The notes: a model not told the origin generated them from the letters alone. 64,000 bases of DNA from Chlorokybus atmophyticus (GCA_009103225.1 RHPI01003261.1:228902-292901); one strand, 5' to 3'; counted from the first letter of the stretch, positions 1 to 64,000 are shown. Made by a program: numbers and translations.

Positions 1-362
1 TGTGTGATATTCTAAAGGTGTGCCGGTGCAGTGCGGTCGGTGTAGGCCCAGTCGTACGGTCCTCACACAGAGAGTAGTAGCGGGAAATGACGGGAATGGC
101 CTAGTAAATGCCGGCGGAAAAACAGAGCAAACCCTAACTTGAGCGAAACAATGCATCCACACGTCGACATCGACATACGCTGTCATTAGGAAATGGCTTC
201 GTGTGTCCACGTCGACGGACGGAGACGAGTCTACGATTGCCGGCATCGACGCAACAAGACTTGTCACTCTGCGACGACGTAGACACAGGCGCCATAACGT
301 ATAGACTTTCCTGAGTTAATCGTTTGCCCATGGAAGCTTCTCGGGCACACCGACTGCAGCTA

Positions 363-3300
363 GGGTAAGGTGCCCTAACTTCGGACACTTTACACTAGTA
401 AGGTCACCGTTAGCTGAGCACTTCACCGTTTTGGTCGATTGATGGCTTGGTTGAAAGCTAGTGTGATGACCTATCTCTCAAGCTTGTCCTTGTATTTTTA
501 GCCTATCAGATGCGTCCGTGAGCCTCCGGCAAAGACCAGTCAACAATGCAGGCGATCTAAAGTGAAGTGAGCCTAACTTCGGACAGTCTAGTATTGCCTG
601 TATGTTGTAAGACCCAAGGTGGTTGTGGCGGCGGTCAGCGCCTGTTCGTGGCGAGGGTGTTGTTGTTGTCCTTAGGTGGGGTTGTAAGGTCAGTGGCGCA
701 TTGGCGGCGCCTTCTACGCACACATGAGACGGAGGTAAGGCTTGTGCAGTGTGCATGTGCGGTGTGCACAGAGTTGTGTGAGCAGAACTGTGCATGCGTG
801 TGCATGCGCATGCAGCATGCATAGAGCCGGTGAGCATGGCGTGCAAGGGCAGAGGCTTGTCAAGCATGTTTGTATACACAAGGTAGATGTTGCGCGCTAT
901 CTACAAAGGGCTAGCTGCATGCACATGCTAGTTCTAGTACAGGATCTTTGCTAGGCGCAGGCCTCCTCTTTTCTGAGCATACGCACGGTGTTTTGCCAGT
1001 GTTGCCTTGGACAGCGCTGGTCTTGCTTGGACGGCACACGTGAGGTTGTCTTCCTCCAGCTCAGCCCATGGCCCGGCAGTTGCTGGGGTGTCGTCCTCGG
1101 TGTCACTGCTAACCACCTCCTTGTTGCGCAGGGTTGCTGCGAGCTTCTTAGCCTCTTTCGCCTCCTTCGCCTCCGCCTTCTTGCGCTGCTTCTCTGCTGC
1201 TGCAGCTGCCTTGGCTTCAGCTTTCTGCCTCGGTCTCTCCGCCTTCTCCTGTGCACGGACTTCCTTCTCTTGGGCCTTTGCAGCCTGTTCACCTGCTGCC
1301 TCTTCCCTCTTCCTCCTGAGATCTGCCTTCCTAGCAATCCTGCGTGCCTCAAGGCGCTCCTTCTCAGCAGTGCGTTCGCGCAGATGTCGGATGATTTCGG
1401 GGCTGGTGAGGATGGTGGCGGCACGCATGTATGAGGGTGCTTTGGCCTGAGCTCTGAGCTGTCCAGGCAATACTTCCTCCATGCCCAACTCCTCCTCCTC
1501 TTGAACATCAGGTACTTGCGAGTTGTTGTTATCGATGTCTTGAGTTTGCTCTTCTTCGTCTCCCTCACGGCCAAACTCTGCTGTGAACAGGGCCTCCAGA
1601 AGTGCTGGGCTGATGGTGCTTGGCTCTGGCTGGACTTCCATGTCCTCAGGATCATGCAGACGGTCGTCCAAGGCATGCATGTTCAACGGCCAGAGCCCTG
1701 CAAGGTGAGACAAGCATGAGAGCTAGTAGACACTGCAAGGAATCCAAGGCTGCGACTGTGCATGCTTGTGCATAACCTTGCATCAGCTGGCAGCAAGAAT
1801 GAGACTGTGCATGCATCACTGTGCACTCATGCTAATTGTGACTGACCAAGACATTGCATCACAGGGTTACCTGTCTTGCGGAAGCCAGCTATGATGTTGG
1901 CAGGACTCATGGCCGTCAGGAAAGGGTTGGCAGTCAATTGGATGAAGATCTTTTTACACATCTTCAAGTTGGGGTTGGAGGCCATGACACGAACATACTG
2001 GTGCTTGTACGCCTGCTTGAAGCTGCGAAAGCAGCTGACGTCAAGTACCTGCAAGGTGACCATGTGTTTATGAGCTGTGCAATGTGTTGGCAACTTATGA
2101 AAGTGCATGATCCCTACAGCAGTTGTACATCAGGCTTCCATACCTGCATGAGATGGGTGAGATGCGGTGGAAAGGTCAAGATGTGCACTCCGTTCTCAGC
2201 AGCTTGTTCGAGCATGTCAGAGTTGAATCTGGAAGAGTGTCCGTCCACAAGTAGAAGGCATGGGTTTTCAGAAGAAGCACCGCCAGGTATGTTGTCCATA
2301 AACAGCTGAACCATTGCTGGAATATTTCGGTTGTCATGTATGCATTCTCCTGTGTGTCACACAAGTGCATGTCAGTGCATTGTCACATGTACATGCATAT
2401 GCACATGCACATAGTAGGTACCTGCATAGCAAGGCCACTGCCGGGGGGGGCATCTTCAAATCAATCCATGGTCACACGCTTGCCTTTGCAGATGTACAGG
2501 GGGGGCATGTGAGCACCAGCGGCGTTCACACAAGCCATGATGCTCATATGTTCTCTGTTGCCGTAGAGTCTATGGTATGGATTGCAGAAACCACGGGGAG
2601 CCACCACCTTCACAGTCCCCAAGTTATCTGCTTCCAGCCCTGTCTCATCCGCATTCCAGATGCGTGAGGGGGTGAGTTTCAGGTCCTCTACCAGCCGCTC
2701 ATATAGATGGAAGAAAGAGTGCACAGCTCCTGGGGTCGCCCATTGCCAACGGCGGCGGTCTAGACCCTTTGCTACTCTCATGCTGAGGTTGTGACATAAC
2801 AGGAATAGGCGACACCATTTCTTGCCAGGGATTTTGGTCTCGCCAAACCTCCTCAGCCTCTCCTCCGCTCCCTCCAGAAGTGTTATCACCTTTCAACACA
2901 TTCAGTGTCAATTACTGCACTGTCTTGCATTTTCTATTTTAGACTTACCTTGTGTTGCAGTGCAGCTACGGTGACAGAAGTGGCGTGCCTGCACATGTCC
3001 GTCACCCACATAACCAGTTGCTCTTCTTCACTTGCAGCGAGGATGGGAATGCGACCAGGCTGGCGTGGCTCATTGAACTTGGCAGGGTTTCTGAAGTAAT
3101 CACTGAGAGTGGACTTATGAACTCCAACGTCGTCAGCTGCCTCACGCAATCCTCTCTCGCCAATTCTGATCAGCTCACAGGCGGCCATCATCTTGTCAAA
3201 AAGAGTTGAGTTGCGGGAGTACATGGCATACTTGAGGCCCTTAGCCTGCACTAGAGAGCGTAGGTCTTGAGCCTTGAGGTTGCGTGTAGCCTTGCCCTTT

Positions 3301-4176
3301 GCTGGTGCAGTTGGCGTGGGAGGTTGCCGACGCTTGCGCCTGGCTTGAGGGGTGCGGTCCTTTGGGGCCTATACATACACCCGGGTGATGAGAGAAGCTA
3401 TGGCAGCACTCATGGGTGACACAATCTCTCTGACTGGTCCAGCCAGCCAGCAATACCATAGCATAGCATAGCATGGACAGCCTGGCTTGCATGCAATGCA
3501 ATTCACATGTACTTGAGTTGCAACTTACCCCGGAGTTGTTGGTGACATTGCTATCTTGACTGCCGCTCTCAAGACTGCATGCTGCTCGTGTCCGCACCAT
3601 GTTTGCAACACCACCACCACCACAGCTCCCTAACACACACACACTTGAATGTGGCTTGAAGCACCACACTAGGCCTTATATATGATAGCCCTTGCATGTT
3701 AACTACGTTTACAATGTAACACACCGCCATCAGTTAGCTCCTCTCGTTGCTATCACCATTTCAATATTTCACCTAACGCGTCAGCTTTTTGCACATGCTA
3801 CCTTTATGGCCCATAACTTGGCGGCTGATCGGTCATTTGGGCTGCGCATAGGTTCAAGTTCAAAGGTAATTGGATGATCTACCATATGCAAAAAAACCCC
3901 ACCGCCAAATCCCACCTCAGTCCTTATTGGCGATAGTTCAAAGTTAACAATGACCATGCAAACCAGCGCTAAAATTTCAAACTATTTGTATTTTGGCGGG
4001 TCAAAACAGCTCGGATTGGCGCCTAGAGCCAGTAGCAGGCTCATTGTGACCAATCACAGCACCTCACCAAATTTCAAGCCAATTGGCCGCCAAATGCAGA
4101 TTCTACAGTATATTTTGCACGCCAACAAGGCAACTGTCCGAAGTTAGGGTCTGTCCAAAGTTAGGGCACCTTACCC
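363..4176 (-). mobile_element. pogo/Tc1-mariner superfamily DNA transposon, full length, decayed
   Basis: 25-bp TIRs GGGTAAGGTGCCCTAACTT(C/T)GGACA at 363-387 and 4152-4176 (1 mismatch), flanked by TA at 361-362 and 4177-4178. Encloses a DDE_1 transposase. Confidence 0.92.
934..3251 (-). pseudogene. pogo-type transposase (HTH/CENP-B + DDE_1), spliced, with in-frame stop and frameshift
   Basis: HTH-like REAADDVGVHKSTLSDY; WNADETG; LLLVDGHSSR; FPPHLTHLMQ; basic/acidic C-terminal tail. Phase-0 GT-AG intron 2890-2948 joins K to VIT. In-frame TGA at 2461 (MD*FEDAPPG) and a frameshift near 2310. Confidence 0.88.
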
Positions 4177-4733
4177 TAGAACTTTTTGGCTAATTTGCGC
4201 CGAAAGGCCTCTACACTCTGTCTAGGCCTGATTTGCGTCGCCATTGGTGGCTGCGTCTTCGGGGACGGGACTTGAGGCTCCGGACTTCCGTCCGGTTGGT
4301 CGCGTGTGGGCGTGGTGTCGCGCTCCGGCTGTTGCGCATTGCGCGCTGCAGACGAGTGCATCTGGGCGTGTAGTGCATAATCTTCAGCTTTCAGGGTAAA
4401 TACATGTGCATTGCATTTCTTAATAAGTGCATCTCATGAGGTGCCTAACCTCTGATGTGTCCATGCACTTGACAAGGTGGATTACAGTTGAATTATACTG
4501 CATTGAGATTGTAACCCTAACCAAGTACCTTACAAGTAGGGTTACTCATTGTATGCATATCTTATGCACTTACACCTGCATACAAGCATACATGCATTTA
4601 TGCACTCAAAGCGGGTGCATAACTCATGCACAACAAACGGGCATGAACTTGATAAGTGCATACATATGCCCGTTCCGGATGGTATGCATGTATCATGCTT
4701 AGCCTGCGCCGCACTCAATGATGCTAACACGGA

Positions 4734-4735
<2 letters not shown>

Positions 4736-4826
<91 letters not shown>

Positions 4827-4977
4827 NNNNNNNNNNNNNNNNNNNNNNNNNNNNNNNNNNNNNNNNNNNNNNNNNNNNNNNNNNNNNNNNNNNNNNNNNN
4901 NNNNNNNNNNNNNNNNNNNNNNNNNNNNNNNNNNNNNNNNNNNNNNNNNNNNNNNNNNNNNNNNNNNNNNNNNNNNN

Positions 4978-5063
<86 letters not shown>
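4736..5063. repeat. (CT)n microsatellite spanning an assembly gap (N run 4827-4977)
   Basis: Pure CT dinucleotide run on both sides of the N block. Confidence 0.98.
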
Positions 5064-5067
<4 letters not shown>

Positions 5068-5434
5068 ATAAGCACAGTTGCATGCTTGCATATGCACAAT
5101 CTCCTGCGCCTCTTTTGTACACCATGCACATCATCCATAAAAAAAGCTCATCGCCATCAGCACTATCATGTAGCTATGGCTACTCCATGAGTAGGCTGTT
5201 TAAAGATAGCAGCATCAGCCAAGGCTACATCTTGCATTCCAACTTGCAGTGCAATGGTGTACTGAAGGTGGGAATTCAAGATCGCCTGTCGTACCTTTCT
5301 ATGTATGGCAATCATTGCAAACCCGTTGCAAACAGTTATATCAAGCACATCGTGCACAGGATACCTGTGCAGGAGCACAAGGGGGGCCGCACAACAACTG
5401 TCATGTAAGGGCGTACCAAGCAATCAGACAGTAA

Positions 5435-8563
<3,129 letters not shown>

Positions 8564-9360
8564 CCTGGCCACAACCTGCCGCACCTTAACCAGAAGACAT
8601 TCAGTGTCTTACTTGAAGTGGTGCTTCAGTAAGGCACTAAATCTTAGTCTACTATATATCTGTTAAGTTGTCTGTTATCCTTGCGGCATTCAGCCCGCAG
8701 TCACTGCCTTAATGGCTGGGCAATCAAGGGGCACAACGCCTGCGGTCAGTGTCTTATTGCTGCAACCCCGTAACAAGCTGACATCTGGCGTTTTGGTGGC
8801 ATGCAAGCTGGCGGCGGCGGCGGCGGCGGCGGCAGAGGCATTGACGTGGGATTGACGGCTTGAACGACGGGGTGTCTGGGGTTGGCGCCAAGAGATAGCA
8901 GGAAACAAGCTTGTTTTGCATCTCTGCTTTTTGCGTTGGAAAGGTCGCTGCTGCTGCTTCCTACGTTGGGCAAGGCAGGAAGGTAGGGCTTGCATGAGCA
9001 CCAGGCTTGGTGCTGTGTTGACTTGAATGCATGTTTGCTTAGTGACTTGCGTTAGACTCCGTCTTCAGGGCTTTGGCTGGAACTGTCTGTGCGTGCGTGT
9101 GTGCGTGTGTGCGTCTGTGTTTCTTGCATGCGTACAAATCTGGTGGATCCCTGTCGATGTCAACAACATGGACATGTGCATTAGACAGCGGAGTAAGTAG
9201 ACCACATATTACTAATCACGGAATGCTTATTGTTCGTATTGTTCGTTGCCAATCAGGTCGCTTGAGACATTTGCTGGTTTGTTGGCTGTGCAGCGAGATA
9301 GCATGGCGTAGCCGTGAAGTGTTAGCGTGTGTGGGCTTGTAAGAGAAGGGAGGACAGAAA

Positions 9361-10832
9361 GATGCTGAGTTGCTTCGTGCCGGTCGAGGAGGAAGACGAG
9401 CTCGCCACCCGTGCCGACGTTGCGACAGTGGCGGAAGTGCGCCAGCAGTTACGCTCTGGTACGAAATCCTGATGCTCTTTGTTTGCGACATGCCTCCACT
9501 GTTGCGTGTCGTGCAGAATATTTACAGCTCTAATCTTCAGCTGCAATGCACCATGTATAAGCACTGCAGTTCGGCATGTGAGCTGCAGTGCTTAGCTTTG
9601 TTGAATCCTTGTTCTGTAATAGTGATGTCGTTATCCTTGTGCTGTCAAGAACCAAACTGGTATGCTCGCAACATTGCGCACTGTTCTACAACAGTGGGTA
9701 GCTGTGGAGAGTGCTTTGTCACGGTAAGCGCATTCGTGCAGGTAGCGATGAATACACCATTAGATTGAAGAGTGGTTGGTTCCGCCACAAGACAGGCGCG
9801 CTGTACAACAGCGACAATGTTCCAATTATGACCTTCCAGTGGGCGTCACCAAGCTACCTTGAGGTATGCATAATTGTTTCACGCATTTTGCTCAATTGCA
9901 ATCCGCAACTACTGATGAAAATGTGGAATACGGTGTGGCGTGCATGCCTTCCAGATGGTCGTTATGCATGCCCTCACTGTAGTTGCCAACGCTGAACCAC
10001 CCTGCAATGTATGATGAGTATTAGGACGGGCTTGTTGCGCAACACTTGTCGGAGTGGCCATAAGCCAGCTGCACGGTGCGCTTTTCAGGTGCGACATGTT
10101 GGGAGTGACGCCCTGCTTGGTGTGGTCAAGCACAAGAAGCTGCATGTTGATGGCAGCCAGCTGGCATCATGCGACATCATGCACGACTATGCGGGTGCTT
10201 CCGTTGCAGTTCTGACTTGGGAGGCGACCACTGCTTTGAAACCTCAGATCAAGGTAAGCTAACTTAACAGCAGCAGTCCGCATGCCTTCCACAAACGTCC
10301 ATTGGTTGCTAAACTGGGATATGTGCATATACACACATACTTACATCATAATGTACATGTGCATGTATGCGTTTATGTATGTGTTGGGGGGATCACCAGC
10401 TGTGGCAAGCATGTTGAACTGAGCATCCAGCCGTGCTGCTTCTTCTAGACAGTATCTTTTGTCAAAGCGTGTTGCATGCACACCGTGTGCATTATTACAG
10501 CATTGGACCACAGTGTTCAGCCACGACTAGAGCTCAGAATATTGTCGCTGTAGGGACACGCAGACTATGCCAAGCTGCACACGCTGTATGCGCGCGGGAA
10601 GGCCGCCAACACGCCGGACTCAATAACGCTTCTACGTCAGGACATTGGCGGCGGGGCCGTGACAACGGTGTGCACGGCGAGCAGGAAGCGTGGTTCCAAC
10701 ACCATCATGCTAACGCTGGGCCTGGACTTCAGCGTGGACCCGTTCTCCCTCGTCATCCTCGTGCCATACCTCTTTCGCCAGCTCGGACCCAATGCCTTCT
10801 CCAACAGCTTCATACCACTGCTCGTCGTGTGA
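9361..10832 (+). CDS. Multi-exon hypothetical protein, possibly LURP-one/tubby-C (scramblase-like) fold
   Basis: GT-AG-bounded exons KSGWFRHKTGALYNSDNVPIMTFQWASPSYLE, VRHVGSDALLGVVKHKKLHVDG...WEATTALKPQIK and GHADYAKL...DPFSLVILVPYLF. The family call is impressionistic and the start is not resolved. Confidence 0.35.
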
Positions 10833-11496
10833 GTGCATCCATCCCCTGTGATATACAACTCTTCCCTCTCAACCCCAAGTTTTGTTTGATTGTGCTAGAT
10901 CAAGTGTGCATAATGTATTTACAGATACTGTTGTTATAGGATGTAGTTACGCTGGATGCTGACATGATGTAGGTACCAACACCAACCTAACTCAATAAGC
11001 TCTCCGTATGGAAGTCGTGGTCAAGTTGCACGTCCACAATGACATGATAATTGACATATACTAGCAACAGATGCGCATATACTGCTATTATCACTATATA
11101 TGGGTTGCCAACAGCGATGGTAATTGGTGCAACCATCCGCCGGACACTCGGGCATTACCATTGTTGTGGGCATGTGATGATGGTTGGTACTCGGTATATG
11201 GGTAGAAACATACCACACATGTGTATAGTTGTAAACCATTGTCAAACCGTTGTGCTGACTAAGTTACGCAGGCCATGCAACTATGTAGGTAGTAATGCAC
11301 AGTGTAGTAGGATAGCCCGGTGGTGGAATATATGGGAGAGTGAGTGCGGACTGCGTGTTGTTCCGATGCATGCGTGTGATGAATGACACTTTGCATGAGC
11401 AATGATGTAGCGCATTGTGTGTACATGCATAGGCTTTCCAAACAGCAAAGGTGCACGCCATGCTAGCATGCGTAGCTGCCTACCCAGTGCACAGGG

Positions 11497-11498
<2 letters not shown>

Positions 11499-11549
<51 letters not shown>
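11499..11549. repeat. (GA)n microsatellite
   Basis: Pure GA run. Confidence 0.97.
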
Positions 11550-11554
<5 letters not shown>

Positions 11555-12475
11555 AGGGGCGCATTCGCACGCTGCATGCTGGTACACAACACGTCGGCTG
11601 CTCTGCGCCGTTGCTACTGGCCTGATGCTGCTACTTGTGCTTGGGACAGGTAATGGATGATGCTGACGAACATGCATGCATGTGTGGTGCACGGGGTTTT
11701 TTGGGCCGTAAGAGTATTACGCTAGGTAGTGTACTACTTGGTGTGACTACTTAGCCCGGAGGTGTATATACTAGTTGGTGTCTGCGTCTCACTTGTGCTA
11801 TGCATGTGACTTGCGATGTTGGGTGTGATACACCTTGTGCATGCCGCTAGTTGTGCCTTAGATCTTTATACACACAAGCACACAACCAACAGCAGCACAG
11901 GAAACAAGGGCACTTTAAGTACTTGGGCCAGGGCCTATCTAAACTGTGTGCACTACCTAAGTGCGTATGGTGTGGGCGGGATCAGCAGCAGCAGCAGGGC
12001 AGGGGATGGGCAATGACGTGCAAGCAAACAGACCTGAGTGCACAGGGCCTGCATGCATATCAAGTCAGTGTGCAACTGTATACCCAGTGGGCTGCGCTGC
12101 GTGTGTGTGGCACTCCTCTTCATGCATGCCTATACACACTGTTGCGCATTGTTTGTACGAAGAGCGCCTGCAAGACCTGCACCCCTTGGTTTGCAGCACA
12201 CCGTAAAACCACTCGAGTGGCCTGAGAACCAACGCAGAGACGTGACCAACTCAACATCTTCACTGCCATCCAAAACGTGTGCGCGGCTTACAGCACTGGT
12301 CGCTCGCTAGCACTCGCAGTCCGAGTTGCTTCCACGGGGGACGTCGGGGCGTCGGTGGAGTGTTGAGGAAGAGGCGGCGGGAGGAGGCGGACGGTCAGGA
12401 AGAGGCGCAGGCGGAAAAGGAGGAGGCAGAGGCGCAGGAGGAGGGGCAGGTGGAGGAGTAGCAGGAGGGGCGGCG

Positions 12476-13743
12476 ATGACCAGTCGGTACTCGAGGCTGC
12501 GGACGGCTGCGGGCGATGAAGAGCGGGAGGAAGATAAGGAGCCAAAGGTGAGGGTAGACTACTTCTACAAAGGGGATGTTAACGAGCAACAGAGAGCATT
12601 GGTGGGGCTTGTCAGCCAGACGCTGGCAGAACAGCAAAATATCACTTGAAATAGCAAGTACAATGCACAAGGGCGAGAGTACATTAGCTCTCTGTTGCAC
12701 TTGTTAGTATCCTGAGAATGTCTGGTCTGCGCATCAACGTATGTTGACTTGTCGATGTATGACTCTGTGCTCGGCTCGGCCGGCTTGGTTCTCTCGCAAG
12801 TTGCGTTGCTCAAGTTCTCCAAACTGCCTTAGTCGAAGGAGATTGTCGTCATGGCAGAGATTTGCACACGCGCCTCAACCCTCCATTCGCTTGTGGGGCA
12901 ATATGATGAGCTACAGCTATTAGTAATTGCAAGCATTGTCAGGTTGTTGTCTTCTCTCCCCTAGTGCAGCCAGCTGTTGTTTGCAGACAACCACGTTCGC
13001 CCAGTCATGTTGTGTTCGCAGGGATTCATCGGGGTCAAAGTGTGCTGATATGTTGTTAATGGCAGGTAAGGGACAGGCGGTTTGAGGATCCTGGCGGAGG
13101 TTTGGAGTCGCGGGTGCCGTGGCGGTCCCTGGCGCTGGCGGCCTTCCTGCTCGTGTCTGGGGCGCTCATACTCTCCATTGCGTACCTCATACTCTCAGGA
13201 CACATGCAGGGAGAGAGCTCGCAGGTGCGTGCATTGCCTTTGTCATTGTCTGAACACGTTCTGTAACAAAGTGGAGTGCATCCAAGCAAGTGTGGTTAGC
13301 TCATGGGCACTACTTTGCTTGCGACAATGCACTGGGCCAAAGCACTCGTACCACAACCCAGCGCTGTTCGTTGATTTGCCGTCGCAATGCACGAGTGGCT
13401 CTCACATGCACTGCTACACAAACAGTTATGCACACACAAGCAGTAGGCAAGCACACGACAACATGTGCCTGTGGGTAGCACCGCAATTATTGGCTACTTT
13501 GCAGTCGCATGCTGCGCAATTTCCGTAGTACTGGAATAAAAATCGGCAATGCAACGACATAATTCAACTCAACGGAAGAGTAATGCACATTCAACCAAAC
13601 TGAAGCTTCTTTATGCTCAGGGCTATGGTTTGCTCTTTTTGGGGTCTCTTCTGTTCGTGCCTGGGTTCTATGAGTCCCGCATAGCGTACTATACATGGCG
13701 AGAGATGAGCGGGTACTCCTTTGACCAAATACCCTCGTATTGA
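12476..13743 (+). CDS. TMEM230: Transmembrane protein 230-like (DUF872 family), about 3 exons
   Basis: MTSRYSRL... / VPWRSLALAAFLLVSGALILSIAYLILSGHM / GYGLLFLGSLLFVPGFYESRIAYYTWREMSGYSFDQIPSY* matches the two-TM family and its conserved PGFY..RIAYY.W C-terminus. Confidence 0.88.
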
Positions 13744-14515
13744 CACTCTGTAGACGTTCCATAATAGCCAAATAAGGTGTTACACCTGTCCTGCATCTGT
13801 GTAAGTAGCTAGCAGTAAGCAGCAAGGGTTTGCGTGCGCACACTTCCTGGTTGGTATCTATGTAGTCACACCCCCTGCCCACATTGAGCTTGTAACATTT
13901 AGGGGTATAGTGTGCAAGTTGTATATCCATTGTTGTGCATTCTACACTCAAGGTTCATAAGCTCAAGGTACAGGCAATTTTAGACGCTATTGTCTGCACA
14001 ATGTGCGATTAACCGATATCCACCCAGACTGCATAAGCATTGTGTACCTCAAGCTGCATTGCATATTCGCTGCTTGTATGCACAATTCATGCACACAGCT
14101 GATGTGTGTTGGTGTGCCGTGCCAAGCACATGCAGTTGAGTGCTTGTGCTCAAGCACGTTGCATTGCAATGGGAGCCGGGTGTGATTACAATGTATCCCT
14201 TGAACTTCAGGTGCAAGAAACGACATGATGACACCATAACTATGATGTCAACTCCTGTGTTGGTTGACTTGAGCTCGTATCCAGCGTCCTGCGCCACAAC
14301 CACAGTTGACTACAATGTGCCAAGGCAATCTGCAGAGCGGCAGAAACAAACCAGTGGAGCATAGTCACGTATGCATCACCTTTGCAGCTCGTTCTGAGCG
14401 GGCTTCTGTGCCAGATCAACCTTGGCGCTGCTGGTGGCTGTCAAACACAATTGATTAACAAGGATGCAGTACTACTCGCAATGATGGGACTCGAGCATGT
14501 GGTCGCAGTGCATGC

Positions 14516-17413
14516 TTACCAGCTGCTTCTGACTCTGCAGCAGCCTTTGAAGGCGGAGATGTAATCTTCAGTGTCTTTTTTGGCACCCATTGATTGACAC
14601 CGCGCCCTACTGAGGGTACACCTGGTCTTTGCGTTCGAGCAACCTGGCATGTGTCGATGGTGAGGGTAAGATACTAACGACTGCAAGCCACACACTGCAT
14701 ACTGCACTGCAGACTGCTTAGACTCGCTGCAAACTGCACGAAGACGTGCCTGAGTGTAGTCGGTGTACACGGATGCATACACGTACTGCTGATCTGGCAA
14801 GGCGTGCTGTAGTGGAACATAAGGGGGTGCTGCTGGGTTGGGTACGCTGCTGCTAACAGGTGTTGGAACCACCGGCATCCTACACAAACATGCGCATGAG
14901 ACACTGAAGTTGTTGCTCAATGCTCGGACATATGCCACGCCTGCATGGGCTTTCGATGACAGCAGTCAATACACAGTGGCACACACACAATCATATCGTA
15001 TGTCATGAACACCAGTGCTGCATGCAAGGCATGCGTTGTTGAACAGAGGTCGTACTCACCAGACTTGCTGCGTGCCAGGGTACACATACTGCGGTTGTTG
15101 ACTGCTGTAGTGCGTGATGAGCCCTGCGCCAGTCATAGTCACCTGGGGAGCTGCATACTGCAGACCACCTGCCACATACACACCATTAGAGACAAACCCA
15201 CCCACGAGATTGGCGACCAAAGTAAGCACTTGCATGATACCCACCGGAGCTATGCTGAACACCATAAGCTTGAGTTGGCTGATAGTAGCTCTGTGTACCG
15301 GCCCGGCCTTGACCTCGGCCACGGCCTTGTCCCCTCCCTCTGCTGTTATGGCGTTGCTGCTCCGGTCCAGCGGGAGCAGCGGCCTCCGTGTGAGTCTGCG
15401 AGCTGCTCGATCGTCTCGCGACCTGTGCTTGTGACTGTGCCTGTGACTGCGTATGCTTCAGAGGCCTTTCGTACCGCTCGGATGCCGTTTGCGTTGCGGA
15501 CGTTGAAGTGGCTCTGCTGGCTGCTGACTGGGCTCGTTGCTGGGTCGCACGCGGTTGCGGCATGCTTCGCGATGAACTTCGTGCATCACCCGACAACCTG
15601 GAGGCCAAATCACAACATGAGTGGGAAAGCAGGGCAACCAACTCTCTGTGTAAGCCATGTACATAAATGAATGCAAGATATGCACAAACACGTACTCAGT
15701 GGTGTGGAACATGCGAGTTGCGACGCGAGCAGCAGGCTCGTCATCAGTGTGCTCCGCTGGGCCATCACTAGTAGAAGCATCCCTACCCCTTCCCCTGTCT
15801 CGACCCTGCGACCGGGGCACCCCTCTTGAACCCCTGGAGCCTCTGCCCTGCGCATACAGTGACAGTCAGACCCAGCATGATGCATTGTACAGCACACACA
15901 CACAACATCCACTGCGCTTACCCGCCCTCTCGACCCTCTACCACCAGCACCTGACTCCAGTGTTGCAAACTTGTCGTGGGCCCACTTGTCTTGGTCTGCA
16001 GAGTCCCATAGTCTTCTTCCCCTCGCGGAAGGTCGCCTGCATCGCATGTGAGAAACAGCAAGCCAATGCTGTATATGTGCCGCAAACTTGCGCCTCTTGC
16101 AAGCTTCACCTGGGTTTTCCACCGCTCTCTCCAAACCGATCGTCGTGCATGTAAAATGCGCCGGATGTGGGCACCACAAATGGCTCCTCCTTTGCCTCTG
16201 CTGGTGCAGCCTCTGCAGCTCCTTCTCCACTCTGTTCTTCCTACAAAGACATTACACTCATCCATTGTATGCAAGAGCACTGCATGTTGCGCAACCCGTA
16301 TGTATGCAAAATACCTAGGCAGTGACTGAGCAGCAATGAAGGACCATGCAACTGGTAGGCAAGCTGAGACTGTGCATAGTTGAAACCTGTCCAACAATGG
16401 CATGCAAATGGCAAAGGGTAAGCCAGGCATCGCCATACCTCGGCTTCACCCTCATCGGTGGCATACTCACGGGGAGCTACTTCAGCATCGGGCTCGGCCT
16501 CATCCTCTGAGCCGCTCCCTGCTGCACGGCGCTGGCCAACCTGCATGGTATTGTTGCTTAAGCTGATCACAATGCGTGTGGAAAAATGTGCGGCGCTCAT
16601 GGCAGCATGCAGCATTGCAACGTTCGACTCCGACGCAATTGCCCCATGCATCTTGACTGCGCACTTGAAAGCAAACATTGCATACGCAGAGGCAACACAC
16701 ACCCATGCAGTGACATGTGTTCTTATACTACGTAGTAAATAATTTCTATTTTTGAAATCTATCCTCCTCTTACTACTAGATTACAATGTCAACTAATTGT
16801 ATATATATATATATATATATAGATATATATATATATATTCTTTTACACCCCTCTGGGTTTCCCCGGTTTTTGATTAAAATTATAAAGAAAGGGTTACCAC
16901 AGAGTGGAGGGAACAGTTTACTACGTGAAGCATGGACTACAACGACTTGCACCTGTCACTGCTGTGGTCGTTATCGTGAGCAAATGCAACCAATGAATTG
17001 CCGTTCAGCTTGCGCGATCACTGCCGTACACTACTCTGTGTTGTGTACAGCAGCTCACAGTGCACCGTCTCATGTTGCACGAAGACGGATGCAGCCGAAA
17101 CTGACTGAGGCACCTACACCACTCCCCACGACCAGCCACAGACAAATGCAGAATGGCAATTGACACATGTAAATTGGACGATGACTAAATGTGCAAGGAC
17201 AACCAATAACTGCTACGGCGTGCAGCACACCGAGACGCTTAATCACAGTTCTGCTGCTGCTGCTGCTGCTGCTGCTGTGACAACACAAACAAGCTTGTAG
17301 GAGTTTACCTCGGCGCTGCCGTCCGACTCGTACGCCTCCTCTTCAAATTCTCCCTCCTCACCCGACACGTACTGCTCCTCCTTCAACTCCTCCTTCCTGC
17401 CATCGTCCGCCAT
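14516..17413 (-). CDS. CASC3: CASC3/MLN51/Barentsz (Btz-domain) exon-junction-complex protein, multi-exon
   Basis: Acidic first exon MADDGRKEE...YESDGSAE; Btz motifs EPFVVPTSGAFYMHDDRF (~16130-16190) and RRLWDSADQDKWAHDKF (~15965-16020); RG-rich middle region. The 3' end is approximate. Confidence 0.88.
16800..16838. repeat. (AT)n microsatellite
   Basis: AT run with one interruption, in a CASC3 intron. Confidence 0.9.
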
Positions 17414-17561
17414 GCTTGCCGCCTCGCAGGCGCCAACAAACAGGGCTGGCAAGCAGGGCGGTAAAACCCTAACCAACAACAACGCGTCAAGCGTTGTGGC
17501 AAGCGTTGCAGCCAAGCGTCCGCACAAAACGCTGCTGCAAACCCTACTAGGCAGCCATTTG

Positions 17562-18935
17562 ATGGCGGCGGCGGCGGCGGCGCAAAGGTTGTCGCCGTCG
17601 TCCGCTGCGGCATGCGCATGGCTGCAGCCAGCCGTCCCGGGTGAGGGCCTCGTCGTTGTGCGCGGTTGCGCTGCAGCAGTGCTGATGGGTGGAGGCGTTG
17701 TAACAGCGGGAGAGGAAGAAGATGAGACCGGCGAGGTGATTGTCTACTCGTTGGAGAAGCTCTCTCTCAGCGCTGAGCCGTCCAGCAGCAAGCAGAGTCG
17801 GCCACAACAGCCTGACGGCAGTCCGAGTCCCCCCTCTGGACTGCTGTCGCCGGCAGGCGCCGAGGAGGAGCCGAGCGAAGCTCAGCCTGAAGGTGATGGT
17901 AGCGCAGCTGAGGAAGATGAGTGGGAGACTGCGGCTGAGCAGCTCGTTCCTCCTGTGAGGGTTGAGGAGGAGGAGGAGGAGGAGGAGGAGGAGGACTGGG
18001 AACGTGTTGAAGTGCCTGCCGTGCAGCCAGCTCCAAGCGGCCGCAAGCCAGCTGAGGCGGTCTCCGCAGGCAAGCGCGGACGCGGCGCATTCAGGTACGG
18101 TGGCGAGACAGATAGCTTGCACAGCGACGGCGATAAAGCTGCTGCTTGCGAGCACGCCAACGGCATCAGTGACAATCGCAGCAGAACACAAGGTGACTCA
18201 CGTTAATGTCAACCTGAAGTCACTTGATCTGCATGCGCTTTCACCAGCCATGCAAGTTGCATACCTGGAACTCAGAGCTCGTGTCCGTGTATTGCAGGGT
18301 GCGTTGGTGAGTCCAACGAGCATGTTCTGGAAGTACATGAATTCTCGCCAGCAATCCGGACTTCAGAAGTAGAAAAGCTGTTTGCCGGCTATGACCAAGA
18401 TGGCCTTGCTATCAAGTGGGTGGATGATACCCACGCCCTTGCCATCTTCCGCTCTACAGCTGCTGGTTAGTGTTGTTTCGCATACGCTGATGTGTTCATG
18501 GAGCTTTGCTGTCCACTGGTAGCCAAACAGAAGCTTCATGCAGCTCAAGCAGCACTGCGAGGCGTTAAGGATGCGCGGTTCCGTATCAGACGCTATGTTA
18601 ATGCCTCTCCTGCGGTGCGCATTTATTCCCATGCAGGTAAGCTTGTTGTCATTATGTGAAGGTGTGTGTCTTTCTATACGCACAATCTCGCCCCATGGTA
18701 CGCAATAACTCATGCGTATATGTTTGCAGAGCTGCTACCCGCACCCCCTCGACCGGCCACCACTGCAACCGTTGCACACAGGCTGATCATGGGTACATTG
18801 CGGAAACAGGGAGTATCTCTGCCTCCCAGCCAGTATACCAATCAGTTGCGGGCGGAAGAACGCCAGCTTGCCGGTGAGAGGCTGCGCAGACAAGCCAACC
18901 GCAACAGTGCAAGAGCGTCTGCTTGGGATGACTGA
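17562..18935 (+). CDS. R3HCC1: R3HCC1/R3HCC1L-like RRM and coiled-coil protein
   Basis: RGRGAFRY; RRM exon HVLEVHEFSPAIRTSEVEKLFAGYDQDGLAIKWVDDTHALAIF (~18300-18465); RPATTATVAHRLIMG; terminal ...RASAWDD*. Confidence 0.85.
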
Positions 18936-20399
18936 AACTGTAACCGCAAAGTGGTGAGCCTGTTCATCCTTCAAGAACAGCGCTGCCAGTCAGAAAAAAA
19001 CAGAAGCACAGCGACCACTATTGCACAGGTATGCGCCAATCTATGGTGTTCACATTAGTCACTGCACTGTGAGCTTGCCCCTATGATTTTACAACTCAGT
19101 CTTCAACCTGATCTGTATGAAGAAACCTTTAATACTTCCATGACTATGAGGGGCCTGGTCTGCAGGATATTGTTGGTTTTGTGTGCACTGTCGTTGTAGT
19201 AACACCATCCGGGGTGTGATGAGTCTTCAACACATGGGTAATTTGCAACTGACATTCACTGATGTCTTCATAGTGTTCTGACCCCGGTTTGTTGTTGCGC
19301 ATTTCCGCATCTGCTCGATTGTGTGTGAGTGCAATAGCTGTTGCAATGAGGACAAATTCGCACCAGAGGGCTCGCCCTTTGACGAATAATACTACCTTCT
19401 ACTCATTCTGAGCAACTAGCTTTGAAAGTCCGTCTTGCTGGTGTGCTCTAAGTTACCATACTGGCATTGGGAACCTTAGTGTGCTGGTGCAATCCGCAGG
19501 TGGTCTGTAGGTTGATGGAGCTTATTGACCTACCTGGAGCAAGATTGAGTGCAACTGAGCGATCCCTTCGTTTTGGATGGCCAGACAAGAGCAAGGTGGC
19601 CAGGTTATGACCTCGGACTACTGCAGGGTCGTTGCTGGTGAGGCTAGCATTGCATTCTGCACTGGCTTGTGCCACAGCGTGGCAGGTGTTATGTTGTTGC
19701 TTGACACTGGCCCTCTGCGTTTCTGTTTTGGCAGACATTAACAAGTTCGTCAGCAGCAGGCTTGCTGAGCTTGCGTCAGGCAGCATGAGTTGTGCTACAA
19801 CTGCTTTACAGTCAACGCTTATTCCATTTTGCCGGGGTAACCAACATGCTGGTTGCATATGATCGACTTACGAAGACTCAGGAAGAACATATTCTTGAGT
19901 TTACCCGACACCATCTGTATGTGTTGTGGGTTGGACCTGGTGCCTCTGCTTGCTCTTCTGACAGTCTGACATTACCCTCGCAAGGGCCTGTAGGTGTCAG
20001 CTGTCCCAATCTGCTTGTCATGGTGATTGTACTGCATTGCATTTGCAACCAGCGTTGTGTAGTAAGCTTGACTTGCCCATATATGTTTATGGGAGGTTCA
20101 CAATTAGCTCAATTTTTCCCAGCGTACATAATATGTTATATTATATTGTTTTGCTCAGATGATACGGTTGTAAGCATCAGCTGTCCGTAACAAGTACAGC
20201 ACTTTTCTGGCAATTGACTATCGTTCGCAGTTGCGTCCACCCGAGGCTGAAAGCACGCAATCAGCAGGGGTCGTAATTGGCAAGCCAGCAAAAATACCTA
20301 GAATGGTGGTCAATGCATACAAGTGGGTAACATTGTATGCCGGCTGGCCCTATGAATTGCCAGGATTGCTAACCAGCATTAGCAATGGTTAGAAGTTAC

Positions 20400-20830
20400 T
20401 TGCGACCAGTCATCCTATACTTTTACTGTATCACGTGATCACATAACAAAGTGTTTGTGTTTGGATTTTATGTGGCATTTCGAAAGTAAATAGTAATAGT
20501 AAGTATTCGCAGCAACTTCTGGACGATATTTAATTTGTATTAGAGTAGCAGTCAATACAGACGACATACATGAAGTTGGAGATAATCTAGCTTTGGTTTA
20601 TGATCATCACGTTAGATTTTAGTTACATACGATCAATCATCCTAAATTCTTTATTTATCACGCGTTCACATAACCAAGTGTTTGTGATTGATTTGCATGT
20701 GACATTCCGGAAGAAAATATTTGCAGCGACTGTTGGACTACAATCCTACCTGTAAGCTAATAGCAGCCAACACAGCCGGGGTACAAGCAGCTGGAGATGA
20801 TTTCGCTTGGTTTTTAATCATCACGTTGAC
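20400..20830. repeat. AT-rich tandem duplication, 2 x ~225 bp, diverged
   Basis: CATCCTA...CACATAAC.AAGTGTTTGTG...TGGAGAT.AT....TCATCACGTT recurs at ~20402-20620 and ~20630-20830. Confidence 0.7.
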
Positions 20831-21187
20831 CAGAGGTTTTGCAATTGTAGAAGAACAGCCTAATAGCTAGCTAAGTACACCTTACAATAAAGGAAGCATT
20901 GCAAGCTATGATAATGAATGTTGTGAGCATAGCCACACCCTTCCAGAAATCACGTGCGAAAAGTGTCCACCTTACACCTCAGCTGCTTGCATGGTGTTAT
21001 GGAACATACACCATGCCACACAGGCGAATTGACTATGATTGCCGACCACAATAGTAGAATGAATATTGAGGACATTACACATAGCAGCAGTGCCCTAGTA
21101 TACTACTACACAGCGATACATATGGCACACATGTACAAGTGCCAACTCAACGAGGTTGGTACACAGTGTTACTATGAACAAGACCAC

Positions 21188-22834
21188 TCACACAGGCAAT
21201 GTATCAGATGTGCGCAGTGCGTTGGGGTTGGATGATGGTGGCAACGGTTGAGATGATGCTGCTGGCGGTTCCCCTCTTTGCTCTGGCCTTGAAGTGGCTG
21301 CCAGATTGGCTGTGGCCGCAGCAAGAGCAGAAGGCGCTGTATGTGACCCGCGACGAAGTCCCCGTTGAAGGGAAGCATGCAGCTGCCACCTTCTCCATGC
21401 ATAACCAGCAATGACAGCTGCACACCAACACCCTGTGTAAGCCAAATAGTCCAAACAGCAACGCCCGAGCAACATGCACAAGTCACAGAGGAGCAGCAAG
21501 TTAAAAAGCATGCACACATACATATAACAACCGACGCACTGAGTAAACTCCGTACCTATGAAAATGACAACAGGAAATAGGGGCACGAACACCACAGGTA
21601 GCACCTGTGTGAAACATTGTGCAGTGAGAAGATGCAGTGCGCTCTTGCATGTCGAGTGCCGCAGAACAAAGCATACACTTACCGCAAACAACACGATAAT
21701 GAAGGCCGCCAGACTGAACATGGCGATTGGCAACAAGCTGCTGCGGGTGGACCTTAACCTCGAAGCAGGAACCTCCCTGCAAAGCGAAAGGCCACTGTTA
21801 GTCACACCTTTAAGATTGACATGTTCTGGTGTCATCTTGACCATCTGCTATTATGGAACCAGTTTTCACTGATTAATCATCATAGATTTTTTCTATTACC
21901 TGACTGGTGGTGGATCAGGAGTGTCATCCACGACAATTCGCGTCGACACGACCCCTCTTTCATCAACTTGCATTACTACCTTATGCCCGTCCGTGGGCTG
22001 AACACACAGATACAATGTCAATCTAACCTTACTCCTGACCCAGTGACTATCATGCAAGCAAATTACAAGGTGAAAGGAACGTACCAGGAACTCCTTGTCA
22101 ATCTCTGTGTCACACAACTCACACTTCTTTGACTTCTTGACAGCTCCAAACCATGCTTGAGCACACTGCGCATGAGCCAACCCTAGATCTCCCTTGCATG
22201 CGCAACCCAGCGATACCAGCTCGCCAACAGACTTGCCCAACTGCACACGCACAGTTGCTAGTCATTGATAACAGTCATACCACTTTTTTTTTTTCGCGGA
22301 TATAGATCCCAGCATGCACACTGCAACGGCATCTCCCTCCCGTAGTCACACCATTTGACGACATGCCCCAGATTCTGTGGTACATAGGGGTTGTTGCGTG
22401 CACATAATGCAACAACTCCATGCACGACCACAGCATTTTTCTGCAGCAGTGCTAGCACAGCACTTAGCGTGGCATATGCATGTGCGTGCACGTGGCAATA
22501 CCTGGCATATCCGGCACACTGTTCCGCCAAAGCCATCGTCTATGGACATGCTTGGCGTCTTCATGCTGACAGCGCCGCTGCTGTCCAGCTTGGAAAACGC
22601 TCGCGAGATACTTGCACGCAGGTTGAAGTTGGAAAGACTCTCTAGTGACATGCTGGGCTTCATCCGAGGCGCTGAAGCAGCCGCTGCTTGCTCCACTGTG
22701 ATTGTCCAGCTGTCGACGTCAGTGCACGAGGGTGATGCCGCCCAACTTCCTTGTCTCTCGTGTTCAGGAGCTGCTGCTATGTGCACTGGCTCCAGTTGTA
22801 TTGCAGCTGGCGTGTCTACAACCGCCGCAGCCAT
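21188..22834 (-). CDS. Membrane-associated RING-CH (RINGv/MARCH-type) E3 ubiquitin ligase, multi-exon
   Basis: VCRICQ...LVSLGCACKGDLGLAHAQCAQAWFGAVKKSKKCELC is a C4HC3 RINGv, followed by hydrophobic TM exons (FSLAAFIIVLFAVS). Confidence 0.85.
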
Positions 22835-24571
22835 CCTGACAAATAGTGCCCACAGCCAAGTTGATGTAAGCAGCACGCACAAAAGTGACGCTGAACGGTA
22901 CGCAAACACACACGGGGCGTGCCTATGACAAGAGCTGTCACGCAGAACAAACGGACGCAAAATCAACAGTAGAAGGCTGTGCAGACATCCAATCAGACCA
23001 TGGTGGTAAAATTGCATATACTAGGTGCCGCGAGACACAAGGTGAGAGGCATGGCTGGCCCACGTAGCAAGACGGTGTGACTAGTCTTTGCAGAAAACCC
23101 TAAAGCTTATCGAAACTGTGTGCATGCTTGCAAACAGAAGCAGAATTGCAAGCGGACCGTACCTGGCGACAAGAAGCTCCGACCAAGCTGTCCAACCAGG
23201 TCACCAGTAGTTGCTACTGTTCCTCAAGCTTCTTGCAAGAACTAGCAGGCGCGTGTGCCTGTCAGCCCAGACTGCTAGCCTGCTCTTGCTTGCGGACTGA
23301 CGCCTGGCCTAGCTCCTTTGGCGTGGTTCCCTTGAACCGAGACAAACACCAATTATTGCACAACACTGGGACACACGCAAGTTGCGCCGCTAGACACCAC
23401 CAGAAGCGTGGCCACGTGGAACCCTACAAGCTTAAGCTGCTGGGCCCAACACCAAGGCGCTCCGCGCCGCCACCAACGCCGTCGCCACCGCCAAAGGAAA
23501 CTGCGTTGGTGTACGCCTAGCATACATGCCTTGTTGCCAACATCTCAATCCACGTAACATTGCCACACGCCCGGTTGAAGCAGCTAAATTAACGGAGGTA
23601 GCTGCTGCAGCATTATTGCCGAGTTCAACCTTTCGTGTGCACGATGCACCCGACTTACAGAACCCGTTTCCCGGCCTGTCAAGTCGTGACAGGCGGGTCT
23701 ACGACCGATTCTACAAGATCGCGCGGTGCACATGACAGGTTCAAATCGGTAATAATGAACTCGGCAAATTGCGGCAGGAAGACCCCAATTGGGCCCGCAA
23801 CATGGGTTCATTGGGTCTTGTTACATGAGCTTTGCAGCGTGTGGCCTCCACGCTGTGGCGTTAGAATCAGGAGGCGAGGGAAGTTAGTTAACTGCTGTGC
23901 TAGCGGCAGGGAGCTGACGTCGGCATCCCAGCCGTACACCAGATTCTTCGGGCGCTGGCGTACGCAAATCCGGTACGTTCGCGTGTTTGAAGCTCGAACG
24001 TGCATGGTCCGGTGGTGTATCGCGGAATGGAATGGTGGGAGATGATGACAGCAGGCAGAGTGACAATAGGTGTGATGATGACAACGGATGTCACGGCACC
24101 AATTGGTACTATGAATGATGCAGTGTAGTGCCAAACAGTCACGACGCTAATAGGAAAATGCTTGTGCCGGCTGTCTGAGATTGAAGTGAACGAACGGTTG
24201 CGATGGCCTCTGGCGACGTAGATTGCCGTCACTCTGTGGGTGACACTGGGCTGATTTGCAGGGTCGACTTACACTTGTTCACCGCCACTTCAGCGTGTTC
24301 AGTCGGCGCAGTTGGCGTCGTGTTCAACGAGAGTCAGCGCTGTTGATCAGTGGCGATGTGCTGTGTGGTATACGCGTTGTTTGCAAATGCCACCAGTCGC
24401 CGATCACCGTTTGTTGTCGTATTATATTGATGTGATATGCTGATAAACAGCCGTGCGGCGAGGTCGGTAGGCATGATGTCGCCGAATGTCAACGGTGTGG
24501 GATTCAAACTTTGCGCAAGGAGAGCGCCACGCATTCAGTGTGGTCTTGTGTAGTTGGCGGCGGCGGCGGCG

Positions 24572-27500
24572 ATGGCGGAGAATGTGGTAGACGTGGCCGC
24601 TCTCGTCGAAGAGCAGCGACAACGGCTGGAGGCGCTTGAGGCTGCTTGCAAGGTGCGCTGCCTCAACGAGAAAGATTATGCCAAGCGTCGTAGGAAAGAG
24701 GACAAGCATGTGGTTAGTCAGCTCAGGGAGGAGCTGCAGCTAAGGAAGTCCATGATGAATGCCACCAGTGTGTTCATGTATGCCTTGACGTCCGGACGCA
24801 CATGGAGCTGGGTGGGAGACGACCTTGTCATGAACCCGCTACCGGGGGTATGGGTATGCAGTGTTGCGCCTGAACCAACTTGTGTTGTACATGTGCTGCA
24901 GAAGTGTCCTGCCTCTGGCTGACAGCGGGTGAGTGTTGTGCAGGATGCACCTCGTCTACTTGCGAGCTCCCAAGTCGCGATGGGTGAAGCGGTGCGCATT
25001 TGATGGTAGCTTGACTATCATGCAATGCTCTCTGGCAGTTAATGTAGGCGCTGACCTGCTGACCTGTAGAGCCAAGATGTCGAGCTGGATAGTTCAGAGT
25101 CTGAGGATGATGATCAGGAGAACAGAGCTTTTGCATCGGCGCTGCCGAACAAGCGGCAGAAGCAATATCACCCTGCAGGAGCTTAGCAGGTGCCGTCTGC
25201 AGCTGCACTGCATCAGCAATAGGCACCCAACTCTCGTTATGATCGTGACGGCAATCGCGTAGTGTTTGGGTCTACCCTAGGCAGGCTAAATGGTAATGCA
25301 AGATTGATTCCGAAAACGCCCAATACGCCTGGCAATCAAGCGCCAGGTGGGCGCATGCAGTAGTTTGTCCAGCAGTTCAACGCCAATGACTCTGTGTAAC
25401 TGGCTGTGTGATTGTTAAAGATGCTCGTAGTGTGAGTTTGTGAATGCCGTGTCACTGTGATGCCGGAATGTGATGTGCTGTATGTTAACTGATTGTGGAT
25501 GTGTGTAGGAACAGTGCCTGTGCGCAGTGTGGGCTCTGCACCCGTGCATGCTCCTGATGCTACACATAGGCAGACACGCATTTCAGCCAAGTTGAGGTAC
25601 CAAGTTTTGCTGAGTGACAGTGTGACTGGGCTACGCATAGCTGTTAGCCACATACTCTAGTCTGGACTAATTTACACATGCCGCTAAGTCGTGCTGTCAA
25701 ACTTATTGTCCATTAGTAAGCCATGCACACCTGAGAGTGGGACACGCTATACACTGCTAAAGCGAGGCCACATATGTATATTGCATGGGCGCAGTTCTTG
25801 CAGCGGGAAGTGCAGCGCCTGTCGACCGAGCGGGACAAGGCTTACGTTGAACATGCCCGGCTGTCGGGGGAGTTAATTACACTGCATGCTGCTATGCGTG
25901 ACAAAGAGGTACAGGTGCATCCCGACGATGATGGTGCCACAACACGGGCGCGGCAGGAGGCCTCTGCATGGCATGCCAAATGGCAGGTCAATTGCTTGCT
26001 TGCATGTGATGGGTGTGGTCTGTATGCACGGTGTCACGATGGGTGCGCGTACCTTGCTTGTTGCCTATATGGTGATGCATCACTATATAGAGGTGAGTAT
26101 AATGTACTGTGCAGGACGTCACAGAGCAGCTGCACGCTCAAGCGACGCTCAATGTGGCCCAGCGACAACAGGCTACACAAGAATATGAGGAGTTGCTGGA
26201 AGGGACCGACAACATGCGGCAGCACGTGCAGGTGCAGGCTAATTGTCGACAGGAGCTGTGATGTGAGTGTAAGCTTTCAAGTGAACAGCAATGACCTGTT
26301 GGTACTGAATAGGTGTTGGAGGCCAGAGTACAGGAAGAAGTGGAGCAGTGTTCCAGGGAACATGTGCAACGTCTGGCAGCAGAGAACGACCTGGCAGGTT
26401 ACCGATGTAGGCTGGTGGAGTTGGAGGACGTCGTCGCAGGCCTGCGCGAAACATTGCGTATGAGTCGAGCAGCGCAACCAACAGCACATGATGCATTAGT
26501 TGCTGAGGAGGTACACCTGCTGTTTGAAGACAATGTACGCACGGCAGCAGAAGAGGACGTACTTGGTGATTTGGCAACTGCAGTGAAGGAAGTGGCTGCG
26601 CAGTTGTTGCAAAGGGACGCCGTGGTTATGCTTACTGCTGTGGCTGCGAAATACAACATCAGGCGGGCCAGAGTGTTGTTGAGGGCGGTGCAATCCCGGC
26701 TGCCCGGCGCATACCAGCACGTGACAGGGGCAAGGGGTCAAGGAACTCTTCTCATTGCTGCCTGGGCTGACCCCTTAGCCTGTCTGCTACGGCATGCCAT
26801 GCGTGTGACCGACGTGCCAGTCGCCACACAGTTCAGTGCGAGTGGTTGGTCTGCATCTGACGCAGATGATATTCCCCTACCTGTCCTGCGTACAGTGAAC
26901 AAGCTTATGGAGGCAGAGCGTGAACGCCTGGTGGAGCGTAACAAAACGGACTACGACTTGCGCTTTGTGGATTGGTTAGCAGAATGGGAGACATCTGGTG
27001 CAGTATTGCGCACATTGTTCGGAGCAATTACGGGTCTGAATGCGATGGAGAGGGTGAAGACACCAGGGCCGCGACACAAGCACGCCGTGACAGTCTTGCG
27101 CAACAAAACGCTGTTTCTACTGCGCTCCGCAGTGTATGCGAGGAGCAAGTGGGCCTCATCGCCTGTGCATATGGCTGTGACAGATGCGGTGGATGCAGCC
27201 ACGAACGGCAACAAGCTCATAAAGACACTGAATCGCATTGGGGTTACCAACAGCCGGAGTCACCTGGATATACACATACACCGTTGTGCATTGCACAATC
27301 TCCATGCACCAGCGCGTCTGCAGCCGCAGACGGGGATGCATGTACTGGCATCCATTGACAACATGGATGTGCGAGCGGGGCACCAGGCCAAGTATAAAGG
27401 CAGGGCGACTGGCGACATTCATGCTACGTCCACTCAACTTACCTCGACAGTTGGGCGTCAAAGGACAACACCGCTGGAATTGGAGGTGAGCATAATGTAA

Positions 27501-30500
27501 CATGTCAGACGATGAGCTGCATGATTGATTAGACTGGTGTTGGCTGACGGTTTCTTGCTTGCCTTGCACAGCGTGGACGCAACCGCACGCTATCAGAGGC
27601 AATAATACAGCCACCGTTACCAGAGTCAATGCCGCCCCCCCCTCCTAGACCAAGGCCTCAAGTGACGGTGCGCAGCGAACCAATCCTCAATATGATGCCA
27701 GCCGAGACTGCAGCCATCGAATCATTCAGGGTCACAATGCACAACACGGTGGTCTTTCGGATGCGACAGGAGCAGCAGCAATCGTTGCCTACCTTAAAAG
27801 ACGACTGGGCCCGCTACCTGCACATCGCGGACAGTGAGACATCCACGGTGACCAATGACATTGAGTACCTGCCAGTGTTGCCCTTCTGTCCCGACAAGAT
27901 TGACAACCTGAAGGTTGCTCTGCTGCACCTGCGTAGCAAGGTTATCCTGAATGACACGCAAAGCAAGATATGTATTACGGGAGACCAGAAGACGTTTGCA
28001 CTCATGGTAGCACTGCAAAGGGCACAGCCAGGCTACTGGGACTGGTTGGTGCCCATCCCAGGTGACTTCCATGTGCTGATGAATATGCAGCCAGTGTTGA
28101 TGAAGATGACTTGGGACGCCGGGATGGATGCACTCTCAGTCGAAGGCGGTTTTTCAGCATCGACAGCGCGTAACCACTTGGTTGAAGGCTCTCATTGGAA
28201 GCGAATCCACAACTTCCTATGCAAAGTGTTCGAGGCAATCTACAGACACATGCATGTGCTGTGGTGGGAGCAAGAGGAAGCTGGTACAAAACAAACATGT
28301 GAGCAGGGCTGGGCGACGCATGGAGTCATGGCCCCCGGACCTCGCAAGTTCTTTGAGACTTGGTGTGAAGCAAAGGCAAGGACAGATGCTACATGGGCCT
28401 TCTGGTGGGGTTTCATCAACCGAAATATGTTGCATTACCTTGGTCTATTCTGCGCCGTTAGGCAGAGGATCTGGCACCTGAGACTGGCAAGCTAGAAGGG
28501 TCTGAGTCCATTACCATTTGCTTGGGATCGCTTCAACTACCAGAAGCTCATGACTCTTCACTTGGCGGAGCTGCAAACAGCCTGCATCACTGCTGGAATT
28601 GCTGAAGGATGGAGGCTTTGCAGTGAGTCTGACAGGTACACCAGGTCGGTTGGTTGCTCTTGACGAAGCACATGAGTGTCTCGTGAACCGGGACATGAAG
28701 ATGACATTATACAAGCCAATTACAGAGCAGCTCAGGCAAAAATCTTTGTACCTTGGGGAGCGAAGCCAGTCACAGAAGCAACTGAGTCGGCAGCTCCTAC
28801 TGGAAGCGGAACAGGGGAACCATGACATGGACGCTGATGCCGACGATGACCAGAGCAGGGTGCTGCGCAATCTGGCTGTTGACGCTTCGCATTGTGGCAG
28901 CGACCTACTGTATATAGCGAACTTGCTGAGAACCAATGGAGCTTTGGCAAGAGAGCCAAACATGCAGCTGACTCATCTCACATCGGGCATGCCAGCATCC
29001 CCGGCTGCATCTGCAGACCTTGCAAGGCACTACACCGTGGGTGTTGAGGCAATGAGCAGCTTTGTTAAAGTAGACATATGCAGAGAAGCACAGGCCTGCA
29101 AAGTCACTCGTAGGTACAACCTCGCCACCATGGCTCCATCAAAGAAACGCACTACCAAGCAGGCAACGGTGCTCAAGCAATACCGCCAGGAGATGCTCGT
29201 TGCCAAGAGGCTAGCATCAACTGGCGCCGATAAGGAGACCGTCACAGCGCGGTACTGCGAACACCCTTGGGCTCTGTTTGACGGGCTTAGTGGTAAGATG
29301 AGGTCGGGAGACAAAGCCAAGATCCTGTCCGAGGTGGCTTCTCATGATGCACCTTGTTGGTCGCACTCCTCACCGGCTGGAGTCGAATGCATAATCCTTG
29401 AAGGAATGTTTATCATCAACTAGGAGTGCCACTTGTCGCAAGGCACCTTTAAGGACTACATCAACCATCTGATGCGTACCTGTGTGCTGAGTAGACTAGC
29501 CAACCCCAGTGTTCGCAGCCTGCACATTGTCTTTGACACACCCAGATGGCAGTCCGGCGTCAAGTCCTCACTGCAACGTGCGCGTGACGGAGCGGGCAGT
29601 GCAACGGGCAAGTGTCTCACCATGGATACGGAGTTGCCAAAATCCTGGCGTAACGTGCTCAAGGACCGCAGCTTGAAGAGGTCATTGTGCGAGCTCATTA
29701 CGGAGTATCTGCCTCTCATGGTGGAACCTCACCTGCGACCAGACCAGGAATTGGTAATCGCTGGTGGTTCAGACAAGAGCGATGTGGGAGACTTAGCGCG
29801 TGTGGTGTCGCGAAGCTCAGCTGGTGACTGCGTAACGCGTGACATTGAGGATTACATGTGCAACCATGGTGAGGCAGACTCACGTGTGTGGGTGCACGCG
29901 CAGAATGCACCATACAATAACATTATGATCTTTTCACCTGACACGGACGTGACGGTGATCGGGCTGGCAGTCACCTAGAACTGGGATATGGCGCTCAAGG
30001 AAGTGACGGTACAGGTCGCGCAGCATTCGCGCGCTGGGTCACGTCCACCATTCATCAACCTCCCGCTCCAGCAACAGCATGTCAGAAGCATGCACCAGCT
30101 GCACAGTGTTCCAGAAAGACGCCGTGGTTGGCTGCTACTACTGATTTATGCAGCTACAGGTTGTGACTACACGTCATTCATAGGAGGAATATCCAAGCAG
30201 TTCATTTGGCGTACTGTGCTTGCGCAGCATGCAGACTTCATCACCGGCGATGTCAACGACGAGGAGCACGAGATGTGCTTCGCTGTGCTGCGCCTGATTG
30301 GGTGCTCCTATTTCGAGAAGTACCGCTCTTCTTTTTAATGCGGCACTCCGGTGTTATTGTTCTACGCTCTGCACGGCGCTAACGCAACCAGCAGCGATAA
30401 GGTTTATCTGTCGGACTGGCGAGAAGCCATCCACAAGACTGTCTGGACGAAAACGGCAACACCACGTGACACTATTCCTACTGTTAATGCCCTCTGGCTG

Positions 30501-30982
30501 CATGCATTGCGCGCTGCATATGCCGTCAACATGTGGCTACAGAGTTGCAGTCAGGACATGCAGCTGGGCGATCTGGCAGAGTATGGGTATCAGTGGGAGG
30601 ACGGCGTGTGGTATGCTGTGCGAGACCTACCACAAAACATGGATGCTGCAATATCTAGAAGACAGCTGCTTATGCATGGTTGCGGCTGCAAGGTAGGCAG
30701 GTGCAACAGCAAACGATGCAAGTGCAAAAAGGCCGGCAACTTGCTTTGAAAGCATGCAGCGACAGCTGCTCCTGCCTTGGCTGCGAAAACTCCAACAACC
30801 TGGACACCCACGAGCATGTGGGCAACGGCGGCGACAGGCCGACTGACGAGTGCACTGGCGAACCTTCTTCACCGACTGGTCTGCATGGCGCTGATTTACC
30901 AGCCGGCTGGACTTGGACCGACAGTGATGATGGTGATAGCGACGGGGAGGACTTGACCATGATGGACGTGGACGACATCTAG
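24572..30982 (+). pseudogene. Academ transposase (DUF6589-like DDE) + XPG/FEN1-like PIN nuclease + Cys8/CXC finger, with spliced coiled-coil N-terminus; inactivated
   Basis: LASIDNMD, ITGDQKTF, WLVPIPGDFHVLMN, ALDEAHECLVNRDMK; XPG-like ILEGMFII, LHIVFD, CNHGEADSRVWVH, FSPDTDV, ATGCDYTSFIGGISK; CGCKVGRCNSKRCKCKK..CSDSCSCLGCEN. In-frame stops end at 28495, 29423, 29978 and 30338, with frameshifts near 28570 and 30745. Confidence 0.88.
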
Positions 30983-31103
30983 CAAACCGTGGCAGGAGTC
31001 ACCTGAAATGCAGCCGCCGCCGCCGCCACCGCCGCCGCCGCCGTCGCCGCCTTTACCTGTGGCATGGTGTCAGATATTAGGGTTAGTAGCCCATTTTTAG
31101 GGT

Positions 31104-31450
31104 TGGTTCATCATCTGACCGGCACTGCAACGCTGCTGGCGGTGTCGTCAAGTCCAGCGACACCATTGACAATGTAAAGGCGTTGTGTCCGCATAAGGAG
31201 TGCACTTCCCGGGGACACGCAGGACCAGCAGCACCTCATCACCCCGTAACAGCTGCAAGATGATGGCACTCAGGCTGTCTACAACACGTGTGTGAAGTCA
31301 AGACTTCACATGGTCTTGCGCCTGCGCGATGGTATGCAGATCTTTGTGAAGACTCTCATAGTCCAGATTGTATCAGTTTATTAGTGGAGTCTAGTGACAC
31401 CATCTATGCAATGAAGGCCAATACGTCGTTAAATATGCAAAGTCCCGATC
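31104..31450 (+). pseudogene. Two tandem degenerate ubiquitin units (polyubiquitin-like remnant)
   Basis: Across frameshifts: LVHHLTG / VKSSDTIDNVKA / [19 protein letters not shown]...[20 protein letters not shown] (ATG 31334) / [13 protein letters not shown], colinear with ubiquitin and its [13 protein letters not shown] junction. Confidence 0.8.
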
Positions 31451-31914
31451 ATGTCGCAGCTCGCGACAACACGCCGATGGTCAGGGATAAAGCGCCTCTG
31501 GTTTGTCTAATCTGCCATGCCTTTGTCGTGAATAATGGTCGCCGCTCTCACCTTACTAGTCACCAAGCTCGATGCATAGAGTACCGCAACTTGTTTGGTT
31601 ACACAGCAGCTTGTTGGCATCATCATGCTGCTGGTCTGCACATCATTGACTGCCGGCGCAAGTTCAAGTGCAGCAGCCCAGAGTTCTACAACCGGCAGTG
31701 CACATGCGAGCAATGTGAACTTGCCCCCTTTGAATGGCACGGGACACCCATGCGATATATGCCGTACATACGCCCAGGCACAGTCCTCCAAGGCACTGTC
31801 GTCAATCTCATCCAAGTAAGCCATACGTATCACCTCGCATCAGTTGCCACCAACCAAAACCATGTTGCGTGCAAGCTCCCTTGTCGAGTTCACTGGCATC
31901 TGAGTCCTGTTTAA
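31451..31914 (+). CDS. Cys/His-rich segment of the Academ cargo (CLICH...HQARC...CTCEQC), putative Zn-binding region
   Basis: Open frame 31288-31914, continuous with the second ubiquitin remnant, with multiple CxxC/CxxH pairs. Confidence 0.45.
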
Positions 31915-32083
31915 TTGCAGTCTGTCATACGCAGAGTCAGCTTCGTAGATGCGGACGCGGGCCTGCACACCCTGTTACAACTGTGGTCGCGGGATCGAGC
32001 ACTGTGCCCCCCATGACGGTGAGTGGACATACAAGATGTGTACATGCTGTATGCGTCGGTGATGTCCGGCTTGCAGACGCTGA

Positions 32084-33309
32084 GTGACGCCATGTGCGCC
32101 TACACGGGCGTCTGCACTGCTGATCGCATACGATTTGCAGTCCACGCCAGCACTCTACGAGTTGATTCCGGCAGTGCGACAGCGCTGTCTCGACGGCGGG
32201 CCAGCACTTGTTGGCTTGGCAGTCCTGGTGCATTGGCCAGCCGACCAAGCGTGGTATGAGGGTCGCATCTACGCCTACAACAGCAGCCTAGGTGCGCATG
32301 TTGCTCCCAGGCTGCATGTGTGACGGCAACTGGTTCGCTGATAGGCTAATTGCACGTTAGGCCGCCACAGTGTGCGCTTCGTCGACGGTGACGTGCAGCA
32401 CATGGTCATCGACAAGCACAACATAGTGGCCGCGGTGTGCAGCAATGGTACTCGCCATTGCTTCCGCATCGGAGGTTGTCGAGTGCCTACCAACCGCAAG
32501 GCCCACCCGCCGTTGCCAACTCTAACATTATGGAGCAGGTCATCCCCTACGCTGGTCACACACACTGCACAGCTGCCCAACGGTGCACCGCACAGACCCA
32601 AGGTGCTTGACATATGTTGTGGTGGAGGCGGCGCCAGCATGGGGTTGTACCGTGCTGGATTTGACGTTACGGGCGTTGATATACTAGAGCAGCCCGACTA
32701 CCCATTCAGCTTCATCCACGGCGATGCCTTAACAGTTGACATCCAACCTTACAATTTAATTTGGGCTAGTCCACCGTGCCAGGCTTTTGCTCGTTGCATA
32801 CCTGAGTCACAACGCCGACAGCACTCGAGCTCGTGGCAACACAGCACTCTTCTGCACGCCTTGCGTGCACGCCTTCATGCTAGCGCAAACCTTTTGTCAT
32901 CGAGAACATCCCTGATGCATCTCAGTACATGACACCCAATATGGTGTTGTGCGGGACGATGTTCGGACTGGCCACTTTCAGGCACCGAGTGTTTGAGACG
33001 GTGCCTATCGTGAGCGTGGACTTGGTTTGCGATCACACCTCCAAGCGTCTTGGAGGACTTTTCGGACACCGCACACTGGTGCAAGCTGCAACCGACGCAG
33101 GAGACACTCAGCAGATGTACCCCGTCTATGGACAGGCAGCCTCACGTGGTACATTGGCTGGGTGGAGCATGGCTTTAGGCATCGATTGGGTATCAGCGGA
33201 GACAACATTAGTTGAGTGCATTCCCCCGGCCTACTCGGAGTATGTTGGCAGACAGCTATTGGTAGCACTTGGGTGTGTGCTATGCAGCTCGCCGCTGTCT
33301 TGGTCATGA
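32084..33309 (+). pseudogene. Tudor domain fused to a C5 cytosine DNA methyltransferase of phage/actinobacterial type; 1-nt frameshift near 32885
   Basis: Tudor LVGLAVLVHWPADQAWYEGRIYAYNSSLG|RHSVRFVDGDVQHM is joined by GT-AG intron 32292-32360 (branch point CTAAT at 32346). MTase motifs: I LDICCGGGGASMG, II VTGVDI, IV WASPPCQ, VI PFVIENI, VIII RHRVFE, X ECIPPAYSEYVGRQL. Confidence 0.88.
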
Positions 33310-33750
33310 ACACGATTGTCAGCAATGCGTAACACCGCGCTGGAACCCAACATCAACACCAACACAGCACTGCAATTGCAATCACACACACATGCACTAC
33401 ATTGGGTATATTCTACACACATACATGGATGCGCCATGACCATCCTGCTTCTCAACCTCAAACTTGCACAACACACAGCATCCTCACTCAACATCCATTT
33501 GCAACTGCCCTACATGTCATATTACATTATGCGTGCAGTTCGACACTTGCCACGCATGCGCTCGTACTGTTGTTGCATACTCAATCCTAGACGATACCTG
33601 GAAGCTGGAACATCGGAGGGCCTGCACAACCCTACAACAAGCCACTAACCCGTGACCACAACCCAGCATAATCACTCAATTTAAGAAGGGCTGCATAACA
33701 ACCCTTCAGGAAAGACCGGGTAGCTCAACATGCGTACCTACAGGCACGAC

Positions 33751-34760
33751 CTATACGGGCGCCACTGCATGTTTGTGACTAGCCAGATTTGTCGACCCCA
33801 CACCGCACCTGCGATTCTTCGGCCTCATCATCAGCTCTCTCCCCACAGAGCAACACGCACACCACCCAGTCGTAATGCTTGTTCCCAGCATCAACCAGTA
33901 GCTGCCATGTTCCTCAACCCTGCTACCGAGCACATGTTCAACAGTATATCCTAACCCGGCACGCAAGTTGTGCACCATCGCATAGCTTGCATGAGGCACT
34001 CATGCAAGCAATGCACACACAACGCACCACACGCACACACGCACGCATTGTGACTCAGAGCACACTGCACTCTGGGCTATCCACCGACTCCCTCACACCA
34101 CGTGCTTCAATGCTACTTCATGACAAAACCTACCATGATCTGTCGGCATGACGGGGTGCCAACCGCCACCCTGCACCAGCGGTGGAGGATGGGGCAAGCC
34201 CGGATTGTCATCGTCACCACAGTCACCTCCCTGCAGAGGATGCAAACTCCACTGGCCAACCTCGAATGGAAGCCACTCAGTGTCATGCCACTGCTCGACC
34301 CAATGTCGTCTCCGCCCTGGCTCCATATCACACTCAGTGCCAATCACCCACCGTGCCAATGCGACACCGCCTACCACATGCTCCACTATCAACAGCTCAC
34401 TACCAAGCCGCTGAGGAAAGCCCGCTGCGTTGCGCAACCGATGATGGCTAAATCTAAAACCAAACCCACCAGGCAACTCGACATGCAACTCCCGAACACC
34501 AGCAGCGCCTGCCATAGGCGCGCCACATACATGCACTGGCCAGCCGAGAGACACCTAAGCATCGACGTATCAGCACACAGGCACGTCCAGAGGTGCACGA
34601 TTATGCACGCATCCACTAGCAGCGTTCCACAAAAACACCTGCTCATATGCAGTCTGATAGAAAGACTGACTGCGTCGGATGGACGGCAGTTCACCGCCGA
34701 GAGCAAACAACGCAGGACAAGGCACACGCTTGCATCACCTAGCTCTGCCATTACGCGCGC
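33751..34760 (-). CDS. Third Academ ORF, hypothetical, spliced and decayed, convergent with the methyltransferase
   Basis: Open frames 34093-34554 and 33751-33999. Two segments have weak chromodomain-like starts (LIVEHVVGG; YTVEHVLGSRVEEHGSYW). Begins ~450 bp inside the right TIR. Confidence 0.35.
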
Positions 34761-35289
34761 ACGAACGCCCGAATAACACCGCCGCGTTGCCTCAACCACC
34801 GCCCCGCACACCTGCGCCTTCCGCCCCTCACCAGCCTTCAATACTCTGCAACCCTAACAGCGCTGATTTCCGTCGCACCTAGGATGACGGCAAACGGCTG
34901 CACCGCGCTGTTCCACGCACCACTGCCGTCTATCCACAGACGAACCACGTCTCACATACACACTTCTACAGTTTGTCAAGGGTGATGCACGGCCAACTGA
35001 CAGCGGACTGCCGACGACGCAACGCCATCGATCGACACTGTCGATCAGCGCTGCCACCGCTCTCGTCGCCGTCGAAATACGTAACTTCTACAACCACATC
35101 AACCGCGGCGAGCAAGTGTTGCACCACGGTCTTCAGCGGCCAGTTGGCGCTGTGCCACGCACATTTCGCCCGCCACAGCGCTGTCAGGGCCGGCACAAGC
35201 TTTGCCTGTAGCGATTCCCATTAGCGTCGTGACTGCAAAGATACAGGCGAACGGGAATCTAACTGTATGCTTCAAGACTCGCTTGAACG

Positions 35290-35780
35290 AGAGGTGCGGC
35301 TGATTAGGTCGAACGACACTACATGATTAGGGCACAAAAACACAGCACACGCGCATCACACCAGGGCCACCAGTGGCCATCACATACGGCACCCGCGACT
35401 ACCGGGCTGCGCGGTATGCGCGGCGCGCCTGCCTCTCATTGGCTAGGCGGCAAGTGGCCGTTCGATCTGTTTTCAATTAGATATCGGCCGTCTAAAGCAC
35501 ATCCCCACATCCTGTAACTGCTCAAATCTATGCAAACTAGCGGTGCGGCTGATTGGGCGTGTGACTTGGCCGGCCGGCATAGTGCACCAAGACACATCAC
35601 ACGCGCACCACGCACGACGGCCCAATGACATACGGCACCCGCGACTGCCGGGCTGCGCGGCCCGCCTGCCTCTCATTGGTTAGGCGGCAATAGGTTTCGG
35701 CCGTTGGATCTGTCACAACAAATCTCGACCGTCCAAAGCTCATCCCCACGCCATGCAACTGCTCACAATTTATGCGAATG
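35290..35780. repeat. Tandem duplication 2 x ~250 bp with ATTGG (CCAAT) boxes, promoter-like
   Basis: CATACGGCACCCGCGACT.CCGGGCTGCGCGG and GCCTGCCTCTCATTGG.TAGGCGGCAA occur in both units. Confidence 0.75.
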
Positions 35781-36076
35781 ATATATACTTTATTTATGAT
35801 GATCTTAATGACTGTATGCAATACGGACAACATATAATAATATGAACGCGACGCGCGACATTGCAGCACAGCATATGGCGTCACTTGATGAAATATCGTA
35901 TGATGCGCTAGCATACGGCATCATATGTCGCGATATGCTCAACAGCAATTGTTGGATATCACACATATGGTATCCTGCGTGGAATGCGCTTCAGTAATGG
36001 TCAATCCAACATGATTTTCGGTTCCGTCATATTAACTGAGGTTATCCGTCACATTTTAAGAACTCTACCAACAAGA

Positions 36077-38780
36077 AACTTACGACATGCCATGCGACAT
36101 CGCACCATACCGTTCCATATGATAACATATGGTGTCACAGCCGACATATGCTGGCATATGATGGCATATGACGTAATATGGCGCGGCGTCGCTGACATCG
36201 TGAGTTCCCTGTGCAACATGTTAACAGAGATTAAGTCGAACTGTGGTTCGTGCGTAATGTGTCCTGCGTATGATGGGATATCATACGCGCCCGGGCGATA
36301 TGATCGATGACTACCACGGCCCGGAAACCAAGTCGCATGCAAGCTCTTGGACAGCAGTGACACTAAGATTGTCGAGCTTAGCGGCCGTTGTTCGTTTGTG
36401 CATTGCGTCGTCTTCTTTGTCAGGTCCATGGCGGGTTCTCGGCGTGTTGCCACCTTCGAAAATTACTTTGTCCGTTGCATCTACGGCTGCAACCTCACAG
36501 GCATACACAAAGGCTGGATCGCCAGAGTGGGAGTGCAAAACTTCAGGTCTCACCTTACTAGCGGTGTCCACAAGGACGCCTTCAATGCATTAACACGCCA
36601 ACAGCAAGACGACTTGCTGAAGTACTGGTTGGATCTGGTGAGTCCTGTATGGTAGCATGCGTTGTTGTGCATGTTTGAATAGTAAACTGTTCCACAGCTT
36701 GAGAGTTTAACAATGCGCAATGTCACTGTCAATTTACTTTGAGTGCATGTTGCTGTCTGCATGATGGCACATGGGATGGACTTATGTGGGATTGTAATCA
36801 TATGTACTTGTTGCCACTTAAGGTCGGGCTGCAATGGCACGACACAACTTCAATCCTACTGTGGGTGCCTTTATGCCAGTTGCTGGAACGTGGCCTTTGC
36901 AGCAAACAACCCCCCTGCCACCGTCGTTGCATGATGTTCTGCACCCTGTTGAAATCTTATACGATCCCAATCTTATTGAAGACACCAATGCCAGTGCCTT
37001 GACGGTGCCCACAGGTATGTGACTGCTTCGTGGTGACATTAACAGTTTCATTCAATGCATGTATCCCAACAGGTCTTCGTGTGACTCCGTCTAAGCGCCG
37101 TAGAAACTTGTCTATGGCGCCTGATACTCCCACCACGTCTTATGTCACTGACGCGGAAACAGGTGATCAATGTCATCGTTGCAGAGGTTCCCACCTGATC
37201 CGTGAACTATATGAACGCAGGGGAAGCAATGCCGCGGTTGCCAACTCACCAATTTACACCTGAGCTTATGCGTACTGCTATCGACACCTTCAGTGGCCAC
37301 CTGACTCGTGAAGTACAAAACAACGCTCGTCTACAAAACGAAAGTAAGGGAAATTGTGCCATTGTTTTGACACACACCACTGATGGCATTGTTGGCAGAC
37401 TTCAAACTAGTTGACGAGAACACAGTCCTTCGCGAGCGTAACCTGAAGCAAGCAGAGCAGCTACGCCACAACCAGACACAGCCTGATCCCCAGATCGCTG
37501 CAAAGCTGTTGAAAATGATCAGTGAAATCAATGGTCTGCGTGCAGGCGATGCTGCTGCAGAACAACGCTCTGCTGACCTGGAGCGTGCATTACACGAAGA
37601 GCGTGCTGAGCACGTTAAAATGACAGAAAGTGTCAAAAACGCAGACGCAGCAAGCATCGTGGGTTTATGCAAGCAGCTGACAGATGTTCAGCGCAGGGCC
37701 ATACAGTTGCAGCAACACAATGAGCGTAATGATGCAAAATTGGCGCGCCTGCAATGCCAGATTGGAGAAGCCAACCAGACAATTGCTGCACAAAAAAAAA
37801 AGGTGTGTGTTCCTGCACTGTTGAATTTTCCAGCAACTGACTTTCTGTTGTAGATCTCATAGTTGACAAGCGTCCTGCGTCTTCAAACGGCAAATTGGCA
37901 ATTTCGTGAGCGTGTTGAACCCAATGGCGTGCAGTTTGAGAGCTTCCAGCAGGAACTGGAAGTCACCAGAAAGGAGTTGGACAGCTTGGCAAAATACATG
38001 TTGAAAGAGATCGACCTTGACGGACAGGTACTGAACAATTACAATTATGACAATATCCACAAATGCAACACTTTGATGTTCATTGGTTGGTGTGCCAGGT
38101 ATCGCTCCTCAATCGCAGAGATGTTAAAAGGCAGCTGCAGCTGCAACTATACCAAACACTCTGGGAGAAGCTTTGTACCTACCTCTGCACAGTTGCCCCG
38201 TTGTTGCGTGAAGCAGCAACAACCGAAGAAATGCAGCAACATGTGCGCCAGGACTACAAGGGCAAGCGCGTGGTAGACAGTGAAGACAACACATGCGGGA
38301 TCTGCTGCGAGCAGAAGCCAGTGGAAGTGTTGTTACCAATGCCATGTTGCGGAGCTACACTGTGCCGTCAGTGCTTGAAGAAGCTGCGCACAGGATCTCA
38401 CCCTCAAGTTGAGTGTCCTTTCTGCCGCCGCTTTCAACTTATTTTTATGCAGCGCCCACCACGTGGTGCAGAGCTCCCCGATTTCCCTGTATATGAACTC
38501 AGCAGCAGTGACGATGATGAGGATGTTGATACACACAATACCAGTGCTGCTGGCGCTGGGCCTTCGCAGCCACCCCCCCCCTGAGTAGACCTGTATCATA
38601 GAACCCGTTTTGCTCGTGTGTTAACATGACGCACAGGGAACTCACGATGTCCATTGACGTCGCGCGACAATCTGCCATATCATGCCATATGATGTCATAT
38701 GTTGGCATATCAATCGCTGTGACACCATATGCTATGATATGGAATGGTATGGGGCAGTGTTGCATGACATGTCGTGTTTT
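36077..38780. repeat. Diverged inverted repeat pair (~150-165 bp; 36077-36228 and 38617-38780) enclosing the RING gene
   Basis: Shared CATATGGTGTCACAGC and GACATCGTGAGTTCCCTGTGC..CATGTTAACA in opposite orientation. Confidence 0.8.
36347..38584 (+). CDS. Multi-exon cargo gene: N-terminal Cys/His finger, long coiled coil, C-terminal RING variant
   Basis: RCIYGC...FRSHLTSGVH; coiled coil 37383-37800; CGICCEQ...PCCGATLCRQC...CPFCR. GT donors near 36638, 37015, 37344, 37803 and 38028. Confidence 0.65.
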
Positions 38781-38930
38781 TGCATACGTAGCATACGTAC
38801 ATTTATGAAGCTCACCACCAATATGCACCCACCTGTATCATATCGACACGAAAGCATGGTGTCACACAAACTATCCAACACACATGGTGATTACTCAAAC
38901 AACAGCCAGTTTCACTCTTTTTTCTTCTTT

Positions 38931-39263
38931 TTAATTGCCAAAACCGCTACCACTACGTCGGCGCGCCCAAAATGCTTTGAACCTTGCTGGGTTGCCTTCA
39001 TCCATATTGTAACCTTTGCACCCTCGAGAGTCGTATTGGGCGATATACATAGCTTCTAACCAATATATTCGCGCCTTGCAATGTTCTTCATCTAATACTT
39101 CCAACTGCACTTGCTCTTCAAAAGGTTTACTGCTATCTAAGTCAGGCAACATTTTCTTAGGCGGGTGTCTACGATGTTCCTTATAACGTCGACCTGGGTG
39201 GTTACTTTGACCGATATATACTTTCTGTGTTGCCACATGCGTCAACTTGTAGATAAACTTCAC
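38931..39263 (-). CDS. GIY-YIG endonuclease domain
   Basis: FIYKLT...KVYIGQS...RYKEH...LEAMYIAQYDS...GYN: GIY/YIG hairpin, conserved Arg, Glu and terminal Asn. The ORF track starts at GTG, so it may be the last exon of the upstream gene. Confidence 0.85.
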   Translation of the reverse strand: MKFIYKLTHVATQKVYIGQSNHPGRRYKEHRRHPPKKMLPDLDSSKPFEEQVQLEVLDEEHCKARIYWLEAMYIAQYDSRGCKGYNMDEGNPARFKAFWARRRSGSGFGN

Positions 39264-39539
39264 ACCTGTGTTTATGGGTTGCGCACGTTTTTTGAGTTAC
39301 GTGCAGAGGCGCGAATGTTGGTGTTGGCATTGATGCTGTTTCTTGCTGCCGAGGATCGCAGGATCATCTGGACCTCATCGTTTACCTGCAAAGAACAATG
39401 GTACTATGAATGCTGCAGTACACATCCGAGATTGATGTTGAATATGGAACATATATGCGTAGCGAAGTAGCAGCAAGGAAACAGACCATGGGTACAGGAA
39501 ACTCTGCTACGCAACCATAGCATTCTCACGCATCGCGAC

Positions 39540-40320
39540 TAATCTTGGCAAGCACAGTAATCCCATCATCAACTTGGATAACCACACACCTCATTGGCAG
39601 CAACATTTGCTACTGGAGCTTCCCTTGGGTCTGCTTTGTTGATTTGCTCAATGATTTTTTCTGCCTTTCCTTGCGACATGAAACGCGCTGTCTCCCAGTT
39701 GCAAACTTTGCGAATGTGAACCAGCTCGAACACCTGTGAAACATCTGTTAACTACAGGTATTTGGCCAATGACCCAGTGTCACATTGATACATACCTGAT
39801 TAGCGTAAATTGGCTCTGCATTATCAGAAAGCTCTGGGTTGTCCTTGCGCATCAGAGTGTCCCACAGCTTGTAAGCTACTTGGCGCTTTAGGTCATCCGA
39901 AATGTCGATGCCGAGCTTTCTGAGGTAGTAGATGCATGTTCCTACACATACTTGCATAAGTTAACACATGCACCACAGTGTGTTAGTGTACATTTTCCGC
40001 TTCTCACCAGTTGCAATAGAGTCCCCGTGGTTTATGCGAAACTCTTGAGCTCTCTCTTTGGCAGGGCGAATTAACTTATCGGCCTCTGGCTTGGTGAATA
40101 GCCCCTCAAGCTTGTCGGGAGTGATTCCTGCTGAGTCACATGCTACCAGTTGTTTCGCTGTCAACGGACGACCAGGCGCATCACCTCCAGAGCTACTGGT
40201 ACGTGGACGCTTAGAGCCAGGTTCGTCATTGGAAATTTGAGCGTGGAGCCTCTCGAACAGGTCTTTTTCGTTAAAATCCATGCTGTCAACCAGGTGCATT
40301 GTCAATGTAACGCTCGCCAA
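39540..40320 (-). CDS. Hypothetical multi-exon protein upstream of the GIY-YIG domain (decayed)
   Basis: GT-AG-bounded coding-like blocks (MDFNEKDLFERL..., CIYYLRKLGIDISDDLKRQVAYKLWD..., VFELVHIRKVC...). No family recognised. Confidence 0.45.
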
Positions 40321-40754
40321 CTAATGACTCACAGGTTCGAGATTTAAACAGAGGCTAACTGAGCCACGTTGTTACCTGTGTCTGGCTGAGGTGACAGTTT
40401 TCGACGATGGGCAGGTGTCTAAGGCAGGTGATGCGACAGGCATGTATGCACAGTGCCCTGCGACTTGACGTTTCAACTGGTGTACATTTACAGCAGCGTT
40501 AGATATATTGCCAATGTATATCTGCGTAGCAAGGAAAAGGGTTTGTGTCGGCAGAACACCACGTGCTAAGCCATGCCGCCATGCGATTGGTCATAAGAGT
40601 TGATGGGATGGAGGAGATGATTGCATTCAAAGCATGGTTGGATGACGGGTGATACGGCAATCAACCGAATGTGCCATGTCATCAAACCGTACAATGCGTA
40701 CAGTGTGGTCATGAGATGCAGTTCACGTTACGCGACATGGTTCAATATCGTCGA

Positions 40755-40990
40755 ACATGGAACCACATAACGCAATGTTTTGCAACATCGTTCATACATG
40801 CACAAACATCATGCGATATCCGTTAATATCAAACAACGTTGCGCAACAGCGTACCATGTCGCCTAAAGCAATATCATCCAACTTGGAACCATGTAGTGCA
40901 ATGTTGTGCAACATCGATCTCACATGCTCAAACATTCGCGATATGCGTCGATATCAAACAACGTTGCGCAACATCGTATCATATCGCGCA
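40755..40990. repeat. Tandem duplication 2 x ~127 bp
   Basis: TGGAACCA...GCAATGTT.TGCAACATCG...ATATCAAACAACGTTGCGCAACA repeated. Confidence 0.8.
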
Positions 40991-41049
40991 ATGATGCAAC
41001 ATATGTCACACCATTGCGCAACACTAACTGGACTTACGAATTATCAACG

Positions 41050-44000
41050 TCAATCCCCAGGAACGGGCGTCATCTCTTCAGGGCGCGGTAAACGCGTCAA
41101 CCGTAAATAGGCCCTGTTTGTCACGCGCGACAACGCCACATACCACATTCCAGGAGCAAAAGCTTCCTGCATGTGGACAACAGTAGTTGATTGTAGCGTT
41201 GCACCTTGACACTTGTGCACTGTCATTGCATACGCTAGCTGCAAAGGAAACACAGCTTTGTAGTACGTTTTGCCTTGAAACGTTGTTGTTTGCTATATTG
41301 TTCGGCGCATCCACATGGAGTCTGCCAAATGGTCAAATGTAACTTGTATACTGCTCACATTACCTTTGTAGTATCTAAACTGCGTCACTGTTCCCAAAGA
41401 CCCGTTGGCTACTCCATCTTGCAGTGAAACGTTTTCTAAAGCCAACACCTTTGCTCCCTTTGCGACTGAAGGTAATAAGTTGAACTTGGGCTTGTGAATC
41501 CAGTCGTACAGCTCGGGCACGTTCACTGCATTAGAAGTAAGTTGTATTGGCACAATGGTATCGGCTGCAAAACGTTGTCTCACAATCATGCTGTTGAAAG
41601 CCAGTGTGTCTTGTACATGTGAACACAATATGGTTGCATCACTTGGTAACTGTTGTAAGTACTCCGAAGTGACCAGACAGCCACCTAACGCATCTGCTAT
41701 CTCTGTTGAACTAGGTATGCCAGAACGAATCTGAATCAAGAATTGAGCAAACAGAGGGTCTGAAGCATGACGCACTGAAACAGATAGAACATGTTGCCTT
41801 CGTAATGGCCACCTCTGTGATGCAGAAATATGGCATTTGTGGCAAACCTGCGATGTGTCTTGGACTTTGTGTCCACAAACTGCTGGCAGTTGCTTGTGGT
41901 CACCAACCAATACAACGCCGATTGTTTGTAGAAATTCTGGTCCATGAACTTGCTGTAAGCGCAGCATCACCAAGTCAAACAACCGCGATGTCATCATGGA
42001 AAACTCATCAATAATAAATACTCGACAATGATGTAACAGTTTGTAAGCATCATCCATAGCAGTTACAAACCGGAGTTGCTGACCGTTGACAGGTATTGCG
42101 AAGTTGGAATGTACAGTTGAAGCAGATGAGCTGAGCCGCAAAGCCGCAGCGCCAGTTGTAGCACTGAGTAAAACAGGTATCCCAGCAACGCGCAACTTGT
42201 GAGTGATGAATTTGGTCAAAAATGTTTTGCCTGTTTCTGGACAACCAGATATCACATGTAGACCTACCGGTGTTGCAATGATACTACTTGCGGTGCGTTC
42301 TTGCTGGCTGGTCAAAGAGAGATTGTTCGCAAACGCAAACTCCTCAACATTCAATGTACCTTGAAACATCGGCGCCGATACATCTGAGCCCGTTGTCACA
42401 GTTGAAGCTGAAGATGCAGGATTGGATGATGAAGCTGTTGGATACTGCGTGGTAGGTTCTGGTGCAGTTTGACTGTCTGTCGGACCAGCTGCAGCCATAG
42501 ACAAGGCATTAATAGCATTATCAGTGGTCTGCATCATGGCATTCGTCATATGGTGAATCTTAACATCATTGTATAGATGACGTTCAGCATAGCGCGTGAC
42601 ATGTGTCAACAAACTGCGGTTTGTGTTGTTAATGAAACCCCGCAACACACATTCTTTATAGTAAGTGCGTGATTGGTTGTTCAAAGAAATCAAATCAACT
42701 TTAGAGCGAAAAGTAACCCGCTGAAGAAGTAAATTGAAACAAAACCCTTCAATGCTGTGTACAGGATGGTAATCCGTGAATCTAATGATGCGCGGGACAG
42801 CTAACTCATAAACGAATGCATTCAGTCTGTCTCTTAAAGTACGCACAGTGTTATGTGGCACAGTGTCTCCATCTCGGTGCATGTACTGTCGAAAGTAATT
42901 GTACATTGTGACTCTTTCTACCTCGTCAGGCCTGACACAATAACGATGAATGGGATGCACAATCACTGTCCGTGCACGACAGTTCACTATGCGAGAACGA
43001 TTGTTAGGCAAACGCGTGTCAACATATGTTACATTAGACGACATTTGCATGATGGGAATATCCAAACATATCAAAGCAGCTTCAGCTGGAGCAATGGGTT
43101 TGGACAAGTACATTGTGTTCAATATGCGCAATTCGTTAACAGTCAATCCTTGCAAACCGAGTGCATTGGTGTCTAATGCATCATCAACAGTGCCACAAGG
43201 TTCCATGTTTGTTGTGTACTTGACTAAATACTTGCTCCAATGACTGTCAGTGACTTGCAACACATTACAATGAGCACCCCACAACAATAAAAGCACTGGA
43301 TGTGTGGGAACAACATTGCGGTCACAAGTGCGTGGTCTGTAATAATCGTACCTACGCGTTTCTGTGTTGAACTGAGGTCGACGATCTGGTTGTACGGGAT
43401 ACGGAAAACCCTTGTCGCACTTGTTGTCGAATGCTCTGCAGCCACTGCCAACATCAGAACACTTGTGCATTTGCTTGCGTACAACATATTCATAAAGGAC
43501 TCGCAGTTTAGAATCGTTGGTACAATTATTTGCTGATTTGCATGGTCAAAATCTCCGGGGATAAACGCAGTAATTTCACTGCCAACTCGTTTAACATCGT
43601 CGGGATGTAACCACAACATAACATGTGCATGCAAAGATCCACGGTGTTGTGTTTCATACCTGATAACATAGTGCATCACACGTTCAAGGGTATCTTTTTG
43701 CATGATATATTCTTCAAAGAAGGTGCTGAACCGATGATGAAACAAACGTGCGCACTCCACAGGGGCATCGCGCCAACTAAGTTGCGTGGAGACATTGTGG
43801 AGAACATTCTGCAAATCAATGATCTCAGGGAATTTGGTACTGGACACTTCATTTGCAGTCATGGTGACAAAGAGATGAGGCATACCCCAATGCTCAACCA
43901 GACACAGCAGCTCACTCAACTTTTGTCGATGCCAACTCGGAGATCCAATGATGTCACCAGGGACACGAAATTTTACAGCGTTTTTGATGGCATCGTTGAT

Positions 44001-45293
44001 TGTGGCAGTAGGTCGTTGTTTGAGGAACTTTTCAATATTAGCGTCCACAGCAACTTCGCGGCACTTTCTAAATGTGAGAAGTGATTAATAGATTTGGTAC
44101 ATCAACAGCAAATAAGGCTTGTACAATGTGAAAACTGAGAACGATTGTGTAAGACGGAACTTGACATAGTCTGACAGTCTGCTGTACACGTTACCATCAA
44201 AGAACCCACGATCGTGCGGAAACAACATGGGAAACAGAGCAGACTCAACAGTTAAACCAGGAATGTTGTACGCACCACCTGTATCCATGTGTATCAAAAG
44301 AGAAACACAAGGCTCACGCAGCGACATATGTCAAACGCGCAACATGGTGTCCACTGTGACTTCAACTGTGCTGCGCGAAGGAAATGGCAACAAAGTGGTT
44401 AAAACGTATGTGTATGCTGATTCACCAGCAATGTTCAAAGGATTACGATCTTGTGCACGAGACACAATGCTACGAATAGTAGATGAACCGACAGTGGGGA
44501 TGCCGTCAAAACCAAAGGGTTGTTCTGCCAAGGTCTGATATTTCTGAACCAGAGTGTTGGACGATAATAGCTCGCTCAACAACTCCAGCAACAAGATGGC
44601 ATGTTGGTTTTGATGTGTAAACTCATCCCAAGTGATAAACGGACCGTTAATCATATTCAACTGCTGAATTTGGCCCGAAGTGAAACTGTATGAGTTATAC
44701 AAGTCGCAAAGCGCCATGGACGTGTTAACAAGGGACAACATCTGCACTACCATTGGATGTGTCTCCAACAACTTGCGAATGTACACTGCGCTGTGTAATA
44801 CAATGTAACTGGAACGCTCCGACCCGTGACTACATCGATGGCATTGGTAGTAATCACTATCACACTTGGTATAATCGGACATAAAGACATTAGCCAAATC
44901 ATATGGTGCAACGGTGGATACTGATTGTCGATACATTGGACGATAAGTAGCAGCAGCAAAGTAAAACTGTACATGCCCGCACAAAGAACAACATTGCATT
45001 CGCGTGGCAAACTTACATTGTGCATCTTGCCAACAGGAAAGCATATCATCGCAGTCGTCCCACAATTCGCAATGCTGAGACAAATCGCAATGTTGCTCAT
45101 AAGTCATAGCGGATGACGAAACAATACACCTGGAACATATCAACCGCCCTGGCATTTGTCGCCATCCAAAAGAACCATCTCGGCACAGTCCAGCAATGAG
45201 GGCGTGCAAGGGTGCAAATCCACATGCACAATATCTCTGATGTGTAGCAAAATATTGCGATATGATTACATATGCGGCGATATGGTGCAACAT
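41050..45293 (-). pseudogene. Helitron Rep-helicase (HUH Rep + PIF1-family helicase), frameshifted
   Basis: ALFPMLFP; PHLFVTMTAN; HUH YETQHRGSLHAHVMLW; Y2 KYLVKY; Walker A variant SGCPETGKT; IIDEFSMM; LVGDHKQLPAV; [16 protein letters not shown]; YVALSRV. Split over 5 ORFs. Confidence 0.93.
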
Positions 45294-45349
45294 GGTGCCA
45301 TATGATTAGCTAATGCTGTTAAGTGTTTCAAAACTTAATAATCAACGTA

Positions 45350-46320
45350 ACGTTCACGCCACGGTACGTGCTGTGATACTTAGTACAGAATGCCGTGGTT
45401 ACGACCATCAAAATAATGCTAACCTGAATTACCTTAACGTTAAGATTCAATTAAACGAAAAATTGCATCGTTAGGCCACCATTTGGTCACGCATGACATT
45501 GATCAAATGGGATTGAAACGGTGACAACGGCCAGTTGCTCAAAAAGGCAGCGAAATGGCCAACCATTGCAAAGATGCGTAAAAAATGCTAAAAAATATCT
45601 CAGCGGCAACCGCTTACCAACGGCGACCAAAAATTGCTAGGGATTCGGTGCGATTGCGGCACAGTTAATGGTTAAAACGGCCGCGTTTTTGGCGGTACGA
45701 GGTCGGGGCAGGCCCCATACCCTAAAGACATGCCGCCACTACTCAATCGTTCTAACTAATCCACTCTACCCTTTAACGCTAATTGATTACACGCTATAGT
45801 TACTGCGTCATCAAACATGGTCAACAGCCGAATTAATTGGAAATGAGCACAGCATGGTGTACATGTGGCGGCAGATTATTTTATTTGGCCCATATGATAT
45901 GGGCATGTAACGAGGTCATTAAAGTTGTAAAGAAAGTAATTACGTTATGACCTCGTTACGAGCTAAGTAATTGAACGCAGAGGTTACAATCCGTAAAATA
46001 ATGCCAACCCAAATCGCCTCAACGCTAAGGTTTAATTAAACAAAATTTTGCTTAGTTAGGCCACCATTTCGTCAAATGCGAGCATGGTGAAATGGCAGCA
46101 CAACGGTGACAGCCGCCATTGCCCATAAAAGGCACAAAAATGCTAATAGTTGCAAAGATGCTTACAAATATCTCGAAGGCATCTCTGCGGTAACGACATC
46201 TTAAATGACGAGTTCAAGTACGGGAGTTTTAGCGCCGTTTTAAAACGGTTAGCGGGTAAAACGGGCGCGTTTTTTGTGGTACGAGGTCGGGGCATGCCCC
46301 ATACTTTAAACACATGCCGC
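45350..46320. repeat. Two diverged ~370-bp units, each ending in GGTACGAGGTC + GGGGCA(T/G)GCCCC palindrome
   Basis: TTAGGCCACCATTT, AACGGTGACA and GGTACGAGGTCGGGGCA.GCCCCATAC recur ~590 bp apart. Hairpin GTAACGAGGTCAT...ATGACCTCGTTAC at ~45907-45958. Confidence 0.75.
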
Positions 46321-47780
46321 CTTAAGTAACAAGCATGCAACAGTCACACACTCTATGTAAGTCGGTCTTATAGAAAGACAGATAGAAAAGCAGAGCAGGC
46401 TATATGACAGGCAATTGGATACAATATAAAGGCAAAGCTTGGATGTTGAGATGATCAGCATTACGAGAGTCTCTGCTCCAAGTTGTGTGCTGTGCATGCC
46501 CGCTTACCTTCAACCCCGTTTTATCGGTGGAGATGCGGGGCACAAGCGAGCAGCACTCCAGCGATGGCAAGAGGATAGGACGGACGCTTCATACGCACAG
46601 ACGCCGGCCTGCAGCAACACCCACACGGATTGACGTTCGGGGACCATGTATGGTCCTTCTCCACGAATCCCGCGGGCCATACATGGTCCGTGCCCCGAGG
46701 ACCACGAGTGCCTGGTCCCCGGGGGACGGACCGTCCATGGTTCTTTCGGGGCCCCGACATCTGGCGCGCAGTCGCGCACCATACATGGTCCGCGGCCGGA
46801 CCAGGTGATATACCGGTCCGATATGCCGTGAAAGTCCAGACCATGAATGGTTCGCAGCCGGACCAGGCATTTTCCCGGTCCGACTGTCAATGGGTCTACG
46901 GACCATGCATGGTCCGGACTACATCAATGCTTGACCATATATGTTCCGGTAGATAACATCAAAGTGGCTGGTCCGAACCGGAATCATTGGGCGGACCATT
47001 GCTGGTGCACGCTGAGCTTATCGGTCACTTTGGACAAGCAGTACGCACCGTGCATGGTCTGCGGCTCATAAAAGCTCATACAGGTCCACATTTTCGTAAG
47101 ATTGCGGACCATTCATGGTCTTTAACCCAACCAGGCTCTTCCTAATCCGATTATCCGCGGGTAGGGACCATGCACGGTCGGTACCCCATGATTGCTGAAC
47201 CATGCATGGTTCGAGGTTGGTCCTCACGTAAATGATTCCGGTTCGGCATATTATGTAATTACATGGAGTGAAGACTGGGCAGTCGCACCATGCATGGGCC
47301 ACCACTGGCCACTACCGGCGCGACGGATGAAAAAAGAATGACCTGCAAATTATGGCAGCGGAGGATGTGCTCATTGATCCCGTTACTGCATGCATTCGGA
47401 CAAGTGAATGCGTTGACAGGGCCAACCAGCACATCCCTCCCACTGCCATAAGATAGAGTGTTGGGTATGTTCTCGTATATGATACACGTCATAGCTGAGA
47501 TTGCGCGAACGCTGGGATTCAAGACGTAGGCCAGCCTCTCATCTGATCGTCGATTCAAGCGTATCGAACGGTCGGCATATTTAGTAATTACATGGAGTGA
47601 AGACTTGACAGTCGCACCGTGCATGGTGCGACTGTCGAGTCACGTGCATGGGCCAACAATAGGGTTCCTACCTACATGGTCTGCGTAATAGGGTTGCGCT
47701 CAGAGAGGGAGCGGCGGCGCTCTAGTTGGTGGCGGCGGCCTCGTTAGCGGTGTCTTTGCTGGCAGAATCTAGCTGTACCA

Positions 47781-50700
47781 ATGGCCAGTAAAAAGGCTGT
47801 CCGCTTCGCCAAGGACATTAGTACTAAGCTGGGAATCAACTTGCAACCAGCCAGTAAGAGAAACACCTTTCGTAGGAACAACCGCCTTCGCAGCCAACAG
47901 AGTTCCCTACCCTTACCGGAGCAGGCTGATGTCGTCCAGCACCATGTGGTTGATGACCAGCCCATTGAGGCTGTCAACCCTCAGCCCGCCCATGAAGATC
48001 CGGCCATGCTCGGGCAGCATAGCGACATCAGCCAGCAGCATGAGCAGTAAGTTGACCACGCTGTTGTACCTGGCGTACTGCTCTTCATTGAGTATACATG
48101 ACAGTATGCATGCCACTAACAATAGGAATGCTATACATAAACAGCCTTCACCATGCTAAGAGACTGTCGATCAACTTAGTGCACTTGCTGCCTTACTGTG
48201 ATCTCCACTGTCAGCCGATGGTGCCATTGCATGTGGTGTGTCACTGACTGCAAGATTGCTTCAGGCATCCCGTGCTTGGACAGCCAACTGTTGATTTGGC
48301 CGGCACCAGCAATGAAGCAGCAGCTACACTTCACGAAAGGGAACAGTTAGGTGGACAGCCGACTTTCGATGTTGCCAGCACCAGCAGTGCCGCGACAGCT
48401 CCACTTCAACATCAGGCTGATCCACAGCCGACTGTCAACATGCCCAGCTCCAGCAGCGCCGCAACTGCTCCACTTCAGCATCAGTCGGATCGACAGCCGA
48501 CTGTTGACATGCCAATTGAAGACATGTTTCAGCCTCTTGGTAGCGATGATGATGATCCAGAACAGCAAGAAGTGTCCTACACAATTTGCTCTTGCCCGAG
48601 GTGTCGTGGCAAGGTGAGCAATCAACTTGCGTTGCGCGCACAGTTGTCGTACTGTAGCTGCCCATGTCTGGGAATGCTGCATGCCTGCGACTGTCCGTAG
48701 CCCACTGCACCATGCGCGCACTTTCAGCATTGCCATCCATGCTACCTACATTGACAGTCGTATGTTGCGATTGGGCAGTGGGTTGAGTTGGAGACTTCGT
48801 TGGCTCACATGCGACTGGACGAGGCAGCGCAAGAAAGTATGCACCCACCGCCAATGCCTTCAGCGCAATGTGATGCACCTCAACCCGGCATTTCTCGTCA
48901 ACAACAATCCTCGGAAACACCCACGCAAAAAATGCTGGACAAGTTCATGTCGTTGCTGACAGACTTGGAGGACTCTCATGCACAGCAATCACTGATCAAC
49001 AACGTGCTGAAAACTGTTTTTGGTGCCGAAGACTCCATTGTACAGCTGGCCAAGGATCTCGCCTACGACCACAGTCAGCTCCGTAACGATCTCCATGCCT
49101 TGCTCGGCCAGCGCAACCCCTCCGAGCCGGCTGACATCACGGCCGTCGATGCATTGCTGACTTCCATCGAAATGCCAGAGTCACAGAGATATACAGCATG
49201 CACACGATGCAATTATCTCTTTTTTGATGCCTATCCATCAGGCTACGGTGACTGCGAGGACAGCTGCCAAGACGACAGTCGCCACAAGATTCTGAAATGC
49301 TTGTAGGAACAGCCGTGCGGAGGCGAATGCGGGCGCATGCGCAAGGAGTGTATAGATTTTCTGTACACGCCCATTGGTTCAAGACTCGGTCCGTGGCTGC
49401 AAGTTCCTTTGATCGCATATGACAACCTTGCTGCTTGGCGAGACAAAGACACCTGGTTTAACGTGCCAGCAAACCATCCCCCAGCTCCTCAATGGGAAGC
49501 TTGGCATGGCAGCAAGTAGAGAGAACTGACTGTTTTGGGGGACTGCACGAAGACCATCCCTCTGCCAAACAAATGCGACTGTGGACGCTACAATTATGAC
49601 ATTGACATGTCGCAGCACAGGGATGGTTATCAGAAATGGCATTGCGAATGCTCCTATGAGAATGAATGTTGACATACACACGTGCAAGTGACACGCCAAC
49701 AACATCAACACAAGAGCATGACTGCTACTGCCGCCATAGCAACCGCACACATGCTACATCGTGACCTCTTTTTTTTCATTGCAACAAGTCTGGGCTTTAT
49801 ACCCCGCCAGTCTCTACACACGTCTACATTGGCAAGCACCGCGTGCGCTATACTCAGCCGATTGCTGTTCAGTAAGCTACGCTGTCTAGCTCACAACCAG
49901 AGCTTTCCAACAAGCTAAGCCACGTCTGCTAAGCTTACGTATCCACGAAGCTACACGATTGCTCCCAAGGCTCTACCAAGCAGCTTGGTCCGGAGTCCGT
50001 CATGACTCGACCGTCTTGCTAAGTCTGGAGTCCACGCGCTTCTTCCTGGTACCTTCGACCCTCGACTCCTGTATGAAGGGCAAGCTGACCGGATACAAGC
50101 ATCACCCATGTAATACCTTCAACAATGAAGAGGTTGCGCAGCAGTGTACTGGAGACCCACGCAACATTGGGCTCATGCTGCACAGTGATGGTTTCAGCTG
50201 CGCATCCACTACAAAGCGGAGCACCCTTGTCATCAACGTCGTTGTGCTCAATGGAGGCAAGCGCGTCAGCTCACAGGCGTCTTCCATCATGCCAGTAGTA
50301 TTTGTCCCAGTTGACGAGCTACTCGACGCGGACAAGGACTGTCTGAACCCGTTCATGAAGCCCATGGTGGATGAGTTGGAGGATTTGTACGCCATGGGCT
50401 TCCCCACGCACTACGGTTTGGACTCCAGCCAGGTGGACATCAAGCTCCCTCATTGATTGGCTGGTACGCTCGCATGCATCTGTTTAGCAGTGCCATGCGC
50501 ACGCAGCTGTTCTTGCGACTGTCATATGTATGGAATGCATTGTTGTGCTTGTTTAAGTTCAGGACTGTCTTTGCGCTGTCAACTGCGACTGTCAATCATA
50601 TGCACTCCACTGCTATGCTTGTATGAGTTCGCTTGAGCAAGGCTGTCCATGCGACTGTCAAGTCAGTGTGTCAAGTCTGTGTGTTGCTTCATTGGCTTAC

Positions 50701-51924
50701 ACATGCAGTTTGTGCGCCTGCCCATGTCCGACAGTCCATTCTAGGTCCCATGTCCGACAGTCCAAATCGACAGTCGCGGTTGTGTCCCGTGCATAGTCGC
50801 GTACGCGCGCTGCTGCGCACGAAGCAATGAGTCCTGATGCCTCCAATGGTTTGCAGGTGATAAGATTTTCCTGAGAGCCATGGTCATGAACATTGCCGGT
50901 GACAATCCAGCCCAAAGCGAGATGGGGCAATTCAAGAATGGCGGCTTATGCGGTTGCAGGGCTTGTTGCCTGCTGGCAACTCATATCCGGCACTCTACTG
51001 TCACCAAAAAAGTCACTCAAGATCCCAGCACTGGCAACGATGTTGTTGAAGAAACTCGGAGCAACAGGACCGACTTCCACTATGCTAGCAGCCGCTACCA
51101 CAGTCGCCATCCATTTGCCAAAAGAACTGCAGAGGCCACATACCAGCTGGCCGATGAAGTTGAAAGCACAGAAGATCCTAATCGCAAGAAAGAAAAGGCC
51201 AAGAAGTATGGCGTCAACGGGCTGTCGCCTTTGTGGAGGCTTTGGCAGATGTACAAGTTTGACCCATGTCAGGACATGGTCTTTGATATCATGCACACGC
51301 TAGCCGAAGGACTGGCCAAGAGCTTGACAGCCTGCACTCTGATGGATGGTGGGGACGAGCAGGTCAGCAAGGCTGACATCGACAGTCGGCTGTCCGTGAT
51401 GAGAAATGCAAGACCAAGAGAGGTGAAGAATGGTAATTGCTGGCCACACGACCTCAGCAGTCGCCTTGGATGGTGGAAGGCGCAGGAGCACCAGTTCTTC
51501 GTGCAATTTGGTGTGCACTATGTTTTTCACAAGCTGCTCAGCGAAAAAAGGAGAGATCTTGTCATGTGTCTCCACATGATCTTCCGCTTATTCTTTGACA
51601 TCTCACGGCGCTTTGGTTGGGATTCCGACCGCCTGGAGCTCGCAGATGCATTGCTCAGGTACTGGAAGGTCAACAGCGAGATCTGCTTTGGCACCAATAA
51701 AAAGATTTTAGAGCATATTGCGGGAACTTGCCACCTGCTTGACAACATCCGTAGACACGGCAGCCATGACGTGTTTTGGTGCTACGCCGCTGAGCGCGCT
51801 GTGAAGCTGTATGTCAACACCCCGTCCAACTGCAAGGATTACGAGATCAGCTTTATGAAACGTTCTGTCAGGAGATGGTTTGTGCGACTATTTGGCGTCA
51901 TGCGTGACGATCAGCGTTCAGGCC
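47781..51924 (+). pseudogene. CACTA-type (Tnp2/Transposase_21-like) transposase, spliced, interrupted by a solo LTR and a copia remnant
   Basis: YTACTRCNYLF; DPRNIGLMLHSDGF; LNPFMKPMVDELEDLY; IAGDNPA..G..GCRAC; FDIMHTLAEG; WKAQEH; HLLDNIRRHG...WCYAAER. In-frame TAGs end at 49306 and 49519. Confidence 0.85.
49667..50124 (-). mobile_element. copia-family solo LTR (458 bp)
   Basis: TGTTGA...TCAACA termini; perfect 5-bp TSD ATGAA (49662-49666 and 50125-50129); near-identical to LTRs at 51925 and 53513. Confidence 0.93.
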
Positions 51925-53916
51925 TGTTGACATACACACGTGCAAGTGACACCCCAACAACATCAACAGATTTTAGAGCATGACTGCTATTGCCATAGCA
52001 TCCGCACACATGCTACATCGTGACCTCTTATCTTCATTGCAACAAGTCTGGGCTTTATACCCCGCCAGTCTCTACACACGTCTACATTAGCAAGCACCGC
52101 GTGCGCTATACTCAGCCGATTGCTGTTTTGTAAGCTACGCTGTCTAGCTCACAACTAGAGCTTTTCAACAAGCTAAGCCACGCCTGTTAAGCTTACGTAT
52201 CCACAAAGCTACGCGATTTCTTCCAAGGCTCTACCAAGCATCTGGTCCGGAGTCCGTCCTGGCTCGACCATCTTGCTAAGTCCGGAGTCCACGTGCTCAG
52301 CCCATACCTTGGACTCTCGACTCTTGTGTAGAGGGCAAGCTGACCGGATGCAAGCATCACTCATGTGATACCTTCAACACTCCCACGCGGGCAGCTTGTC
52401 CTTCAACATCAGCTTCTCCATTACTCACGCACACCGCTTGCTCTCACGCAAGCCTTCACCTTTTTTCTCACGTCTCCATGCTTCTCATGGATGACCTTGA
52501 AGTCGTTCACTTCCACAGCAACTCGAGCCTCATGGTTGACCACCAACCTTGCTCCTTGCTGTACATACATGTTGCCTTCATGCACCCGCTGCATCTGTCC
52601 TCGTTAACAGTGCCTCCGCCGCTGGTATCAGCCCATGACTCCTCTAGTCAACTTGCTTTCCACCACTTGCAGCTCCCACGGGCTCCGCAATCGCAACCTA
52701 CTTGTGCCTCCTTGTTACTCATGACCTTGTGGTATCTTGCAACTCCATCCTCAACCACCCTTTTCAATGTAGCAACCTTGCGCACACCATGGCCATCTTC
52801 ATGTCCACGTCCACATGCTTCTGCGTATAGCCTCCAAGCTTCACGCCTCCAGGATGCTCCATGTCCAGCTTCCAAGCGATCACGCTTCCAGGATGCTCAT
52901 CTCGCTTCCTCGCATGCACCTTCAGCCAAGCACTCCACATGCTTCAACCAAAGTACCAAGCACTTTACCGTGCTTCACCGAGGACTGCCCTCGCTCCCCT
53001 TCTCGGAAGGTCCATCAAACACTTCACCGTGCTCGACCTCCAGGGTTGCCATCTGCTCCCCTTCCTTCCACCAAGCACATCAACGTGCTTACCACGGGTT
53101 GCCTCTCGCATTCCTCAGAGCGCTTCACCACGCTCCACCAAGTACTCCTCGCACTCAGCAACACGAGCTGACATCTTCAGCTCCCACGTATCAAGGACGC
53201 CTCCTCTACCAAGTACTTCACGTACTCTTCTTCAGTCATCAGAAGATCTCCATCATCTCCTCCTCTTGGTCCATGTACTTCCGCATCTCCTTGTGGGCCA
53301 GTAGTAGCTCCATCTTCACACTCCAAGTGTTGTAGTCGTCAACGTCCAGTAGTCCAATCGCGATCTTCAAGCCGTCCATGCTAGTGGTCTTGGTTGGTTG
53401 CCCTTTCTGCTCACAGACCTCACAACCCCACACTACCACAAAGCAACCACAACTACACATACAATTGTAACACACTCCATCAACCTACACAAGCATGTGT
53501 GGGCCCATCACCTGTTGACATACACACGTGCAAGTGACACGCCAACAACATCAACACAAGAGCATGACTGCTACTGCCGCCATAGCATCCGCACACATGC
53601 TACATCGTGACCTCTTATCTTCATTGCAACAAGTCTGGGCTTTATACCCCGCCAGTCTCTACACACGTCTACAATGGCAAGCACCGCGTGCGCTATACTT
53701 AGCCGATTGCTGTTCTGTAAGCTACGCTGTCTAGCTCACAACCAGAGCTTTCCAACAAGCTAAGCCACGCCTGCTAAGCTTACGTTACCACGAAGCTACG
53801 CGGTTTCTCCCAACGCTCTACTCAGCATCTGGTCCGGAGTCCGTCCTGGCTCGACCATCTTGCTAAGTCTGGAGTCCACGCGCTTCTTCCTGGTACCTTC
53901 GACCCTCGACTCCTGT
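51925..53916 (-). mobile_element. Internally deleted Ty1/copia LTR retrotransposon (3' LTR 51925-52379; truncated 5' LTR 53513-53916)
   Basis: PBS GGTGATGGGCCC abuts the 5' LTR (53501-53512). Gag start MDGLKIAIGLLDVDDYNTWSVKMELLL (ATG 53379). Short purine tract before the 3' LTR. Only ~1.1 kb of internal sequence remains. Confidence 0.85.
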
Positions 53917-55329
53917 CTCTCATCAATAGCCTTGGCACCAACCGCCGCAGCCGCCGCAACCGCCGCCGCAGCTACAGCAGCTGCAGCCGCTTTTTCTAGT
54001 GTCATGCTTACTTGCATGCCTGCACAAAGAAGCTGAAGCAGCCATCGTTGCTTCTAGTCGCACATGCACAGTCTATATTTCGCTGTTGTTCAGGCTAGGC
54101 GATTGCCGCCACCAACCGTGCAGGGCTATCTGCTGGACCACATGGAGTTCATTCCCGGCAGATGTCTATGCTTGCTTGATGACTCTTGCTGTGCATTTGC
54201 TTACTCTACCGGAGCAGTCTATCAGTCTATCATGCAAATTGTGTCGTTTTCCATTTCACAATGGGCAGATTTCACAGTGTGCTTATGTCGTTTCGACTGA
54301 TGTGGGCTGGGACAGCGCATGGGTGTATCTGCACATTTGATTGCACAGCGTGCGGGAAAGAGGTTGCAAAAGAGTGCCGTCTTTTGTTTTCCAACGTGCA
54401 CCTGGCAAGTACAGCCTAGCCGTTAGATAACACGCATGTTATTAATATGCAATACATTGTCGCTTTTCCGTCATACTCGTAAACACGGTTGTCCCAATTC
54501 GTATGTCACCTATGCAGGTGGCGCAGCTGCCATGCCGAGCCTCAGTGCAAGCAATCAGCGCGATGGGGTTATAAGCATTGTGGCCGTCTCAGTTAGTAGA
54601 TCAGATTGGAGTGCTGGTGGCAGCACCGACAGAATCCTGCAGGTCTGGAACGTTTGGTGCGCGCGCGCGCGTGTGTATATGTGTGTACATGTGTTTATGT
54701 ACTTGTATGTGTCTCTGTATCTCTCTCCCTCTGCTCTCATCACTCTCTCCAAAATCCCTCCCTCCCTCCCTCCCTTCCCCTTCCCACCTTCCATCCCTCC
54801 CCGTGTACACACACACACACATCAGCACGCGCTCACTCAACTCCGCGGGGCTCACCACATTTGTATGACAAGTCCCACACGCAGTCAAACTCAACCAACT
54901 CGCCGGAGTTAAGTAGGTAGGTACCTTCTGCCCCTGCTAGAAGCCACATGTCAGACCCTTCACCTGCTACGCCACCAAGTCGCTTTAAGGTGATCTACAG
55001 CCAAAGTGGAACATTGGCAGTGGAGCCTACGGACAAGTGTGCATGCTCAAGCACTCAGCAAGCACGAAAGCATGCATGCACATGCATGCATGCATCCATG
55101 CGTGCGTGCGCTTGCGCATATACACGCGCAAGTGCACGCACACATGGCAGGCGCATGCAAGAATGCATGTTCTCTTGTGCTCTCTCTGTCTTCATTTCTC
55201 TCACGGGCTCTGGCAATTGCCACACACGCATGTACATATACAAGTATACACACACTTGTTGAGATTGGCTCATAGACCTATACAGCAACAGTCTCATAGT
55301 ATAAGACGTGTGCTGTAGGCGCGCTCATA

Positions 55330-56740
55330 CATCGCACTATCCAGTGCAGCCTATGAGCCAGCGATGCCTGGTCATTGGGTTCTAACAGTGATAGGCGGCT
55401 GTGTGTGGCACGCGTGTATGTGCATGAGGTACACCCACAATGCTTGGAGACGCATGCATGTGTTTCCACACTCATGCGTATATGCATGTGTGCACGTAGG
55501 TGTGTTCGTGCGCTTACACACATGTGCTTGCGCCTGTGCTTAAACGTGTGTGCGCGACTGTGTGCAAATTGACACACACCTACTGTTGCAAGCGTGTCTG
55601 AAACAGTCATGCATAGGTGATTTGGAACGTCGCTATCAGTCGGGGAACCTGATGCTGCTGCTCTTGTCAAGGCGCGGGGCCGGGGGGCGCTGCAATCCGA
55701 AGCACCTGCTGGACCTCAAGGTGCTACCTTGAGGTTGCGCTCATGGTAAGCGGGGGGGGGGGGGGGGGGGGNCACGCGCTCATGCACTTGCGTGTGCATG
55801 TACACTGCTATGCATGACACATGCACGTATGTACGTGCATACATGTTCACGTACACACACTGACTATAAATATCTGGCTCATAGCCCGCACTTTCCAGTG
55901 CGGCCTATGAGCCAGTTGCTAGCGAGGGTTGGTGGAGTGAGCCCGCTGCTGCTCCGCAGAACTGGAGGGCGAGGTGCTAACGCTGAACAGCAGGTGAGCG
56001 GAGGGAAGGGCGAGGGGGAGAACATGTCCGCGCATACGCACGTACACAAGCTCGCGTAGTCTGTGCGTGCTCACGGGCATGCATGTGCAACATGCATGCG
56101 CTTCAACACGCATGCAATAGACATATACACACGCTTTTTACAGTCGGTTCAGAGACCGCACTGTCCAGTGTGGCCTATGAGGCAGTTCTGCGTGTATCCT
56201 ATACACGTGAACAGGTGTCCCTCCCCTCTTCCTCCTTCAAGAGATGCCCACACATCTACAAGCATGCGCATGTAAATGCGCTCACGCGCACGCACATGTG
56301 CAGGTACAAGGAGCTGGCAATCAGCAACCCGCTTCGGAAGAGAGAGAGAAGTTGGTAGTGCAAGGCTCTGCGTACGCTTTTGGCACTACCTGGCCCCAGC
56401 TGCCCATGCTCGCTACCATCTTCCAGGTGCGCTGCGTGCATGTGTGCGAATGCGCATGTGCATGCTTATGTGCGTGCGCATGCGCGTGTGTTTGTTGTGA
56501 GACGCTGCTCTTGTGTAAATGTGCAGGCACGCACTTACCATCAAGTTCATAGGCCGCACTGTCCACACAGGCATGCGCATGCAAGCACGCAAGTACTTTG
56601 TCATGCACGCACGTGCACACATAGTACACACACTTGTTAGGCTATCAGCTATGATAGTGCAGCTTTATTGGCTGCACTATCCGGTGCAGCCTATGAGACC
56701 GCACTGACCAGTGCGGCCTCTGAGCCAGCGATACGTGGTC
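55330..56740. repeat. Dispersed/tandem repeat with core GCACT(A/G/T)TCC(A/G)GTG(C/T)(A/G)GCCTATGAG in CA/TG-rich sequence
   Basis: The core recurs near 55335, 55888, 56158 and 56673, with a variant near 56701. Confidence 0.7.
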
Positions 56741-57962
56741 ATTAATATGTAAAAGTCATAGGCGGATGTATGGAAGCGCCAGCTGTATAGGCAGGCCTGC
56801 TTACATGCATGTGTCCGCAAGTGCATTCACTTCTTTGTATGCACACGCAGACATCAGTAGTCGCTGACAATTGCACTTGTGGGCCCATGCAGATCGCGCA
56901 GGTGTGGAAGCAATGGTATGGGGGTGAGGAGCGGGCACTAGACCGGCCAACAGGTACCAACTGTGCTGTAGTACTGGGCGTATGTGACTGTTCATGTGTT
57001 TTATGTGTGCATGCGCGCGTGTGTGCCATAGTTTGTTATGCTATTGACGTTTGCTTCACAGTTTGGAGACAGCTTGCAGATAGTACGTCGGTGTAGTAAT
57101 GGTTATGCACAATACGAAGCAATGATGGTGAACATCAGTCTTTGTTTGTGGGTCTGTTAGCGTTGAGTTCTGCGTGCATGCCCTTACATGCTTGACAATA
57201 GAGCTGTACAAGTGATTGGCATCGCAGTGGCATACTTGGCAAGAGCAGCATCAAATTATCTTAGCAAGTATTCGTGGCGTTCTGAATGTTATTAGGCCAT
57301 GACGAGCAGACACCCGTTGGGCCATCTGCTTGTCATGGCTTGGTGAGTGTTAGGGCAACCGCGGCAGCGCTACAAGCCATGGCCTGGATATGTTGGCTTA
57401 GTCGCCACCAGACTAGCATGACCAGGCCAGCGGCGCGGCCTGGTGCTCTTGGTATGGAGCACCAGGCCGCCCGCCGGGCCACCAGCAGCGGCGGCCCAAC
57501 AGCGGCTTAGTTGCTGCAGCTAGCTGAACACCGTTAGTTGCCAAAGCATAGTTTAATTACAGTGTGTAACCACTCCCGGTCAATCCTTGCTGGCCCGGCT
57601 GCAGGCGGTCAACAACGGCATGGAAAAATACAAATTAGGAGAGACGCGCACCAGCCATGGTCCGTACCTATGGACCATGGTTTTTGTTCATCGCATCCGG
57701 ATTAAACAAGCGATTGTAGACCAATAATGGTTGTAGCAAAGGACCATACCTGCTCCATTTCATATCGGCTTCTGACCGGGAACAGCCGTGGTCCGGGTCA
57801 GGGGGACCAAGCGTGACAGTTACGTAACTTTTGGACCAGCCCTAGTCCCCGCGTTCGGACCAAGGCGGGCGACCCTGGTCCGGACCCCAAGCCGCCCTGG
57901 AGTTTTTACCCTGGTCCATACGTGCGGACCAGCAGGCTGGTCCGTGGGAAAGATTCCGTGTG

Positions 57963-59665
57963 CTCTGCATACCGAGCTGGGACACTTCGGTGTCAAGCGC
58001 ACCGTCAGCTTCATACGCGCACGGTTATGGTGGCACGGCATGTACACACAAGTGCGTGCCTACGTAAGCACTTGCTTGCACTGTGACCTCGTACGCGCCA
58101 ACCTCAACACGCGCACTACCACCTTGCATAAACTGCCCATCGCTGGGATGTTCTATCGCAGGGGCCTCGACATCCTCGGGATACTTGTCCTCTTCGCCCG
58201 CGGCAACAAGTACATCCTCGTTATGATTGAGCATAAAATGGATCCAACTGGTTCCCCTTCCAGATAAGAGTAGCAGAAGAGTCTTGAATGCTTTCCTTAA
58301 GAACGTTCTCAGTCGCTTCGGCTCGTGCGCCAAATTGGTGACTCATCAGGGCACCGTGTATTATGGGGAGTTTAACGACCTCAATCATGCGTACATCGAC
58401 CACCAGCGCACTTCACGAGAGCGTCCACAGGCCCATGGCCTATCTGAACACACTATTCAGACATTCAAAGTAGTTCTAACAATATTCTTGTAGTTGATCA
58501 GCTTGCCCTATGGATAGAAATAGGCTCGCAAAGGTTCTAGTCAAGAAGGGTCCAGGCGCGGACTTCAGTCGAGAAGGCCTAACCGCGGACATGAATCTGA
58601 AGTCTCGAAGATTTTAGACGTGGCGGTAGAAGTCTTGTAGCTCGTTGGTTATGTCACTACATGGCGCGTGGCATAGCTTGTTGTGTCAAAAGCTGTTGAG
58701 AGTAGCTACGTGGAGCAGCCATCAGCGCAAGAATTGGTCAAACATAGAAGTCGTGGTGGCTTCTAGAGTAGACATGTGTGTGACTGGCGGGTATAGAAGC
58801 CCGCGGTGTGACTTTGTCATAATCCTTGGAGAGCCATTTTAATTAGCCTTATGTGCATGCTTAAGATGTAGCGTGTGTGTGTAGACTCGTGCTTGGACCA
58901 GCTCCTTACATGTGTAGCAGCTTGTCCGAATCTCAATACAAGGCTTTACGGAAGTACACCATCGAGCACGAGAAGCGCATCTATGATGAATACCTCCCCT
59001 GGCTGGCATTAGGCTACCGCTTGTCGAAGCAAGCCGCACTCAACAAGTATAGCCCTTAGCAACTGCTGTTCGGCCGCAAGCCACTGCTCCCCTTTCGCGC
59101 ACAGCAAGAAGTTGCACGCGTGCTGGACAACCTTGAGGACCATGTCCTCATGCACTACAACATGAAAGCCCGCGCCGACCTCTTCTATCACCTGGTCCCC
59201 ATGGCCATGAGCAACCCGCGCATTGCTCAACACCGCGACACCCTGCGCTACGCGACCTCAGCGGCTTCTGCAAGCAGCGCAACCGGTGCTTCAAAGCAGG
59301 TGACTTGATATACCGCATGGCTTGCTCACATGATACTCTGGACATCAGCGTTCAGCGCGTTACCTACAAAGTCTTGAAAGTATATCCCTGCAGAGTCCTT
59401 GATCTCCTCAGCAACGATAGCGAACAACTCCAGGACAACATCACCAATTGCGCGCTCTGTCACCTTCCATAAGTGGCAGGCTTCGACATCATCTGTCATC
59501 CATGCACTCTCCGCAGCAAGCATTACGAATAGTGCGGTAGTGCGGATGACGACGCCCTCATAATGCTGTGCGTCGGATGCACCAACGGCATGCACTGCTA
59601 CTGCCTGGACCCTCCTCTTTAGAAGGTCCCCTTAAAGCCTACTGGTGCGACGACTGCCGCACCCA
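57963..59665 (+). pseudogene. Ty3/gypsy integrase (HHCC + rve) with C-terminal PHD finger, decayed
   Basis: LHTELGHFGVKRT...WWHGM...V..C.HC; GNKYILVMIEH; GLSEHTIQTF..KALRK; LGYRLSKQAAL..YSP.QLLFGR; PHD CGSADDDALIMLCVGCTNGMHCYCLDPPL..VP...WCDDC at ~59524-59665. Confidence 0.85.
58471..58938 (+). mobile_element. Diverged solo LTR related to the copia LTR family, inserted in the gypsy integrase
   Basis: Shares TCAGCTTGCCC, CGTGGC.TAGCTTGTTG and GTAGAC.TGTGT...GACTGGCGGG.TATA.AAGCCC with the reverse complement of the 49667 LTR. Near-TSD CAAAG/CAAGG. Removal restores TFK-ALRK. Confidence 0.6.
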
Positions 59666-60849
59666 TAGACCACCAAACTTTCGACCAAACTTAGTCCTGT
59701 GGTAGGGACTTCGACAGGCCTCAGAGGGGGTGGCTTGTTAATTTACAACCATCCGTAGTTGCGTATCATGGCTCCCGGCATTCTACCTCATTCTTGGCAT
59801 CATAGTCACCTCTTTCCACTGAACACCTCTATCAGGGGGTACTCTTATGCCTTCACCCAAAACTACAGTGGTGCGCACATTATCACTGCACTGCTCCTCA
59901 GCCACAGCAGGGTTTCTTCAATGTTGTTCGAGACAGTTCAGCGCTTGACCCTGCACAACCCGACATCTCGTATTAAACACTTTTTATCGGGATCAAGGCA
60001 TCCATTGACACACTAATTCGCACAACATACCCGAGTTGTACATTCTGTCCAAAGTGGTCTGTACGTGGAAACTCCGTCCTCTGAGGCCAAAAACATTCGA
60101 TTCGAGCTGTTTGTACCACAAGAAAATGCATCATGTGGTAATGCTGACCTACTCGCAACACTTTGTTGAAGTTGATGCCGATTGCTATGAAGAGAGCTCA
60201 TGACATTAAAGGTTTGAATGACAAAGCAACAAGTAATATCTACAGCGCTAGCAAGTAAGAAGTGATGCATGCATATATATACAGGTCACCTTGATATTTG
60301 TAAGTGCATGATCGACTCATGCAAGCATATTTCTTTTGCACAGCAAGGCTTACAGAACGCCCATTTGAAAGGCTATAACTCCTAGTCCAAGTTTTACACA
60401 GAGCTAAAGAACACTCCCAAACATGCAGACGCTGCCGCGCTTAATATGCTCGGTTACAACGAGGCAGCAGCATTCAGCGCAACAATCGCTCTCCAGCCCA
60501 AAGAGGCTCACAGACAAGTAGTCGACCTTGAGGTGGAGCTTGAGGAAAAACGCAAGGCTTAAAAGTACTTCGATAATTTCTACAAGTGGCTGTAGTAGAA
60601 GTTAGTGATTACAAGGAAGAAGTTGACCAGGGTTCAGGTTATATAAGCCTTTGCTCACGACAGCCAGTCATACGATGAGAGAGTCAGACGGGTCATCTAC
60701 GTTGTAGGTTGTGTATGCATCTTCTTAAACCCATATATATGTCACCCCATGAATATGTGTCAATCACAATGTCTTCCTTTCAATGTAAAACGCGTCATTC
60801 CTGCATTAATCAAACTACATTAGCACTTGCAATTAAGATTATATTACCC

Positions 60850-61643
60850 TTTGCCTAAGTCAATAAACATTACAGTACAGGTTTCCATAGCCACAGTTTT
60901 GGTATCACTACATATATAAAGACATGGTTCATGTAGGTCCCTCTGCAACTCCTTCAGCATCATGTAAATCCTATCATACTCCACCTCGTACTCGAATTCA
61001 AGTTCCTCTTTAAACTACTCCTCTTCAGACAGCTCCATTTTGCTTCAAAGTGTGGCTCCTTTTGTTGACCTGTTTTAATCCAATCAATCTGCTTGCCCCT
61101 TCAACCAATCCATTCAGACTGAGAGATGTTGCAGATTAAAATAGTGAAGACACTTCACAAGCTGTTCCCGGTTTAGAAGGTCCCAAGGCAATGGCAATGC
61201 TAATCTATGTGCAAAAATACTCCATGTTTCTCTTATCACATGTCTCTGCCGTGTTGTTCAAATTGCTTCTCCAATCAAACAACCCGTTTTGCGTATGTGC
61301 ACCCCGACAACTTGAAAGTCAACAAGGTCAAGAATGCTGAGCTAAAGTTTGCCTTCATTGTCTCGACATCGTAGGACATCCGAGAGCGGTATTTCATATT
61401 AAGTCTGTTCAAGTCATACGAGATATGAAGGCCTCTTTGTATATGATGTAATATTACATTTGTCATGCTACATTTATGTAGCATGACAAAGCGCATTAAG
61501 ATACTAAAACTTGATACCCGTACTAATAATAATGTTGGTAGGGCTGTCTTTTTGATGCATTGAAACAATGTAAAACCACCTGCGGGGTTTGAAGTGAACA
61601 ATGGCATTGAAGGACACAATTGTTCGTATAGTTTGATGTTCAA
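60850..61643 (-). pseudogene. AT-rich decayed hypothetical ORF (TE cargo-like)
   Basis: 122-aa open frame 61275-61643 continues into stop-riddled coding-like sequence. No family recognised. Confidence 0.3.
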
Positions 61644-61756
61644 AAGATGAACGAATGTCTTTTATTTTAAACAACGTTTACTCAAACGAAGGGAACAATC
61701 GTGTCCTTTCGTGCTATTCTCCGCTTTCAACGCGAAAGTTATCTAAAACCAAATAT

Positions 61757-62010
61757 GGCACGGACGTCCGCACCAGGGGGCAATAGCGGGCGGTGGAAGC
61801 AGCGAGCCAGGGTCAAAACCTGGCGTATAACCGCGAAAACCAGCCATGCTCGCAATTTGCTCGATTGTCACCACTGGTTTGGGCGTGGACGTCCGCATCA
61901 AGGGGGGGCAGTAGCGGGCGGTGGCCGTGAAGCCGCGAATCCGGGTAAAAACCTGGCGTATAACCGTGAAAACCAACCATGGTCCCGATTTTTTTGATTG
62001 TCACCACTGA
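61757..62010. repeat. Tandem duplication 2 x ~128 bp
   Basis: GGACGTCCGCA...AAAACCTGGCGTATAACCG.GAAAACCA.CCATG...GATTGTCACCACTG repeated. Confidence 0.85.
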
Positions 62011-62384
62011 TGTAGCGCTGACCGCACCAGATTTGGTCTAATAACAGCTGAAGCTTAATGTTGTTATTTTATACTTTTAAGCGAGTGTGTTGATATGCAG
62101 CATGAAAATCGAATTAACGTCAATACCATGTGCGCAAGAGTACCTACCTGGTTGGTCTCCGCTCGGACTCGAGCCCACGCATGCGGCGTGAAAGTACCAT
62201 CGTCGCAATATGTTTTCCTTGCCGGCCGACTAAATATTGGCAACGGCCGTGCACCTAAGGACACTAAATTTGACTGTCGTGGCTCAGGCCACCTGTAATC
62301 TTGATACAGGGACCTAATAGTAACTTCCGTTACTATCAGGCCTTTTTTGTTACAATTTAGTCTTTAACAGTTGACTATGCCTAA

Positions 62385-62650
62385 CTAACAGGCGCCTGTT
62401 AGTTACCTATCAGGCCTTAACAGGTGACTTTGTAAAATTAACAGGCACCTGTTAGTTACACACCAGGCCTTAACAAATGACTTTGTATAATTTACAGGCA
62501 ACTGTTAGTTACACATCAGGCCTTACTAGGTGACTACAACTAATCAACGGGCACCTGTAAGTTACACATCAGTCTTACTTAGGTGACTCAGCCTATGTGA
62601 CAGGCACCTGCAGGTTACACACCAGTCCAGCGCAGGCGACTAAGCCTAAT
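62385..62650. repeat. Minisatellite, ~53-bp unit x ~5
   Basis: AACAGGCACCTGTTAGTTACACA.CAGGCCTTAACAGGTGACT unit, progressively decaying. Confidence 0.85.
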
Positions 62651-63021
62651 TCACAAGCACCAACTAGGTAATTATCGACAAAATAAGGCATTCTTTAACA
62701 ACTGAAGGTGACTAACGCCTAACTGTCGTCATATGTATTTGCATAGCTTGACTACACGCGACTGTCACTGACTGCCAGCATTATTATGTGCCTGTACTGT
62801 GTACATGTACATGAAATGTGTACAGTGTCTCTCAGTCACTTGCCAAGGCTGGTAGTTCAATTATGTGAATCGAATGCAGTTCTGTTGTATAATATAGGGA
62901 TGCAAGTATTGATGTGCATGAGCATAATGACGATTGACTGAGCTAGTTTAAGATGCACAACACTCAGTCACAAGAGCCTTGTAGCTATGTACACTACCAG
63001 CTAAACGGACTACCAACTGCG

Positions 63022-63683
63022 CTACAGCTCCTCTCCATCATCGCTGGTCTCGTCATTACGGAACAAAGCACCACGCGCTGGGGCCTGTGGAGGAGACGCC
63101 GGAGCTTGCTCTTCCTCCTCAAACGGTTGTGCCAGCCAATCAAATGCCGCTTCTGCCTCAGCGAGCGGGTCACGAGCTGCTGTCTCTTGCGGCCGGCGCC
63201 GATTGGGACCTTTCAGGTATTCGACACAAGATGCAGTGCGGCGTTTCACAAGGGTGAATGGCTGGAGGGCTGCGTATCGTTGCCTCATCTCCCGTTTCAT
63301 TGACATGATCATGGTGTTGATTACGCTGAATTACTCTTCATGTGTGTCTATGCTGGCAGCTAGGAGAGGGTCTCCATCCTTGCCCTTTAGGATGCGCTCC
63401 ACCTGCGTAGTTTACAGGCATGTCTTAGTGGCATCGAAAGCCACTATTCACTGCAACGCGTCTGCAAGCCTGTAGTTTGGGGCTACAGCATTCCTGAATT
63501 GCTAATGATGGAGTTCAGAGTGCTCACCGTAAGCAACAGGTATGCGAGGTGGTTGACTGTCAGCTGCCGGCGACCAGGTGTAGTGACGGCGTAAGACCAG
63601 CATTGCACGATCATTTGCCAGATTATGGGATTGCCCCATTCATGGATGAATCTCCTCCGCTTCGGGTCTGCAGTGTCGGTCAC
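63022..63683 (-). CDS. 3' exons of an unidentified gene extending beyond the window
   Basis: Coding-like frames 63483-63683 and 63022-63312 with an acidic terminus. No family recognised. Confidence 0.3.
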
Positions 63684-64000
63684 CTCAAATCTCCGCCATG
63701 ACTTGTCTGCGACAGTTATACCGACAAGACATTAGGCACGAAATAGATAGTTCAAGTTGAGCCTGCACCAGGCTAGAATAGTGCCTGTGACTTACTTTGG
63801 AGCGCGCTGCGCATCTGGGCTTTTTGGGTCTCGGGGTCCATTGGGCGTCGATGTGCCTGATTGAATCGGTTATAATAGGCGAGATGAGTACGTGTGTATG
63901 GAGGCTGAGTAAGAAGGCAGTGTTGCATAGCAGACATGGTGGTGAGGGACCCAACTCACTTGCGCTTGTTGCTGTTAAACAGTGTCCACTTGTACTCCTT

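Follow-up and report, generated by a model that had tools for sequence, protein, structure and literature searches.

The window, a 64,000-nt stretch of Chlorokybus atmophyticus DNA (RHPI01003261.1:228902-292901), contains at 24136-35235 an 11.1-kb element bounded by one pair of TIRs and a 4-bp TSD, described here from the single copy examined. The core of the TIRs is a 21-nt inverted match with one mismatch, in which 24136-24156 pairs with 35215-35235; past this core the right arm has an indel of 11 nt, after which 14 of 15 bases agree, for a total of about 47 bp (left TIR 24136-24171, + strand; right TIR 35189-35235, - strand). When the whole window was shuffled, the expected number of 21-nt inverted matches with one mismatch was 0.00, and a scan of the window found the TIR sequence at two points alone, 24136 and 35235. 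Identical CAAA tetranucleotides, read directly, abut the two TIRs exactly (24132-24135 and 35236-35239); both the TIRs and the CAAA duplication are thus as an earlier note on this DNA had claimed. Outward extension of the TIR was tried at both ends and gave none, and the flanks hold no fifth matching base by which the TSD would grow to 5 bp. Its length, seen in one insertion, falls within the 3-4 bp reported for AcademX, as against 9-10 bp for AcademH (PMC10045372). The window as a whole is rich in repeats, and a Helitron lies 6 kb from the element.

A gene on the + strand, from about 24572 to a TAG at 30980-30982, specifies a probable transposase of Academ type, about 2000 aa long. This protein combines a putative D-D-E core, a nuclease of FEN/XPG/XRN fold and a cluster of CxC cysteines, and is colinear over about 1060 aa with proteins of 1200-2250 aa from amphioxus, a crinoid and an annelid. 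The layout of the ORFs suggests N-terminal exons at 24572-26460 (+ strand), with an ATG at 24572 and coiled-coil-like ORFs at 24554-24919 and 25735-26460; these have neither homologues nor a Pfam match, and the first has a codon-usage score similar to that of the transposase exons. The conserved N-terminal region (26313-27485, +) is matched weakly by the long homologues over 26667-27497 in tblastn. It is followed by a predicted 86-nt GT-AG intron (27486-27571, +; GAG/GTGAGC ... CACAG/), whose removal joins frame 0 to frame 2 free of stops and at which homologue coverage drops. The putative D-D-E catalytic core (27572-28960, +) matches Pfam DUF6589 at 7e-7 and has 491 homologues; the GDxK, GDWHxLKN and DExHE columns are conserved across 20 sequences, and the window copy retains the first two conserved Asp (27983-27985 and 28064-28066) and a DEAHE motif (28662-28676). 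For an AF2 model of this core (pLDDT 80.5), the top seven Foldseek matches were all to the Hermes hAT transposase and all weak (E 0.09-0.4, TM about 0.2).

The 5' nuclease domain (29346-30516, +) was recognised by alignment, profile, AF2 model and Foldseek. Its profile matched EXO1 alone in the PDB, at 0.013, while a model of homologue P0151, made with the window rows in the alignment (pLDDT 89.9), matched XRN1/Rat1 at 1e-6 and Rad2/XPG, EXO1 and FEN at 5e-4 to 4e-3, the closest fold being that of XRN and not XPG itself. The CxC cluster, or "Cys8" motif (30678-30790, +), lines up with the CxC at the C-terminus of every long homologue. Core, nuclease and cysteine cluster together bear out the transposase-XPG-Cys8 gene that had been proposed. 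No helicase, a feature of AcademH, is present in the transposase. The element is probably best classed as AcademX-type, the superfamily assignment being drawn from architecture, TSD length and DUF6589 and not from comparison with a labelled Academ reference.

This copy is dead. Its transposase carries four in-frame stops, namely TAG at 28493-28495 (where homologues align straight across) and, from the homologue alignment, TAG at 29421-29423 and 29976-29978 and TAA at 30336-30338. It also carries two frameshifts, one from frame 2 to frame 0 at 28574-28580 (neighbouring residues of the homologues fall at 28573 and 28581) and one at about 30744-30754 that splits the CxC cluster (adjacent residues at 30743 and 30755). 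The methyltransferase described below has a single break, a 1-nt frameshift read from the sequence at about 32876-32886 (all of these lesions on the + strand), and its lesion density is not above that of the transposase; the ubiquitin part of the cargo, with several breaks, is far more decayed. Every gene of the copy is broken, a point that the earlier note did not state outright, and since seven or more inactivating lesions lie beyond the ubiquitin remnant, nothing in it is active now.

The cargo begins just past the transposase stop, as claimed before, with a (GCC)13 microsatellite at 31013-31051 separating the two genes and ubiquitin similarity from 31106. The ubiquitin remnant (31106-31419, +) consists of a decayed unit (31106-31333) head-to-tail with the opening third of another (31334-31419), which starts with an exact MQIFVKTL. 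In tblastn a ubiquitin query gave E 8e-6 and matched through residues 5-76 at 36% identity across in-frame stops and frameshifts, and the fragments have no Pfam match; the "Ub-Ub" of the earlier note is thus one heavily decayed ubiquitin and a second unit of which only the first third is there. The "Cys-rich" unit likewise exists as a Cys/His-rich open frame (31450-31911, +), without recognisable domain, with no Pfam or PDB match and with a codon score near zero. A Tudor-like domain follows in two exons (32204-32428, +), interrupted by a 69-nt GT-AG intron at 32293-32361 that was read from the DNA. Once this intron is removed, and only then, the peptide shows six Pfam matches (53BP1, Hsr-9, Crb2, LBR, PTM/DIR17 and SAWADEE), all of them Tudor-type and all below gathering cut-offs (E 0.004-0.56), so the Tudor label is tentative. 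The domain lies in one frame with the methyltransferase, to which it is joined via the spliced exon.

At 32585-33309 (+, with a TGA stop at 33307), homologues, alignment and profile identify a small C5 cytosine methyltransferase, in agreement with the first reading of the sequence; motifs I, IV (PPCQ), VI (ENI) and VIII (RHR) and a C-terminal IPPAY are all present in canonical order when aligned with 26 family members. There are 1183 homologues at 50-59% identity, many annotated with PF00145, and full-length matches are at 40-46% identity (E 1e-52 to 1e-63); the pieces of the window enzyme alone score under the Pfam cut-off for PF00145. The family profile matches the solved C5 methyltransferases 3g7u (7e-7), DNMT2, M.HaeIII, DNMT1 and M.HhaI. 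DNMT2 acts on tRNA, and among the further matches is an rRNA m5U enzyme; that the substrate is DNA, with a target motif, is assumed here. No characterised member of this small-methyltransferase family was found in the sources searched. The family is a phage and bacterial one, whose members are 200-330-aa enzymes on phage and bacterial contigs, and the nearest clade in the tree (SH-aLRT 95) is formed by MBD-carrying enzymes on giant-virus-like contigs. A eukaryotic DNMT1, DNMT3, DNMT5 or DNMT6 was considered and rejected, the nearest relatives being phage, bacterial and giant-virus-like and DNMT1 matching in motif I only. From 33310 to 35188 there is no supported gene, with no Pfam or PDB matches and a weak codon signal. 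The convergent third ORF of the earlier note, which would lie in this region, finds no support: Pfam and PDB searches with the ORFs on the minus strand at 34096-34853 gave no match, and their codon-usage score is close to zero.

The transposase and C5 methyltransferase genes are thus on the same (+) strand, almost abutting, within one TIR/TSD pair. The reading that we favour, to which we give a probability of roughly 55%, is that of a decayed AcademX-type copy with a Tudor-linked methyltransferase cassette as its own cargo, a reader-writer when intact. As first put forward, the idea of a transposon with a methyltransferase stands for this copy only, in which a single TIR/TSD pair encloses both genes and no nested termini appear.

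The cassette could also be a passenger, a transduplicated gene or set of fragments of the sort found in Pack-MULEs and Helitrons, limited to one lineage or copy and never useful to the element; we consider this rather unlikely. Its ubiquitin part does resemble a captured polyubiquitin fragment, badly decayed, and the Cys-rich stretch, with neither domain nor codon signal, would suit such an origin. A methyltransferase is found in none of 158 related transposase-like proteins and in none of five genomic contexts of relatives, and a single copy is known: there is no second copy within the window, the 49 metagenome matches to a TIR 16-mer are all chance, and two large protein libraries hold no transposase relative above 47% identity. 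The methyltransferase itself, however, spans its full length, retains all catalytic motifs and has one frameshift, at a lesion density no higher than that of the transposase beside it; it is in frame with a reader-type domain via a spliced exon and stands on the same strand right after the transposase stop. Moreover, purifying selection acts on the DNMTs of retrotransposons that follow a similar logic (PMC5890265).

An improbable alternative is that the cassette arrived after the Academ insertion, by secondary insertion or rearrangement, for example of an endogenised giant virus or a mobile-element fragment, in which case it was never mobilised by the element's TIRs. The giant-virus-like contigs of the nearest relatives, the repeat-rich surroundings with their Helitron and the lack of a second copy with the cassette in place would fit such a history, yet no inverted or direct repeats or duplicated target, sought as the termini of a nested element, flank 30983-33310 or 30983-35188. 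Nor was any other viral gene found in the window; the cassette has an intron and eukaryotic domains, and its base composition and dinucleotide bias agree with the rest of the element and not with a viral scaffold. That the TIR/TSD pair is a coincidence, with a transposase relic beside an unrelated decayed host methyltransferase gene, is very improbable, for although identity of 4-bp flanks arises by chance about once in 256 and no empty site was found to confirm the insertion, the 21-nt match with its zero expectation resumes after the indel, occurs at two points only, has the expected orientation around the transposase gene and exactly abuts the identical tetranucleotides.

If the cassette was indeed the cargo of the AcademX-type element, it would have been inside at the last transposition, and would have arisen when a reader domain of eukaryotic origin was fused to a methyltransferase derived from a virus. 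The piece of ubiquitin would be a fragment captured from a polyubiquitin gene, already decaying, that may have contributed a promoter or 5' exon. In the intact enzyme the Tudor-like domain would dock on methylated histone tails, and the methyltransferase would place de novo 5-methylcytosine (5mC) on the element and its surroundings. 5mC is the mark that usually silences transposons. It might here have damped the element's own activity, made its DNA resemble resident methylated DNA, or made binding of the ends by the transposase dependent on methylation. That an Academ family once spread in this genome with a working reader-writer that combined a eukaryotic Tudor domain with an enzyme from a giant virus or phage is a more tentative, and on balance doubtful, proposal. 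Were it true, the writing of de novo 5mC would have been spread by cut-and-paste transposons too, beyond retrotransposons, and methylation enzymes would have been exchanged between transposons and giant viruses within the same hosts.

The Academ superfamily and its AcademX lineage reportedly go back to Kapitonov and Jurka in 2010 and Kojima in 2020 (Mob DNA 11:15). Like AcademX, the element has TIRs, a 4-bp TSD and relatives in amphioxus, echinoderms and annelids, and its one very large protein couples a probable D-D-E transposase to an XPG/FEN-type nuclease and a cluster of cysteines at the C-terminus. Unlike AcademX, the element has a second gene, the Tudor-linked C5 methyltransferase, and at least one predicted intron in its transposase gene, and the copy is inactivated. 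Methyltransferase cargo has until now been known mainly from retrotransposons; here it is in a cut-and-paste Academ transposon. The earlier claim of no precedent holds insofar as our literature search turned up no Academ element reported to carry a DNMT. It does not extend to DNA transposons in general, since DNMT-encoding ones of marine viruses (Bao & Jurka 2013) are cited by de Mendoza et al. 2018 (PMC5890265).

The retrotransposons in question are SymbioLINE-Dnmt and SymbioDIRS-Dnmt3 of Symbiodinium and Gypsy-Dnmt3 of Klebsormidium nitens (de Mendoza et al. 2018, PMC5890265). They too have their own C5 cytosine methyltransferase aboard, and the logic proposed for them is self-methylation or blending into a methylated host genome (PMC5890265). 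Their DNMT lies inside the element's own coding regions, whereas here it is a separate downstream gene on a cut-and-paste transposon; the DIRS and Gypsy elements carry a eukaryotic Dnmt3, in contrast to the small phage/giant-virus-type enzyme with a Tudor-like domain seen here. Cut-and-paste elements with enzymes acting on epigenetic marks are also known, in the form of a TET/JBP dioxygenase carried by fungal transposons (PMC12730594) and, as cited in that paper, a SET methyltransferase in HarbingerS/MuDR of Phytophthora. Those enzymes oxidise or remove 5mC or methylate histones, whereas the window enzyme would write 5mC. The MBD-carrying small C5 methyltransferases, including GAQ92615.1 of Klebsormidium nitens (scaffold DF238021.1), belong to the same family and the nearest branch and share the combination of reader and writer. 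Their genes, however, are intronless and lie amid a D5 primase-helicase, topoisomerase II and similar viral genes with no adjoining transposase, and the MBD is inserted into the variable region, where the window enzyme has an N-terminal Tudor-like domain; the C-terminal tails of the two are alike.

A single TIR/TSD pair, with its outer limits at 24136 and 35235, encloses an AcademX-type transposase gene and, on the same strand, a methyltransferase cassette that begins tens of bases past the transposase stop. The left end opens with CAGTCACGACGCTAAT; the right end closes with these words reverse-complemented. A repeat finder pairs 24136-24156 with 35215-35235 as inverted repeats of 21 nt that are 95% complementary; a pattern search allowing up to 3 mismatches places the TIR word at these two sites and no others across the window, with 0 expected in 100 shuffles. 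In gapped alignment the right arm carries an 11-nt insertion, after which 14 of 15 further bases match the left arm, the similarity fading beyond. The four bases outside both ends are CAAA; a 5-bp reading of the TSD fails, and the TIR does not extend outward. Because of the repeat pair, its unique sites, the gapped match and the flanking CAAA, the TIRs and 4-bp TSD described in an earlier note on this DNA are real, the TSD coming from one insertion. Neither an empty-site paralogue nor other copies or fragments of the element were found within the window. A TIR 16-mer gave 49 matches in metagenome contigs, considered as further copies, but 0 extended past 16 bases and they are put down to chance; an inverted similarity between the left ORF at 24571-24827 and the right end at 34301-34390 is likewise at chance level (E 0.14, without protein similarity). 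Directly to the right of the insertion, at 35286-35765, a degenerate unit of about 245 bp occurs twice in direct orientation (blocks of 82-94% identity); Tandem Repeats Finder missed it.

The transposase is encoded on the + strand in several pieces with changing frame; the piece at 27548-28492 matches Pfam DUF6589, and an 86-nt GT-AG intron is predicted on the same strand at 27486-27571. Searching 1.84 billion representative proteins, phmmer retrieved 491 relatives, of which the top two belong to the streptophyte alga Chlorokybus. Many reach 1200-2250 aa; these come from metagenomes and from amphioxus, a crinoid and an annelid, and tblastn places them colinearly on 27700-30800, with weaker similarity reaching back to 26667. 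The alignment has three conserved acidic motifs -- GDxK, GDWHxLKN and DExHE -- then another conserved module and, at the C-terminus, a CxC cysteine run. Modelled with AlphaFold for the homologue P0151, with the window rows included in the alignment, this second module has a pLDDT of 89.9 and matches solely FEN-superfamily 5' nucleases, XRN1/Rat1 best and then Rad2/XPG, EXO1 and FEN; EXO1 is the sole match of the module's sequence profile. For the D-D-E region the model has a pLDDT of 80.5, and its seven best matches, with weak scores, are all to the Hermes hAT transposase. DUF6589, the FEN-superfamily fold model and the CxC run thus bear out the transposase-XPG-Cys8 gene proposed previously. 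AcademX elements have been described as having a nuclease and a 3-4-bp TSD, and AcademH elements a helicase and one of 9-10 bp (PMC10045372); set against that description, the architecture and the 4-bp TSD make membership in AcademX well supported, though not formally closed. P0252, an Academ-like protein of 2252 aa on a 13-kb ENA contig, has an N-terminal NADAR domain besides DUF6589, and other accessory domains therefore do occur in the superfamily.

Four in-frame stops lie in the transposase (TAG at 28493, 29421 and 29976, TAA at 30336), and homologues align through them. At about 28574-28580 and 30744-30754, consecutive homologue residues bridge gaps of 7-11 nt, which on this alignment are read as frameshifts and not as introns. 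Given these stops and frameshifts, the transposase gene of this copy is dead as judged from its sequence. Reading the stops as short introns was rejected, the homologue alignment running straight through without extra length; so was a reassigned code with TAA and TAG as sense, the four stops lying in variable, non-Gln columns, with the frameshifts and several long TAA/TAG-free ORFs in the window also against it. All four nonsense codons are TAG or TAA. A dinucleotide bias (CpG o/e 0.6-0.9, TpG/CpA about 1.5, GpC about 1.3) is uniform inside and outside the element and would fit long-term deamination of methylated host CpG.

The earlier note set the start of the cargo about 25 bp after the transposase stop; the two almost abut, but similarity to ubiquitin is found only beyond a (GCC)13 microsatellite at 31013-31051, exactly between that stop (TAG 30980) and the ubiquitin remnant. 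A GC-rich triplet run at 24555-24578, close to where the transposase ORF begins, resembles the microsatellite. The double ubiquitin claimed there is recognizable in part: the first unit has 36% identity to ubiquitin but is broken by stops and frameshifts, and the second has an exact MQIFVKTL start, joined head-to-tail as in polyubiquitin, but fades after some 28 residues; Pfam found nothing in the fragments. The decay, much stronger than in the methyltransferase, suggests that, while the element was still active, this piece had already become a remnant that did not code; it may derive from a polyubiquitin gene, as its captured promoter or 5' exon. The Cys-rich part is present as a Cys/His-rich ORF, but no domain was detectable in it. 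In the Tudor-like region a clean 69-nt GT-AG intron can be read from the DNA at 32293-32361 (+ strand), and the spliced peptide has six Pfam matches, all to Tudor-type families; all are weak, however, and the unspliced halves have none.

The small C5 methyltransferase is complete from 32585 to a TGA at 33307 on the + strand, as delimited by motif alignment and homologues, its lesion being a single 1-nt frameshift at about 32876-32886. Alignment with 26 relatives shows motifs I, IV (PPCQ), VI (ENI) and VIII together with the IPPAY block at the C-terminus, full-length matches have 40-46% identity (E 1e-52 to 1e-63), and the family profile retrieves solved C5 methyltransferases, all confirming the enzyme first seen in the cargo. 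Members of the family are 200-330 aa long, and phage contigs are rich in them, with 69 loci in IMG/VR; one contig with a member has phage-type neighbours. The highest-scoring relatives group in one clade whose variable region contains an inserted MBD (L001; L124, 8803-9858; L125; L126, 2874-3716; L127, 10001-12486), on contigs whose D5 primase-helicase, topoisomerase II, PLOD/2OG-oxygenase, aquaporin and kinase genes make up giant-virus-like sets; the Klebsormidium nitens member of the cluster lies on a 17-kb scaffold, DF238021.1, of the same giant-virus-like kind. There, gene model GAQ92615.1 fuses the MBD-clade methyltransferase to a HIT hydrolase. In a quick maximum-likelihood tree the window enzyme groups with the MBD clade (SH-aLRT 95), on a long branch nested among phage and bacterial sequences. 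These relatives and this placement indicate that it is not a eukaryotic enzyme of DNMT1, DNMT3, DNMT5 or DNMT6 type.

The main rival to a role for the cassette is that all of it is a passenger, of no use to the element. That it is a nested insertion with termini of its own finds no support around it, where inverted or direct repeats and duplicated targets were looked for and none found. In composition and dinucleotide bias the cassette matches the rest of the element and differs from the viral scaffold. No transposase relative closer than 47% identity was present in two protein libraries, and the methyltransferase is absent from 158 related transposase-like proteins and from five genomic contexts of relatives; the combination with Academ is therefore unusual within the superfamily, and its one known example so far is a fossil copy. 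That one dead copy shows that the combination existed.

Since cytosine methylation is the commonest means of silencing eukaryotic transposons, a transposon that supplies a writer itself turns the usual relation round. If it had a role, the intact cargo, to judge from its parts and their order, would have been a reader-writer enzyme, the Tudor-like module docking on methylated histone tails while 5mC was added de novo by the small methyltransferase. The element might plausibly have lowered its own expression in this way and so gained host tolerance. Binding of the ends by the transposase could also plausibly have depended on their methylation state, as it does in bacterial IS10 and maize Ac. 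Equally plausible, by analogy with DIRS-Dnmt3 elements, argued to give their own DNA a resident-like methylation state (PMC5890265), is that the element DNA would take on the state of resident DNA.

Among known cases, those nearest to it are retrotransposons of Symbiodinium and Klebsormidium that bear a DNMT, an own methylation writer having been shown for retrotransposons of dinoflagellates and one charophyte (PMC5890265); a cut-and-paste element with such cargo would, if true, extend the phenomenon to mobile DNA of a second class. The cDNA-methylating explanation for retroelements cannot be transferred unchanged, because cut-and-paste DNA is double-stranded and already in chromatin. Among DNA transposons, carriers of TET/JBP or SET enzymes are known (PMC12730594). 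The view that no Academ element with a DNMT is known stands in that none was reported in the literature searched, whose incomplete coverage is not proof of absence; DNMT-encoding DNA transposons have, however, been noted in marine viruses (PMC5890265). Through its ancestry the enzyme connects a eukaryotic transposon with phages and giant viruses, a possible entry route of new DNA methyltransferases into eukaryotic genomes, and reader-writer enzymes seem, from the Tudor and MBD fusions of sister lineages, to have been invented repeatedly.

A convergent third ORF, also proposed earlier, did not hold up: neither Pfam nor the PDB has a match to the minus-strand ORFs at 34096-34853, whose codon-usage score is near zero, against 0.11-0.21 in seven known exons scored in the correct frame. 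The 1.9 kb from the methyltransferase stop to the right TIR is thus without a supported gene. Also in the 3' region of the element, 34017-34047 has a 32-bp inverted match (94% identity) to 9090-9120, 15 kb upstream. No dinoflagellate spliced-leader relic, Rfam family or tRNA was found in the window. Some 6 kb beyond the right end of the Academ copy, at 41053-45341 on the minus strand, is a Helitron-like element whose long ORFs are intact (Helitron_like_N 3e-24, PIF1 helicase 4e-18). Long ORFs without Pfam match at 50880-51983, 52478-53335, 17412-18206 and 15005-15670 may be further unclassified mobile-element genes; the stretch 50838-51980 runs for 381 codons without TAA or TAG.
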